The notes beneath the pieces are model-generated. The model did no database searches. It was not told the DNA's origin and was given only the letters and a program-made list of their open reading frames with translations. Of a stretch of 64,000 nucleotides of DNA, positions 1 to 64,000 are shown one piece after another. Position 1 is the stretch's first letter. Every line of letters begins with the position of its first letter. The position numbers and the translations under genes were made by a program. The stretch is from Monocercomonoides exilis PA203 (taxonomy: Eukaryota > Protista > Preaxostyla): NCBI GenBank assembly GCA_001643675.2, contig LSRY02000070.1, positions 1 through 64,000 on the forward strand. The letters run 5' to 3'.

Positions 1-659
1 AATAAGAAAAATTAGAAAATATTTCAAAAATAAAAAGAAATGTTCAAACATAATGCGAGAAAATGCAACTCAATGCCAGAAGTGCCATTTCAACTTTTTG
101 AGCTTCCTCGTTTTCCTCCTTATTCAAAGCAACTTTCAGCAGACAAGGCACGCAAATAGAATTCAATTCCAATGATGTTGACCCTCAAAAATAAATTGCA
201 TTCACCAAGATCAGTAATTAGCTTTTCATCCTTTCCTTTTTCTTCTTCTTTTACAATCATCTCCTCAAATCTCTCTTCAACGAAGAAAACTGAAATCCAT
301 CATTCCATATGCCTTTCAACGCTTTTGCAATATCCAACGCACTTCAAAAACAAATGCATTTCTCAAGTGATAATTTCTCTTCATTAATCATGTTGTTTAT
401 TCTATCAAACAACTCTTTCTTAAAAACATACAAGATTTTCTCATCATCCGTTTCTTCCATCAATCTATTCATTTCTTCGATTTTCTGTTTCTGCTCTTCC
501 TCATTGCAATCTTCAAGCTCAGAAAACAATTCTCAAAATTAATTAATGAGGGAAAGCGCAACATTCAAAAAATAGAAATATGAACAAACTTAAAAACTTA
601 TCTGCAAGTGATTGCTCCTGAACATCATCATTGGATTTATCTTCATCATACATTTCCAT
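1..659 (-). CDS. Partial left-arm copy of the two-intron helical-family gene at 37663-39115 (runs off window, carries indels)
   Basis: ATG at 659 (minus). LFSELEDCNEEEQKQKIEEM in ORF 344-529 is identical to ORF 37797+. Frameshifted near 350. Confidence 0.7.
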
Positions 660-3600
660 TCTGTCTATTTTTAGTAAAGATCAACTTGCCGCAAAATTTC
701 AAATGAAAAACAGAAAAACAAAAACAATATTGTCGAAAATTGACAAAACAAAGATAAAGTCCAAACTCAATTCCTTTGACCAGTTGAAAAAAATCTATGT
801 TAAAAAAGAAGTCACAAAGAAGCCAACGAGACAGGCTATATTAAGTCGAATACGAAAGAATTAAATTTCGTTGTGATCGAGCCAACAATAATTCATTTCA
901 TTGAAATGGATGGAATTTCGATTGAAAACTTTGAACATGTTGGGATATTTGCCACATATAGTTGACTTCAAATATCATTATTTTTCTATTTTAACATTAT
1001 TGACCACATGAAGAAGAAAAGAAAAGACTTTGAAAAGAACATTTGGAAGAAGAGACAAAAGCAACAGTTTGTTCATTAATCGTGCATATACTTCATTCCT
1101 CCAAATGAAAAAACAAACGTTGATGTTTTAATTTATGTGCTAACATTTAGAGTAATATTGAGGCTTTATTTCATCAAAATGATTTTTTATGTTATATCAA
1201 AGCATTTACTGGCTTCTGTGGTTGCTTCAAAATTAATATGTTGAGTGAAGCTACAAGCTATAAGGATACTTTTGTCATTAGTTCCTTTCTTGAGTGGGTT
1301 GTTCAGGATGAAGGAGGATTGATGAAGGGAATCAAGCTTTCATCAATCCACGTATTTTGAAGCTCGGGCGAATGATAGTTGGATTTCTTAGAGGCAGTTT
1401 CATAACCACAATGGACATCAACGCAAATCGTGTTATGAAAGAGATTCTATTCCAAAAGGCTTTGAAGCAATATAAAGATGAACAAAACTCGAGATGGCGA
1501 AGGAAGATTTATACAACATGCAGAAACAAGCACATTCAGGAGTTTGAATTCATTTCAACGCATTTATCGTTTGACGGTGATTTCCACTTAATGTGTATTT
1601 ATCTGTAAAGACTCTTGTTGCATTTTGTTGAAATTCATCGTTTTGGGTTGTTTTGCTGATTTTCATCGTTTCTCCGATTTCAGAGTGGATTTCTGAGCAA
1701 GTCATGAAATAATTCGAGCGATGCCGAAGCGAACCCGACAAGACAGACCAGACTACAATTGAAATGCTTGATTATATTAAGGTGTATTATCAAATTTATG
1801 TTACATTTAAACAATTTTTATTTAAATAAGAAAGAAGGTAATTTCAAAAATTGAAATAAATCTTCCTTTTTTGCAATGATAATTTCATGTTTTCTTTTTC
1901 ACTTTTTCATTTTGTGTTGAATTGTTGCTCTTTTGACTTCAGTTAATAAAAAGAAACGACGGGGAAGATATGTTAAAAGACAGACTTCTTCAATCAGAGA
2001 GGCGAGAAGACGAGTTTTCTTATAAAAAGGCATTGTCTCATTTTAGAATTGCATTGTATCGATGAATTTATTTTTCTTTTTTTCTTTTCTTTTTCTTTCT
2101 GATTTCTTTTGCAAATTTTTAAAATTTTTCACTCAAAACTAGTTCTTTCTGTAGATTATCACCAAGTCCATCCAAGGAAAATGCAGTCGCTTGTTAATGC
2201 GTTCGTCTTCGTTGTGCTTGTCTTCCTGTGTTTTTAGCGTCAACTGCCTTTGAAAGGGTCTTTCCACCTTTCCTTCAACCAGCACAGTTTAATCGCTTGA
2301 ATAACACTGGGTGATATTCCATTGATGTTGAAAAGCTTAAGGATGAAGAAAAGAGACATCAAACTGAATGGAAAGGCTTCATCAGTGAAGAGAGTTTGCT
2401 GACAGATGCGAAGGAAAAGAAAGAGAAGAGAGAGAAGAGAAAGACGAAGGGGAAGAAAGGGAAGAAAGGGAAAGAAGGAAAAGAAGGAGAAGAGGGAGAA
2501 GAAGGAGAAGGAGAAGGAGATGAAGAGAAAGAGAAGAAGAAAATATCGTTATAAAGAAGAAGAAGAAGAAGAAGAAAATGAAGAAAATGAAGGAAATGAT
2601 AAATCATAATCATCATCAACATCTGCGTTAGTAACAACTTCATCATCCTTTTCTTCGATAAGAAAATCCAACCTTTGTGAAAGATGATGGTGGAATCTTC
2701 GCATTCTTCCTTTCTCATTCTAATTTTTATCTTCTACAACTTATTCTTCCTTCAATACCTTCAATTCTCCCTTCTTCCTCTTCTTCCTCTTCTTCTTCCT
2801 CTTCTTCCTCTTCTTCTTCCTCTTCTCTTCTTCCACTTCTTCCACTTCTTCTTCTGTTAATTCATCTTTTCCCCTTCGACATTTTCTTCATAGCTTCAGC
2901 TTATATCTTCAATTTCTATCAATTTCTTGTGATTGCTCGCCTTCATTGGCAATTCTTAATTCAATAAAAACAACACTGTCAATAAAGTTGCACATCGTAT
3001 CCCTCTTAAAAAAATTCTATTCTTCTTCTTCTTCTTCTTCTTCTTCTCATCCTTTCGCTACCATTTCATTAGTTAACGCATCATCATTATCTTCTTCTTC
3101 TTCCTCTTATTCCTCGTAACTTCAAAATTATAAAAGTGAAACAAATACATCGTATTTAAAGCATGATTTCGTTATTCTTTGCTCTGCTTGAATATTCTCC
3201 TTCAACTTCAATATTTGTTATTTCATTTTATTCAGCATTAAGTTGAAACGCTTTGATTCTGATGTGCTTTTGCCATTCAATGAGAGGCTTAAACAAATAG
3301 ATCAAATAATTGTTTTATTCGCTTTTCTTCGACTCTTCTGATAAATGGATGAATGAGCCTTCTTGAAACTTTTCATTCACAATTCTGAAGATGAAATATC
3401 CTTTTGGCAAATTCATTTCATTGCGATCTTCTTCTTCTTCTTCAACGTCTTCTTCGATGATCAACAAAAATAATGATGTTTTTTTCATTTCATTCAACTT
3501 CCTCCCAAATTCAACTTCAGGCCTCATCTATCATTTCCATTTAGAATCGAAAAGAAAAATTCCTTCACTCGCAAAAATTCAGCAAAAGTGACGCGCCAAT

Positions 3601-3938
3601 GAAACGAGTTATTTTGAACTCAGAAAGGCCTATCAGAAGGCATGCAATCAGAAAAGGAGGACGATATTTTCTTTCTTTTTGTAATTTGGAAGCTGAAAGA
3701 AGAACAAATAAAAAAGAAAGAGCATTAGATCAATCCCTTTGTGAAATGAATGAGCTCAAAAATAGCGTTCGGCAGGTTACACAACGTCACACGCCTTCAA
3801 TATATCGGAGAAGATGAAACGATGAGGGAAACTTATATATTTGAAAAGGCATATTTAATGGAAAATTCTATGAAAGAAGAGAATAAATGCCCGACAAGCA
3901 ATGTTGATTTCATCAAATACACATATTAGACGTATTCT

Positions 3939-4695
3939 TCAATTTTGTATAACATCTCCCCAACTTTCTTCGACCTTGCCTTCGTTTGCACATATTTTCA
4001 CCGACAAATCATCGCATAAAATAATATCAGCCTTATGATCTGCACCTTCTTCAGAAGCCCCTTCGCATTGCGTGTCCTCTTGCGGTGCATCTTTGATAGC
4101 CAGCAATTTATTGCTTTGATGCAAGGCATTCCATCCACATGTCCATTGTCAGCTGTATTCCCGTTGATAAAGATTTATAAATCGAAATTCCAATCGCTTC
4201 TGTTCTGTTATGTCCAACAGCTGAGTTGTCTTTCTGAGTGATGCTTCCCATGAAGGCGAACAAGGGTTCCTTCACAGAAGCGACAAATGATTCACGCACA
4301 AAATACACATCTCTTCCGACGCTGGCCTTGTTGGCTGAAAACACAATATTGGTGATGGAAAAGGAGGATTCTGACACTTGTGAGCCTTCATTGAACTCGA
4401 TCATGAGAGCACCGCCTCTTCCTCCAGAACTTGTATCCTCGCTCACAGAGCAGGTGGAGATATTTGTGTCACTTACTGAAAACGAGTTGGCAGGGACAGA
4501 TGAGGCGAATGAGATGCATCCGCCATTGGTGGCAGCCTGTTGGCTGAACTGTTCTGAGTTGATGTTGGTCATGGTGCAGTTGGTGAGAGAGAGGGAGAGG
4601 GCAGGGGAGGTGGAGGAGGAAGATGATATTAAGGAAGAATAACATAACAACGATAAAATAAAAGAAGAACGAAGTGTATTCGCAGAAGATTCCAT
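3939..4695 (-). pseudogene. Fragment of a beta-helix/GGA-repeat surface-protein paralog (left-arm copy)
   Basis: NGGCIS, GGRGGALMI and FSANKASVGRDVYF motifs resemble the large receptor ectodomain; split across ORFs 4108-4695 and 3939-4124; no signal peptide or TM. Confidence 0.6.
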
Positions 4696-6058
4696 ACAAG
4701 TTCTTTTGGAGCATGGAGTATAAATGAGACAGTTGTTGTTCTTGGTTGCATTTGCTGTTTCATAATTCTGTGTTCCGTTTGGTGTTGTTGCTGAGCAGCA
4801 AAGCTGGAGCGGTGATTTGGCGTTGCTTTTTGAGAGGAATGAACAAAAGAAAACGAGTTGCTTGCTTATTTTTTGAAGACAAAAATTAATTTAAACGATA
4901 AATACATTTTTAGTTAAATAAATATTGTTTCAAAAGAAATTGTAAAACAATTCTTTCTTTCAATCCTTATTAGTTATTTCAAACTTAATATAAATTTTAA
5001 TTTTTTTATTTTGTGTTTTTTTTTTAAATAGAAAAAAGGAAAAATCACCGAAATTGTGACGTTCAATTTGAATCTTTTTTTTAATAAAAACGAAAAATAA
5101 TGCAACATCAGAGTGAATTTCGTTTGTATTGAACCAAGCCTCATGCTTCTTTATCTCCAGTTAAAATTGGAAGTTGAATCAAATTGGATTTATTTGAAAG
5201 ATTGTTTTTGGACAGATTGAAGCTTGGTAATTGAAAATCACTCATCTCCTGGATCTCAAAAAAGGCCATTGGAATCTGTCTGTTCGCTGACAAAGTTTGT
5301 TTTTCTAATTTCTTTGAATCAATATTTTATTATTTGTTTGAATTGTGGAAAAAATTAAAACCTTAAAACAAGTTGGGTGAATGAAAACATGAAATGAATT
5401 TGAAATATAAACAATTGAGTTACAAATGTGAAAGAGTTACATGAATATACAAATTAGTGACGAGCAATGAGCAACGAAAAAGGTTTATCAAAAATTGACA
5501 GTTTTAATAAAATCTGGAATAAACCATTTCAACTGCTAATCTTTGATCAGAATTGCAACAAAACAGAACAAAACAAATGCAAATTGCAAAATCTTAGAAA
5601 TAATATTTCAATTGAGGTTGGTTATTCATGAACGAAAAATCTCTTTCAATTTCCAACATTCAGTCAATAACGAAAAATATAAATGTAGAAATAAAAGTCA
5701 GATTTTTCACAAAAACACATAAAATAACTTGCAAATGCTGAATGATGTGCAGAGGCCTGGGATTCTCATCAGGGAATACGCAAGCGAACAAATAAATTTC
5801 AATTCTTCAACTCTCTCAAAAGAAGTGTTTCATACAATTACAACAAAAACAAATAACTGAAAATTCCACATGAAAACATAAAACCACACAATTATTCTAT
5901 TTTTTATTTCTTTTCCAAAAATACATATTCCAAAGTCCATATTTGATCATGAGCAAAAAGATAATTACAGAAGAATAACAGCCAAAGACAGGCAGAAAAA
6001 CAATTTTGATCCAACAACATCACTTCAAAATCAAACAGTTCAAAGCCAACAAACATCA

Positions 6059-9000
6059 TCACAAATTAAATGCATCTCCAGATTCTCTTTCGTTTGCAGA
6101 ATCAATTCTCTCACTTCGTCCCACCAAACAGATCGCATCTGTCATTGTGAATACCATTGCACTTTGCGGAAACAATTCCACAAACTCCCGCTTGATCTGT
6201 GACAATGAGTGGCGATGCTCTGCGTTCATGCTCATCGCTTTTTCAACCATTCCCTTCATTCGAGATTCACTAATTATCTCCATGTTCGGTCTCTCTCCAT
6301 TCGCTATCTTCTGTCCTGCCACCTCTGCCTCATAATCGCCAAACGGGATCTGGAGCGTCAAGCACTCCCACAGCATCATCCCAATCGAGAATGACACTGA
6401 CTCCTTTGTTGCTCCCATCTTCTTGTTGATCAACAGCTCTGGTGCCTTCCACCTCAGGCACTCTTTTTTGTAATAATCATCCTCTTCAAACGCAGATGAG
6501 GGCAGAGAGTCTTCATCATCATCATCGCTGGTAGAAGTCACAACAGTTGATGAGGAGATGGAAGAAGAATCAGAGTCATCTGATAAAAGATCTGAATGCA
6601 TAACAATGCAGATGACCATGTGCTCAGAGAACAATACAATGTGAGGACTCAAATTGGCTAATGATTGAAGTGAATTTTCCATTTCATCAAAGGAGTGGAG
6701 AGCTCCATTCGCAACCCAGAACAGGATTTGGGCAGCTGTCTGCTCCCTCTCCTGCAGAGTCCCAATCGCCATCTCCTTTGTCTTGTTCCTCCCATGAAGC
6801 AACATGAACAGTGAATCTCTCAGATCCACAATCAGCTTCTCATGAGGCGATGAACAGGCCATTGCGTCCACGAGATTAGACATCGATGAGGTTGTTGGAC
6901 ACAGATCCTCCTCTCGAACAAATGTTGAATCAGAATCAGTTGAGCATGTTGATGAAATAGAAGGCGATGGAGTTCGCTTCCTTATCTTTTCTTCCTCAAC
7001 CTTCTCCAGAACCCATTGAGGGATCTTGTCTGAGTCTCTCCCCAGGATGTATTCAGTTGAACCACTCTCAGACAGAAGATGCTCTGATGACTCTGAATGT
7101 CCCAAGCTTTTCTCGTATATTCTCTTCTTTATCCTTTCTTCATTCTTCTTCTCTGCCTCTTTCTCTGCTCTTCTCCACTGCTCCTCGGGAGACATCTCCA
7201 TTGTCACCATCTCAAACACCTTCGGATCCTTCTTAATATTATCATCAACTATCTCCTTGTATTTTTTAGCTTCTTCTTTTGAATTTCTCCATCTCACAAT
7301 AAAGGCTATTGCGACGATGAGAACAATCAATATTATCACAACAAGAACAATCACAATCAACAACCAATATGATTTCCTTCTTTTCCTCCTTCAACAATCC
7401 TTTCATCTCCTTTGTCATTTGATTCTGTTTTGTTCTTCAGTATCTGTGGAGAAGTGGAAGCCAATTGTTTTCCAAACAAAATCATCACAGACACCTCTGT
7501 TTCATCTCCTGTCTTTGAAATATTTTCTGATGGAACTCTTCCAATCACCTCAGTTTCTGATATGAAACTGTCTTCCTCAAACTGATATGTCTCGACCAAC
7601 TCCACATCCCCTGTTTTATATACAAGTTTGAATGACAAGTCACAAGGCACAAAAAGAGATCCCTCGAATTTCACAACAATATGACTTCCATTTTCGTTCA
7701 CTGAAACATCTTCCAATTTGGGAATGAAGAAAGGCGATGACCTTTCTCCTGCTAATCCTTCGAGAGTGCATCCATCATTCAAAATCCAAAGAGAAGAATT
7801 CTTCTCTTGTCCGTCACCCCTTTCAAGCTTGAAATGGTCAGTGAGGAAGGACCCGAGCAAATGATGTTTCTCCGAGCCGAGGGATATTTTTCAATGAATG
7901 GATTGTTGTTCATAAACTCTCCTTTCTCGATTGTCACATCTCCAGATGACAATGATAATCCGCCCGATGAAGAATTCAAAATAATCACATCCTTCATTAC
8001 CAACGAAGAATTTGCTGAATGGACAAGTGATCCATTCCATTCACATATTTCTTCATAATTATTATTTCTCTCTTTTTCAATTTCTTTTATTTGCACTCCT
8101 TCAAACTCACACATGTGCATCGAAACATCCTTCATATCATAAACCTCAACAACACTTCCTTTGTCAGACAAGGAATTGCAATTTGTGCAAGAACAGTTTG
8201 AAAACTCCAAATGAGCAGACGTTGATGAAGCTGAGAGAATTGAAGCGCTTTCTGAATGTCTTGAACAGTTGTTGAATGAGGAGATTCCAATAGAAACTGT
8301 TCCTGATGGCAAATCGTTTATCACAATGATGCAACCTTCAGACAGATTCACTCCATTTGTATCAATTCTATTTAATACAACTTCTTTGCATTGTCCAATC
8401 TCAAATACATTTGTTGTTGCTTCAATTTGTTCCAGTTTCACATTCGTAATATTTATCTCATCGCCATTAAACAATAATGATGGCTTTTTGAATGAAAGGA
8501 ACGATACTAAGCAGTTGTCAACGTGCACAATTCCATATTCGATGCTCAGCAATGTTGAGTTTAGAATAACAGCTTCAATGTTTTCTGATGCAAATGTCGA
8601 AGAAAAATCAACAAATGAAAGAGAGAGCTGGCCTTTTGCTTCATGGATAAGAGAACTGCCTGAATAGGAAAATGACTGATCAAAATTGAATTTCAATCTT
8701 TCAATCCGAACAATCTCTGTTGTTGTGATGATGTTTCCCACATCCCCATCAATTGTTGAGTTCAGATACACAAAAGCAGCTGAGGGAGTTTCCAATGAGT
8801 GAATGCTAACATTCTGCACACTGCATTCTCCGTTGATGATTGTTTGCTCCGATATCAACAGCTGCGAATAGCGTGAAGGGATGATGTGTTGCACTCCAGC
8901 ATCCAATGACTCACAAGGAAAATGAAACTCTCCACATTGCTTGCTATCTGTTGCATTTTCATCAACAGAAGATACAAAGATCGTCTCGCTCTGGTATCTT

Positions 9001-12000
9001 ACGACTCTCAGCAGAAGATCTTCTTCTCCCACAAACGAGTCCGATGTGCATCCCCATATCGCCAGGTCTTTCACAAATGGTGCTCTGAAATCCAACAAGA
9101 ATTGTTCGTCAATTATTTGTGAATCGATTGAGTGGCATCTCACATACACGTCTCTCCCTCTGAATGCAGAATTGCCTCTGAATGTGATGTTCGATAACAC
9201 AAAGTTCAGAGGCATTTCATCTTTCGAGGTGCATTCAAGAAACAGCCAACCACCTCTTCCTGTGGTGGAGCAGAAGCACTCAGATATCGTGCAAAATGAG
9301 CAGTCGAAGCTTCCTCCCTCATTCAACACACAAAGCATCCCTCCCCCTTTCCACACTTCAACCCTCCACATTTCTTCATCGTTGTGTTTCGAATCACTAT
9401 TTTCAATGGATTATCATTTTCATTTCGAATGATCGAGATGTTTTCTGTTGTGTTTTGAGTCACTTCTTCAAATAAACTCCACTCAACAACAATGTCTTGT
9501 TTATCTTCATTTCTCTCTCTTCTTAAACTCTTTGAAATGCTCAATCCACTTGCTCCCTCCAGATCAACATTCTTCATCGTTATGTTTTTGATACTCAAAA
9601 TCGTTATTGACAAAACAGAAATAACATCCTTTGAAAAAGACAGCGATTGCATTGTCACCAATTCCAATTGAACTGTTCCTCCATCTGCTCTGATCAGCCC
9701 AAAGTTGATCATGTCTTCTCCACTTTCTTCAATTTTTGTGAATGAACAATCTTTCACAGTCAATAATCCATCGCTTGCGCCAACATGCATCAGAACATTA
9801 ACTCCACTTGTGAATGAAGATGGAATCACAAAGTTTATCAGTTCGAAATTGGTAATGCCCTGAATCTTCATTGCTTCTTCCTCTGTTCCTTCAACTGAAG
9901 AGAGACATTCCAAAGAGCAGGCTTCACTGTCGTTCGAATTTATTGAAACCCCGCTGAGATCAACACTTTTCTGAAGAATTCCTTTTCCAATGATGCTGAT
10001 AATCCTTTCATTTCCTTCAAGCAATCGTGTTAGTGAATAATCAATTGAAAGGCAAGGATAATCTGAGAATCCACAGGCACCCATATCTTTCCCTTCACCT
10101 CCAACAAATATCTCTGATCCAATCGCTCGCCAGAAATTGACCAGTGGAATTGCATTCGCTGTATCATTTCCATCAAATCCTCTCATTGAATTCAATGAAA
10201 TATCAGCAAGATGCTCAGAAACATATGGAAGTGAGTCATTTGTGATGCTCTTCGTCAAGTTGGATGATTCAACAAAAAGATCATTTCCATATTTTGCAAT
10301 ATTTGGTTTTTCCAAATCAAAAACAGGGGATGATATCACAAATGAAGAATATTCATCAATCAACTTCAGCGCCATCCCTCCACCAAAGCCAATCTTCTCT
10401 TCTTCTGCTGGTGCTGTGCATCCTGTGAATGTGCACGAAACAATATTCAATTGAGTATTCCCTTTCAGCTGAGCATTGATTGCCCCTCCTCTGCTTTCAT
10501 CAGCAAGCACAGAGCATTCATCAAAATCACATTCTTCAATATTTATTTGTGTGTTTGTATTTTCATCATCGCTGTTGTCTATGCTCACACAGCCTCCATT
10601 TCCAGCTGCTCTTTCGATTTTTGTGAAATTGCATTTCGTCATGTTCAGCCACAGAGCGTCCACCAACTTTGTATTTGTTCCGCTTCCTGTCAACGAGATC
10701 AGCGGATTTCTCCTCAAATAAATCGATGAAGCTGAGAATTTGTCGATTATCAGGATCCCTGTCTCAACTGATAAGAATAAAAATGTCAATTCTGATGAAG
10801 GTTTTTGAAGAGAAAGAGAACATTGAGACAGAGTCACTTGAGAAGAAGAAGATGAAATGAAAATGGAGTGTGATGAAAGAGAAGGAGGAAGAGAAAAGAT
10901 GAGTTTTGATAATTCTGTTACAACATTTGCTGTTATCATCGCTAAATTGGATATGGAACTTGAATCAGAAACTTTCCAACCACTTTTATCATCATTTCCT
11001 CTTATTTCATGTTTCTGATCAGCAAAGGTCAATTCATCACTCATCATAATCATTCCATTCACAACAACTTTCTTTGGCCCTGTTTGCCTTGTGAGGGAGT
11101 GTTTCATTGTCAAACAAGGGAATTGGGCGATTCCACAATGGGAATGGTCAGATGCCTCGGTACTTGTCACATATACTTCTTCTGGAGTGGGAAGGAGATA
11201 GATGTAAAGAGGGATAGCCACGGTTGTATTTCCATTTTCATATCCCTGCACCTTATCAAAAGAATTCAATGAAGCTGTCACGCAAGTGATTTTTTGTGAT
11301 TTTGTTGTCACTTCCAGATTGGGTGAAAAGACGAAGATGTCTCTGCCCCACTTGGCTGTGTTTGTGCCAAAGGAAGAGGAGATCAAGAAATCTGGATTTT
11401 CGTTCAATAATCGAAGAAGGATTCCTCCCCCAAGACCATTGGATGACGAACAAAAGCACCCATCAAAAGATCCGCCTTTCAATTTCACTTCATTTTCGTT
11501 TCCAACACACAACATCATCGATCCTCCATTTTCTGAACTTAAACTTCCACATCTTTCAAAAGTGCTCGTATTCACATCAATGTTTGCCTTGGCATTCGAA
11601 AACGACATCACAGCTGCTCCGCTTGTTGTTCTCTCAATCCCATCAAAGGCACACTCTGAAAGTGTCAATGAAATCTCATTTGTCGAAGAAAGCGAAAACA
11701 GTGAATTTGTGGAGATGGTCTTTGCCCAGTTCACATTTTCCATCTGCAACATCCCACTCTGAACATTTATCAGTTCTGTCGATATTGCTGTTTCTGAAGT
11801 TTGCGCAATTCCTGTTGATATGTTCAATCTGCTAATATGTATTTCTCCTGTTCCTTTGATCTCAAACAGCCTTGACCAACGATTATTTGCATATGCCGAA
11901 TCGTGAATAACAGAAAAGTCTCTGACAGTCAATGTTCCTGCTGATACAGAAAAAAGAGATAACCCTGATGTTTCAAATTCTGTCTGCACAGTTGTTGTCG

Positions 12001-13795
12001 AATCACATTGGCCATATATTGTGAAAGTGTTAATTCCACAATCCACGTTCTTGGATTCTGTAATTGTTCCTGTGAGTATCTCAATATCTGTGACAAATTC
12101 TGGAATCAGCTGAGTAAGGCAATGGCTGATGGTGTTGCAAGGATGGCCTTCATCTCGTCCACATGCATATGTGTCAATGGAATTAGGTTCTGTTTGTACT
12201 GAGGAGACATATCTAATTCTTCTTAAGTCGTTTCTCAGCCATTCGCTTTTATCAGCAATTGAATTGTGTTTTGTGCTAACCCTGTTCTCTGTTTGCCTTG
12301 TGGAATAGCAGGTGGAATCAATATTGTTTGCTGTTGAATCATATAGAACAATGTCATGGCCGGCAACATCACACGTATTATTGTTGAAAAAGCAGAAAAA
12401 AAGCAAAATCCCTTTGTTTGTTGAAGTTATTATAAGGCCGACAGCGCCTGCTCCGCATCCGGAATAGCAATGGCAAAATAGGCAGTTTGAAATTACAACT
12501 TGATCGGTGCACCACCAATGTTGAATTGCACCTCCTGTGCTTCCAGCTGAAACATTGCATCTACAACAGTCAAAAAATGAATTTGTGATGCATTCTTTCT
12601 GTTTCTGTGTTTTCGTTTGAAGGAATTCAATTGCCCCTCCATCTATTCTCGAAGAACAGTTGAAAAATAAGCTATCATCGATATGTGGCTGTGTATTCAT
12701 GTTTTCCATTGTTATTCCTCCGCCACCATAGCCAGAAACTGCAACTGAAGAACATTGAGAAAATGATGAATGAAGAACGATGCATTCTGCGATATTCAAT
12801 GCATATATCCCTCCACCTCTTGTTGAAGAAGCATTACATCTTATAAAAGAACAATTTTCAACTGTCAAAATGGCATTTTCATTATCATGAACATAAAGAG
12901 CCCCTCCTTGTGGTGCTGTGCAATCTTCCCATTCGCACGATGAAAAGGATTGGCTTTCTGTTGTGTTCAGTTTTTCCTTTTTCTGAAGAGCATTCATTTC
13001 TCTTTTCCCGAAGTTTATTGTCATATTTTTGCAGATGAATTCCTGATAAGAATATGATCCACTCGATATCCCTCCTTCAAAGACATTCACGCACGAATAA
13101 ATGAGGCAGTTCTCCATTGAACTTCGGAAACATGAATGTTCCACAAAATGATCGCAATTCGAGGCATATTTCACAGAAATGTTCTTGAATGCACAGTTAT
13201 TAATCTGTTCATTTTGGCTCTTTCCAGACAATAGGAAATAGTTTGATGATGAAATAGTCAGATCTGCCATGACGGAATTTCTCAAAATAGCAATATTTGA
13301 ATCATCAGATGAAAATATGAGGCTGGAAGGGTTCAGGTTCTTTGGGGGGATCAATCTCATATTTGTGAGGAAGATTGACCCACTTTGCAAATGAAAAGGA
13401 GATGCTGTTTTTGGTGAGAAATGCAGGAATCCAACACAACACTCGATTTATCTGTTATTAGCATTAATGGCGAGGAAGAATGTTCAATTGCCACATTTTT
13501 CAGTTCAACTGTAGAATTGCGAAATCCCAAAAATGTGTTTTTCACTGTAGAAAGACCTGACTGCGGTGTTTTCACTCCCTGACAATGAATTCTGTTCAAA
13601 TAAATAATTGTATTCAGCCTCTGATAGATATTGTGCATCATTTGAGTTTCCTTGCCAAAAATAAATAGAATTATTGAAAAAATATCAATTCGAAAGAAAA
13701 CCTTTGTTCTCCAATGTGGCAGCTCCAGAGACATGCTGTGCTTCAAATGTCTTCCCAAGAATCAAACATGCCAAAATGCACAAATGCATTCTCAT
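6059..13795 (-). CDS. Receptor-like protein copy L (signal peptide, beta-helix-like ectodomain, TM, pseudokinase-like tail); frameshifted in this assembly
   Basis: ORFs 9323-13390, 7779-9371, 7357-7860 and 6059-7363 reassemble into the mirror of 24495-32234. The breaks (~13580, ~13410, ~9345, ~7820, ~7376) are all single-base indels in short homopolymer runs, so the gene may be intact in vivo. Confidence 0.8.
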
Positions 13796-14969
13796 GCGGA
13801 ATGAGAATAAATTTTAATTTGAAAAATTTTTATGTTTTCCGGATGATCAAAATCACCCTTAATAATTGTTTTTGAAAAACAATTTGAAAAAGATAAAAAA
13901 TCTTTCTTGCAACAATCATTTTGAGAGCGTTTGGAAAACATCAAAGACACTTTCATAGCACGCAATTTCTTCAGTTCTTGCAGGGTATGAATCGGCATTT
14001 GCTGCTGCATGTGATTATTTTTCATGAAAAAAAAATAACAATAAAAATAAACAACAAAAAATAAGAATGTGAAAATCAAGAGATGTGTATGCTCAAATGA
14101 ATGCTTCAAAAAACAAGAATCTTTCAAGGATCACTTGAATAGCAATTGTTAAATAAAATATTATCAGATTAAAATTGATTTTTTCGAAAAAGTCGAATTC
14201 TTCAAGTTTGAAGCATTGAACATATTGAAAATTAAATAAAATAAAATAAAAGCTTGTCAAACATAAATATTCTTCCAATAAAAAAGTACAAAAAAGTCGA
14301 ATAATGCCACATCAAAACACACACCCACAATAATTGCTCTTGAAAAAGTGTTCTTTCGAACCATAAAATGCCTCATCTCCCAATGCAATTTGATTGGCAA
14401 GTCTTTTTTCTTCATTTTCTCATCTCTTCGCTGAAAAAACATGAGGCAATAATCTTTCTTCTTCTTCTCCCTCTTTCTTTCTCTTCCTCTTCTCTCTTAT
14501 CTTTTTTTTTCTCCTTTCTTCTTCTCCTTTTTCCTCTTCTTTTCCTCTTCTTCTCCATTCCACCCTTCATATTCTCAATCTCTTTTGCCTTTTCTCTCAT
14601 CTTCGTCTTTATTCTTTCCCACAAACATCCAAATAAGCTCTTCTCTTTTGTTCGTCCTCCTCTTTCTTTCTCTTTCTCTTTCTCAATTTTTCTTTTTCTT
14701 TTTCTTTTTCTTTTTTTATTTTTTCCCATTCATTTTGTGCCATCAGCCAATGTTTGTTATTCAAATATACTCATCTGCTCTTCTCATCGACAAAAGATGT
14801 TTTTCAGAAATCCTTTGTTCTGATTGAAAAGCACATGAAATTTGAACTATTTCTGAACATATTCTTTGAGAAAAATTAGAAATAACAAAAAGATTTCAAA
14901 CAAATACATAAATACATTTTCTAAATTGTTATTGGAACTCATAAAAATACATTTTTCAAAATAAAAAAG

Positions 14970-15157
<188 letters not shown>

Positions 15158-15325
15158 CTATCTTTTTGCTTTTTCAAACATTTCTTCAAATTTTTTATCA
15201 TTCAAAAAAAAGAAAAAAAAACAATTTCATCTGCAAACAAACAAGTACACAATTTGTCCTTCTTCACCAACTCAGCATTTTCATTGCGAAATTCCAACAA
15301 TCACACCCATCTGCCTCTTCTGCCT

Positions 15326-16286
15326 TCACAATCTCTTTCTCCTCGCTTTCCTTCCTTCATTCGTTCTGCCTCCATCTCTTTCCTTCTCCCTCCCATCAAC
15401 CCCAATCCTTTCACTCTCTTTTCCTTCTTCTTCTTCTTCTTTGAATTCTTCATTCACATAATTCATTTTCAATTGCTCAAATAATGTTGCCTTTTCTTCC
15501 CATGCAATTTCTTCCAATATGGAACCACAAAAATACCAGAGGTTTTCCGACAAATCATGCGTCTTTGATAAAATCTGGCATATCTTCAAAAAGCCCTCAT
15601 TCAAAAATGCCTAAAAAGGGAAAGATAATGCGAAAGCGAATGGCACAGAATGAAAGAATAAATAATTCAAACCTCACAACGAATGCTGTGTGGTTGATGC
15701 CAACTGCTGTTCCAATCATTGTTCCTTTCAATAATAAGCAATCAATGCATTTTCAGCAAATCCAATAAAACTACAATTAAAATGGGAGAACGCTCAACGA
15801 AGAATGAAGGATTGAATTGAATTGGATTTTGACTTGGAAAACTGTTGAACGTTCAGAAATCTTTTCGACTTCGCTTTGCAAGCATAAAAGATTCATGGGC
15901 TATTAAAGATAACATCGAAAAAAAAATGGTAGAGCTCTCAAGGGGGTCCTCTGTCTCGGTGCACGGTGTTTGTTGTGTTTTGTAAAAATAAAAATCTGCA
16001 TCTGCTCCACTGTTGACAGCAATTTCGCTCTGACTGCTCAAAGGGGTAATGTCATTAAACTCTGCTTTAGTGCTTTGCAACTCTTCCGAATTTTGTTTGC
16101 TTGGGTTGTTGAACAGCTCTGGCTGAACGCGAATATGACTATGCTCCTTCCGTTGAAAAACAGCTCTTTCAAATCCTTTTGCTGCTGCACCTCCATCGCA
16201 AAAGAATGAGCAAAATTGTTTTTGTTTTTTTTCTTTTTTGATGCTGCTCCAGAAATAAGTTTTTGTTTGGATTCTTCAGGGATCAA
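15326..16286 (-). pseudogene. Mirror copy of the degenerate intron-containing gene at 22041-23001
   Basis: Exact mirror ORFs 16038-16286, 15853-16080 and 15326-15604. Confidence 0.3.
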
Positions 16287-16609
16287 AACATCTATTATGG
16301 TTTGTCAATAAAAACTATCACATAACAAATTATAATGAAATCGAATTTCAAAAGAATGAAATAGCATGTGCATATGCGTTGCATATTATGGCATATGCTT
16401 ATTATACGGGAATGTGAATAATTGAAAAAAACCAGGTTCGAACAAATGTTAAACAAATAATAATGTGATAATAGCAAACGACATTGATGGGAGTTCGTTC
16501 TGCATCGAAATGAAAAATCACAAAGTTTTTGATCAATACATTAAACTATTCAGTGAATGATTTGTGATCTTCAATTTTCAAATTTGATGGTAGCTCAGGA
16601 AAGAGAGAT

Positions 16610-17593
16610 ATGCTCGATGAGTGAGTTATAAGACATATTTCACAACGAAGATTTGACGTGAGATTGGTTTCACATGGTTTTTTTCAAAGGCGAGGTTTTT
16701 GTGTGCAAGAAATACCGAAGACGGATGACAATCCAAAAAGAACGATAAAAACAATAGATATTGGTACTGTTCTCGCTGCAAAATCAAAAAATTCTGTTTT
16801 TGATAAGGCTGTGTTTTCAAAAAGCAAAATATGATCGGGAAAAACTCTTTGAACTTTTTTGTTACAGTGGGTTGGAATTTCTATCAGCAAAACTGCAGAA
16901 TTAATTGGCATTATTCGCAATACAGTTGCATTTTGGGCAAGCATTTTAAGGGAAGTGTGCATGAAGATATGGAATTCGAAGCAAATTCATATTGGAGGAA
17001 AAGGAAAGAAAGTCGAAATCGATGAGGCTGTCTGGCGTCGAAGAAAGGATTGAAGGGGAAGAAGAAAAGAGCATATTTGGTTGTTTGGAAGAGTGGAAAG
17101 GCTTGACGGTGGAGGAGAAGGACCTCGATTTGTGATGATTGTCCCCAACAGAACAAAAGAAACCCTCCTTCCAATTATTCTTGAACACATTAAGCCTGAA
17201 ACCATCATCATGAGCGATGAGTGGAAGGCATACGAATGCTTGAATATGTATGGATATGAACACAGAACAGTGTGCCACAAAAAAAATTTCGTTGACCAGG
17301 TTACATAAGCATGCACTAACACGATCGAAGGTCTATGAGGTACTTTGCGAAAAGCGTTTCCACAGTATGGAGCTCGAAAGTCCCTAATTGCAGATCACCT
17401 TGCGATGGTTTTGGTCAAAGCCTCGAAAGAATACAATTTCTTGGAAATTTTGGAATTTGTCAATAAATACGAGATAGAAAATGAAAAACATGAGCAAGTG
17501 GAAAATGATTCAGAAAATAGCGAAAAAGAAACATCGGGCCTTTCACAAGATGAAGAAAAAAATTCTGATTACGAACACTCAAATTCATATATA
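16610..17593 (+). pseudogene. Merlin/ISXO2-like DDE transposase pseudogene
   Basis: Same-frame ORFs 16859-17053, 17081-17308 and 17345-17599 give IGGKGKKVEIDE, WLFGRVER, IKPETIIMSDEWKAY and HRTVCHKKNFVD..ACTNTIEGL*. Upstream WYCSRC Zn-ribbon-like motif. In-frame stops and 5' frameshifts. Start is approximate. Confidence 0.9.
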
Positions 17594-17736
17594 GGGTAAT
17601 TTATAATCGAGAAATTTTTTTAAAACCCGGACTTTTTTTTTAATAATAAGTTGATTTTTCCCACTTTTTATATTTTTTAAATTGTATTCAGTATATAAGG
17701 AAAAATCAATGACTGAATTTTTAGATTAAATGACTA

Positions 17737-18186
17737 CAGTCCAAACCGGATATAATCACGTCGAATATAATCACATTCGTATATAGTCACAATTTTCCAT
17801 GCACCGACATTTTTTGCTTGTTTTTCATTCATTTTTCATCGCATATAATCACAGGGCTGAAAATATATAATCACAATTTTTATCATTATGGGTGGATTTT
17901 TCAATGAAAAATCGATTTTTTGATCAAAAATCTCAATATTTCGCTTTTTCAAAAATGTGCTCAAATAATTCAAAATAATATGTATTTACGCAAAAAATTA
18001 ATTTCGCATGTTAAAAATGCGTTTTTATGAAGAATTTTCAAAAATTAAAAATTTGTCCCAAAATTAATTAATAAATAAAATAAAATTTATTTTTTTCTGT
18101 GTTAAGCAGCATCGTATATTATCACATTCGGATATAGTCACAAAAAGTTGTGCAAAAACCGATGTGATTATATCCGGTTTAGACTG
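17737..18186. mobile_element. 450-bp MITE (pogo/Tigger-type ends), copy 1
   Basis: TIR CAGTC(C/T)AAACCGGATATAATCAC (23 bp, 1 mismatch); TA TSD at 17735-36 and 18187-88; empty site in pogo copy 2 (~42349 ACTATACCTAA); repeated TATAATCAC/TATAGTCAC subterminal motifs. Confidence 0.93.
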
Positions 18187-18190
18187 TATA

Positions 18191-18273
18191 CCTAATCTCT
18201 GATGGGGGGAGATGGGGGGGGGGGGGGGTTGGCTCCTCCATCTCTGATTAGTGCCTCCCCTGAGGAGATTAGG
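18191..18273. other. GC-rich ~80-bp hairpin block upstream of the pogo-like ORF (possible tiny TA-flanked insertion or promoter/RNA structure)
   Basis: TA|CCTAATCTC...GAGATTAGG|TA inverted ends. Homologue at 42353-42427 has an inner stem GAGATGGAGGGG-TTTG-CTCCTCCATCTC. Confidence 0.5.
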
Positions 18274-18394
18274 TAATAGCAATGGGGCTAATCAAGTTAG
18301 AATTTAATCGGAAATATTTTTTTGATTTTTTTTTATTTCAAAAAAAAATTTTTTTTAAAAAAAAGAATTAGATCTTTACAAGAATTTTTTAGTT

Positions 18395-19849
18395 ATGAGT
18401 GTTGTTAATAATAAAAAAGAACGTGGACAGTTAATTCTTCGAGAAAAAATGATGTCATTTGACTTTCGAAGAATTGAAAATTGATTAGAACGCATGACAC
18501 GTATTGTCGTTGATGGACATGTCAGAATCGTTGATGCAATAAATACCAAAGAGTTCTCTCGTTCAGCAATAATTAGAGCAGTTTCAGCAATTGAAAGCGG
18601 CAGAGCTGTTGCAAAACCTGGTAGGCCAGAACTGTTCAATGAAGAGGACAAAAACATTATTGTTGGAGTTATAAAAATCGAAAGCTTCTCCGGAACAAGT
18701 TTAAATGCAAAGAGAACAAGAGAATTTGTTTGATTTCACATTTATTTATCTTTCGTTTTTTATAATGAATATTTTTCTGATGGAATCCGTCCTTTCCGAC
18801 AAAAAAACACATTCAGAACAAGAAAACAATGAAAATTCCAGTGTGTACAAATCATATCCATATCTATTTGTAAAAAGGAATTCTGAGCTCAAAGCGTCCA
18901 TGCCCAGAAATGTGGATATCCAACGTCTTTCAGTATCCAACGAACAAGCTGTTTTTCTTTTCTTTGAGCTTCTGCAATATCTTCATAATTCACATCATTA
19001 TTCACCTTCTTTGATCTTTATCACTGATGAATCTTCACTCCGCTTATCGGATTCCTTCAAAACTCTTGTGATTCACCCCACAGGAGTTCCAGCTGGATTT
19101 CATGCAACACACACACAAACATGCCAAATGCCAGTTTGGTTGTCGCAGCTGCTGCAGATGGATATTCTCTCAAAAGCGTTGTATTGTGGCCATGCCACAA
19201 ATTACCAAAGGAAATGCGAGTTCTTCTGAGCGCATTCATTGATGTTTGGGATAATAACGATGGATGAATGACGGAAAGCTTATTTCAAAGATACGCAGAA
19301 GAGGTTTTATTAACTGGAATCATTGAAAGAAGGGATATTTTAATGAGAGCAAATGACAGATGTCTTCTGCTTCTGGATTCTCACTCTTCTCGGGCTCAGC
19401 CTGACATATGGCAGAAATTTGCTGACAACAACATTGACGTCGTCACTTTTATTCCACATAGTTCACACATCACACAACCTCTTGATCGTGGTGTGTTTGT
19501 AGTCTTCCAGATATGCATCAACTCTCTGTACTCTGTGCCTCCAGATTCTTCCATTTCTCTTCGACGTGAGGAAATCTCCAACGTTCTTCCACAAGCTCTT
19601 CAGACAGCATTACTTCCTGCAACTGTTGTTTCTTCGTTCAAGAAAAGTGGCCTGCTTTCAAACGAGTGGCATTCTGTACAATCAACACTTTTAAAGGAAC
19701 CATTAGTGACACTGAAAAAGAGAACACTTAGGTTTGATTTTTTTGGAGAAATTATTACTGAACAAAAATTTCTTGAAGAATGGAAAAAAGAAAAGGAAAT
19801 GAAAGAAGATATGAAAAGAAAAGAAAAGAAAAAAGAAAACGAAGAATAA
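18395..19849 (+). pseudogene. pogo-like DDE_1 (DD35D) transposase pseudogene, copy 1
   Basis: ITDESS, DG*MT, LLLLDSHSSR and FIPHSSHITQPLDRGVF motifs; 35 residues between 2nd and 3rd Asp. TGA stops at 18482 and 19265, extra AC near 19110, intron acceptor mutated to CTG. Confidence 0.9.
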
Positions 19850-20313
19850 ATTCTTTTCGCAGCTGAAAAGCCCAAATAAAAGAAAATTTCGCAAATCAGA
19901 CATTTTGAATAATGATGTTTTAGACGATGAATCAAATCATAAAAATTCCAGAAAAATTATGAAGAGAGAACTTGTTGATTATATATATTATTAATCATTT
20001 CAATTTTTGTTATCAAAATATGATTGCAAGAAAAAAATATTTTTTTTATTTCGAACCAAAATAAAAAAAAGTCCGGGTTTATAAATCACACTATATAAAT
20101 TTTGTTATTTTTTCCCATTATATATTCATTTTTTTTAAGGTTTTTTTCCCACATCACACACTCATTTCCGATAAAAAAGAAATGCATGAATCTACACTAT
20201 TCCATATTAACAATTGCAATATACAAGAAAGAGAGGAATTCCAGCATTCCCGTATTTTTCAGCATATATCAAAATATGATTGTCGATGAAGAAAAAAAAA
20301 GAAACAGACAATA

Positions 20314-21727
20314 GGGTCAGTAATATATCGGTATTCATAAAAAAAAATCGGGACTTAAATTTTCTGTCTCTCCAGAGCACTTTTAGAAAAAAATAAATAA
20401 TAGGAAACCTTCTTAATGATTTTATTTTTAATTCCTGAAAATATTTTTATATTTTTTTATTTTAGTGAAAAGCTCTGGTGTTTTTTGTTTTATTTTTTCA
20501 GTTCAAAGACTTGCTCATATTTTCACGAGTTTTTTGTTTTGAGTGTTCTGAGTACAGTCCAAACCGGATATAATCACGTCGAATATAATCACATTCGTAT
20601 ATAGTCACAATTTTCCATGCACCGACATTTTTTGCTTGTTTTTCATTCATTTTTCATCGCATATAATCACAGGGCTGAAAATATATAATCACAATTTTTA
20701 TCATTATGGGTGGATTTTTCAATGAAAAATCGATTTTTTGATCAAAAATCTCAATATTTCGCTTTTTCAAAAATGTGCTCAAATAATTCAAAATAATATG
20801 TATTTACGCAAAAAATTAATTTCGCATGTTAAAAATGCGTTTTTATGAAGAATTTTCAAAAATTAAAAATTTGTCCCAAAATTAATTAATAAATAAAATA
20901 AAATTTATTTTTTTCTGTGTTAAGCAGCATCGTATATTATCACATTCGGATATAGTCACAAAAAGTTGTGCAAAAACCGATGTGATTATATCCGGTTTAG
21001 ACTGTATATCATTGTTGATTAACTGAACTTTTTTTTGTTTTTGGTTATTTTTTGCAATTAAACACTTCGTTTTTTTATTATTTTTTCCATTTCACTAAAT
21101 TTCAACAAAATTAAGAATTCACATATTTAAACAAAATATTTCATTATTTTTCAAGTTTAAATATAAAAACTATTAACACATAAAGGTGTTCAAAAAGAAG
21201 AAATTCTAAACTTTTTTATGATCGGGATTTTATTACTGAAAATCTTGTATTTGAGTATTTTTGTTTCGAAGGCCTTAAATTCAAATAATTTTTTTTCAAA
21301 ATGTTTGTAACGTTCATTTCAATCATTTTTTCACCGACTCAACGATATAAAAAAAACATAGTTATCATCGACTTTGCAAAATTTTTAATATATATTTTGT
21401 GAAATGCTAAAATTAATAATAAAACGAAGTGTTTAATTGCAAAAAATAACCAAAAACAAAAAAAAGTTCAGTTAATCAACAATGATATACTCAGAACACT
21501 CAAAACAAAAAACTCGTGAAAATATGAGCAAGTCTTTGAACTGAAAAAATAAAACAAAAAACACCAGAGCTTTTCACTAAAATAAAAAAATATAAAAATA
21601 TTTTCAGGAATTAAAAATAAAAGCATTAAGAAGGTTTACTGTTATTTATTTTTTTCTTAAAGTGCTCTGGAGAGCCAGAAAATTTAGGTCCCGATTTATT
21701 TTTTGGGTTCCGATAAATTATTTACAC
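20314..21727. mobile_element. Foldback-type non-autonomous element with ~310-bp inverted arms; left arm interrupted by the 450-bp MITE
   Basis: 20314-20554 plus 21007-~21075 is the revcomp of ~21420-21727. Ends TA|GGGTCAGTAAT... and ...ATTATTTACAC|TA resemble the pogo-like termini. Confidence 0.85.
20555..21004. mobile_element. 450-bp MITE, copy 2 (apparently identical to copy 1)
   Basis: Same TIRs; TA TSD at 20553-54 and 21005-06; empty site GATATACTCAG in the opposite foldback arm (~21484-21494). Confidence 0.93.
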
Positions 21728-22040
21728 TAAAAAAAAACAATTTTTTCGATTAATTTCAAAGAAAAGGATATTGCTATCTATCGTGGACTTCAAACTGTGA
21801 TTGAATGGAGTTTTTTTCATTAAAGAAAATGAAGAATGAAATGCAGAGAATGAACGGTTTTTTCAAAAAAAGAAACAATGATAATTGAAATTCTATAATT
21901 TTTAAAGAATCGTTCCGAAATGAATTCAGGAGAAATTATAATATGCAACGCATATGCACATGCTATTTCATTCTTTTGAAATTCGATTTCATTATAATTT
22001 GTTATGTGATAGTTTTTATTGACAAACCATAATAGATGTT

Positions 22041-23001
22041 TTGATCCCTGAAGAATCCAAACAAAAACTTATTTCTGGAGCAGCATCAAAAAAGAAAAAA
22101 AACAAAAACAATTTTGCTCATTCTTTTGCGATGGAGGTGCAGCAGCAAAAGGATTTGAAAGAGCTGTTTTTCAACGGAAGGAGCATAGTCATATTCGCGT
22201 TCAGCCAGAGCTGTTCAACAACCCAAGCAAACAAAATTCGGAAGAGTTGCAAAGCACTAAAGCAGAGTTTAATGACATTACCCCTTTGAGCAGTCAGAGC
22301 GAAATTGCTGTCAACAGTGGAGCAGATGCAGATTTTTATTTTTACAAAACACAACAAACACCGTGCACCGAGACAGAGGACCCCCTTGAGAGCTCTACCA
22401 TTTTTTTTTCGATGTTATCTTTAATAGCCCATGAATCTTTTATGCTTGCAAAGCGAAGTCGAAAAGATTTCTGAACGTTCAACAGTTTTCCAAGTCAAAA
22501 TCCAATTCAATTCAATCCTTCATTCTTCGTTGAGCGTTCTCCCATTTTAATTGTAGTTTTATTGGATTTGCTGAAAATGCATTGATTGCTTATTATTGAA
22601 AGGAACAATGATTGGAACAGCAGTTGGCATCAACCACACAGCATTCGTTGTGAGGTTTGAATTATTTATTCTTTCATTCTGTGCCATTCGCTTTCGCATT
22701 ATCTTTCCCTTTTTAGGCATTTTTGAATGAGGGCTTTTTGAAGATATGCCAGATTTTATCAAAGACGCATGATTTGTCGGAAAACCTCTGGTATTTTTGT
22801 GGTTCCATATTGGAAGAAATTGCATGGGAAGAAAAGGCAACATTATTTGAGCAATTGAAAATGAATTATGTGAATGAAGAATTCAAAGAAGAAGAAGAAG
22901 AAGGAAAAGAGAGTGAAAGGATTGGGGTTGATGGGAGGGAGAAGGAAAGAGATGGAGGCAGAACGAATGAAGGAAGGAAAGCGAGGAGAAAGAGATTGTG
23001 A
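22041..23001 (+). pseudogene. Probable degenerate intron-containing gene of unknown function
   Basis: Candidate intron GTTTGAATT...CCCTTTTTAG (~22655-22716) followed by AFLNEGFLKICQILSKTHDLSENLWYFCGSILEEIAWEE; stops in upstream segments; no recognisable family. Confidence 0.3.
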
Positions 23002-23169
23002 AGGCAGAAGAGGCAGATGGGTGTGATTGTTGGAATTTCGCAATGAAAATGCTGAGTTGGTGAAGAAGGACAAATTGTGTACTTGTTTGTTTGCAGATGA
23101 AATTGTTTTTTTTTCTTTTTTTTGAATGATAAAAAATTTGAAGAAATGTTTGAAAAAGCAAAAAGATAG

Positions 23170-23318
<149 letters not shown>

Positions 23319-24494
23319 CTTTTTTATTTTGAAAAATGTATTTTTATGAGTTCCAATAACAATTTAGAAAATGTATTTATGTATTTGTTTGAAATCTTTT
23401 TGTTATTTCTAATTTTTCTCAAAGAATATGTTCAGAAATAGTTCAAATTTCATGTGCTTTTCAATCAGAACAAAGGATTTCTGAAAAACATCTTTTGTCG
23501 ATGAGAAGAGCAGATGAGTATATTTGAATAACAAACATTGGCTGATGGCACAAAATGAATGGGAAAAAATAAAAAAGAAAAAAGAAAAAGAAAAAAGAAA
23601 AAATTGAGAAAGAGAAAGAGAAAGAAAGAGGAGGACGAACAAAAGAGAAGAGCTTATTTGGATGTTTGTGGGAAAGAATAAAGACGAAGATGAGAGAAAA
23701 GGCAAAAGAGATTGAGAATATGAAGGGTGGAATGGAGAAGAAGAGGAAAAGAAGAGGAAAAAGGAGAAGAAGAAAGGAGAAAAAAAAAGATAAGAGAGAA
23801 GAGGAAGAGAAAGAAAGAGGGAGAAGAAGAAGAAAGATTATTGCCTCATGTTTTTTCAGCGAAGAGATGAGAAAATGAAGAAAAAAGACTTGCCAATCAA
23901 ATTGCATTGGGAGATGAGGCATTTTATGGTTCGAAAGAACACTTTTTCAAGAGCAATTATTGTGGGTGTGTGTTTTGATGTGGCATTATTCGACTTTTTT
24001 GTACTTTTTTATTGGAAGAATATTTATGTTTGACAAGCTTTTATTTTATTTTATTTAATTTTCAATATGTTCAATGCTTCAAACTTGAAGAATTCGACTT
24101 TTTCGAAAAAATCAATTTTAATCTGATAATATTTTATTTAACAATTGCTATTCAAGTGATCCTTGAAAGATTCTTGTTTTTTGAAGCATTCATTTGAGCA
24201 TACACATCTCTTGATTTTCACATTCTTATTTTTTGTTGTTTATTTTTATTGTTATTTTTTTTTCATGAAAAATAATCACATGCAGCAGCAAATGCCGATT
24301 CATACCCTGCAAGAACTGAAGAAATTGCGTGCTATGAAAGTGTCTTTGATGTTTTCCAAACGCTCTCAAAATGATTGTTGCAAGAAAGATTTTTTATCTT
24401 TTTCAAATTGTTTTTCAAAAACAATTATTAAGGGTGATTTTGATCATCCGGAAAACATAAAAATTTTTCAAATTAAAATTTATTCTCATTCCGC

Positions 24495-27400
24495 ATGAGA
24501 ATGCATTTGTGCATTTTGGCATGTTTGATTCTTGGGAAGACATTTGAAGCACAGCATGTCTCTGGAGCTGCCACATTGGAGAACAAAGGTTTTCTTTCGA
24601 ATTGATATTTTTTCAATAATTCTATTTATTTTTGGCAAGGAAACTCAAATGATGCACAATATCTATCAGAGGCTGAATACAATTATTTATTTGAACAGAA
24701 TTCATTGTCAGGAGTGAAAACACCGCAGTCAGGTCTTTCTACAGTGAAAAACACATTTTTGGGATTTCGCAATTCTACAGTTGAACTGAAAAATGTGGCA
24801 ATTGAACATTCTTCCTCGCCATTAATGCTAATAACAGATAAATCGAGTGTTGTGTTGGATTCCTGCATTTCTCACCAAAAAACAGCATCTCCTTTTCATT
24901 TGCAAAGTGGGTCAATCTTCCTCACAAATATGAGATTGATCCCCCCAAAGAACCTGAACCCTTCCAGCCTCATATTTTCATCTGATGATTCAAATATTGC
25001 TATTTTGAGAAATTCCGTCATGGCAGATCTGACTATTTCATCATCAAACTATTTCCTATTGTCTGGAAAGAGCCAAAATGAACAGATTAATAACTGTGCA
25101 TTCAAGAACATTTCTGTGAAATATGCCTCGAATTGCGATCATTTTGTGGAACATTCATGTTTCCGAAGTTCAATGGAGAACTGCCTCATTTATTCGTGCG
25201 TGAATGTCTTTGAAGGAGGGATATCGAGTGGATCATATTCTTATCAGGAATTCATCTGCAAAAATATGACAATAAACTTCGGGAAAAGAGAAATGAATGC
25301 TCTTCAGAAAAAGGAAAAACTGAACACAACAGAAAGCCAATCCTTTTCATCGTGCGAATGGGAAGATTGCACAGCACCACAAGGAGGGGCTCTTTATGTT
25401 CATGATAATGAAAATGCCATTTTGACAGTTGAAAATTCTTCTTTTGTAAGATGCAATGCATCATCTACAAAAGGTGGTGGAATATATGCATTGAATATCG
25501 CAGAATGCATTGTTATTCATTCTTCATTTTCTCAATGCACAGCACAGATAACCACTGATTATGGTGGAGGAGGAATAATGATCGAGAATGTCAACTTTCA
25601 ATCAATGGTTGAAGATTGCTCTTTTCAAAACTGTTCCTCTGGCAATGATGGAGGGGCAATTGATCTTCGCCCAACGATGACAAAAAGACAGAAGCAATGC
25701 ATTGTTAATTCACTTTTTATTAACTGCCGATGCAACGGATCATCAGGTGGAACAGGAGGCGCAATTGAACATTGGGTTGCAAAGGATAAAGTTGCAATTT
25801 CAAATTGCCTGTTTTGTCATTGCTATTCGATGAGTGGAGCAGGCGCTGTATGTCAATCAATAAATTCAAATAATAATGGAACATTGTTTTTCTTCTGTTT
25901 CTTCCACAATAACACATGCATTCTTGGTGGCCATGACATTGCTCTTCATGATTCAACAGCAAACAACATTGATTCCACCTGCTATTCCACCAGACAAACA
26001 GAGAACAGGGTTAGCACAAGTCATCGTTTTATTGCTGATAAAAGTGAATGGCTGCGAAATGATTTTGGAAGAATTAGATATGTCTCCTCAGTACAAACAG
26101 AACCTAATTCCATTGACACATATGCATGTGGACGAGATGAAGGCCATCCTTGCAACACCATCAGCCATTGCCTCACTCAGCTGATCCCAGAATTTGTCAC
26201 AGATATTGAGATACTGACAGGAACGATTACAGAGACAAAAAGTATGAATTGTGACATCAATGCTTACAAAATATATGGCCAAAGCAATATGAGCACAGCA
26301 ATCCAAACAGAATTTGAAACATCAGGGTTATCTCTTTTTTCAGTCTCCACAAGCACATTGACTGTCAGTGACGTTATTCTTGTGCATGACTCGGCTCATC
26401 CGAATAACCGTAGGTCAAGGCTGTTTGAGATTAGTGGAACAGGAGGAATGAGGATCAGCAGACTGAACATATCTGCCGGAAGTGAGCAATCAACAGAAAC
26501 AGCATTCACCACAGAACTGATTAATGTGCGGGATGGGGTGTTTCAGATGGAAAATGTGAACTGGGCAAAGACGATTTTTACAGCTTCATTATTTTTGCTT
26601 TCTTCAACAAATGAAATATCAGTGGCACTTTCAGAGTGTGCCTTTGATGGGATTGAGAGAACAACAAGCGGAGCAGCTGTGATGTCGTTTTCGAATGCCA
26701 AGGCAAACATTGATGTGAATACGAGCACTTTTGAAAGATGTGGAAGTTTAAGTTCAGAAAATGGAGGATCGATGATGTTGTGTGTTGGAAACGAAAATGA
26801 AGTGAAATTGAAAGGCGGATCTTTTGATGGGTGCTTTTGTTCGTCATCCAATGGTCTTGGGGGAGGAATCCTTCTTCGATTGTTGAATGAAAATCCAGAA
26901 TTCCTGATTTCTTCTTTATTCGGAACAAACACAGCCAGGTGGGGAAGAGATATCTTTATCATTTCACCAAATTTGGAAGTGACTGCAAAGTCACAAAAAA
27001 TCACATGTGTGATAGCCTCTTTGGATTCTTTTGACAAAGTGCAAGGATATGACAATGGAAACACCAGTTTGGTCATTCCTCTTTGCATCTATCTCCTTCC
27101 CACTCCAGAAGAAGTATATGTGACAAGTACCGAGGCATCTGACCATTCCCATTGTGGAATCGCCCAATTCCCTTGTTTGACAATGAAACACTCCCTCACA
27201 AGGCAAACAGGGCCAAAGAAAGTTGTTGTGAATGGAATGATTATGATGAGTGATGAATTGACCTTTGCTGATCAGAAACATGAAATAAGAGGAAATGATG
27301 ATAAAAGTGGTTGGAAAGTTTCTGATTCAAGTTCCATATCCAATTTAGCGATGATAACAGCAAATGTTGTAACAGAATTATCAAAACTCATCTTTTCTCT

Positions 27401-30400
27401 TCCTCCTTCTCTTTCATCACACTCCATTTTCATTTCATCTTCTTCTTCTCAAGTGACTCTGTCTCAATGTTCTCTTTCTCTTCAAAAACCTTCATCAGAA
27501 TTGACATTTTTATTCTTATCAGTTGAGACAGGGATCCTGATAATCGACAAATTCTCAGCTTCATCGATTTATTTGAGGAGAAATCCGCTGATCTCGTTGA
27601 CAGGAAGCGGAACAAATACAAAGTTGGTGGACGCTCTGTGGCTGAACATGACGAAATGCAATTTCACAAAAATCGAAAGAGCAGCTGGAAATGGAGGCTG
27701 TGTGAGCATAGACAACAGCGATGATGAAAATACAAACACACAAATAAATATTGAAGAATGTGATTTTGATGAATGCTCTGTGCTTGCTGATGAAAGCAGA
27801 GGAGGGGCAATCAATGCTCAGCTGAAAGGGAATACTCAATTGAATATTGTTTCGTGCACATTCACAGGATGCACAGCACCAGCAGAAGAAGAGAAGATTG
27901 GCTTTGGTGGAGGGATGGCGCTGAAGTTGATTGATGAATATTCTTCATTTGTGATATCATCCCCTGTTTTTGATTTGGAAAAACCAAATATTGCAAAATA
28001 TGGAAATGATCTTTTTGTTGAATCATCCAACTTGACGAAGAGCATCACAAATGACTCACTTCCATATGTTTCTGAGCATCTTGCTGATATTTCATTGAAT
28101 TCAATGAGAGGATTTGATGGAAATGATACAGCGAATGCAATTCCACTGGTCAATTTCTGGCGAGCGATTGGATCAGAGATATTTGTTGGAGGTGAAGGGA
28201 AAGATATGGGTGCCTGTGGATTCTCAGATTATCCTTGCCTTTCAATTGATTATTCACTAACACGATTGCTTGAAGGAAATGAAAGGATTATCAGCATCAT
28301 TGGAAAAGGAATTCTTCAGAAAAGTGTTGATCTCAGCGGGGTTTCAATAAATTCGAACGACAGTGAAGCCTGCTCTTTGGAATGTCTCTCTTCAGTTGAA
28401 GGAACAGAGGAAGAAGCAATGAAGATTCAGGGCATTACCAATTTCGAACTGATAAACTTTGTGATTCCATCTTCATTCACAAGTGGAGTTAATGTTCTGA
28501 TGCATGTTGGCGCAAGCGATGGATTATTGACTGTGAAAGATTGTTCATTCACAAAAATTGAAGAAAGTGGAGAAGACATGATCAACTTTGGGCTGATCAG
28601 AGCAGATGGAGGAACAGTTCAATTGGAATTGGTGACAATGCAATCGCTGTCTTTTTCAAAGGATGTTATTTCTGTTTTGTCAATAACGATTTTGAGTATC
28701 AAAAACATAACGATGAAGAATGTTGATCTGGAGGGAGCAAGTGGATTGAGCATTTCAAAGAGTTTAAGAAGAGAGAGAAATGAAGATAAACAAGACATTG
28801 TTGTTGAGTGGAGTTTATTTGAAGAAGTGACTCAAAACACAACAGAAAACATCTCGATCATTCGAAATGAAAATGATAATCCATTGAAAATAGTGATTCG
28901 AAACACAACGATGAAGAAATGTGGAGGGTTGAAGTGTGGAAAGGGGGGAGGGATGCTTTGTGTGTTGAATGAGGGAGGAAGCTTCGACTGCTCATTTTGC
29001 ACGATATCTGAGTGCTTCTGCTCCACCACAGGAAGAGGTGGTTGGCTGTTTCTTGAATGCACCTCGAAAGATGAAATGCCTCTGAACTTTGTGTTATCGA
29101 ACATCACATTCAGAGGCAATTCTGCATTCAGAGGGAGAGACGTGTATGTGAGATGCCACTCAATCGATTCACAAATAATTGACGAACAATTCTTGTTGGA
29201 TTTCAGAGCACCATTTGTGAAAGACCTGGCGATATGGGGATGCACATCGGACTCGTTTGTGGGAGAAGAAGATCTTCTGCTGAGAGTCGTAAGATACCAG
29301 AGCGAGACGATCTTTGTATCTTCTGTTGATGAAAATGCAACAGATAGCAAGCAATGTGGAGAGTTTCATTTTCCTTGTGAGTCATTGGATGCTGGAGTGC
29401 AACACATCATCCCTTCACGCTATTCGCAGCTGTTGATATCGGAGCAAACAATCATCAACGGAGAATGCAGTGTGCAGAATGTTAGCATTCACTCATTGGA
29501 AACTCCCTCAGCTGCTTTTGTGTATCTGAACTCAACAATTGATGGGGATGTGGGAAACATCATCACAACAACAGAGATTGTTCGGATTGAAAGATTGAAA
29601 TTCAATTTTGATCAGTCATTTTCCTATTCAGGCAGTTCTCTTATCCATGAAGCAAAAGGCCAGCTCTCTCTTTCATTTGTTGATTTTTCTTCGACATTTG
29701 CATCAGAAAACATTGAAGCTGTTATTCTAAACTCAACATTGCTGAGCATCGAATATGGAATTGTGCACGTTGACAACTGCTTAGTATCGTTCCTTTCATT
29801 CAAAAAGCCATCATTATTGTTTAATGGCGATGAGATAAATATTACGAATGTGAAACTGGAACAAATTGAAGCAACAACAAATGTATTTGAGATTGGACAA
29901 TGCAAAGAAGTTGTATTAAATAGAATTGATACAAATGGAGTGAATCTGTCTGAAGGTTGCATCATTGTGATAAACGATTTGCCATCAGGAACAGTTTCTA
30001 TTGGAATCTCCTCATTCAACAACTGTTCAAGACATTCAGAAAGCGCTTCAATTCTCTCAGCTTCATCAACGTCTGCTCATTTGGAGTTTTCAAACTGTTC
30101 TTGCACAAATTGCAATTCCTTGTCTGACAAAGGAAGTGTTGTTGAGGTTTATGATATGAAGGATGTTTCGATGCACATGTGTGAGTTTGAAGGAGTGCAA
30201 ATAAAAGAAATTGAAAAAGAGAGAAATAATAATTATGAAGAAATATGTGAATGGAATGGATCACTTGTCCATTCAGCAAATTCTTCGTTGGTAATGAAGG
30301 ATGTGATTATTTTGAATTCTTCATCGGGCGGATTATCATTGTCATCTGGAGATGTGACAATCGAGAAAGGAGAGTTTATGAACAACAATCCATTCATTGA

Positions 30401-32234
30401 AAAATATCCCTCGGCTCGGAGAAACATCATTTGCTCGGGTCCTTCCTCACTGACCATTTCAAGCTTGAAAGGGGGTGACGGACAAGAGAAGAATTCTTCT
30501 CTTTGGATTTTGAATGATGGATGCACTCTCGAAGGATTAGCAGGAGAAAGGTCATCGCCTTTCTTCATTCCCAAATTGGAAGATGTTTCAGTGAACGAAA
30601 ATGGAAGTCATATTGTTGTGAAATTCGAGGGATCTCTTTTTGTGCCTTGTGACTTGTCATTCAAACTTGTATATAAAACAGGGGATGTGGAGTTGGTCGA
30701 GACATATCAGTTTGAGGAAGACAGTTTCATATCAGAAACTGAGGTGATTGGAAGAGTTCCATCAGAAAATATTTCAAAGACAGGAGATGAAACAGAGGTG
30801 TCTGTGATGATTTTGTTTGGAAAACAATTGGCTTCCACTTCTCCACAGATACTGAAGAACAAAACAGAATCAAATGACAAAGGAGATGAAAGGATTGTTG
30901 AAGGAGGAAAAGAAGGGAAATCATATTGGTTGTTGATTGTGATTGTTCTTGTTGTGATAATATTGATTGTTCTCATCGTCGCAATAGCCTTTATTGTGAG
31001 ATGGAGAAATTCAAAAGAAGAAGCTAAAAAATACAAGGAGATAGTTGATGATAATATTAAGAAGGATCCGAAGGTGTTTGAGATGGTGACAATGGAGATG
31101 TCTCCCGAGGAGCAGTGGAGAAGAGCAGAGAAAGAGGCAGAGAAGAAGAATGAAGAAAGGATAAAGAAGAGAATATACGAGAAAAGCTTGGGACATTCAG
31201 AGTCATCAGAGCATCTTCTGTCTGAGAGTGGTTCAACTGAATACATCCTGGGGAGAGACTCAGACAAGATCCCTCAATGGGTTCTGGAGAAGGTTGAGGA
31301 AGAAAAGATAAGGAAGCGAACTCCATCGCCTTCTATTTCATCAACATGCTCAACTGATTCTGATTCAACATTTGTTCGAGAGGAGGATCTGTGTCCAACA
31401 ACCTCATCGATGTCTAATCTCGTGGACGCAATGGCCTGTTCATCGCCTCATGAGAAGCTGATTGTGGATCTGAGAGATTCACTGTTCATGTTGCTTCATG
31501 GGAGGAACAAGACAAAGGAGATGGCGATTGGGACTCTGCAGGAGAGGGAGCAGACAGCTGCCCAAATCCTGTTCTGGGTTGCGAATGGAGCTCTCCACTC
31601 CTTTGATGAAATGGAAAATTCACTTCAATCATTAGCCAATTTGAGTCCTCACATTGTATTGTTCTCTGAGCACATGGTCATCTGCATTGTTATGCATTCA
31701 GATCTTTTATCAGATGACTCTGATTCTTCTTCCATCTCCTCATCAACTGTTGTGACTTCTACCAGCGATGATGATGATGAAGACTCTCTGCCCTCATCTG
31801 CGTTTGAAGAGGATGATTATTACAAAAAAGAGTGCCTGAGGTGGAAGGCACCAGAGCTGTTGATCAACAAGAAGATGGGAGCAACAAAGGAGTCAGTGTC
31901 ATTCTCGATTGGGATGATGCTGTGGGAGTGCTTGACGCTCCAGATCCCGTTTGGCGATTATGAGGCAGAGGTGGCAGGACAGAAGATAGCGAATGGAGAG
32001 AGACCGAACATGGAGATAATTAGTGAATCTCGAATGAAGGGAATGGTTGAAAAAGCGATGAGCATGAACGCAGAGCATCGCCACTCATTGTCACAGATCA
32101 AGCGGGAGTTTGTGGAATTGTTTCCGCAAAGTGCAATGGTATTCACAATGACAGATGCGATCTGTTTGGTGGGACGAAGTGAGAGAATTGATTCTGCAAA
32201 CGAAAGAGAATCTGGAGATGCATTTAATTTGTGA
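24495..32234 (+). CDS. Receptor-like protein copy R, ~2562 aa: signal peptide, Cys-rich pectin-lyase/Pmp-like beta-helix ectodomain, single TM, degenerate protein-kinase-like domain
   Basis: Exon 1 24495-24588 (MRMHLCILACLILGKTFEA..., signal-like); 51-nt intron 24589-24639 (GT..AG) joins in frame to the 2509-aa ORF. Repeated GGA(I/L) and FxxC/N motifs, CG....PC module starts, TM WLLIVIVLVVIILIVLIVAIAFIV (~30927-30998), then RWKAPELL, FSIGMMLWECLTLQIPF and GERP. Confidence 0.92.
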
Positions 32235-33602
32235 TGATGTTTGTTGGCTTTGAACTGTTTGATTTTGAAGTGATGTTGTTGGATCAAAATTGTTTTTCTG
32301 CCTGTCTTTGGCTGTTATTCTTCTGTAATTATCTTTTTGCTCATGATCAAATATGGACTTTGGAATATGTATTTTTTGGAAAAGAAATAAAAAATAGAAT
32401 AATTGTGTGGTTTTATGTTTTCATGTGGAATTTTCAGTTATTTGTTTTTGTTGTAATTGTATGAAACACTTCTTTTTGAGAGAGTTGAAGAATTGAAATT
32501 TATTTGTTCGCTTGCGTATTCCCTGATGAGAATCCCAGGCCTCTGCACATCATTCAGCATTTGCAAGTTATTTTATGTGTTTTTGTGAAAAATCTGACTT
32601 TTATTTCTACATTTATATTTTTTCGTTATTGACTGAATGTTGGAAATTGAAAGAGATTTTTCGTTCATGAATAACCAACCTCAATTGAAATATTATTTCT
32701 AAGATTTTGCAATTTGCATTTGTTTTGTTCTGTTTTGTTGCAATTCTGATCAAAGATTAGCAGTTGAAATGGTTTATTCCAGATTTTATTAAAACTGTCA
32801 ATTTTTTGATAAACCTTTTTTCGTTGCTCATTGCTCGTCACTAATTTGTATATTCATGTAACTCTTTCACATTTGTAACTCAATTGTTTATATTTCAAAT
32901 TCATTTCATGTTTTCATTCACCCAACTTGTTTTAAGGTTTTAATTTTTTCCACAATTCAAACAAATAATAAAATATTGATTCAAAGAAATTAGAAAAACA
33001 AACTTTGTCAGCGAACAGACAGATTCCAATGGCCTTTTTTGAGATCCAGGAGATGAGTGATTTTCAATTACCAAGCTTCAATCTGTCCAAAAACAATCTT
33101 TCAAATAAATCCAATTTGATTCAACTTCCAATTTTAACTGGAGATAAAGAAGCATGAGGCTTGGTTCAATACAAACGAAATTCACTCTGATGTTGCATTA
33201 TTTTTCGTTTTTATTAAAAAAAAGATTCAAATTGAACGTCACAATTTCGGTGATTTTTTCTTTTTTCTATTTAAAAAAAAAACACAAAATAAAAAAATTA
33301 AAATTTATATTAAGTTTGAAATAACTAATAAGGATTGAAAGAAAGAATTGTTTTACAATTTCTTTTGAAACAATATTTATTTAACTAAAAATGTATTTAT
33401 CGTTTAAATTAATTTTTGTCTTCAAAAAATAAGCAAGCAACTCGTTTTCTTTTGTTCATTCCTCTCAAAAAGCAACGCCAAATCACCGCTCCAGCTTTGC
33501 TGCTCAGCAACAACACCAAACGGAACACAGAATTATGAAACAGCAAATGCAACCAAGAACAACAACTGTCTCATTTATACTCCATGCTCCAAAAGAACTT
33601 GT

Positions 33603-34359
33603 ATGGAATCTTCTGCGAATACACTTCGTTCTTCTTTTATTTTATCGTTGTTATGTTATTCTTCCTTAATATCATCTTCCTCCTCCACCTCCCCTGCCCT
33701 CTCCCTCTCTCTCACCAACTGCACCATGACCAACATCAACTCAGAACAGTTCAGCCAACAGGCTGCCACCAATGGCGGATGCATCTCATTCGCCTCATCT
33801 GTCCCTGCCAACTCGTTTTCAGTAAGTGACACAAATATCTCCACCTGCTCTGTGAGCGAGGATACAAGTTCTGGAGGAAGAGGCGGTGCTCTCATGATCG
33901 AGTTCAATGAAGGCTCACAAGTGTCAGAATCCTCCTTTTCCATCACCAATATTGTGTTTTCAGCCAACAAGGCCAGCGTCGGAAGAGATGTGTATTTTGT
34001 GCGTGAATCATTTGTCGCTTCTGTGAAGGAACCCTTGTTCGCCTTCATGGGAAGCATCACTCAGAAAGACAACTCAGCTGTTGGACATAACAGAACAGAA
34101 GCGATTGGAATTTCGATTTATAAATCTTTATCAACGGGAATACAGCTGACAATGGACATGTGGATGGAATGCCTTGCATCAAAGCAATAAATTGCTGGCT
34201 ATCAAAGATGCACCGCAAGAGGACACGCAATGCGAAGGGGCTTCTGAAGAAGGTGCAGATCATAAGGCTGATATTATTTTATGCGATGATTTGTCGGTGA
34301 AAATATGTGCAAACGAAGGCAAGGTCGAAGAAAGTTGGGGAGATGTTATACAAAATTGA
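33603..34359 (+). pseudogene. Fragment of a beta-helix/GGA-repeat surface-protein paralog (right-arm copy)
   Basis: Mirror of 3939-4695; the same disruptions are present in both arms. Confidence 0.6.
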
Positions 34360-37300
34360 AGAATACGTCTAATATGTGTATTTGATGAAATCAACATTGC
34401 TTGTCGGGCATTTATTCTCTTCTTTCATAGAATTTTCCATTAAATATGCCTTTTCAAATATATAAGTTTCCCTCATCGTTTCATCTTCTCCGATATATTG
34501 AAGGCGTGTGACGTTGTGTAACCTGCCGAACGCTATTTTTGAGCTCATTCATTTCACAAAGGGATTGATCTAATGCTCTTTCTTTTTTTATTTGTTCTTC
34601 TTTCAGCTTCCAAATTACAAAAAAGAAAGAAAATATCGTCCTCCTTTTCTGATTGCATGCCTTCTGATAGGCCTTTCTGAGTTCAAAATAACTCGTTTCA
34701 TTGGCGCGTCACTTTTGCTGAATTTTTGCGAGTGAAGGAATTTTTCTTTTTCGATTCTAAATGGAAATGATAGATGAGGCCTGAAGTTGAATTTGGGAGG
34801 AAGTTGAATGAAATGAAAAAAACATCATTATTTTTGTTGATCATCGAAGAAGACGTTGAAGAAGAAGAAGAAGATCGCAATGAAATGAATTTGCCAAAAG
34901 GATATTTCATCTTCAGAATTGTGAATGAAAAGTTTCAAGAAGGCTCATTCATCCATTTATCAGAAGAGTCGAAGAAAAGCGAATAAAACAATTATTTGAT
35001 CTATTTGTTTAAGCCTCTCATTGAATGGCAAAAGCACATCAGAATCAAAGCGTTTCAACTTAATGCTGAATAAAATGAAATAACAAATATTGAAGTTGAA
35101 GGAGAATATTCAAGCAGAGCAAAGAATAACGAAATCATGCTTTAAATACGATGTATTTGTTTCACTTTTTATAATTTTGAAGTTACGAGGAATAAGAGGA
35201 AGAAGAAGAAGATAATGATGATGCGTTAACTAATGAAATGGTAGCGAAAGGATGAGAAGAAGAAGAAGAAGAAGAAGAAGAATAGAATTTTTTAAGAGGG
35301 ATACGATGTGCAACTTTATTGACAGTGTTGTTTTTATTGAATTAAGAATTGCCAATGAAGGCGAGCAATCACAAGAAATTGATAGAAATTGAAGATATAA
35401 GCTGAAGCTATGAAGAAAATGTCGAAGGGGGAAAAGATGAATTAACAGAAGAAGAAGTGGAAGAAGTGGAAGAAGAGGAAGAGGAAGAAGAAGAGGAAGA
35501 AGAGGAAGAAGAAGAGGAAGAAGAGGAAGAAGGGAGAATTGAAGGTATTGAAGGAAGAATAAGTTGTAGAGAAGATAAAAATTAGAATGAGAAAAGGAAG
35601 AATGCGAAGATTCCACCATCATCTTTCACAAAAGGTTGGATTTTCTTATCGAAGAAAAGGATGATGAAGTTGTTACTAACGCAGATGTTGATGATGATTA
35701 TGATTTATCATTTCCTTCATTTTCTTCATTTTCTTCTTCTTCTTCTTCTTCTTTATAACGATATTTTCTTCTTCTCTTTCTCTTCATCTCCTTCTCCTTC
35801 TCCTTCTTCTCCCTCTTCTCCTTCTTTTCCTTCTTTCCCTTTCTTCCCTTTCTTCCCCTTCGTCTTTCTCTTCTCTCTCTTCTCTTTCTTTTCCTTCGCA
35901 TCTGTCAGCAAACTCTCTTCACTGATGAAGCCTTTCCATTCAGTTTGATGTCTCTTTTCTTCATCCTTAAGCTTTTCAACATCAATGGAATATCACCCAG
36001 TGTTATTCAAGCGATTAAACTGTGCTGGTTGAAGGAAAGGTGGAAAGACCCTTTCAAAGGCAGTTGACGCTAAAAACACAGGAAGACAAGCACAACGAAG
36101 ACGAACGCATTAACAAGCGACTGCATTTTCCTTGGATGGACTTGGTGATAATCTACAGAAAGAACTAGTTTTGAGTGAAAAATTTTAAAAATTTGCAAAA
36201 GAAATCAGAAAAGAAAAAGAAAGAAAAAGAAAAAGAAAAATAAGAAATTCATCGATACAATGCAATTCTAAAATGAGACAATGCCTTTTTATAAGAAAAC
36301 TCGTCTTCTCGCCTCTCTGATTGAAGAAGTCTGTCTTTTAACATATCTTCCCCGTCGTTTCTTTTTATTAACTGAAGTCAAAAGAGCAACAATTCAACAC
36401 AAAATGAAAAAGTGAAAAAGAAAACATGAAATTATCATTGCAAAAAAAGGAAGATTTATTTCAATTTTTTGAAATTACCTTCTTTCTTATTTAAATAAAA
36501 ATTGTTTAAATGTAACATAAATTTGATAATACACCTTAATATAATCAAGCATTTCAATTGTAGTCTGGTCTGTCTTGTCGGGTTCGCTTCGGCATCGCTC
36601 GAATTATTTCATGACTTGCTCAGAAATCCACTCTGAAATCGGAGAAACGATGAAAATCAGCAAAACAACCCAAAACGATGAATTTCAACAAAATGCAACA
36701 AGAGTCTTTACAGATAAATACACATTAAGTGGAAATCACCGTCAAACGATAAATGCGTTGAAATGAATTCAAACTCCTGAATGTGCTTGTTTCTGCATGT
36801 TGTATAAATCTTCCTTCGCCATCTCGAGTTTTGTTCATCTTTATATTGCTTCAAAGCCTTTTGGAATAGAATCTCTTTCATAACACGATTTGCGTTGATG
36901 TCCATTGTGGTTATGAAACTGCCTCTAAGAAATCCAACTATCATTCGCCCGAGCTTCAAAAATACGTGGATTGATGAAAGCTTGATTCCCTTCATCAATC
37001 CTCCTTCATCCTGAACAACCCACTCAAGAAAGGAACTAATGACAAAAGTATCCTTATAGCTTGTAGCTTCACTCAACATATTAATTTTGAAGCAACCACA
37101 GAAGCCAGTAAATGCTTTGATATAACATAAAAAATCATTTTGATGAAATAAAGCCTCAATATTACTCTAAATGTTAGCACATAAATTAAAACATCAACGT
37201 TTGTTTTTTCATTTGGAGGGGAATGAAGTATATGCACGATTAATGAACAAACTGTTGCTTTTTTGTCTCTTCTTCCAAATGTTCTTTTCAAAGTCTTTTC

Positions 37301-37662
37301 TTTTCTTCTTCATGTGGTCAATAATGTTAAAATAGAAAAATAATGATATTTGAAGTCAACTATATGTGGCAAATATCCCAACATGTTCAAAGTTTTCAAT
37401 CGAAATTCCATCCATTTCAATGAAATGAATTATTGTTGGCTCGATCACAACGAAATTTAATTCTTTCGTATTCGACTTAATATAGCCTGTCTCGTTGGCT
37501 TCTTTGTGATTTCTTTTTTAACATAGATTTTTTTTCAACTAGTCAAAGGAATTGAGTTTGGACTTTATCTTTGTTTTGTCAATTTTCGACAATATTGTTT
37601 TTGTTTTTCTGTTTTTCATTTGAAATTTTGCGGCAAGTTGATCTTTACTAAAAATAGACAGA

Positions 37663-39115
37663 ATGGAAATGTATGATGAAGATAAATCCAATGATGATGT
37701 TCAGGAGCAATCACTTGCAGATAAGTTTTTAAGTTTGTTCATATTTTCTATTTTTTGAATGTTCAGCGCTTTCCCTCATTAATTAATTTTTGAGAATTGT
37801 TTTCTGAGCTTGAAGATTGCAATGAGGAAGAGCAGAAACAGAAAATCGAAGAAATGAATAGATTGATGGAAGAAACGGATGATGAGAAAATCTTGTATGT
37901 TTTTAAGAAAGAGTTGTTTGATAGAATAAACAACATGATTAATGAAGAGAAATTATCACTTGAGAAATGCACTTTGTTTTTGAAGTGCGTTGGATATTGC
38001 AAAGCGTTGAAAGATATATGGAATGATGGATTTCAGTTTTCTTCGTTGAAGAGAAGATTTGAGGAGATGATTGTAAAAGAAGATGAGAAAAAGGAAGGAA
38101 AGGATGAAAAGCTAATTACTGATCTTGGTGAATGCAATTTATTTTTTGGAGGGTCAACATCTTTGGAATTGAATTCTATTTGCGTGCCTTGTCTGCTGAA
38201 AGTTGCTTTGAATAAGGAGGAAAACGAGGAAGCTCAAAAAGAAGTGGAAATGGCACTTCTGGCATTGAGTTGCATTTTCTCGCATTTCGTTTGAACATTT
38301 CTTTTTTATTTTTGAAATATTTTCTAATTTTTCTTATTTTTGAACAGAACATAGGAAGAGATCTTTTCCTGAACGAGATGAAAGAAATCATCCAATATCA
38401 TGAAAAGCGTCACAATTTGACACGGCTTGCCTATCAGTCTGCTTGGTGGTTTTTGATTATTCTATCATTCAAAGATCAAAAAACAATAGAAGTTATTGTG
38501 GATGAGCTGCATTTTGAAAGAGAGGCAGCAAGAGAATTGGATGAGCTGATGCAAAGCGTGGATTGGAAGAAGAAAGAAGAAGAGGAAATAAAAGGAAAAG
38601 GGAAGAATGAAGAACTTGTTTTGAAAAGATGGCTGCAAATGTTTGATAATTTCTTTGTCACATGCAGAAAATGGAATGAAGAATGCTCGGGGATTGTTGA
38701 GAGTATTGTTCAGGTACTTCGAGCAGCGAATGACTATCGCAGAGAAATCTACAAAACATGCATATATTTGTTAAGAACATCAGCAGAAAAAAGAGTTGTG
38801 AAAGTTGATGCCTTGCTGAAAAGTGGTGCCATTGATGCTGTTTTAGAGGAAATTCAGCAACCAACGGTAGATGACGAAATAAAATATGAAATCTTGCAAT
38901 TTTTTGATGCAATTTCAAGGAGATTGAAAGAAGAGGAAAAAGATGAAAAAAAAGATGCGAAAAGAAAGGTTACGAAAATGGAGATGTTTGACAAGTTGGA
39001 AGAAGTAGGATACGAAGATGTCATCATAAGTTTTCATGGAACAATTGATTTTCTTAGCAAAAAATATCATTTTAGATTGTCATTGAATGTTTCTGATTGT
39101 TTTGTGAATATCTGA
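37663..39115 (+). CDS. Uncharacterised ~443-aa acidic/helical multigene-family protein, two introns
   Basis: ATG 37663; introns 37733-37794 (GT..GAG) and 38289-38347 (GT..CAG) join ORFs 37797-38294 and 38270-39115 in frame. Shares CVPCLLK.AL.KEENEEAQKEVEMALLALS, HNLTRLAYQSA and LLKSGAIDA with 45167-46629. Confidence 0.8.
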
Positions 39116-39732
39116 GGAAATGAAATGCTTTGTATTTTGTAACTCAAACTTTTCATTTTTCTTTTTTCAACATTTCACATCGTTGAGAGTAAACAGTCGT
39201 TTGAATCTTTAATGAAAGAATTTTTTTTTTCCAAAGCTTCGAAATGTAATTAAGCAACAAAAAATTAAAAGGAAAAGGAAAAGATGAGCAAAATCACGTC
39301 GTGGGTGATAAATTTTTTTGGATAGGCCACAGCTCAACAGGCAATTACAACCAGTTTTTTCAAGAATTTGTATGGGAAAGAAATGTGTCTTCTTTGATAA
39401 TTTTCTTTTTCTTTCTTTCTTCTTCTTCTTCTTTTCCATTTTGCTTTCCCTTTCCATGCATAGCGTTGTGTTTTTTCATTATCTTCCGTCTTTTCCCAAT
39501 CACTCAAAGACAATAAGCAATCAATGATTGATTGTCTTTCCGATCAAATTGTGGATGTTGTATTTTGTGTTGCTGACAAAGCTTCCATCTGATGCAAGTG
39601 CTCTCTCAAAAAGGCACTTTGTTGCAGAAATAGCTCTTCAGTCTTCAATTTTCACTATCACCTTCATTTTCATCATTCACCTCTTCTACAGCTACATGTT
39701 ACCCTTCTTTACAGCTCATTTCGAAAAAGAAA

Positions 39733-39798
39733 AGAAATGAAATGAAATGAAATGAAATGAAATGAAATGAAAAGAAAAGAAAAGAAAAGAAAAGAAAA
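39733..39798. repeat. Compound pentanucleotide repeat (GAAAT)n-(GAAAA)n
   Basis: Direct reading. Confidence 0.9.
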
Positions 39799-42204
39799 AA
39801 TAACAGTTGCAGAATCTGCGTCAGATGAGCAGTCTTGTAACCTTCTTGTGGAAATAGCTTTTTCCTGGTGCATCGACTTCGGTTGCATGGAGCAACATCG
39901 AAAGACACATGTGATATTGCTCTGTCTAATGCTCCAATTCGTCTTTGGTTCTTCTGACTTTCATGTTGCCAGCTACACACAAAAACTTCACTGAAGCAAA
40001 GAAAGCTGGAATGAGCTGTCTGCTGATGCAAATCCATAGCTGATTGTGGTAGTTCAGTTATTTTCCTCAATTTTCTTTGATTTCATTGCGATGGAAAGGA
40101 CAAAATAAAAGATTTGTCAAAACGTAATGGAATGTGCTAAAATTAGTGATTATGATAATGATATTCATCCACAATTTGTCTGATCCTCAAGAGATGGCTG
40201 AGGCTATTGCACGTAATTGTATTGGGCTGTTCACAGTTTGATGCAGGAAATGATGAAGTTCGATGAAGTGACTGCGAAAATTTTGAAGAAGAATTTTTCG
40301 CCAAACCAGAATCAGTTTGCTCATTTGAAGAAGATGAGGATGAGGAGGAAGAAGAAGAAAAAGAAGTAAACGATGATAATGTTGCAGAAGAAAAAGAAGA
40401 AAAAGAAGAATTAACGTTATTTATAGAAGAAGGAGTGAAATGTTCTGAATATAGCTGTAGGAGAAATGGAATCTTGTTTATTTCATTTCTCCGAATGAGA
40501 ATGTTCTAATCAGCTTATTTTGGAATTCATGGGAAGATGATGACAGATTAGAAGTAACAAAACAGCAAACAAAAAGATAAGAAAAAAAGAAAGAAGGAGA
40601 GAAATAAGATGAAAAGGAAGATGAAAATGAGGGTGAGGAAAAGAAAAGGTAGAAGAAGGTGAAGAAGGTGAAGAAGGTGAAGAAGGTGAAAGAGAAGAAG
40701 AAGAAGAAGAAATTGATGATGAAGAAGAAGAAGAAAAAGGAAGAGAAGGAGAACAAGGTTGAGGAAGTTGAGGATGAATGAATGAATTTGGCTGAGAGAA
40801 GGAGGAGGAGGAAGAAAATAACATGATTTGATATTAATTATTCTCAGAAGAAGTTGAAAAGGAAGAAGAATTGAAAACGCGGCTGAAGGAATTCATTGTG
40901 TTTTTGTGTCTGACAGAAGAATCTGAATTAATCAAAAACAAGATCAGCTCGAATGACTGTGAAAAGCATGTTCTTCAGAGAGCACATCAGCTGTTGGAGT
41001 GCAATGAGTGAGTGGCAGCACTCTCAGCGAAGGTGAAGATAAAGACGAAGATGCAGAAGACAAAGCATTTGGAGAGTTGCAGCAAACATTCATGAAACAA
41101 GCATTCCTTTTGAAAGTGCTATTCAAAAGAGAAAATGGAATGATTGCAATGACTTTTGAATGAATTCTCGATAGCATTAAATGCATTTGCAATCAGCTTG
41201 TAATTCCGAAAATTTTGGAAATGCTTCAGGATTGCAAAAGGAAGACTGTACAGGCTCAAAAAAATCCTAACAATATATATCGGAACGCCTTTGATCCGCA
41301 TCTTCGTTCTTTTTGAGTAGCAAATTCAAATGTGATTGTAACATTGTTTTCAGAAACAAAAAAATAAAAAAAGACTATTAAGGCTTGTTTCCTGCACAAA
41401 TCTCAGAAGAAAGGGAATCTTTGATGCATTTCTCATAAACTTCACCTTTCAACTGAAATCGTCATCGGATGAAGGCATCTTGAGCATTCTATAATTCGTA
41501 AAAAAGCAACCAAACATCTTTTGACTCTTGAGCTTTTGTATGCATGCTGCATTCTGACTTTCCGTTGCAGCTTGTCTTTTGATTTTTCTCCAAATAATCC
41601 ATTTCAAAATCTGATATTCCATTTAAGTGATGAAGCATTCATCCTTGATCCTCTATCATTCAGCTTGCTTTTGCTCTTGCTCTATTGTTAACATAGGCTG
41701 ATTCCATTGTCCAATCAATTCATTTTGGTTTTCAGAAATTCATTTCTTTTGATCGTTAGCAGTCCAATGAGTCTTTTGAAACAAATGAAAACTTCAGTAA
41801 TTCACAGAATGCTCCAAGCAGATGAGCAATGGTTGTTCACTTTTTCATCCTTATTTTTCCTCAACGGAAGTCAAATCTTTTCTCTTCAAGAATTTGGCAT
41901 TTCCTGTTCTCTGATTCTCTCTAGCAAAATTCCATTTCAATGTAGAAATAATTTCAATTCAAAATCCAGGAGAAAACATCTCAGGAAGAGCTCTTTCACT
42001 CAGTTTAAAAAAATGTTTGAAAACAATTATTTGTTGGTTTGATCAGTAATTTTTTTTTTTTTTTTTCGGACCGTCTAATGATTATAAAACTTGATTTATC
42101 ACAGAGGAATTAATTATTCATTTATCATTTGTTTGATTAGCTGCAGACCTTTTCATAAAGGTTGTTCATTGAAATTAACAATGTGTTAATTTTTTTTTTA
42201 TGTT

Positions 42205-44248
42205 GTGTGATTTATAAACCCGAACTTTTTTTAAAAACTCGGACTTTTTTTTTAAAAAAATAAGTTTAATCAACCCACTTTTCTTATTTTATTAGTTGTT
42301 TTTTGTATATAATGAAAATCCAGCAGTTTGAAATGAAGATTCTTATACTATACCTAATAACTGATGGGGGGAGATGGAGGGGTTTGCTCCTCCATCTCTG
42401 ATTGGTTCCTCCCCTGAGGAGATTAGGCAATAGCAATGGGGCTAATCAAGTTAGAATTTAATCGAAAATATTTTTTTGATTTTTTTTTATTCATTTCAAA
42501 AAAATATTTTTGAAAAAATTAAAAAAAGATCATTTCCAGAATATTTTTTTCAATGAGTGTTGTGAAAACCAAAAGAGAACGTGGACAGTTAATTCTTCGA
42601 GAAAAAATGATGTCATTTGAATATCGAAGAATTGAAAATTGATTGGAACGCATGGCACGTATTGTTGTTGATGGACATGTCAGAATCGTTGATGCAATAA
42701 ACACCAAAGAGTTCTCTCGTTCAGCAATAATTAGATAAGTTTCATCAATTGAAAGCAGCAGAGCTGTTGCAAAGCCTGGCAGACCAGAACTATTCAATGA
42801 AGAGGACAAAAACATTATTGTTGGAGTTATTAAAATCGAAAGCTTATCCGGAACAAGTTTAAATGCAAAAAGAACAAGAGAATTAGTTTGATTTCACATT
42901 TATTAATCTTTCGTTTTTAATAACATTTATTTTTCAGATGGAATCCGTCCTTTCCGACAATAAAAGACGATCAGAAACTGATGTTGATGAAAACACCAGT
43001 GTGTCCAAATCATATCCATATCTATTTGCAAAAAGGAATTCTGAGCTCAAAGCGTCCATGCCCAGAAATGTGGATATCCAACGTCTTTCAGTATCCAACG
43101 AACAAGCTGTTTTTCTTTTCTTTGAGCTTCTGCAATATCTTCATAATTCACATCATTATTCACCTTCTTTGATCTTTATCACTGATGAATCTTCACTCCG
43201 CTTATCGGATTCCTTCAAAACTCTTGTGATTCACCCCACAGGAGTTCCAGCTGGATTTCATGCAACACACACAAACATGCCAAATGCCAGTTTGGTTGTC
43301 GCAGCTGCTGCAGATGGATATTCTCTCAAAAGCGTTGTGTTGTGGCATGCCACAAATTACCAAAGGAAATGCGAGTTCTTCTGAGCGCATTCATTGATGT
43401 TTGGGATAATAACGATGGATGAATGACGGAAAGCTTATTTCAAAGATACGCAGAAGAGGTTTTATGAACTGGAATCATCGAAAGAAGGAAAATATTAATG
43501 AGAACCAATGACAGATGTCTTCTGCTTTTGGATTCTCACTCTTCTCGGGCTCAGCCTGACATATGGCGGAAATTTGCTGATAACAACATTGACGTCGTCA
43601 CTTTTATTCCACACAGTACACACATCACACAACCTCTTGATCGTGGTGTGTTTGTAGTCTTCCAGATATGCATCAACTCTCTGTACTCTGTGCCTCCAGA
43701 TTCTTCCATTTCTCTTCGACGTGAGGAAATCTCCAACGTTCTTCCACAAGCTCTTCAGACAGCATTACTTCCTGCAACTGTTGTTTCTTCGTTCAAGAAA
43801 AGCGGCATGCTTTCAAACGAGTGGCATTTTGAACTATCAACACTTCCAAAGGAACCTTCAGTGACACTGAAAAAGAGAACACATAGGTTTTATTTTTTTG
43901 GAAAAATTATTTCTGAACAAAAATTTCTTGAAGAATGGAAAAAAGAAAAGGAAATGAAAGAAGATATGAAAAGAAAAGAAATGAAAAAAGAAAACGAAGA
44001 AAAAATTCTTTTCGCAGCTGAAAAGCCCAAATAAAAGAAAATTTCGCAAATCAGACATTTTGAATGATGATGTTTTGGACGATGAATCAAATCAAAAAAA
44101 TTCCAGAAAAATTATGAAGAGAGAACTCGTTAATTATATATATTATTAATCATTTCAATTTTTGATATCAAAAAATGATAGCTTGAAAAAAAAATTTTTT
44201 TTTATTTCAAACCAAAATAAAATAAAAGTTCGGGTTTATAAATCACAC
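42205..44248 (+). mobile_element. pogo/Fot1-like DNA transposon, copy 2 (2044 bp)
   Basis: Perfect 25-bp TIRs GTGTGATTTATAAACCCGAACTTTT (42205-42229 / 44224-44248); TA on the right flank, TT on the left. Confidence 0.93.
42553..44034 (+). pseudogene. pogo-like DD35D transposase pseudogene, copy 2, with a 52-nt intron (42886-42937)
   Basis: Same motifs as copy 1; GTTTGATT...TTTTCAG phase-0 intron; stops at 42640, ~42736, 43420 and ~43465; 1-nt deletion near 43346. Confidence 0.9.
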
Positions 44249-45166
44249 TATTTCAATATCAGTCAAAAATTTTTCGATAAATTTCATCAGTTTTGAGGCC
44301 GTTTAAACAAAAAACATAGAATGATTTCAATTATTTATTGTTCAACAATTGAGTATTACAATAAATATTCAATTGGTCGAAATTTTTTTTTTTAAAATAG
44401 TTTCTTTTGTTTTATTTTAAGGTTAAAAGGAAAAATAAATATTCACTTCAAATATTCATTCCAACACACAAAATATCACCAGCATAAAAATAGTGTCATT
44501 GTCAAGCATTTATTACCATTCTTATGATATTTGGCGAGTTGGAATGAAATTATGAAGATAATATTTAATTTTTATTTTTTCCAAAGAAAAATAATAAATG
44601 GAACCTTGTAATAAAAAATAAGACGAAAAATGAAAAGAGCAATAACTATTCAGCTTCATAAATATATCCTGGTTTTTTGAAAAAAAAACTAATTTTTGCA
44701 TTAATAACACTTTATTATGAACATCAATTGAACTTGAAAATGGTTCAACTTTGGATTATTTGGTTTGTGGATAAGTTGATTTTTATATTTTTTGCTGAGC
44801 CATTCATATTTATGGTTTTTAATAATAACTTTTTTTATAAATATACATATATTTGTAACAATTTTTTTTTTTTGTTTTGTTGAATTTTGATGTTGTTTGA
44901 AAAAAAAAATCTTTAAATGAATATTCGATTGTTTTCAATTTTGTGAAACGTTGAAAAAAGAAAAATAAAACATTTGAGTTACAAAAAATGAAATTCATTT
45001 TCTCGAACATTTTCATCAAAAATTGATAATTTTTCAGACAATCCAATAAAAATTATCAATCAAAAAAAGCTCCAAACAGGAGTTTGTTTATCAAGGTAAT
45101 GATACAAAAAGAAAAAATGAAAAGAATTGAAATATCGAGTCGTAGTGCATAAGGGATTTCATTTTC

Positions 45167-46629
45167 TTAAGGATTTACAAAATAATCAGAAATATTCAAT
45201 GACAATCTATAATAATATTTTCTGTTAAGAAAATCAAAAATTTCATGAAAACTCATGATAACATCTTCGAATCCTTCTTCTTCCATCTTTTCAAATATTT
45301 TTCTTTTCAATTCTTTTCTTTCCTCCTCTGTAGTTTTCACTTCTCCCTTTTCTTTCAACCGCAATGAAATCAATTGAAAAAAATTAATAAATACATATGT
45401 CATTCTTTCATTAGATGTTGGCCGCTGAATCTCCTCCAAAGCAGCATCAATGGCACCACTTTTCAACAAGACATCAAGTTTCACAGCTCTATTTTTCGCA
45501 ACTGCAATAAATAATCGAACGCATTCCTCATCTATTTCACTGTGATTATCTCTTGATGTTCGAAGCACATCAACAAAGCAGCTGATAAGCTCAACATATT
45601 CTTTATTCCACAAATGACATGATTTTAAGTAATAACGAATTGAGCGGATCCATCTCGAAATAATATCCATTGCTTTCCTTTCTGTTTCTCCCATCTCTTC
45701 TTCTTTCTTCTTCCAATCCACACTCTTCAACAACTCTTCCACTTCTCTGTTTGCCTCTCTTATAAAATGCAGCTTTCTCTCAATAAAGATTTCAGATAAG
45801 CAACCCTTGAAAAATCTGTGCACAAAAAATTGCAAAGCAGACTGATAAGCAAGTCGCGTTAGGTTGTGATGTTCCTGATGATACTGAATAATTTCTTTGA
45901 TTTCATTTTCGTAAAGTTCTTTTTCTATTTCCTTTTAAAAAATATGAAAAAATGTCAATAACTTCAAAAATGAAAAAGAAGTGCTCATACATAACGTTCA
46001 TCAATGCGACTCAATGCCAATAAAGCCATTTCCACTTCTTTTTGAGCTTCCTCGTTTTCCTCTTTCTTCAACGCAGCTTTCAGCAGACATGGCACGCAAA
46101 CAGAAGCACAATCTTCTGAAACAAGATCATAAGAGAGAAGTAGATAGCATTCACAAAGTTCAGTAAGAAGATTTTCGTTTCTTTTTTCTTTTTTCTTCTC
46201 TTCATCGTCAATCATCTTCTCAAACCTTTCGTTTAATGAAGAAAAGAAAAAACCGTAGTTTTTTATGTTTAATAGCGCGTTGCGATATCCCATGTGCTTC
46301 AACAGCAAGATTGCATTTCCCATCTTCAGTTTATCTTCTTCAATCATTTGATCGATTTTATTGAACATGTCTATTGTGAATGTTGAATAAAGTTCCTCTT
46401 TATCCATTTCATCAATCAATCTGTTCATTTCTTCAATTTTCTCTTTTTGTTCCGAAACGCTGCAGCTTTTCAATTCCTCAAACAGCTCTAAAGAAACAAA
46501 TTTCCCCCAAATGATAAAAGCCAGTGAGCCTTTGAAAAAACCGTGAAAAATGAACAAACTTGAAAACTTTTCCTTTGGGGCCATCTCTCGATTTCTGTCT
46601 TCGGTTCTACCAGCAACGAATTCTTTCAT
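45167..46629 (-). CDS. Paralog of the two-intron helical-family gene (37663-39115)
   Basis: ORFs 45985-46629 and 45167-45835 joined by intron GTATGAGC...TTAAAAG (~45990-45933). First intron GTTTGTTC...CTTTAG (~46559-46488) lies at the same position as in the paralog. C-terminus LSLNISDYFVN conserved. Confidence 0.8.
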
Positions 46630-47894
46630 TCTGTTTATTTAAAGTGCATTCCATTCGCAACGAATATACCCAATAATTAAGCAAAATCAAATAAATATCA
46701 AACATCGTTCACGATCCAACAAATCGAGAAGGTTATTGTATCTATCCAAATTGTTTTGCTTTATAAAAAAAGATTTGGAAACGATTTCTATGAAAGCAGC
46801 CTGATATGGCTGAGCGAGGCAAGAAATGGCAGTTTTTTGTTTCTTGCTGATCAAACCAACAAATATTCATCAAAAGCAAATGGAGAATTGCCATTCGATT
46901 CATGATGCTCCATGAAATTGGTTTCTTCCACCTTTGGAACAGAATTTATTCACGATATGGAAATGGAACTTGTTGGGAGAAGGCAGCTGCAAACAAGCAA
47001 AAGGATTGAGAAGAAGAGTTTCATGACTTTTTTGAGTTCCTGATTGTTTTGTCGAAAGCCAAAGAACAGCCAATGTTTGCATTCTCGAAGGGCCTCGTTG
47101 GTTGTATTATTTTGCAGTTTCTGATTTCATTGAAAAGGATTGAAGTGATTGCTGAAGACAAAAGAAGCGAAAAGTTCCAAAATCGAAATGGATAAAACAA
47201 GCAAAAAATCATTTCCAATTCTTCACAAAAAAAAAACAAAACGAATGGCAGAAGAACAAGGTTGGATGGTTCAATTGCAACAGCATCATGGGTCATCAAA
47301 AAATGGATTATTTGAAAAAAATCTATCAAAATTGGTTTCACTGGCCAAGCAGCCTGGCTTTGCGCTTGATAAGAATTCGGTGATGCGTTTTGCTCATCCT
47401 TTTCTATTCGAATGATTGAGCATTATTGGTTGCAAAATACATTTGCTTTCGGATGAAAAGAGATTGGAAAAGGAATTATTTGGAGACGACTCTGTTACCA
47501 AGGAGCAATGAAAAAAATGCATAAGTAGTTATTCATCTTCTTCAGAGACCAAAAGCATTGGCGTTATGTATATGGAAGGAATTGGCCGACATTTCAGCTT
47601 CTGCTCCATCAGAATGAAGATGAATGGCAAACACTTCTGTTTTCTCAAGGAAGATGATCTTGCGAAAATGAGGCATTCATCAGGCTCTTCAGAAACTCTT
47701 CCGTTTTGCTTCAGCAATATCAGCGTGATGCAAGAGCATTGAAGAATGAAAGGACCTCTTTTCGAATGTCTCAATTATTTATCATTTTTGTATCAACATC
47801 ATTTTCAGATGAAAAGTTTCCTTCTTTTCTGCATTTGAGCTGCTTCGTGATGAACACCTTGCAAACATCGAAAACAACAACATACAAAAATTCT

Positions 47895-48042
47895 TCATCG
47901 TCTTCTTTTTCTTATTCCTCCACTTTCTCCACCATCACCACCACCACCTTCTCCTCCTCTTCCTCTTCCTCTTCCTCCTCCTCCTCCTCCTCCTCTTCTT
48001 CTTCTTCTTCTTCTCCTTCTTCTTCTTCTTCCTTTTCTTCCA

Positions 48043-48073
<31 letters not shown>

Positions 48074-48720
48074 TTCTTCTTCTTCTTCTTTTTTTTCTTC
48101 TTCTTCTTCTTCCTCCTCCTCCTCCTCCTCCTCCTCTTCTTCTTCTTCTTCTTCTTCTTCTTCTTCCTCTTCTCTTTCTTCTTCCTCTTCCTTCCCATCT
48201 TCCCTTATTCCCTCTTCAAATGAAAATCTTTCTTCTTCTTCTTCTTCTTCTTCTTCTTCTTCTTCTTCTTCTTTGTCTTCTTCATTAGCAGATTCTTCTT
48301 CACAGCCATCAAATTCATCTATTTCAATCCCATTTTTTTCTCCTCCTCCTCCTCCTCCTTCTTCTTCTTCTTATTCTGATTCTGATTCTGATTCTTCCTC
48401 CTCTTCTTCTTCTTCTTTATCATCTTCTAATTTACATGCATCTTTTTCTTCTTCTGAATCTTCTTCTTCTTCTGATTCTTCTGGTTCTTCCTCCTCCTCC
48501 TCTTCTTCTTCTTATTCTCCTTCTTATTCTTCTTCTTTGGATTTTTCTCCTTCTCCTTCTTCTTCTCTTTTCTTCTTCTTCTTCTTCTTCTAATTCTTAT
48601 TCTAATTCTTCTAATTCTTCTAATTCTTCTAATTCTTCTTCTTCCTCCTCCTCCTCTTCTTCTTCTTCTTCTTCTTCTTCCTTTTCATCTTATTCCTCTC
48701 CTTCTTTCTATTCTTTTTCT
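47895..48720. repeat. Low-complexity (TTC/TCC)n tract
   Basis: Direct reading; produces poly-Ser and poly-Lys/Glu ORFs. Confidence 0.9.
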
Positions 48721-49084
48721 TTGCAATTTGGTTTCTTTTTATCTGTCTTCATCTTCCAATGAATTCCAAAATAAGCTTATTAGAACATTTTCATTCGGAG
48801 AAATGAAAATGCAAGATTCCATTTCTCCGACAGCTATATTCAACACATTTCACTCCTTGTTTAATAAATAGCATTAATTCTTCTTTTTCTTCTTTTTCTT
48901 CTTCAACATTGTTGTTGTTATCTTCATATTCAATTTCTTCTTCTTCAAATGCTTATCATCACCTTCTTTATCGCCTTCTTCTTTTCCTTCTTCCTCTGAT
49001 GACAACGAATCACTGATCGCATCAAACATCATCATCATCATCACGTCACTCACTCCAAACGTCTCGAATTAAGCTTATTCTTCA

Positions 49085-49620
49085 GATGTGCCAGTTTCAA
49101 TCAACATTCATCCTCACTCAACATGCAGTTCATTCAAGATCTCTTTCAACGTCTGCTCTTTTGCCGTCTCCTTCTCTTGTCTCTCCGTTCACACTCCTCT
49201 TCCATCCAGCCGCCTCTGCCTCGTCCTCTCCAAAAGGGATCTTCAGTTTCAGTCACTTCCACAGCACCATCCCAATTGAGAATGGAGCTGATTCTTTTGC
49301 TGCTTCCTTGTTCTTGTTCATCCGCTGTTCTGATTGTCTTCATCCTCAAAGGCCGATGGAGGAAGAGGTGATTTTGCGAACATCTTGCTCTTCACAGAAA
49401 TATTGGAGGAAGATTCAATCAGCTGTGGAAGTCAAAGAGAAGAAAGAAGCATCTGAATCATCTGATGAGCAGTCAGAAGAAAAGGGAATGATAACAAACC
49501 ATATGCAAAGAGAATTCATAAGATTTGGGGAATCAGATTCCTCAAAAGAGGGGGAAGGCTGTCTTCCTCATCCTCAAAGGCATGAAGAGCCTCATTTACC
49601 ACACGGAACATGGTCTGGAT
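49085..49620 (-). pseudogene. Degraded relic of the receptor family kinase-like tail
   Basis: Minus strand reads SDCSSDDSDAS and FSIGMVLWK*LKLKIPFGEDEAEAAG vs SDLLSDDSDSS and FSIGMMLWECLTLQIPFGDYEAEVAG in 24495-32234. Bounds approximate. Confidence 0.7.
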
Positions 49621-51477
49621 GGCTGTATGCTCTTCATTTGTTCGTTCTTTCAATCATCACAGAGCTGATGAAAAGGAGAATGTGCTATCTTTTCATTGAA
49701 AATAGACAAATCGGATTCAATTTATTTATGAATGGTTTGCATTCAAACAGAAGAACAGCTGAAGAGAGTTAGAAGGAAAGCAGAAGATGATAGAGATTCC
49801 AAAATGAAGAAAAGAATTAACAGAAAGAAAGAAAAGAAAAGATGAAAGGAAGGGATGCGAGGGAAATAGGATGTGGAAATGATGGAAAGGACAAGAATGG
49901 TTTTTTTATTTGGAGAAGGTGATTTGAAGTACATGAAACAAACACACAACACCAAAAGAGATGGACAGAATGAGAGAGGAATGAACATATATGACTGAAT
50001 TCTATTTCTTGTGGAAGGAAATACGAGGAGGATTAATTTGAAAGGGAATGAATTTTTGTGAGAAAAGACAGATGAAGATTTATTTGGAGAGAAAATGTTT
50101 GATCAAAGGGGGTTTTGGAGGAAGCAGCAGAAGATGCAAACAAACAGGAAAAGAGAATGAAGAAGACAGCGAAAAAGAGGCAACAAGTGAAAGAGAAAAT
50201 GAGAAAATGAGATGTTTAGGGAAAGAAGGTGGACAGAAGAGCAAGGGTGATGCACGAGAATAATGAATGAAAAAGGAGCAGGAGGAAGAAACAAGATGGA
50301 GTTGAATGAACAGAAGATGCCATTTCAGGAAGGATACGGATGTTGGAGCAGCTGATACGATTTGGCAGAAAGGCAAAGAAGAGGAAAGAAGGAAAGAGGA
50401 ATGAAGCCAAAGCGGGATCAGCAATGAGTAGGGATCTTTGTTTGTCGCGAGGAAGGCGGAGTGAGGAGCAGAGGAAAGGTCTGTTTCAACAGGAGAATCA
50501 TTTAGAATCCATCTTGTCTTCCCTTACTTCATCCGCCTCATTTCAGCTGTTTTCTTGTTGTTTTCTTTTTTTTTTTTTTTTCATTTCCTGAAGAAGCTGC
50601 TTTAGCAGCATCAAACTTGGTGAACGAGCTCCCTCTTTTAAATAAAAAAAAGGAATTGTTTTGTTTTTCATGTTTTTATTCTTGTTCATCTGCACACATT
50701 CCTGTGCCCCAAACAAAGTGAGCTGCAAAACAAAGCATCCAAAACCTTTCACTTTGATTGATGCGCAAGTCAAATAAATGAAAAATGAAAAAAAAATGTG
50801 AAAATATATCTAATTCAGCAGAAGTGGGACTTTACAGCTTTCCTGCTGAATGGAAGGTGCTTTCGCCTGAACATGTCAAAAGCGAAAAGCGAATTGAAAT
50901 TTGCGTATGTCGAAAATTAAAAGTTATGGAACATCAAAATAAAGATTCAAATTTTGAAAATTAAAAAAAAGATAAAGCCAAGTTATAACTTCAAAAATAA
51001 AATCATCATTGTAAAAGTCGAGTTTAACTGTCCATCAAAATGGACAAATCAAAATTCAATAAAAACGTCTAATAATCTTTCAACCATTTTAAATATCAAA
51101 AGCCTTTCTCTCTCCCCCAACCCTCTCCTCTATTATCAAGCTCTTCCCAAGGCTTTTCTGAAAATAGTGAATGGCAAATGAAAAGAATAGTGTACATATA
51201 CAAACATAAATACATATATACATATACATATGTATTTCCTTTCACCAAAAGCAACAATATAGCGAACGGCAAATTATGCAAAATGTAAAAAATGCAAAAT
51301 GCAAAGTGTATGTCAAATGATTACAAGTGCATAATCAATTGCGAAAATGAAAATATTAATAAAAATTTAAGAATAACTCTTCACCCTTCCTAACTTCTTT
51401 CCCTTTCTCTCTTTTTCTCTTCCATCTTTCTCTCCTTCCTCTTTCTCTCTTTCTTCCCTTTTCTAACACCATCTCTC

Positions 51478-54400
51478 TTACACATGGTTGCTCATCTCCT
51501 GTTCTTTTTCGTCATCCTCATCATCATCCGAATTGTACTTCGATCTTCTCTTTCTCACAACCACCACCACCACAATCACTATCACCACCACTGCAATCAC
51601 AAACACAATCGGCACCACAATCGCAACAACAATCACTCCTGTGTTTGTTTTTGGTTCGTCTTTCTTCCCTGGATCTGGCTGCGGCTGTGGCTCTGGTTCT
51701 GGTTCAGGCTCTGGTTCAGGTTCAGGTTCAGGCTCTGGATCTTTCTTTCCCTTCAGATACTTCTCATACACATCCTCTGGCTCAGCATTGATATTTCCTG
51801 TCCCAACAACCCACCCTGCATTCCCTTCATCGTAGTTCTTTGCAAACTCAAATGCTTTATCCTGCTTGCTGAAATCATCAAAATCTAATGAGAAAATGCA
51901 CAATGATGCTCTTGAATTCCCTTTTCCGCTGTTCGTCCCATCAATCTCCAGTTTGTTCTCTCCTGGAAGCTCAAGATTCCCAAGAGCTTTGTACATCTCA
52001 ATATATATCGCCCCAGACTTCCCATTTTCTGCCTTGCACTCCTTGAATGTGCATGCCTTTTTCCTTCCCATCTTCACCTTCGAATTCTCCTCTCCCAGCG
52101 ATATCTCCACCCCTGCTGTATTCCCACTCTTCGACTTCACCTCTTCCATCTTCAGCCCTTCAACAACAATAATCGTCCCTTTTGTCTCTTCTGTCGCTTC
52201 ATTCTTTTTGCTCGCTTTTCCCTCTCCTATTATTTGGTCACTGATGCTTATCGCTGCTCCCTCTTCCACTTCCACCTTCTTCACTTCCACATCCTCAATC
52301 ACAACTTCCTTTGCTCCTTCAACCAAAAATGGAATCACTTTGAACGAAACTGTTTTCGCTTCATCAACACATTTAACTCCATTCATCGTCAATGATCCTG
52401 CACTAACTTTCACAAGATGGATTCCAACAATTTCTTCACCAGCATTTGAATGCATCCCAAGTTTATCAGAAGGTGCTGGTCGAACAAACCTGCAGTTCAC
52501 AATGCTCAATTCTGCATCTGCACCTTCTGTAGCTATCAATGCAAATGGTCCAGGTGCTGCTGATTCATCATTCTTTGCTTGTTCTCCTTCGAGTGTCAGT
52601 GGGAAGTTGAATGCAAGACTCCTGAACTCAACTTTCTTCTTGCATATGAGTAAATTGCCTACTGTTTTAGCATCGCAATCGATCGTAACTTCCGATTCGC
52701 TTTCAACATCATTTGTCTTTTGAACGCCCACAATCGTAATTCCTGATGCTTTGTCAAACGTAAAAGTTTTAGCTGGGTATGCTTCATTCGTTTTGATGAT
52801 ATTGATCTTGAAGTTTTCTCCTCCAACACCCTCTCCAAGCAAATCGTATGCTGCCTTCAGATTAATCTTTGGATTTTCATAGCTCAATCCATCTTTGCTA
52901 TCATCTTTTGCTGTTGTACTCACATATACATTTATAATCGGATCAAAATACACTTTTGTGAAATCAACATCTTTGTCATCTGCTCCTTTTGCAACAACAT
53001 AGTTTTCATTCGTTTCTTTCTTGTAATCTGCTGCAAAACTGATCTTCATCGCTGCTGCTATCTCTCTGTGAATTCCAATTGGAACATCCAAATACAATCC
53101 CGTGTTTCTCTTTGCATCGCCTTCTCCTGCCGTGCACTCAGTGAATACCAAATTGCTTCCTGTTTCTGGCCAATCCAATTTATCAGCTGCAATGTTTTTC
53201 AAATTCAAATAGATAGCTCCTGATTTTCCTTTTGCACATGTGCATTTATGAAATGTTGTCGTATCCGAATTTGCAATTGTAAATTTGCCATCTGTTGCTA
53301 TGCTTTCAACATATAATGCACCACTAGTTGTATCGCTTGAAATACATTCTGTAAACGTGCATTGACCCAGAGAAATGAAAATTCTTTTTGAACTTGTGAT
53401 TTTCAGAACAGGATTTGTGGTAGAGGTAATCTTCTTTAAATTCAACGATACCAATGTTACAAAATCTGCTTCATTTATCAAAAATGGTGTTACCGTAAAT
53501 ATTGCAGTATTCGTTTCATCAGTGCACTCGACTCCAATCATAATCAATGATCCTGCACTCACTTTCACAAGATGGATTCCAACTGTGTCTTCACCAGCAT
53601 TTGAAAGCATCTCAGCTGGAGGAGTGGCTGGTGTTGGTCGAACAAATCTGCAGTTCATGATGCTCAATTCTGCATCTTCACCTTCTGTAACTATCAATGC
53701 AAATGGTCCAGGTGCTGCTGGGCCATCATTCTTTGCTTGTTTATTTTCCAGTGTTGTTGGGAAATTGAATGCAAGACTCCTGAACTCAACTTTCTTCTTG
53801 CATGTGAGTAAATTGCCTTCTGCTTTAGCATCGCAATCGATCTCAACTTTTTCATTTGCATCCGCTGAATTTGAAATTCCTTCAATCGTTATTCCCGATG
53901 CTTTGTTAAATTCATTTGGTTCCACTGTAAGAGCATTTTCTGATCTGATGATTTTAATGGCAAATACTTGGCTGCTCGTTTCTGCAAGCAAATCATACGC
54001 TCCTTTCAAACTGCCAATCGGAGCTTCCTTTTTCACTCCTTCTCCTGTCCCTCCACTCTTCACGAATACTGTCGTTGGCTGATCAAAATATTTTATTGTG
54101 AAGTCAACATCTTTGTCGTCACTTTCTCCTTTTGCAGCAACAAACCATCGATTATTTTCGAGTGTGTAATCTGCCGCAAAACTTTTCTTCATAGCTGCTG
54201 CTATCTCCCTATGAAGGCTCACTTGAACATCCAAATACAACCCAGTATTCTTGACTGAATTGCCTTCTCCTGCTGTGCATCCAGAAAATACCAAATTTTC
54301 CTTTGCTGTTGGCCATTTCAATTCGGAAGCATCCGTAATTCCTTTCAAATTCAAATAGATTCCACCTGATTTCCCATTTGCACACGTGCATTTAGTAAAT

Positions 54401-56403
54401 GTTGTTTTTCCATTATTTTTAATCTCAAATGAACTCCCAACATTTTCGCTTTCAACATATAATGCCCCACTTGTCGCTGTTGTTGAATCGCTTGAAACAC
54501 ATTCTGCAAATGTGCAGCTGTCCAATGAAACCTTAATTTCATTTGTGCTTGACATTTTCATCACAGCATTTGACTTTGATGTTATCTTCTTTAAATTCAA
54601 CGATGTTAATGAAACTGTCGATGCTCCATCAACAAAAAATGGAGTCACTGTAAATGTTGCAATATTCGTTTCATCAGTGCACTCAACAGAATCTATCGTC
54701 AATGACCCAGCGCTCAATTTAGCAAGATGAATCTGCACTTCTCCTGTTGTTGGCCGAACAAAGTCGCAGTTAGAAATTGAAAGCGACGTTGACTCTGTGC
54801 CAGCGTGAATAAGCGCGAACAAGCCTGCATTTTCCGTTAATTTTGCTGGGAAGTCGAATTTCAAATATTTGAATGTTACAATCTGTTTGCACATGAACAG
54901 ATCATTATTTGATTTAACATTACAGTCAATCTCAACTTTTTCATTTGTTCCATCTGCATTTGAAATTCCTTCAATCGTTATTCCTGTTGATTTATCAAAT
55001 GTTATTGCTTCAGCTTTAAGAGCATCGGTTCCAGTTTCGGCTTTGATGATTTTAATGGCAAATACTTGGCTGCTCGTTTCTGCAAGCAAATCATACGCTC
55101 CTTTCAAACTGCCAATCGGAGCTTCCTTTTTCACTCCTTCTCCTGTCCCTCCACTCTTCACGAATACTGTCGTTGGCTGATCAAAATATTTTATTGTGAA
55201 GTCAACATCTTTGTCGTCACTTTCTCCTTTTGCAGCAACAAACCATCGATTATTTTCGAGTGTGTAATCTGCCGCAAAACTTTTCTTCATAGCTGCTGCT
55301 ATCTCCCTATGAAGGCTCACTTGAACATCCAAATACAACCCAGTATTCTTGACTGAATCGCCTTCCCCTGCTGTGCAATCAATAAATTGGAAATTGGATC
55401 CTGTTGCTGGCCATTGCAATTTGGAAACGTCAGTAATTCCCATCATCTTCAAATAGATACCACCTGATTTCCCATTCGCGCAAGTGCATTTAGTAAATGT
55501 TGTTGGGCTTGTGTTTCCAATCGTAAATGTGCTATCTGCTGAGGCACTTTCAACATAAAGTGCTCCGCTTGTTGTATCGCTTGAAACACATTCTGCAAAT
55601 GTGCAGCTATCCAATGTCACTGAAACAGCTGAATCTGTTTTTCCAACAACTTTCACCGTGGCGGTTGAAATTGATGTTATCTTCTTTAAATTCAACGATG
55701 TCAATGAAACTGTTGCTGCTCCTTCAACCAAAAATGGAGTCACTGTAAATGTTGCAGTATTCGTTTCATCAGTGCACTCAACAGTATCTATCGTTAATGT
55801 TCCAGCGCTCACTTTCACAAGATGAATTCCAACTGTTTCTTCACCTGCATTTGAATGCATCCCAGCTGGAGGAGTGGCTGGTGTTGTCCGAGAAAAATCG
55901 CAGTTTTCGATTGCAAGAGAAACCGACTCTGCAACAGCATGGACAAGTGCGAATGGATCTGCATTGGTTTTCAATCCTTCTGAAACTTCAGTTAATGTTG
56001 CTGGGAATATGAATGTTAAATATTTTAACGAAACTTTATTTTTGCATATTAATAAATTGCTTCCAGTGGTTGCTGCGCAGTCAATTTCAGCTTTCCCATT
56101 TGTTCCGTCTGCATCTGAAATTCCTTCAATAACAATTTCTGATTTGTCAAATGTTATTTCTTTAGCTTTAAGAGCATCGGTTCCAGCATCTGCTTTGATG
56201 ACTTTAATGGCAAATCCTTGATCGCTCGTTTCTGCAAGCAAATCATATGCATCGTTCAAACTGCCAACAGGTGTATCAAATGTCTTTCCATCTCCATCAG
56301 TCACTCCGCTTTTGACAAACACAGTTGTAGCTGTTTTCGCTGGATCAGCTGTTTGTGACAAAACAGAAAATGCAATAAATATCGCTAAAATAATTACTTT
56401 CAT
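51478..56403 (-). CDS. 1641-aa type I membrane protein with four ~370-390-aa beta-helix-like modules, (PE)n stalk, TM, short acidic tail
   Basis: Signal MKVIILAIFIAFSVLS. Modules begin TTVFVKSG/INVYVST...L..AYDLL and contain IHL.K.SAG.L and KSG(G/A)IY. PEPEPEP linker; TM VIVVAIVVPIVFVIAVVVIVIVVVVVV followed by RKRR. Confidence 0.92.
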   Translation of the reverse strand: MKVIILAIFIAFSVLSQTADPAKTATTVFVKSGVTDGDGKTFDTPVGSLNDAYDLLAETSDQGFAIKVIKADAGTDALKAKEITFDKSEIVIEGISDADGTNGKAEIDCAATTGSNLLICKNKVSLKYLTFIFPATLTEVSEGLKTNADPFALVHAVAESVSLAIENCDFSRTTPATPPAGMHSNAGEETVGIHLVKVSAGTLTIDTVECTDETNTATFTVTPFLVEGAATVSLTSLNLKKITSISTATVKVVGKTDSAVSVTLDSCTFAECVSSDTTSGALYVESASADSTFTIGNTSPTTFTKCTCANGKSGGIYLKMMGITDVSKLQWPATGSNFQFIDCTAGEGDSVKNTGLYLDVQVSLHREIAAAMKKSFAADYTLENNRWFVAAKGESDDKDVDFTIKYFDQPTTVFVKSGGTGEGVKKEAPIGSLKGAYDLLAETSSQVFAIKIIKAETGTDALKAEAITFDKSTGITIEGISNADGTNEKVEIDCNVKSNNDLFMCKQIVTFKYLKFDFPAKLTENAGLFALIHAGTESTSLSISNCDFVRPTTGEVQIHLAKLSAGSLTIDSVECTDETNIATFTVTPFFVDGASTVSLTSLNLKKITSKSNAVMKMSSTNEIKVSLDSCTFAECVSSDSTTATSGALYVESENVGSSFEIKNNGKTTFTKCTCANGKSGGIYLNLKGITDASELKWPTAKENLVFSGCTAGEGNSVKNTGLYLDVQVSLHREIAAAMKKSFAADYTLENNRWFVAAKGESDDKDVDFTIKYFDQPTTVFVKSGGTGEGVKKEAPIGSLKGAYDLLAETSSQVFAIKIIRSENALTVEPNEFNKASGITIEGISNSADANEKVEIDCDAKAEGNLLTCKKKVEFRSLAFNFPTTLENKQAKNDGPAAPGPFALIVTEGEDAELSIMNCRFVRPTPATPPAEMLSNAGEDTVGIHLVKVSAGSLIMIGVECTDETNTAIFTVTPFLINEADFVTLVSLNLKKITSTTNPVLKITSSKRIFISLGQCTFTECISSDTTSGALYVESIATDGKFTIANSDTTTFHKCTCAKGKSGAIYLNLKNIAADKLDWPETGSNLVFTECTAGEGDAKRNTGLYLDVPIGIHREIAAAMKISFAADYKKETNENYVVAKGADDKDVDFTKVYFDPIINVYVSTTAKDDSKDGLSYENPKINLKAAYDLLGEGVGGENFKINIIKTNEAYPAKTFTFDKASGITIVGVQKTNDVESESEVTIDCDAKTVGNLLICKKKVEFRSLAFNFPLTLEGEQAKNDESAAPGPFALIATEGADAELSIVNCRFVRPAPSDKLGMHSNAGEEIVGIHLVKVSAGSLTMNGVKCVDEAKTVSFKVIPFLVEGAKEVVIEDVEVKKVEVEEGAAISISDQIIGEGKASKKNEATEETKGTIIVVEGLKMEEVKSKSGNTAGVEISLGEENSKVKMGRKKACTFKECKAENGKSGAIYIEMYKALGNLELPGENKLEIDGTNSGKGNSRASLCIFSLDFDDFSKQDKAFEFAKNYDEGNAGWVVGTGNINAEPEDVYEKYLKGKKDPEPEPEPEPEPEPEPEPQPQPDPGKKDEPKTNTGVIVVAIVVPIVFVIAVVVIVIVVVVVVRKRRSKYNSDDDEDDEKEQEMSNHV
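53946..55358. repeat. Exact 315-bp direct repeat pair inside the 1641-aa gene (53946-54260 = 55044-55358, offset 1098 bp)
   Basis: Identical antisense ORFs 53968-54258 and 55066-55356; boundaries checked by eye. Confidence 0.92.
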
Positions 56404-57149
56404 TAAAACCGATTTATCAGTCTTTTAAACAAAATATGATCAATTCACGTATACAATGTATAATTCAAGGAACAAATAAAGGTTGTTCAAAATTTTCGGA
56501 ATCTTTGTGAACACATTTTTTAAACTGTAAATGCTTCTTGAGTACCTTGACTGCATCCGGATGAGTAAAGAAAAACGCGGAATAATTGTGTTCCATAAAA
56601 AAGATTTGCTTGATATGTTTTGTCGGATGGGAGACTGATGCTGCATGTGTGCAAGCTAATTTCTTGCAGACTTGCAAACGGAGTGTATTTTATTGCCGAT
56701 GGGAAGAGGGTGTTTTTTTTATGAATGCAATACTCACATGGTAATAAACGAAAAATAGATATTTTTGTGCCATATTTTTTGATGGATTTTTGTGTGGAAT
56801 ATTTTGGGATGTGGCTGCTTATTCCTACCAGTGGAGCTTGAGGGATGAGTTGTTTCGTTCTCTGGAGCTTTCAGAAGGTGTGTTTTGAGTTGTTTGCGTT
56901 TGGAATATTATTTGGATAAATTTGTTTTTCAGAGGGCATCATTGAAGTTTAAATTTTTTCCTTATGAAGCTATTTTTGGGAGTGGAAGATCTGGAGCAGA
57001 AGATGGCTGGAAATGGCAGGTGGAACGGAAGAGAAGCGATGTAATGGATTTTTATCAATTGTTTGTGGTATTTCTGAAGTTGCTGCTGAAAGAAGTTGCA
57101 ATTCATTGGAAAAGTACCTTTAATAGTACTGTTGCTGCAGGAGCATTTT

Positions 57150-57720
57150 TTTGCTGAGATGCTGAAAGAAATTGTCTTGTTTGAGCTCTTATTGAGGCAA
57201 GTTTTGGAAGAGGATTGGCTTGGAAAAGCCTTTTGAAAGAAGAAGGAATGGCGGAAAAGGCACTATGTTGGTTGATTGAATGGTCCGAATGCTGTGTGTC
57301 ATTAAATGCAAATGTTATTTGAAAGTTGCTTGGAAGAAAGAGGAGAATGAGGAAACTCAAATGGAAATCGAAATGTCTTTTTTGCGCTTGAGCGAAACAG
57401 GGGAAGCCGTGGTATGAACTTATTATCTTTTTTGAATTTTTAATTTGAAAATTTTTCTTTATTTTAATCAGGATTGAGGCAAAAGAGGTTGGAATGAAGG
57501 AGGTTGCAGAAACCATAAAAAGCCTTCAAGAGCATCTGCATTTGGCACAGCTTGACTGACAGTTGGACGCAAGAGAGTTGGAAGAGCAATAGGCATGAGT
57601 GGAGAGGAATTGGAAAAAAGTGGAATGAATTTCATAAATATTCAAAGCTTGTGGAATACTTGGAGCTTCTTTTTCCATTGACAATTTTGATGAAGTTGAA
57701 TTCAAGCAGTTTGCTGAATG
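57150..57720 (+). pseudogene. Degraded member of the two-intron helical family
   Basis: LKVAWKKEENEETQMEIEMSF matches LKVALNKEENEEAQKEVEMAL, followed by an intron-like GTATGAAC...AATCAG (~57412-57471) at the family position; many stops. Bounds approximate. Confidence 0.6.
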
Positions 57721-58359
57721 GATGGCTCGGGGACTGTTGAATGTTGTGGAGCTGCTTGGGGAAGGCAGATTGCATCACTCGTTTCGGAGGAAGCCAACTA
57801 TTGTTGTGAAATGCCATTCGAATTGCTGCTTTTCAGAGTTTCTGTTCTTTTTTTCAGTTCCAAAGAGATTGAAAGAATGCTCATTCTGTTTTGTTGGCAG
57901 AACTTGTGGTAAGTTTTGGATTGGGAGAAGTTTGTGTTGAAGAAATTGGGAAAGATGGATGCACAGCAATTGCGAAAGATGTTTTGAAGCATGACTTGTT
58001 GATTAAAAATGTGATGGTTTTTTGATTCTTGTCTTTTTTTTTTTTTCACATCTCATTCAATTTAGAAGAATACAAGAAATAGAATACAATTGAAAATGGT
58101 ATTTTTTTCATTGATTGCAGTAATTGAATTATAATTGGTATGAAATATGAAAAGTTTTTATTTATAAAGATACATATTTTGTAGGTTGTTATTTCCATGG
58201 ATACTGTAAAAGAGATTGAAAGAAAATGAGTTGTTGATAATTTCCTCCCTCATGAAGCAGTTGTGTGTCTGGTGCTTTTCTAACACACTAGTCAATGTTC
58301 ACTTCCAATTCACTCATTCATGAATTAATGTTGCATTCTTTTGATGTTTCCTCATATTT

Positions 58360-58362
<3 letters not shown>

Positions 58363-58395
<33 letters not shown>

Positions 58396-58417
58396 TTGTT
58401 GTTGTTGTTGTTGTTTT
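58363..58417. repeat. Poly-T (~32 nt) followed by (GTT)~7
   Basis: Direct reading. Confidence 0.9.
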
Positions 58418-59901
58418 CATAGATGAAAATGGATTGTTGTGAAGTTGGATGATTAATATTGAAATTTTTATTTTTTTCGGTGTCGAAACAAAAAATCTGT
58501 CTTTGTTTTGTTTTTGAAATTGAAATGTTAATTGTGTCCAATAAAACAATATTCCGTATTAATTCTTCCGAACAACATCTTCAAACATTTGGAACCGTCA
58601 TCTGAACTTTGTCAACTTATGTTATATACCTTTGAAAATTCTTTTTGAAAAAGAAATCAGGTGAAAACGTACGGCACAAATTATTTTCAAAATTCACTTC
58701 CAACTCACTGAAAAAATCAAGAGTTTAATTAAAAGTTGGATATTGCCATCATTTATTCATTGATTCCATTCTGTTTATATTTTGTGTTTCTCTTCAAAGT
58801 TATTTGGGACGAAATATTTTGCTTTATGAATTTTGTTCCATTTCACTCAAACAATTATTATTCTCAATTTCAGAATTTTTCTATATTTTTTGTGGCATTC
58901 AAATGAAACACTTTTAATTAAAAGGTTCAAGAAAAAATATGGAACAAATCGTTGTTTTTTTCATAAATGAAAAAATATTGGCAAAATATTTTTTTTTTCA
59001 AAAATAACATATATGGGGAAAAATACGGACTTTCAAGCTTTTTATGCACAAAGCATGAAAAAATTGTTTCTCTTATTACATTTTGAAACTCAACCAGATT
59101 TCAAAATAAATTAGATTTTCATAACTGTAAACAAACATCAATGATATAAAAACATTATGTTTTGCGACTTCTCATGTATTTCAATAAATAAACCCATTTT
59201 TTCACATTCTTTGATCACAAAAAGTTTATCTGAAATGCATAATTTTTCAATGAAAATGCCTGAAGTCAAATATTTTGTCCCATATGGTTAATAATTTTTG
59301 TAATTATTTCTTTTTTCGGTGTTTTTATTTTTCAAACATTGTTTGTATTTGCGTAGAGATTTTGTGTTCAAATGTTCAATTCATCACAACTGGTTTAATA
59401 GCAATTATTTTGCACTAATAAAGAGGCTGATGTCTTTTCGTGGTCTATTCATTTTTCTGTTAACTTTTATTGATATTCGAGGGAAATTTTCGAACCGAAA
59501 TTTTTGATTGAAGAAATATGTTTTTTAAAAATAATCACTCAAATCTTTCATTCAAGAGAAAAAAATTTAAATAACAATAATTTAATAACAAATGCATGAT
59601 AACATATGAAATCATAACTTTTTTGGGAGTGTTGAATTTCAAATTTTCTTTTGAACATTACTAGAAAATTTTTATTTGCTGTTTTTTTTAATGGAATTTG
59701 TGACAAAATCAAACGTTTGAAATGCATTCTTGAAAATTATTAGTGGAATGTGAGATCACTTTTCGATGTTCACAAACAAAAACACAACACAAATTTTCGA
59801 TAAGAAAATTTTGACAGAAAAAATATGATATTAAAAATTATCACCCAAATAATAAATGAAAACAGAAAAATTATAAATTGAGAAAAATTAAAGAATGTAC
59901 A

Positions 59902-60306
59902 GATTGTTCAAAATATACCAGACATCGAACAAAAATACTGACAAGATTGTTTTCTCGATTAATTCTTGAGGAATTATTCTGATAATTTTCCTTGAAATAA
60001 ACATTTTCTTTACAAAATGATTTTGTATGCGAAAGTTTCATTTTCGCATCGGCTGAATATTTCACGAAAATAAAAAATAATCATAATAGAAAACTTGGAA
60101 TAATGAGACTAAAAGATTCCACTAATTTTCAAATTCTATTTTTTTTTTATTACAGCCGATACGAAAATGAAACTTTCGCATACAAAATCATTTTGTAAAG
60201 AAAAGGTTTATTTCAAGGAAAATTATCAGAATAATTCCTCAAGAATTAATCGAGAAAACAATCTTGTCAATATTTTTGTTCGATATCTGACATTTTTTGA
60301 ACAATC
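59902..60306. repeat. 154-bp inverted repeat with 97-bp loop (possible foldback/MITE)
   Basis: 59902-60055 is the revcomp of 60153-60306 with about 7 mismatches and no gaps. Confidence 0.88.
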
Positions 60307-60744
60307 AATAAGATTTTCATGTCATAATACTTTTTCAAAAGAAACCTATAGAAAAAAGTGTAATGTTAATTATCAATAAATTTATTGAGTTTGTTTGTTT
60401 CTTTCAAACTATCAATAAATGTGAATCTTATTCTTTTTTATCGATTGTATTTCATTTCTATTGAGTGAAACTTTTGATAAAAATTTTATTGAAATCCAGA
60501 TTTCAAAAAACAGTCAGCCAAGTCTTGAAAAAAAATTTGCAGACAAAAAATTAGAAATTGAATTATTTTTGTAAGTTGTACGAGGATAAATCAGATATAA
60601 ATATTTCATTTATTGGGTAATCTGTATAAAAATCCTAAGTGATGTGAAGATATCATTTTTTCAAATAAAAAAAAAAAAAAGCAAATCCATTAGAAATAAT
60701 ACATATTTCTAGTGAAGAAGATTTAAAAAATCAAATAATAAATA

Positions 60745-60812
60745 CAGTGAAGTTCGGTTATAATCACATTCGATTTTGCACAATTTTTTGTGATTATAAC
60801 CGAACTTCACTG
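60745..60812. mobile_element. 68-bp micro-MITE
   Basis: Perfect 24-bp TIRs CAGTGAAGTTCGGTTATAATCACA around a 20-bp core; TA on both sides. Confidence 0.88.
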
Positions 60813-61222
60813 TATTATTAAAAGTTCAATCAATACACATACAAAAAGTTATAATTACTCCCGAAAAAAAAAAAGATAAAAAATAAAAGATTTCAACTGA
60901 TGAAAAGCATTTCCTTTCTACACAATCATTGAGTTGCAAATCCAATCTACAAAGTCAATCATTCAAGAAGATATAATCCGCGAATAAATAGTATAAAATA
61001 ATAAAACGTAACATTTTTATAAAACATGACATATTCAAGAGTATATTCAAGAATAAAAACATGACTTTTTTTAAAAAAAAAAATAAAGTAATCCATAAAG
61101 AACAATCAATAACATAATACAAAATAACACAACAATCCTTCAGAAAAGATCCCTCAAACTCATATGCTCGTTTATTTCTAATTGCCACATATTTTTCTCT
61201 TATTTTTCCACCCCAGCAATTT

Positions 61223-64000
61223 TTAAGAAGTCGAGTTAATGCCAAAATTCATAATTTTTGGCTTTTGCTTTTCCTTTCTGCAATACTTTCTCCTTTCCGC
61301 TACTTCCTTCACCTGCCCACCAACCAAATATCCCTCCCTTGCTCCGCTTTCCCCATTCCCTCTGCCCTTCGCTTCTTTCTTCAGCAGCGCCTCTTCTCCC
61401 TGCTCACAGCCCGCCTTCCCAATCGTTGCCCTCACATATTTCCCGCTCTCGTCCACCCACTCAAACCTACCCCCAAACTCGCTCCTCACCATCTCGTTCG
61501 CACTCCGCTTTCCTCTCCCTTCTCGGCCGCTCCCCTTCTGCCGGTTCCGGTACAGCCCAATCCAGTTCATCATCGACCGATGCGGAAGACGCAGCGCACA
61601 CGACAGCAACACTTTCTCATCGTCGTCCAGATACGCCCGCGTCTTCCCGTCGTCCTTCGGACTCCCCTTCGCCTCTGCTTTTTTCCCGTTTTTCTGCTTC
61701 GTTTCAGCCGGCTGCATAAGCAGAAAGGCTACAATATCAGCTATGCTGTCGTAGAATTGCTTGTCGTTGAACGTGCCCACTTCATTCGCCCTCGCAACGA
61801 TGCTGCCCAACTCCTTCGCACACCTCATGCCCTCCAGCGAATTCGCTCTTCCCGCCAACACAAGCCTTTCTCCTGCGTTCCGCCCCCATTCCCCTTCCCC
61901 TTCCCCTTCTCCTTCTCCTTCCCCATCCTTGAACGGGCTGAGGAGCGCCACCTGGAGCTGGAGCTGGATCTGCACAAGGACATTCGGAGGGACAGCGCTG
62001 GTGGCGCCGTGTATGCCGAAAGCCTGCTTCATCTGCTCGTGGTGCTTGCGGCACTCGTAGTACAGCTTCATCAGATCAGTCACCTCCTGCGGGTGGTACT
62101 TCGAGGGCACTGGCGGACACACGGCCGGGTGGATGATCAGCGGGGGCATGAGGAAAAACGGAAGCATTTCGCGCATTTCGCAAGTGGGCTCGGGAAAGAC
62201 GAGGGCGTCTGAGGAGGATGGGGAAGAAGGTGAAGAGGAGGAAGAAATGGAGGAGGAAGAGATAGAGGAAGAAGAGGATTGTGATGTTGATGATTGGGCT
62301 AAAGAAGAGGAAGATACAGTTGCAGAAGAAGAAGAAGAGGAAGAAGAAGAGGCAGAGGAAGAAATCAAAGAAGAAGAAGAAGAAGAAGAAGTTGAAGGAG
62401 CGGAAGAAAGAGGCGCAGGTGAAAAAGCAGGCACTTGTGATGGCGACGCTGCAAAAACTGAAGAAGAAGCAGAAGCAGAAGAAGAAAACGAGCACAAAGA
62501 AGAAGGAGAAAAAGAAGAAGAAGAAGAAGAAGCAACAGCAGAAGACGCATTAAAACACAAAGAAGAAGAAATTGCCGACGGCGAAGACACAAACGAAGGA
62601 TACATATAGGCATATGGCTGCGGTACCGGGTTAGCTGCAAACGGAGGCAGGTCAAAAGTACTTGAGTGCAAAGGCATTTTCATCGGCAGTGCAGAGGTTA
62701 TCTGGTCGATGCCTGTGTTTGAGGGGAAGATGGCTGAGAGGCTCTCAGTCTGCTCGAAGGAAAGAGAAGAAGCGTCAAAGTTCGGAGCGGCGGAGGGGGT
62801 GGCTGCTGGGTTTGAGGAGAACGGGGTGTATGAAGAAGGAAATGTGTCATATGTGACGGTTTGCTCGAGCTGTGAGTTTTGGGAGAGAGAGGACGAAGAA
62901 GAAGCATACGCAAATGAAGACTTCACAAACATTGAAGAAGAAGAAGAAAGAGAAGAAAGAGGTGAAGCCGAAGAAGAAATGTAACTGTTTTGAAGGAAGG
63001 ATGTTGTCGAAGGCAAAGTCGAAGGAAACAGGGTGGAGTATCTTGTCGCGTGCTGATTGCGTTTTGCAAGCGAACAGTTCGAATGAGAAGAAGAAGAGGA
63101 AGAACAAGAAGAAGAACAAGAAGAAGAACAAGAAGAAGAACAAGAAGAAGGCGACGATGAAGAAGACAACGCCGATGAAGGAGAAGGCATTTCTGCGTTG
63201 ATTGCGTCGACTTTCGGGGCGGAAGTGAATTCTTCTGCAGAAAAACCGAAAATTGACGAGACGCTTACTGGAACAGGGATCGGAGGGGGAAAGATATCAC
63301 AATAATCCGAAAGAGTTAGCGAAGAACTTAAATAACTTGAAGAAGAAGAAGAAGAAGAAGATGATGATGATGATGAAGATAATGAAGCAGACGATGAAGA
63401 AGAACGAGATGAAGAATTACATAGCGAAGAATCTACATGAAATGGAGCTGAAGCGCCTAGCGCCCCAGCACTGCTACGGTGAAGTGACTGCTCAAATGCC
63501 GACGCTGTCAGAGAAGCTGACTGCGGTGTCGATGAAGCAGAAGCAGAAGCAGAAGCAGAAGCAGAATTAGCATTAACATTAGCATTAGCATCAGGATCAG
63601 CATCAGCTTCAACCACGTCCATTGTTGCTTCAGAGAAGCTTGCATCGAGCAACGACTGCGGCTGCTCCATCGCCCCTTCCCCAAACGAGGCAAACGGAGC
63701 CGAATGGAACGCGCCAGCAGAGCTGAACAAGACGTCTTCCGAAAGCAGGTCGCTCGCCTCTGTCGAAGCTGCCTGCGTTTCCGTCCCGCCTTTCAGAGCG
63801 CCACCAAATAACTGCTCGGCCTCAGAAAGGCAGCGTTCTCTGTTCTTTTCTTGCTCCCTGTGGATTTTGTCTGCCTGCGCAATGAGCGAGCTCATCAGCC
63901 CGTTCGACCACTCTGTCCAGGTTTCTGTGTACCCTCCCTCATAAACAGTCTCCAGGCTGCTGATTTGAGAGGTCAGCGCACGCAAAATGCGGATCTGCCG
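61223..64000 (-). CDS. 3' part (>=925 aa) of a Ser-rich low-complexity protein of unknown function
   Basis: Frame stays open to the window end; markedly higher GC than the flanks; non-repetitive C-terminal region after long Ser tracts. Confidence 0.75.
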   Translation of the reverse strand, partial: RQIRILRALTSQISSLETVYEGGYTETWTEWSNGLMSSLIAQADKIHREQEKNRERCLSEAEQLFGGALKGGTETQAASTEASDLLSEDVLFSSAGAFHSAPFASFGEGAMEQPQSLLDASFSEATMDVVEADADPDANANVNANSASASASASASSTPQSASLTASAFEQSLHRSSAGALGASAPFHVDSSLCNSSSRSSSSSASLSSSSSSSSSSSSSSSYLSSSLTLSDYCDIFPPPIPVPVSVSSIFGFSAEEFTSAPKVDAINAEMPSPSSALSSSSSPSSCSSSCSSSCSSSCSSSSSSHSNCSLAKRNQHATRYSTLFPSTLPSTTSFLQNSYISSSASPLSSLSSSSSMFVKSSFAYASSSSSLSQNSQLEQTVTYDTFPSSYTPFSSNPAATPSAAPNFDASSLSFEQTESLSAIFPSNTGIDQITSALPMKMPLHSSTFDLPPFAANPVPQPYAYMYPSFVSSPSAISSSLCFNASSAVASSSSSSFSPSSLCSFSSSASASSSVFAASPSQVPAFSPAPLSSAPSTSSSSSSSLISSSASSSSSSSSSATVSSSSLAQSSTSQSSSSSISSSSISSSSSPSSPSSSDALVFPEPTCEMREMLPFFLMPPLIIHPAVCPPVPSKYHPQEVTDLMKLYYECRKHHEQMKQAFGIHGATSAVPPNVLVQIQLQLQVALLSPFKDGEGEGEGEGEGEWGRNAGERLVLAGRANSLEGMRCAKELGSIVARANEVGTFNDKQFYDSIADIVAFLLMQPAETKQKNGKKAEAKGSPKDDGKTRAYLDDDEKVLLSCALRLPHRSMMNWIGLYRNRQKGSGREGRGKRSANEMVRSEFGGRFEWVDESGKYVRATIGKAGCEQGEEALLKKEAKGRGNGESGAREGYLVGGQVKEVAERRKYCRKEKQKPKIMNFGINSTS

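Follow-up and report, generated by a model that had tools for sequence, protein, structure and literature searches.

Twin receptor genes in a palindrome of Monocercomonoides exilis carry a patch probably left by gene conversion between paralogs

How do two copies of a receptor gene that are otherwise the same come to differ by about 18% along a single stretch? The question is raised by bases 1-64000 of the Monocercomonoides exilis contig LSRY02000070 (226,867 bp), which make up the window of 64,000 nucleotides analysed here. The assembly is nanopore-based and was polished with Nanopolish and Pilon, and the assembly paper (PMC8767320) states that multi-copy DNA was polished less well. Two inverted arms of 16.4 kb (1-16389 and 21938-38338) harbour one receptor gene each, and inside the receptor gene mirrored positions p and q obey the rule p+q=38290. 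The right arm (21938-38338, forward strand) is probably the original site, since it is continuous with an older segmental duplicate at MONOS_11673. The left arm (1-16389, reverse strand) is poorly polished and runs off the contig start, so that the arm length seen here is a minimum. The initial annotation described the arms as essentially the same over about 16 kb, and this was borne out: outside the patch only 14 substitutions were found, almost all of them located in simple repeats or close to the end of the contig, together with about 40 short indels, mostly of 1 base and denser toward base 1. The indels look like unpolished nanopore errors, and one of them, at ~13410, is contradicted by the reads. 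Upstream of each gene lies a long (TTA)n microsatellite (23172-23318 and 14975-15155), whose length differs by 13 units between the arms.

The right receptor gene (24495-32234, forward strand) contains a GT-AG intron of 51 nt (24589-24639) and encodes ~2562 aa. The product has a signal-peptide-like start, a long ectodomain of predicted beta-helix type with four Cys-capped points and GGA/FxxN-type repeats, one transmembrane segment recognised by hydropathy (30912-31004, forward strand) and the C-lobe only of a kinase domain. The left gene (6059-13795, reverse strand), annotated as MONOS_18362, displays five 1-bp frameshifts in DNA shared by the arms. These are probably assembly errors, and at least one of them is, because the reads restore the missing base at ~13410. 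The public model of MONOS_18362 bridges the frameshifts with small apparent introns and places the start too far downstream; an intact gene is probably represented incompletely by this model.

The spacer between the arms (16390-21937) consists of transposon remains. A degenerate Merlin/IS1595-type transposase (16390-17700; Pfam DDE_Tnp_IS1595, E 9e-13) begins exactly at the left-arm end, with a 9-bp near-repeat at the junction (16381-16398), and a Merlin-type element may have seeded the duplication; a complete copy with its two ends and a flanking target duplication was sought at the arm end and was not found. Two 460-bp MITE copies (17731-18190 and 20549-21008; 99.8% identical) have terminal inverted repeats and TA ends, and their relatives lie at another locus (L004:22235-22927) and at 60729-60804 of the window. 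A broken DDE_1 (pogo-like) element occurs twice (18187-20100 and 42349-44257; 93% identical) and has a 69% relative in another locus (L003). An element with ~240-bp inverted ends (20312-21729; ends 94% identical), within which a MITE is inserted, has relatives upstream of family genes at the MONOS_11673 and MONOS_6927/6932 loci (L001 and L007). Beyond the palindrome, 51478-56403 (reverse strand) encodes an unrelated type I membrane protein of 1641 aa with tandem beta-helix-like modules of ~360 aa, an EP-repeat stalk and a short, kinase-free tail. Some stretches of its modules are repeated exactly, and the protein may be mosaic between its own repeats.

The twin genes diverge at 25438-27085, as first noticed, with 296 substitutions, no gaps and differences at 123 of 550 aa. 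The patch is made up of three tracts separated by two identical islands; the coordinates given are on the forward strand of the right copy. Tract 1 (25438-26067, mirror 12223-12852) differs at 161 nt and at 66 of 211 aa, a count that the initial annotation had exactly right. Tract 2 (26174-26625, mirror 11665-12116) differs at 95 nt and 44 of 152 aa and is itself a composite in which the nearest paralog changes from piece to piece, and tract 3 (26882-27085, mirror 11205-11408) differs at 40 nt and 13 of 69 aa. The islands, which had also been recognised, measure 106 bp (island 1, 26068-26173, mirror 12117-12222) and 256 bp (island 2, 26626-26881, mirror 11409-11664). They would occur by chance at the local difference rate with probabilities of 8e-10 and 1e-22, respectively, and they show at least 12 and at least 33 differences from every paralog fetched.

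Synonymous sites differ as well, in agreement with the earlier claim. The dS was 0.80 in tract 1, 0.54 in tract 2 and 1.0 in tract 3, compared with ~0 in the flanks of the patch, and the corresponding dN/dS values were 0.26, 0.32 and 0.09, the changes of tract 3 being mostly at silent sites. Such values (0.09-0.32) indicate purifying selection on the patch and not fast amino-acid change. Hypermutation or fast positive selection in place was rejected as an origin of the patch, as silent sites differ more than replacement sites. The twin-twin tree distance in tract 1 was 0.96 against a family median of 0.81, which places the twins as far apart as random members of the family. Being family-distant inside the patch and identical in its flanks, the twins could not have acquired it in place, and the sequences point to old paralog sequence that was imported. 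The hypervariable look of the patch stems from its overlap with the module that varies most among the members of the family.

A divergent patch in a poorly polished arm could also be a product of assembly, either as a chimeric consensus or as two alleles or distant loci joined in a false palindrome. Unpolished indels are present in the left arm, which is situated at the beginning of the contig, and multi-copy parts are those that received poorer polishing (PMC8767320). No piece assembled from reads covers the whole patch or connects it to the spacer, and the palindromic arrangement thus rests on the assembly. The patch itself was sought in public runs of 2016, 2022 and 2024 from two studies, which contain 57-78% of the sampled left-region words; run X1 comes from a separate and independent 2024 study, while X2-X4, of which X4 is the 2016 run, may be the assembled sample. 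Contigs built from the reads were placed on the left copy at 10500-13500. Left-specific DNA was matched with zero mismatches at 12329-12882 (X3), 12411-12882 (X2) and 12329-12716 (X4), and zero-mismatch contigs bridged 12852 (X1, reaching 73 bp into shared DNA), 12223 (X1) and 11205 (X2 and X3), so that each of the outer borders and one border of an island are covered. In a 2016 contig, the right-copy variant continues across island 1. Contig depth was 109-141 in left-specific and 219-303 in arm-shared DNA for X3, and 25-34 against 63-98 for X2; the ratio is taken from single contigs, summed depth giving no copy number, and is consistent with one versus two copies. Left tract 1 was recovered as an unbranched 554-bp contig at one-copy depth, and the islands were at approximately two-copy depth, not three.

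The bridging contigs and the ~1x versus 2x depth led us to reject a polishing chimera, and the collapse or polishing artefact that the initial annotation had named as a possible refutation was not encountered. A pair of alleles is unlikely, the organism being reported as monoploid (PMC6759080). Nor could a consensus error produce tract 1, whose sequence differs from that of all paralogs while keeping the frame and the Cys/Gly motifs. Taken together, an assembly artefact is very unlikely. The same left sequence was detected in the 2016, 2022 and 2024 runs, and no other variant was seen in the left-specific tracts, contigs being prone to drop rare variants. The left variant was also found in RNA runs, as contigs only, and its presence in an RNA library is not proof of transcription.

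If the patch was imported, its sources may be recognisable among the relatives, which by protein search were M. exilis paralogs. The longest piece of the left copy (11949-12130, reverse strand) is identical over 182 bp to MONOS_11673 on contig 27, whereas the right copy differs at 31 sites. A second piece (11834-11962, reverse strand) matches MONOS_13035 on contig 20 at 126/129 bp, with the right copy differing from the left at 30 sites, and beyond this piece the left copy resembles MONOS_6927 and MONOS_13200. A third piece (11331-11401, reverse strand) is an exact 71-bp match to MONOS_12599, located ~100 kb off on the same contig as the twins, and here the right copy differs at 13 sites. Exact or near-exact pieces were thus shared with four paralogs, MONOS_11673, MONOS_13035, MONOS_12599 and MONOS_6927, all of them annotated genes of 2310-2566 aa. 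The runs shared with MONOS_11673, MONOS_12599 and MONOS_6927 were reached in 0 of 2000 permutations (p<0.0005); the permutation ignores the clustering of conservation, and shorter runs therefore weigh less. In trees of successive segments (FastTree distances) the nearest neighbour shifted from segment to segment. The initial annotation had proposed segmental gene conversion and suggested a BLAST search for a near-100% match inside a third paralog; the 182 bp of MONOS_11673 are such a match, and this exact tract, at p<0.0005, supports the proposal.

Tract 1 is different, in that no exact donor for either copy was found among ~190 family proteins, assembled from three protein searches covering 154-4390 aa. 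The best DNA matches to tract 1 of the right copy were 85/89 bp (MONOS_4548) and 70/73 bp (MONOS_2244), and the events there are accordingly older. The import into tract 1 is thus old, or its donor has been lost or overwritten. The idea that one intact paralog supplied the patch in full was rejected, as no such donor occurs among the ~190 proteins and the islands are present in about two copies and not three. When MONOS_11673 serves as the outgroup, the older state is seen in the right copy for three sub-tracts and in the left copy for one.

Exchange was not confined to the patch. Both twins share an exact tract of 182 bp with MONOS_12599 (27437-27618, forward strand) and one of 369 bp with MONOS_11673 (29865-30233, forward strand), both in the stalk. 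The stalk, transmembrane segment and tail, described at the outset as invariant, are thus unchanged between the twins but mosaic relative to other paralogs. Identical runs of at least 80 residues were found between non-twin paralogs from tip to tail. An older duplicate of the entire region is found at MONOS_11673; its non-coding DNA differs from the right arm by ~1-4% where divergence is lowest, and its gene is 87.5% identical to the right copy overall, with patches from 0 to 27% different. The inverted pair MONOS_6927/6932 on contig 1 is 92% identical, with patches from 0 to 31% along the gene. Among the other close pairs, four were essentially identical, tip included, and the others showed patches over the full length of the gene. 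Divergence involved the tip module in 7 of 7 patchy close pairs, a modest hint of a tip bias, which is confounded by the higher family divergence at the tip.

Several related patterns were seen elsewhere. MONOS_11673 and MONOS_12599 have an exact 426-bp stalk tract in common. Outside the receptor gene, 32500-34500 and 36500-37000 differ from the MONOS_11673 duplicate by a patchy 12-28%, beside stretches of 2-4%, and other repeated families may have been converted likewise. MONOS_9923 and MONOS_10021 show the reverse of the twin-gene pattern: located on different contigs and 81% identical overall, they have tip modules that are 98% identical, with 13 mismatches over 750 bp.

These observations bear on the idea of a dedicated diversification system, which the initial annotation had entertained by analogy with Borrelia vlsE and the mosaic VSG of trypanosomes and in which the tip would be overwritten by programmed, targeted copying from donors. 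A mosaic of several donors that is gap-free, in frame and membrane-distal fits such a programme, as does the near-whole tip module common to the two unlinked paralogs MONOS_9923 and MONOS_10021. However, exact tracts were spread over stalk and tail and not gathered in one cassette, and three of the four donors fetched at the DNA level are annotated full-length genes and not silent cassettes. Flanking repeats or recombination signals were sought at the patch borders and none were found, no single expression site was evident, and the left sequence persisted from 2016 to 2024, as far as contigs retain variants. With exchange gene-wide, borders free of repeats, purifying selection and a tract 1 without an exact donor, the claim of a dedicated vlsE/VSG-like system was not supported, and we consider programmed overwriting very unlikely.

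What the patch encodes was approached through the family and a structural model. The twin genes belong to the TKL family, as judged from 120 matches listed, all of them MONOS proteins, and from a Pfam PK_Tyr_Ser-Thr match (31824-32108, forward strand). M. exilis has 320 TKL genes, its largest family (PMC6759080), and this family overlaps 'unclassified repeats' (PMC8767320). The Pfam match is confined to the C-lobe (profile positions 164-257 only); of the hallmarks of an active TKL kinase that were sought, the N-lobe, the HRD loop and DFG were absent, the motifs being replaced in the family by xLSPH and MHSD. The sequence therefore suggests a pseudokinase tail. The structure predicted for ORF residues 191-815 (pLDDT 84) consists of two modules with the three-strand coiled fold of a right-handed parallel beta-helix, and its best PDB matches were PL6 alginate lyases and phage tailspikes (E 5e-6). 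In the model, tract 1 corresponds to coils 2-6 of the first module, the coils being assigned by hand from secondary structure. Among 51 close paralogs the core of tract 1 had the lowest identity of the ectodomain (55-56%) and the deepest dS (1.55), and a second region, ORF aa 1791-1890, was nearly as variable. Family entropy was highest at outward PB1 positions (1.87 bits) and in T1 loops (1.47), compared with 0.51 in T2 turns. The outward PB1 face and the T1 loops usually form the binding groove in lyases and tailspikes. By analogy, the PB1/T1 surface of the receptor tip is a putative binding groove, and the first beta-helix module is likely the specificity site of the family. The initial annotation had suggested checking whether variable residues share one face of the helix, and in the model this was only partly so: outward PB1 positions do vary, but PB2 positions differ between the copies too. 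The tip module was also matched by unnamed metagenome proteins (26-40% identity) and one Streblomastix protein, and is on that account older than the M. exilis expansion.

Selection at the tip is possible, given that the tip module is the most variable part of the family. Selection might keep the tips apart while arm-to-arm conversion homogenises the rest, a 'peak of divergence' as conceived for the red/green opsin and RHD/RHCE genes (PMC3924837). Such a process fits imported pieces and would account for their persistence, and the low family identity and deep dS of the tract 1 core, the entropy peak on what is usually the binding groove and the divergent tips of all seven patchy pairs are in line with it. 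On the other hand, dN/dS at the tip (0.19-0.26) was no higher than elsewhere and showed no excess of amino-acid change, the changes of tract 3 are mostly silent, four twin pairs are identical at the tip, and ORF aa 1791-1890 comes close to the tip in variability. Divergence by itself, without selection, can also block conversion, and the age of the palindrome is not readable from its arms. We regard this explanation as unlikely, while giving it some weight. The broader proposition, that conversion is preferentially targeted to, or preserved at, the tip, and that palindromic twins hold two specificities on one scaffold as a germline-like generator of a receptor repertoire, is doubtful and somewhat less probable still.

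The patch is probably what ordinary ectopic gene conversion within a large receptor family has left uncorrected, and the mosaic is visible because the palindrome is otherwise homogeneous. The history of the locus may be depicted as follows. A region with one receptor gene came to be present as an inverted pair. M. exilis is described as monoploid and without NHEJ, with mismatch repair and a fairly complete HR (PMC6759080), and breaks would for that reason often be repaired from paralogs; outside S/G2, a broken receptor gene would have paralogs alone as templates. From such templates, 77-87% identical, pieces of ~50-750 bp may be copied in register. The left patch is a chain of pieces with different nearest paralogs, of the kind seen gene-wide in the family. 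The twin arm would be the best template and erase differences, while other paralogs would add them; the likeness of the arms elsewhere would reflect a young duplication, the removal of differences by arm-to-arm conversion, or both. Once an import made a stretch ~20-30% different, arm-to-arm correction might fail there and imports pile up, both arms having taken in pieces over time. Alternatively, one repair event with several template switches could give the same picture, some donors having changed or disappeared in the meantime; in yeast, template switches between diverged repeats have been reported (PMC4215184). About five pieces within 1.65 kb of a 7.7-kb gene would be expected in ~1% of cases if they were independent, by simple arithmetic, and an extra step is therefore needed: escape from correction, a multi-template event, or selection. 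The outcome would be a pair of receptors that differ at the tip and probably bind distinct glycans or surfaces, microbial or host, which would amount to two specificities.

The conversion mechanism is well known from other gene families. Interlocus conversion in the opsin and RHD/RHCE genes (PMC3924837) likewise leaves duplicates that are the same but for a sharply bounded region, with exchange in register, whereas the M. exilis patch is a mosaic of third-party paralogs and not divergence in place. Palindromes of Y and W chromosomes (PMC3403216) also have near-identical, gene-bearing inverted arms, a unique spacer and no allelic partner, but the arms of M. exilis carry one 18% divergent patch. 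Trypanosome mosaic VSG (PMC3708902) and Borrelia vlsE (PMC2779866) are similar in outcome, being surface-protein mosaics built from several donors by segmental conversion; they differ in that no dedicated expression site, silent archive (as judged from annotated genes), flanking repeats or, in contigs of 2016 to 2024, fast switching were found in M. exilis, and in that exchange here is gene-wide and among apparently intact genes. The predicted right-handed beta-helix is shared with pectate-lyase-like proteins and, together with repeated GGA(I/L/V) and FxxN-like motifs and a transmembrane anchor, with the Pmp adhesins of chlamydiae and trichomonads (PMC6701047). The M. exilis receptor is unlike the latter in being much longer and Cys-rich, with several capped modules and a putative pseudokinase tail, and the Pfam model of Pmp did not match it. 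The available sections of the papers on the TKL family (PMC6759080, PMC8767320) describe no beta-helix ectodomain, loss of catalytic motifs or gene conversion, and a literature search on gene conversion in Monocercomonoides and oxymonads returned no relevant paper. The most fitting category for the patch is interlocus gene conversion among the members of a large family of surface receptors, here located in a palindrome that carries genes.

The locus offers a clean view, supported by reads, of the way in which a family of ~300 giant receptors diversifies. The identical arms set a zero baseline that makes it possible to name imported pieces and several of the paralogs they came from. Monoploidy and the loss of NHEJ are joined to a testable prediction, namely that breaks are repaired from paralogs, and the first beta-helix module is flagged as the likely specificity site of an uncharacterised receptor family.
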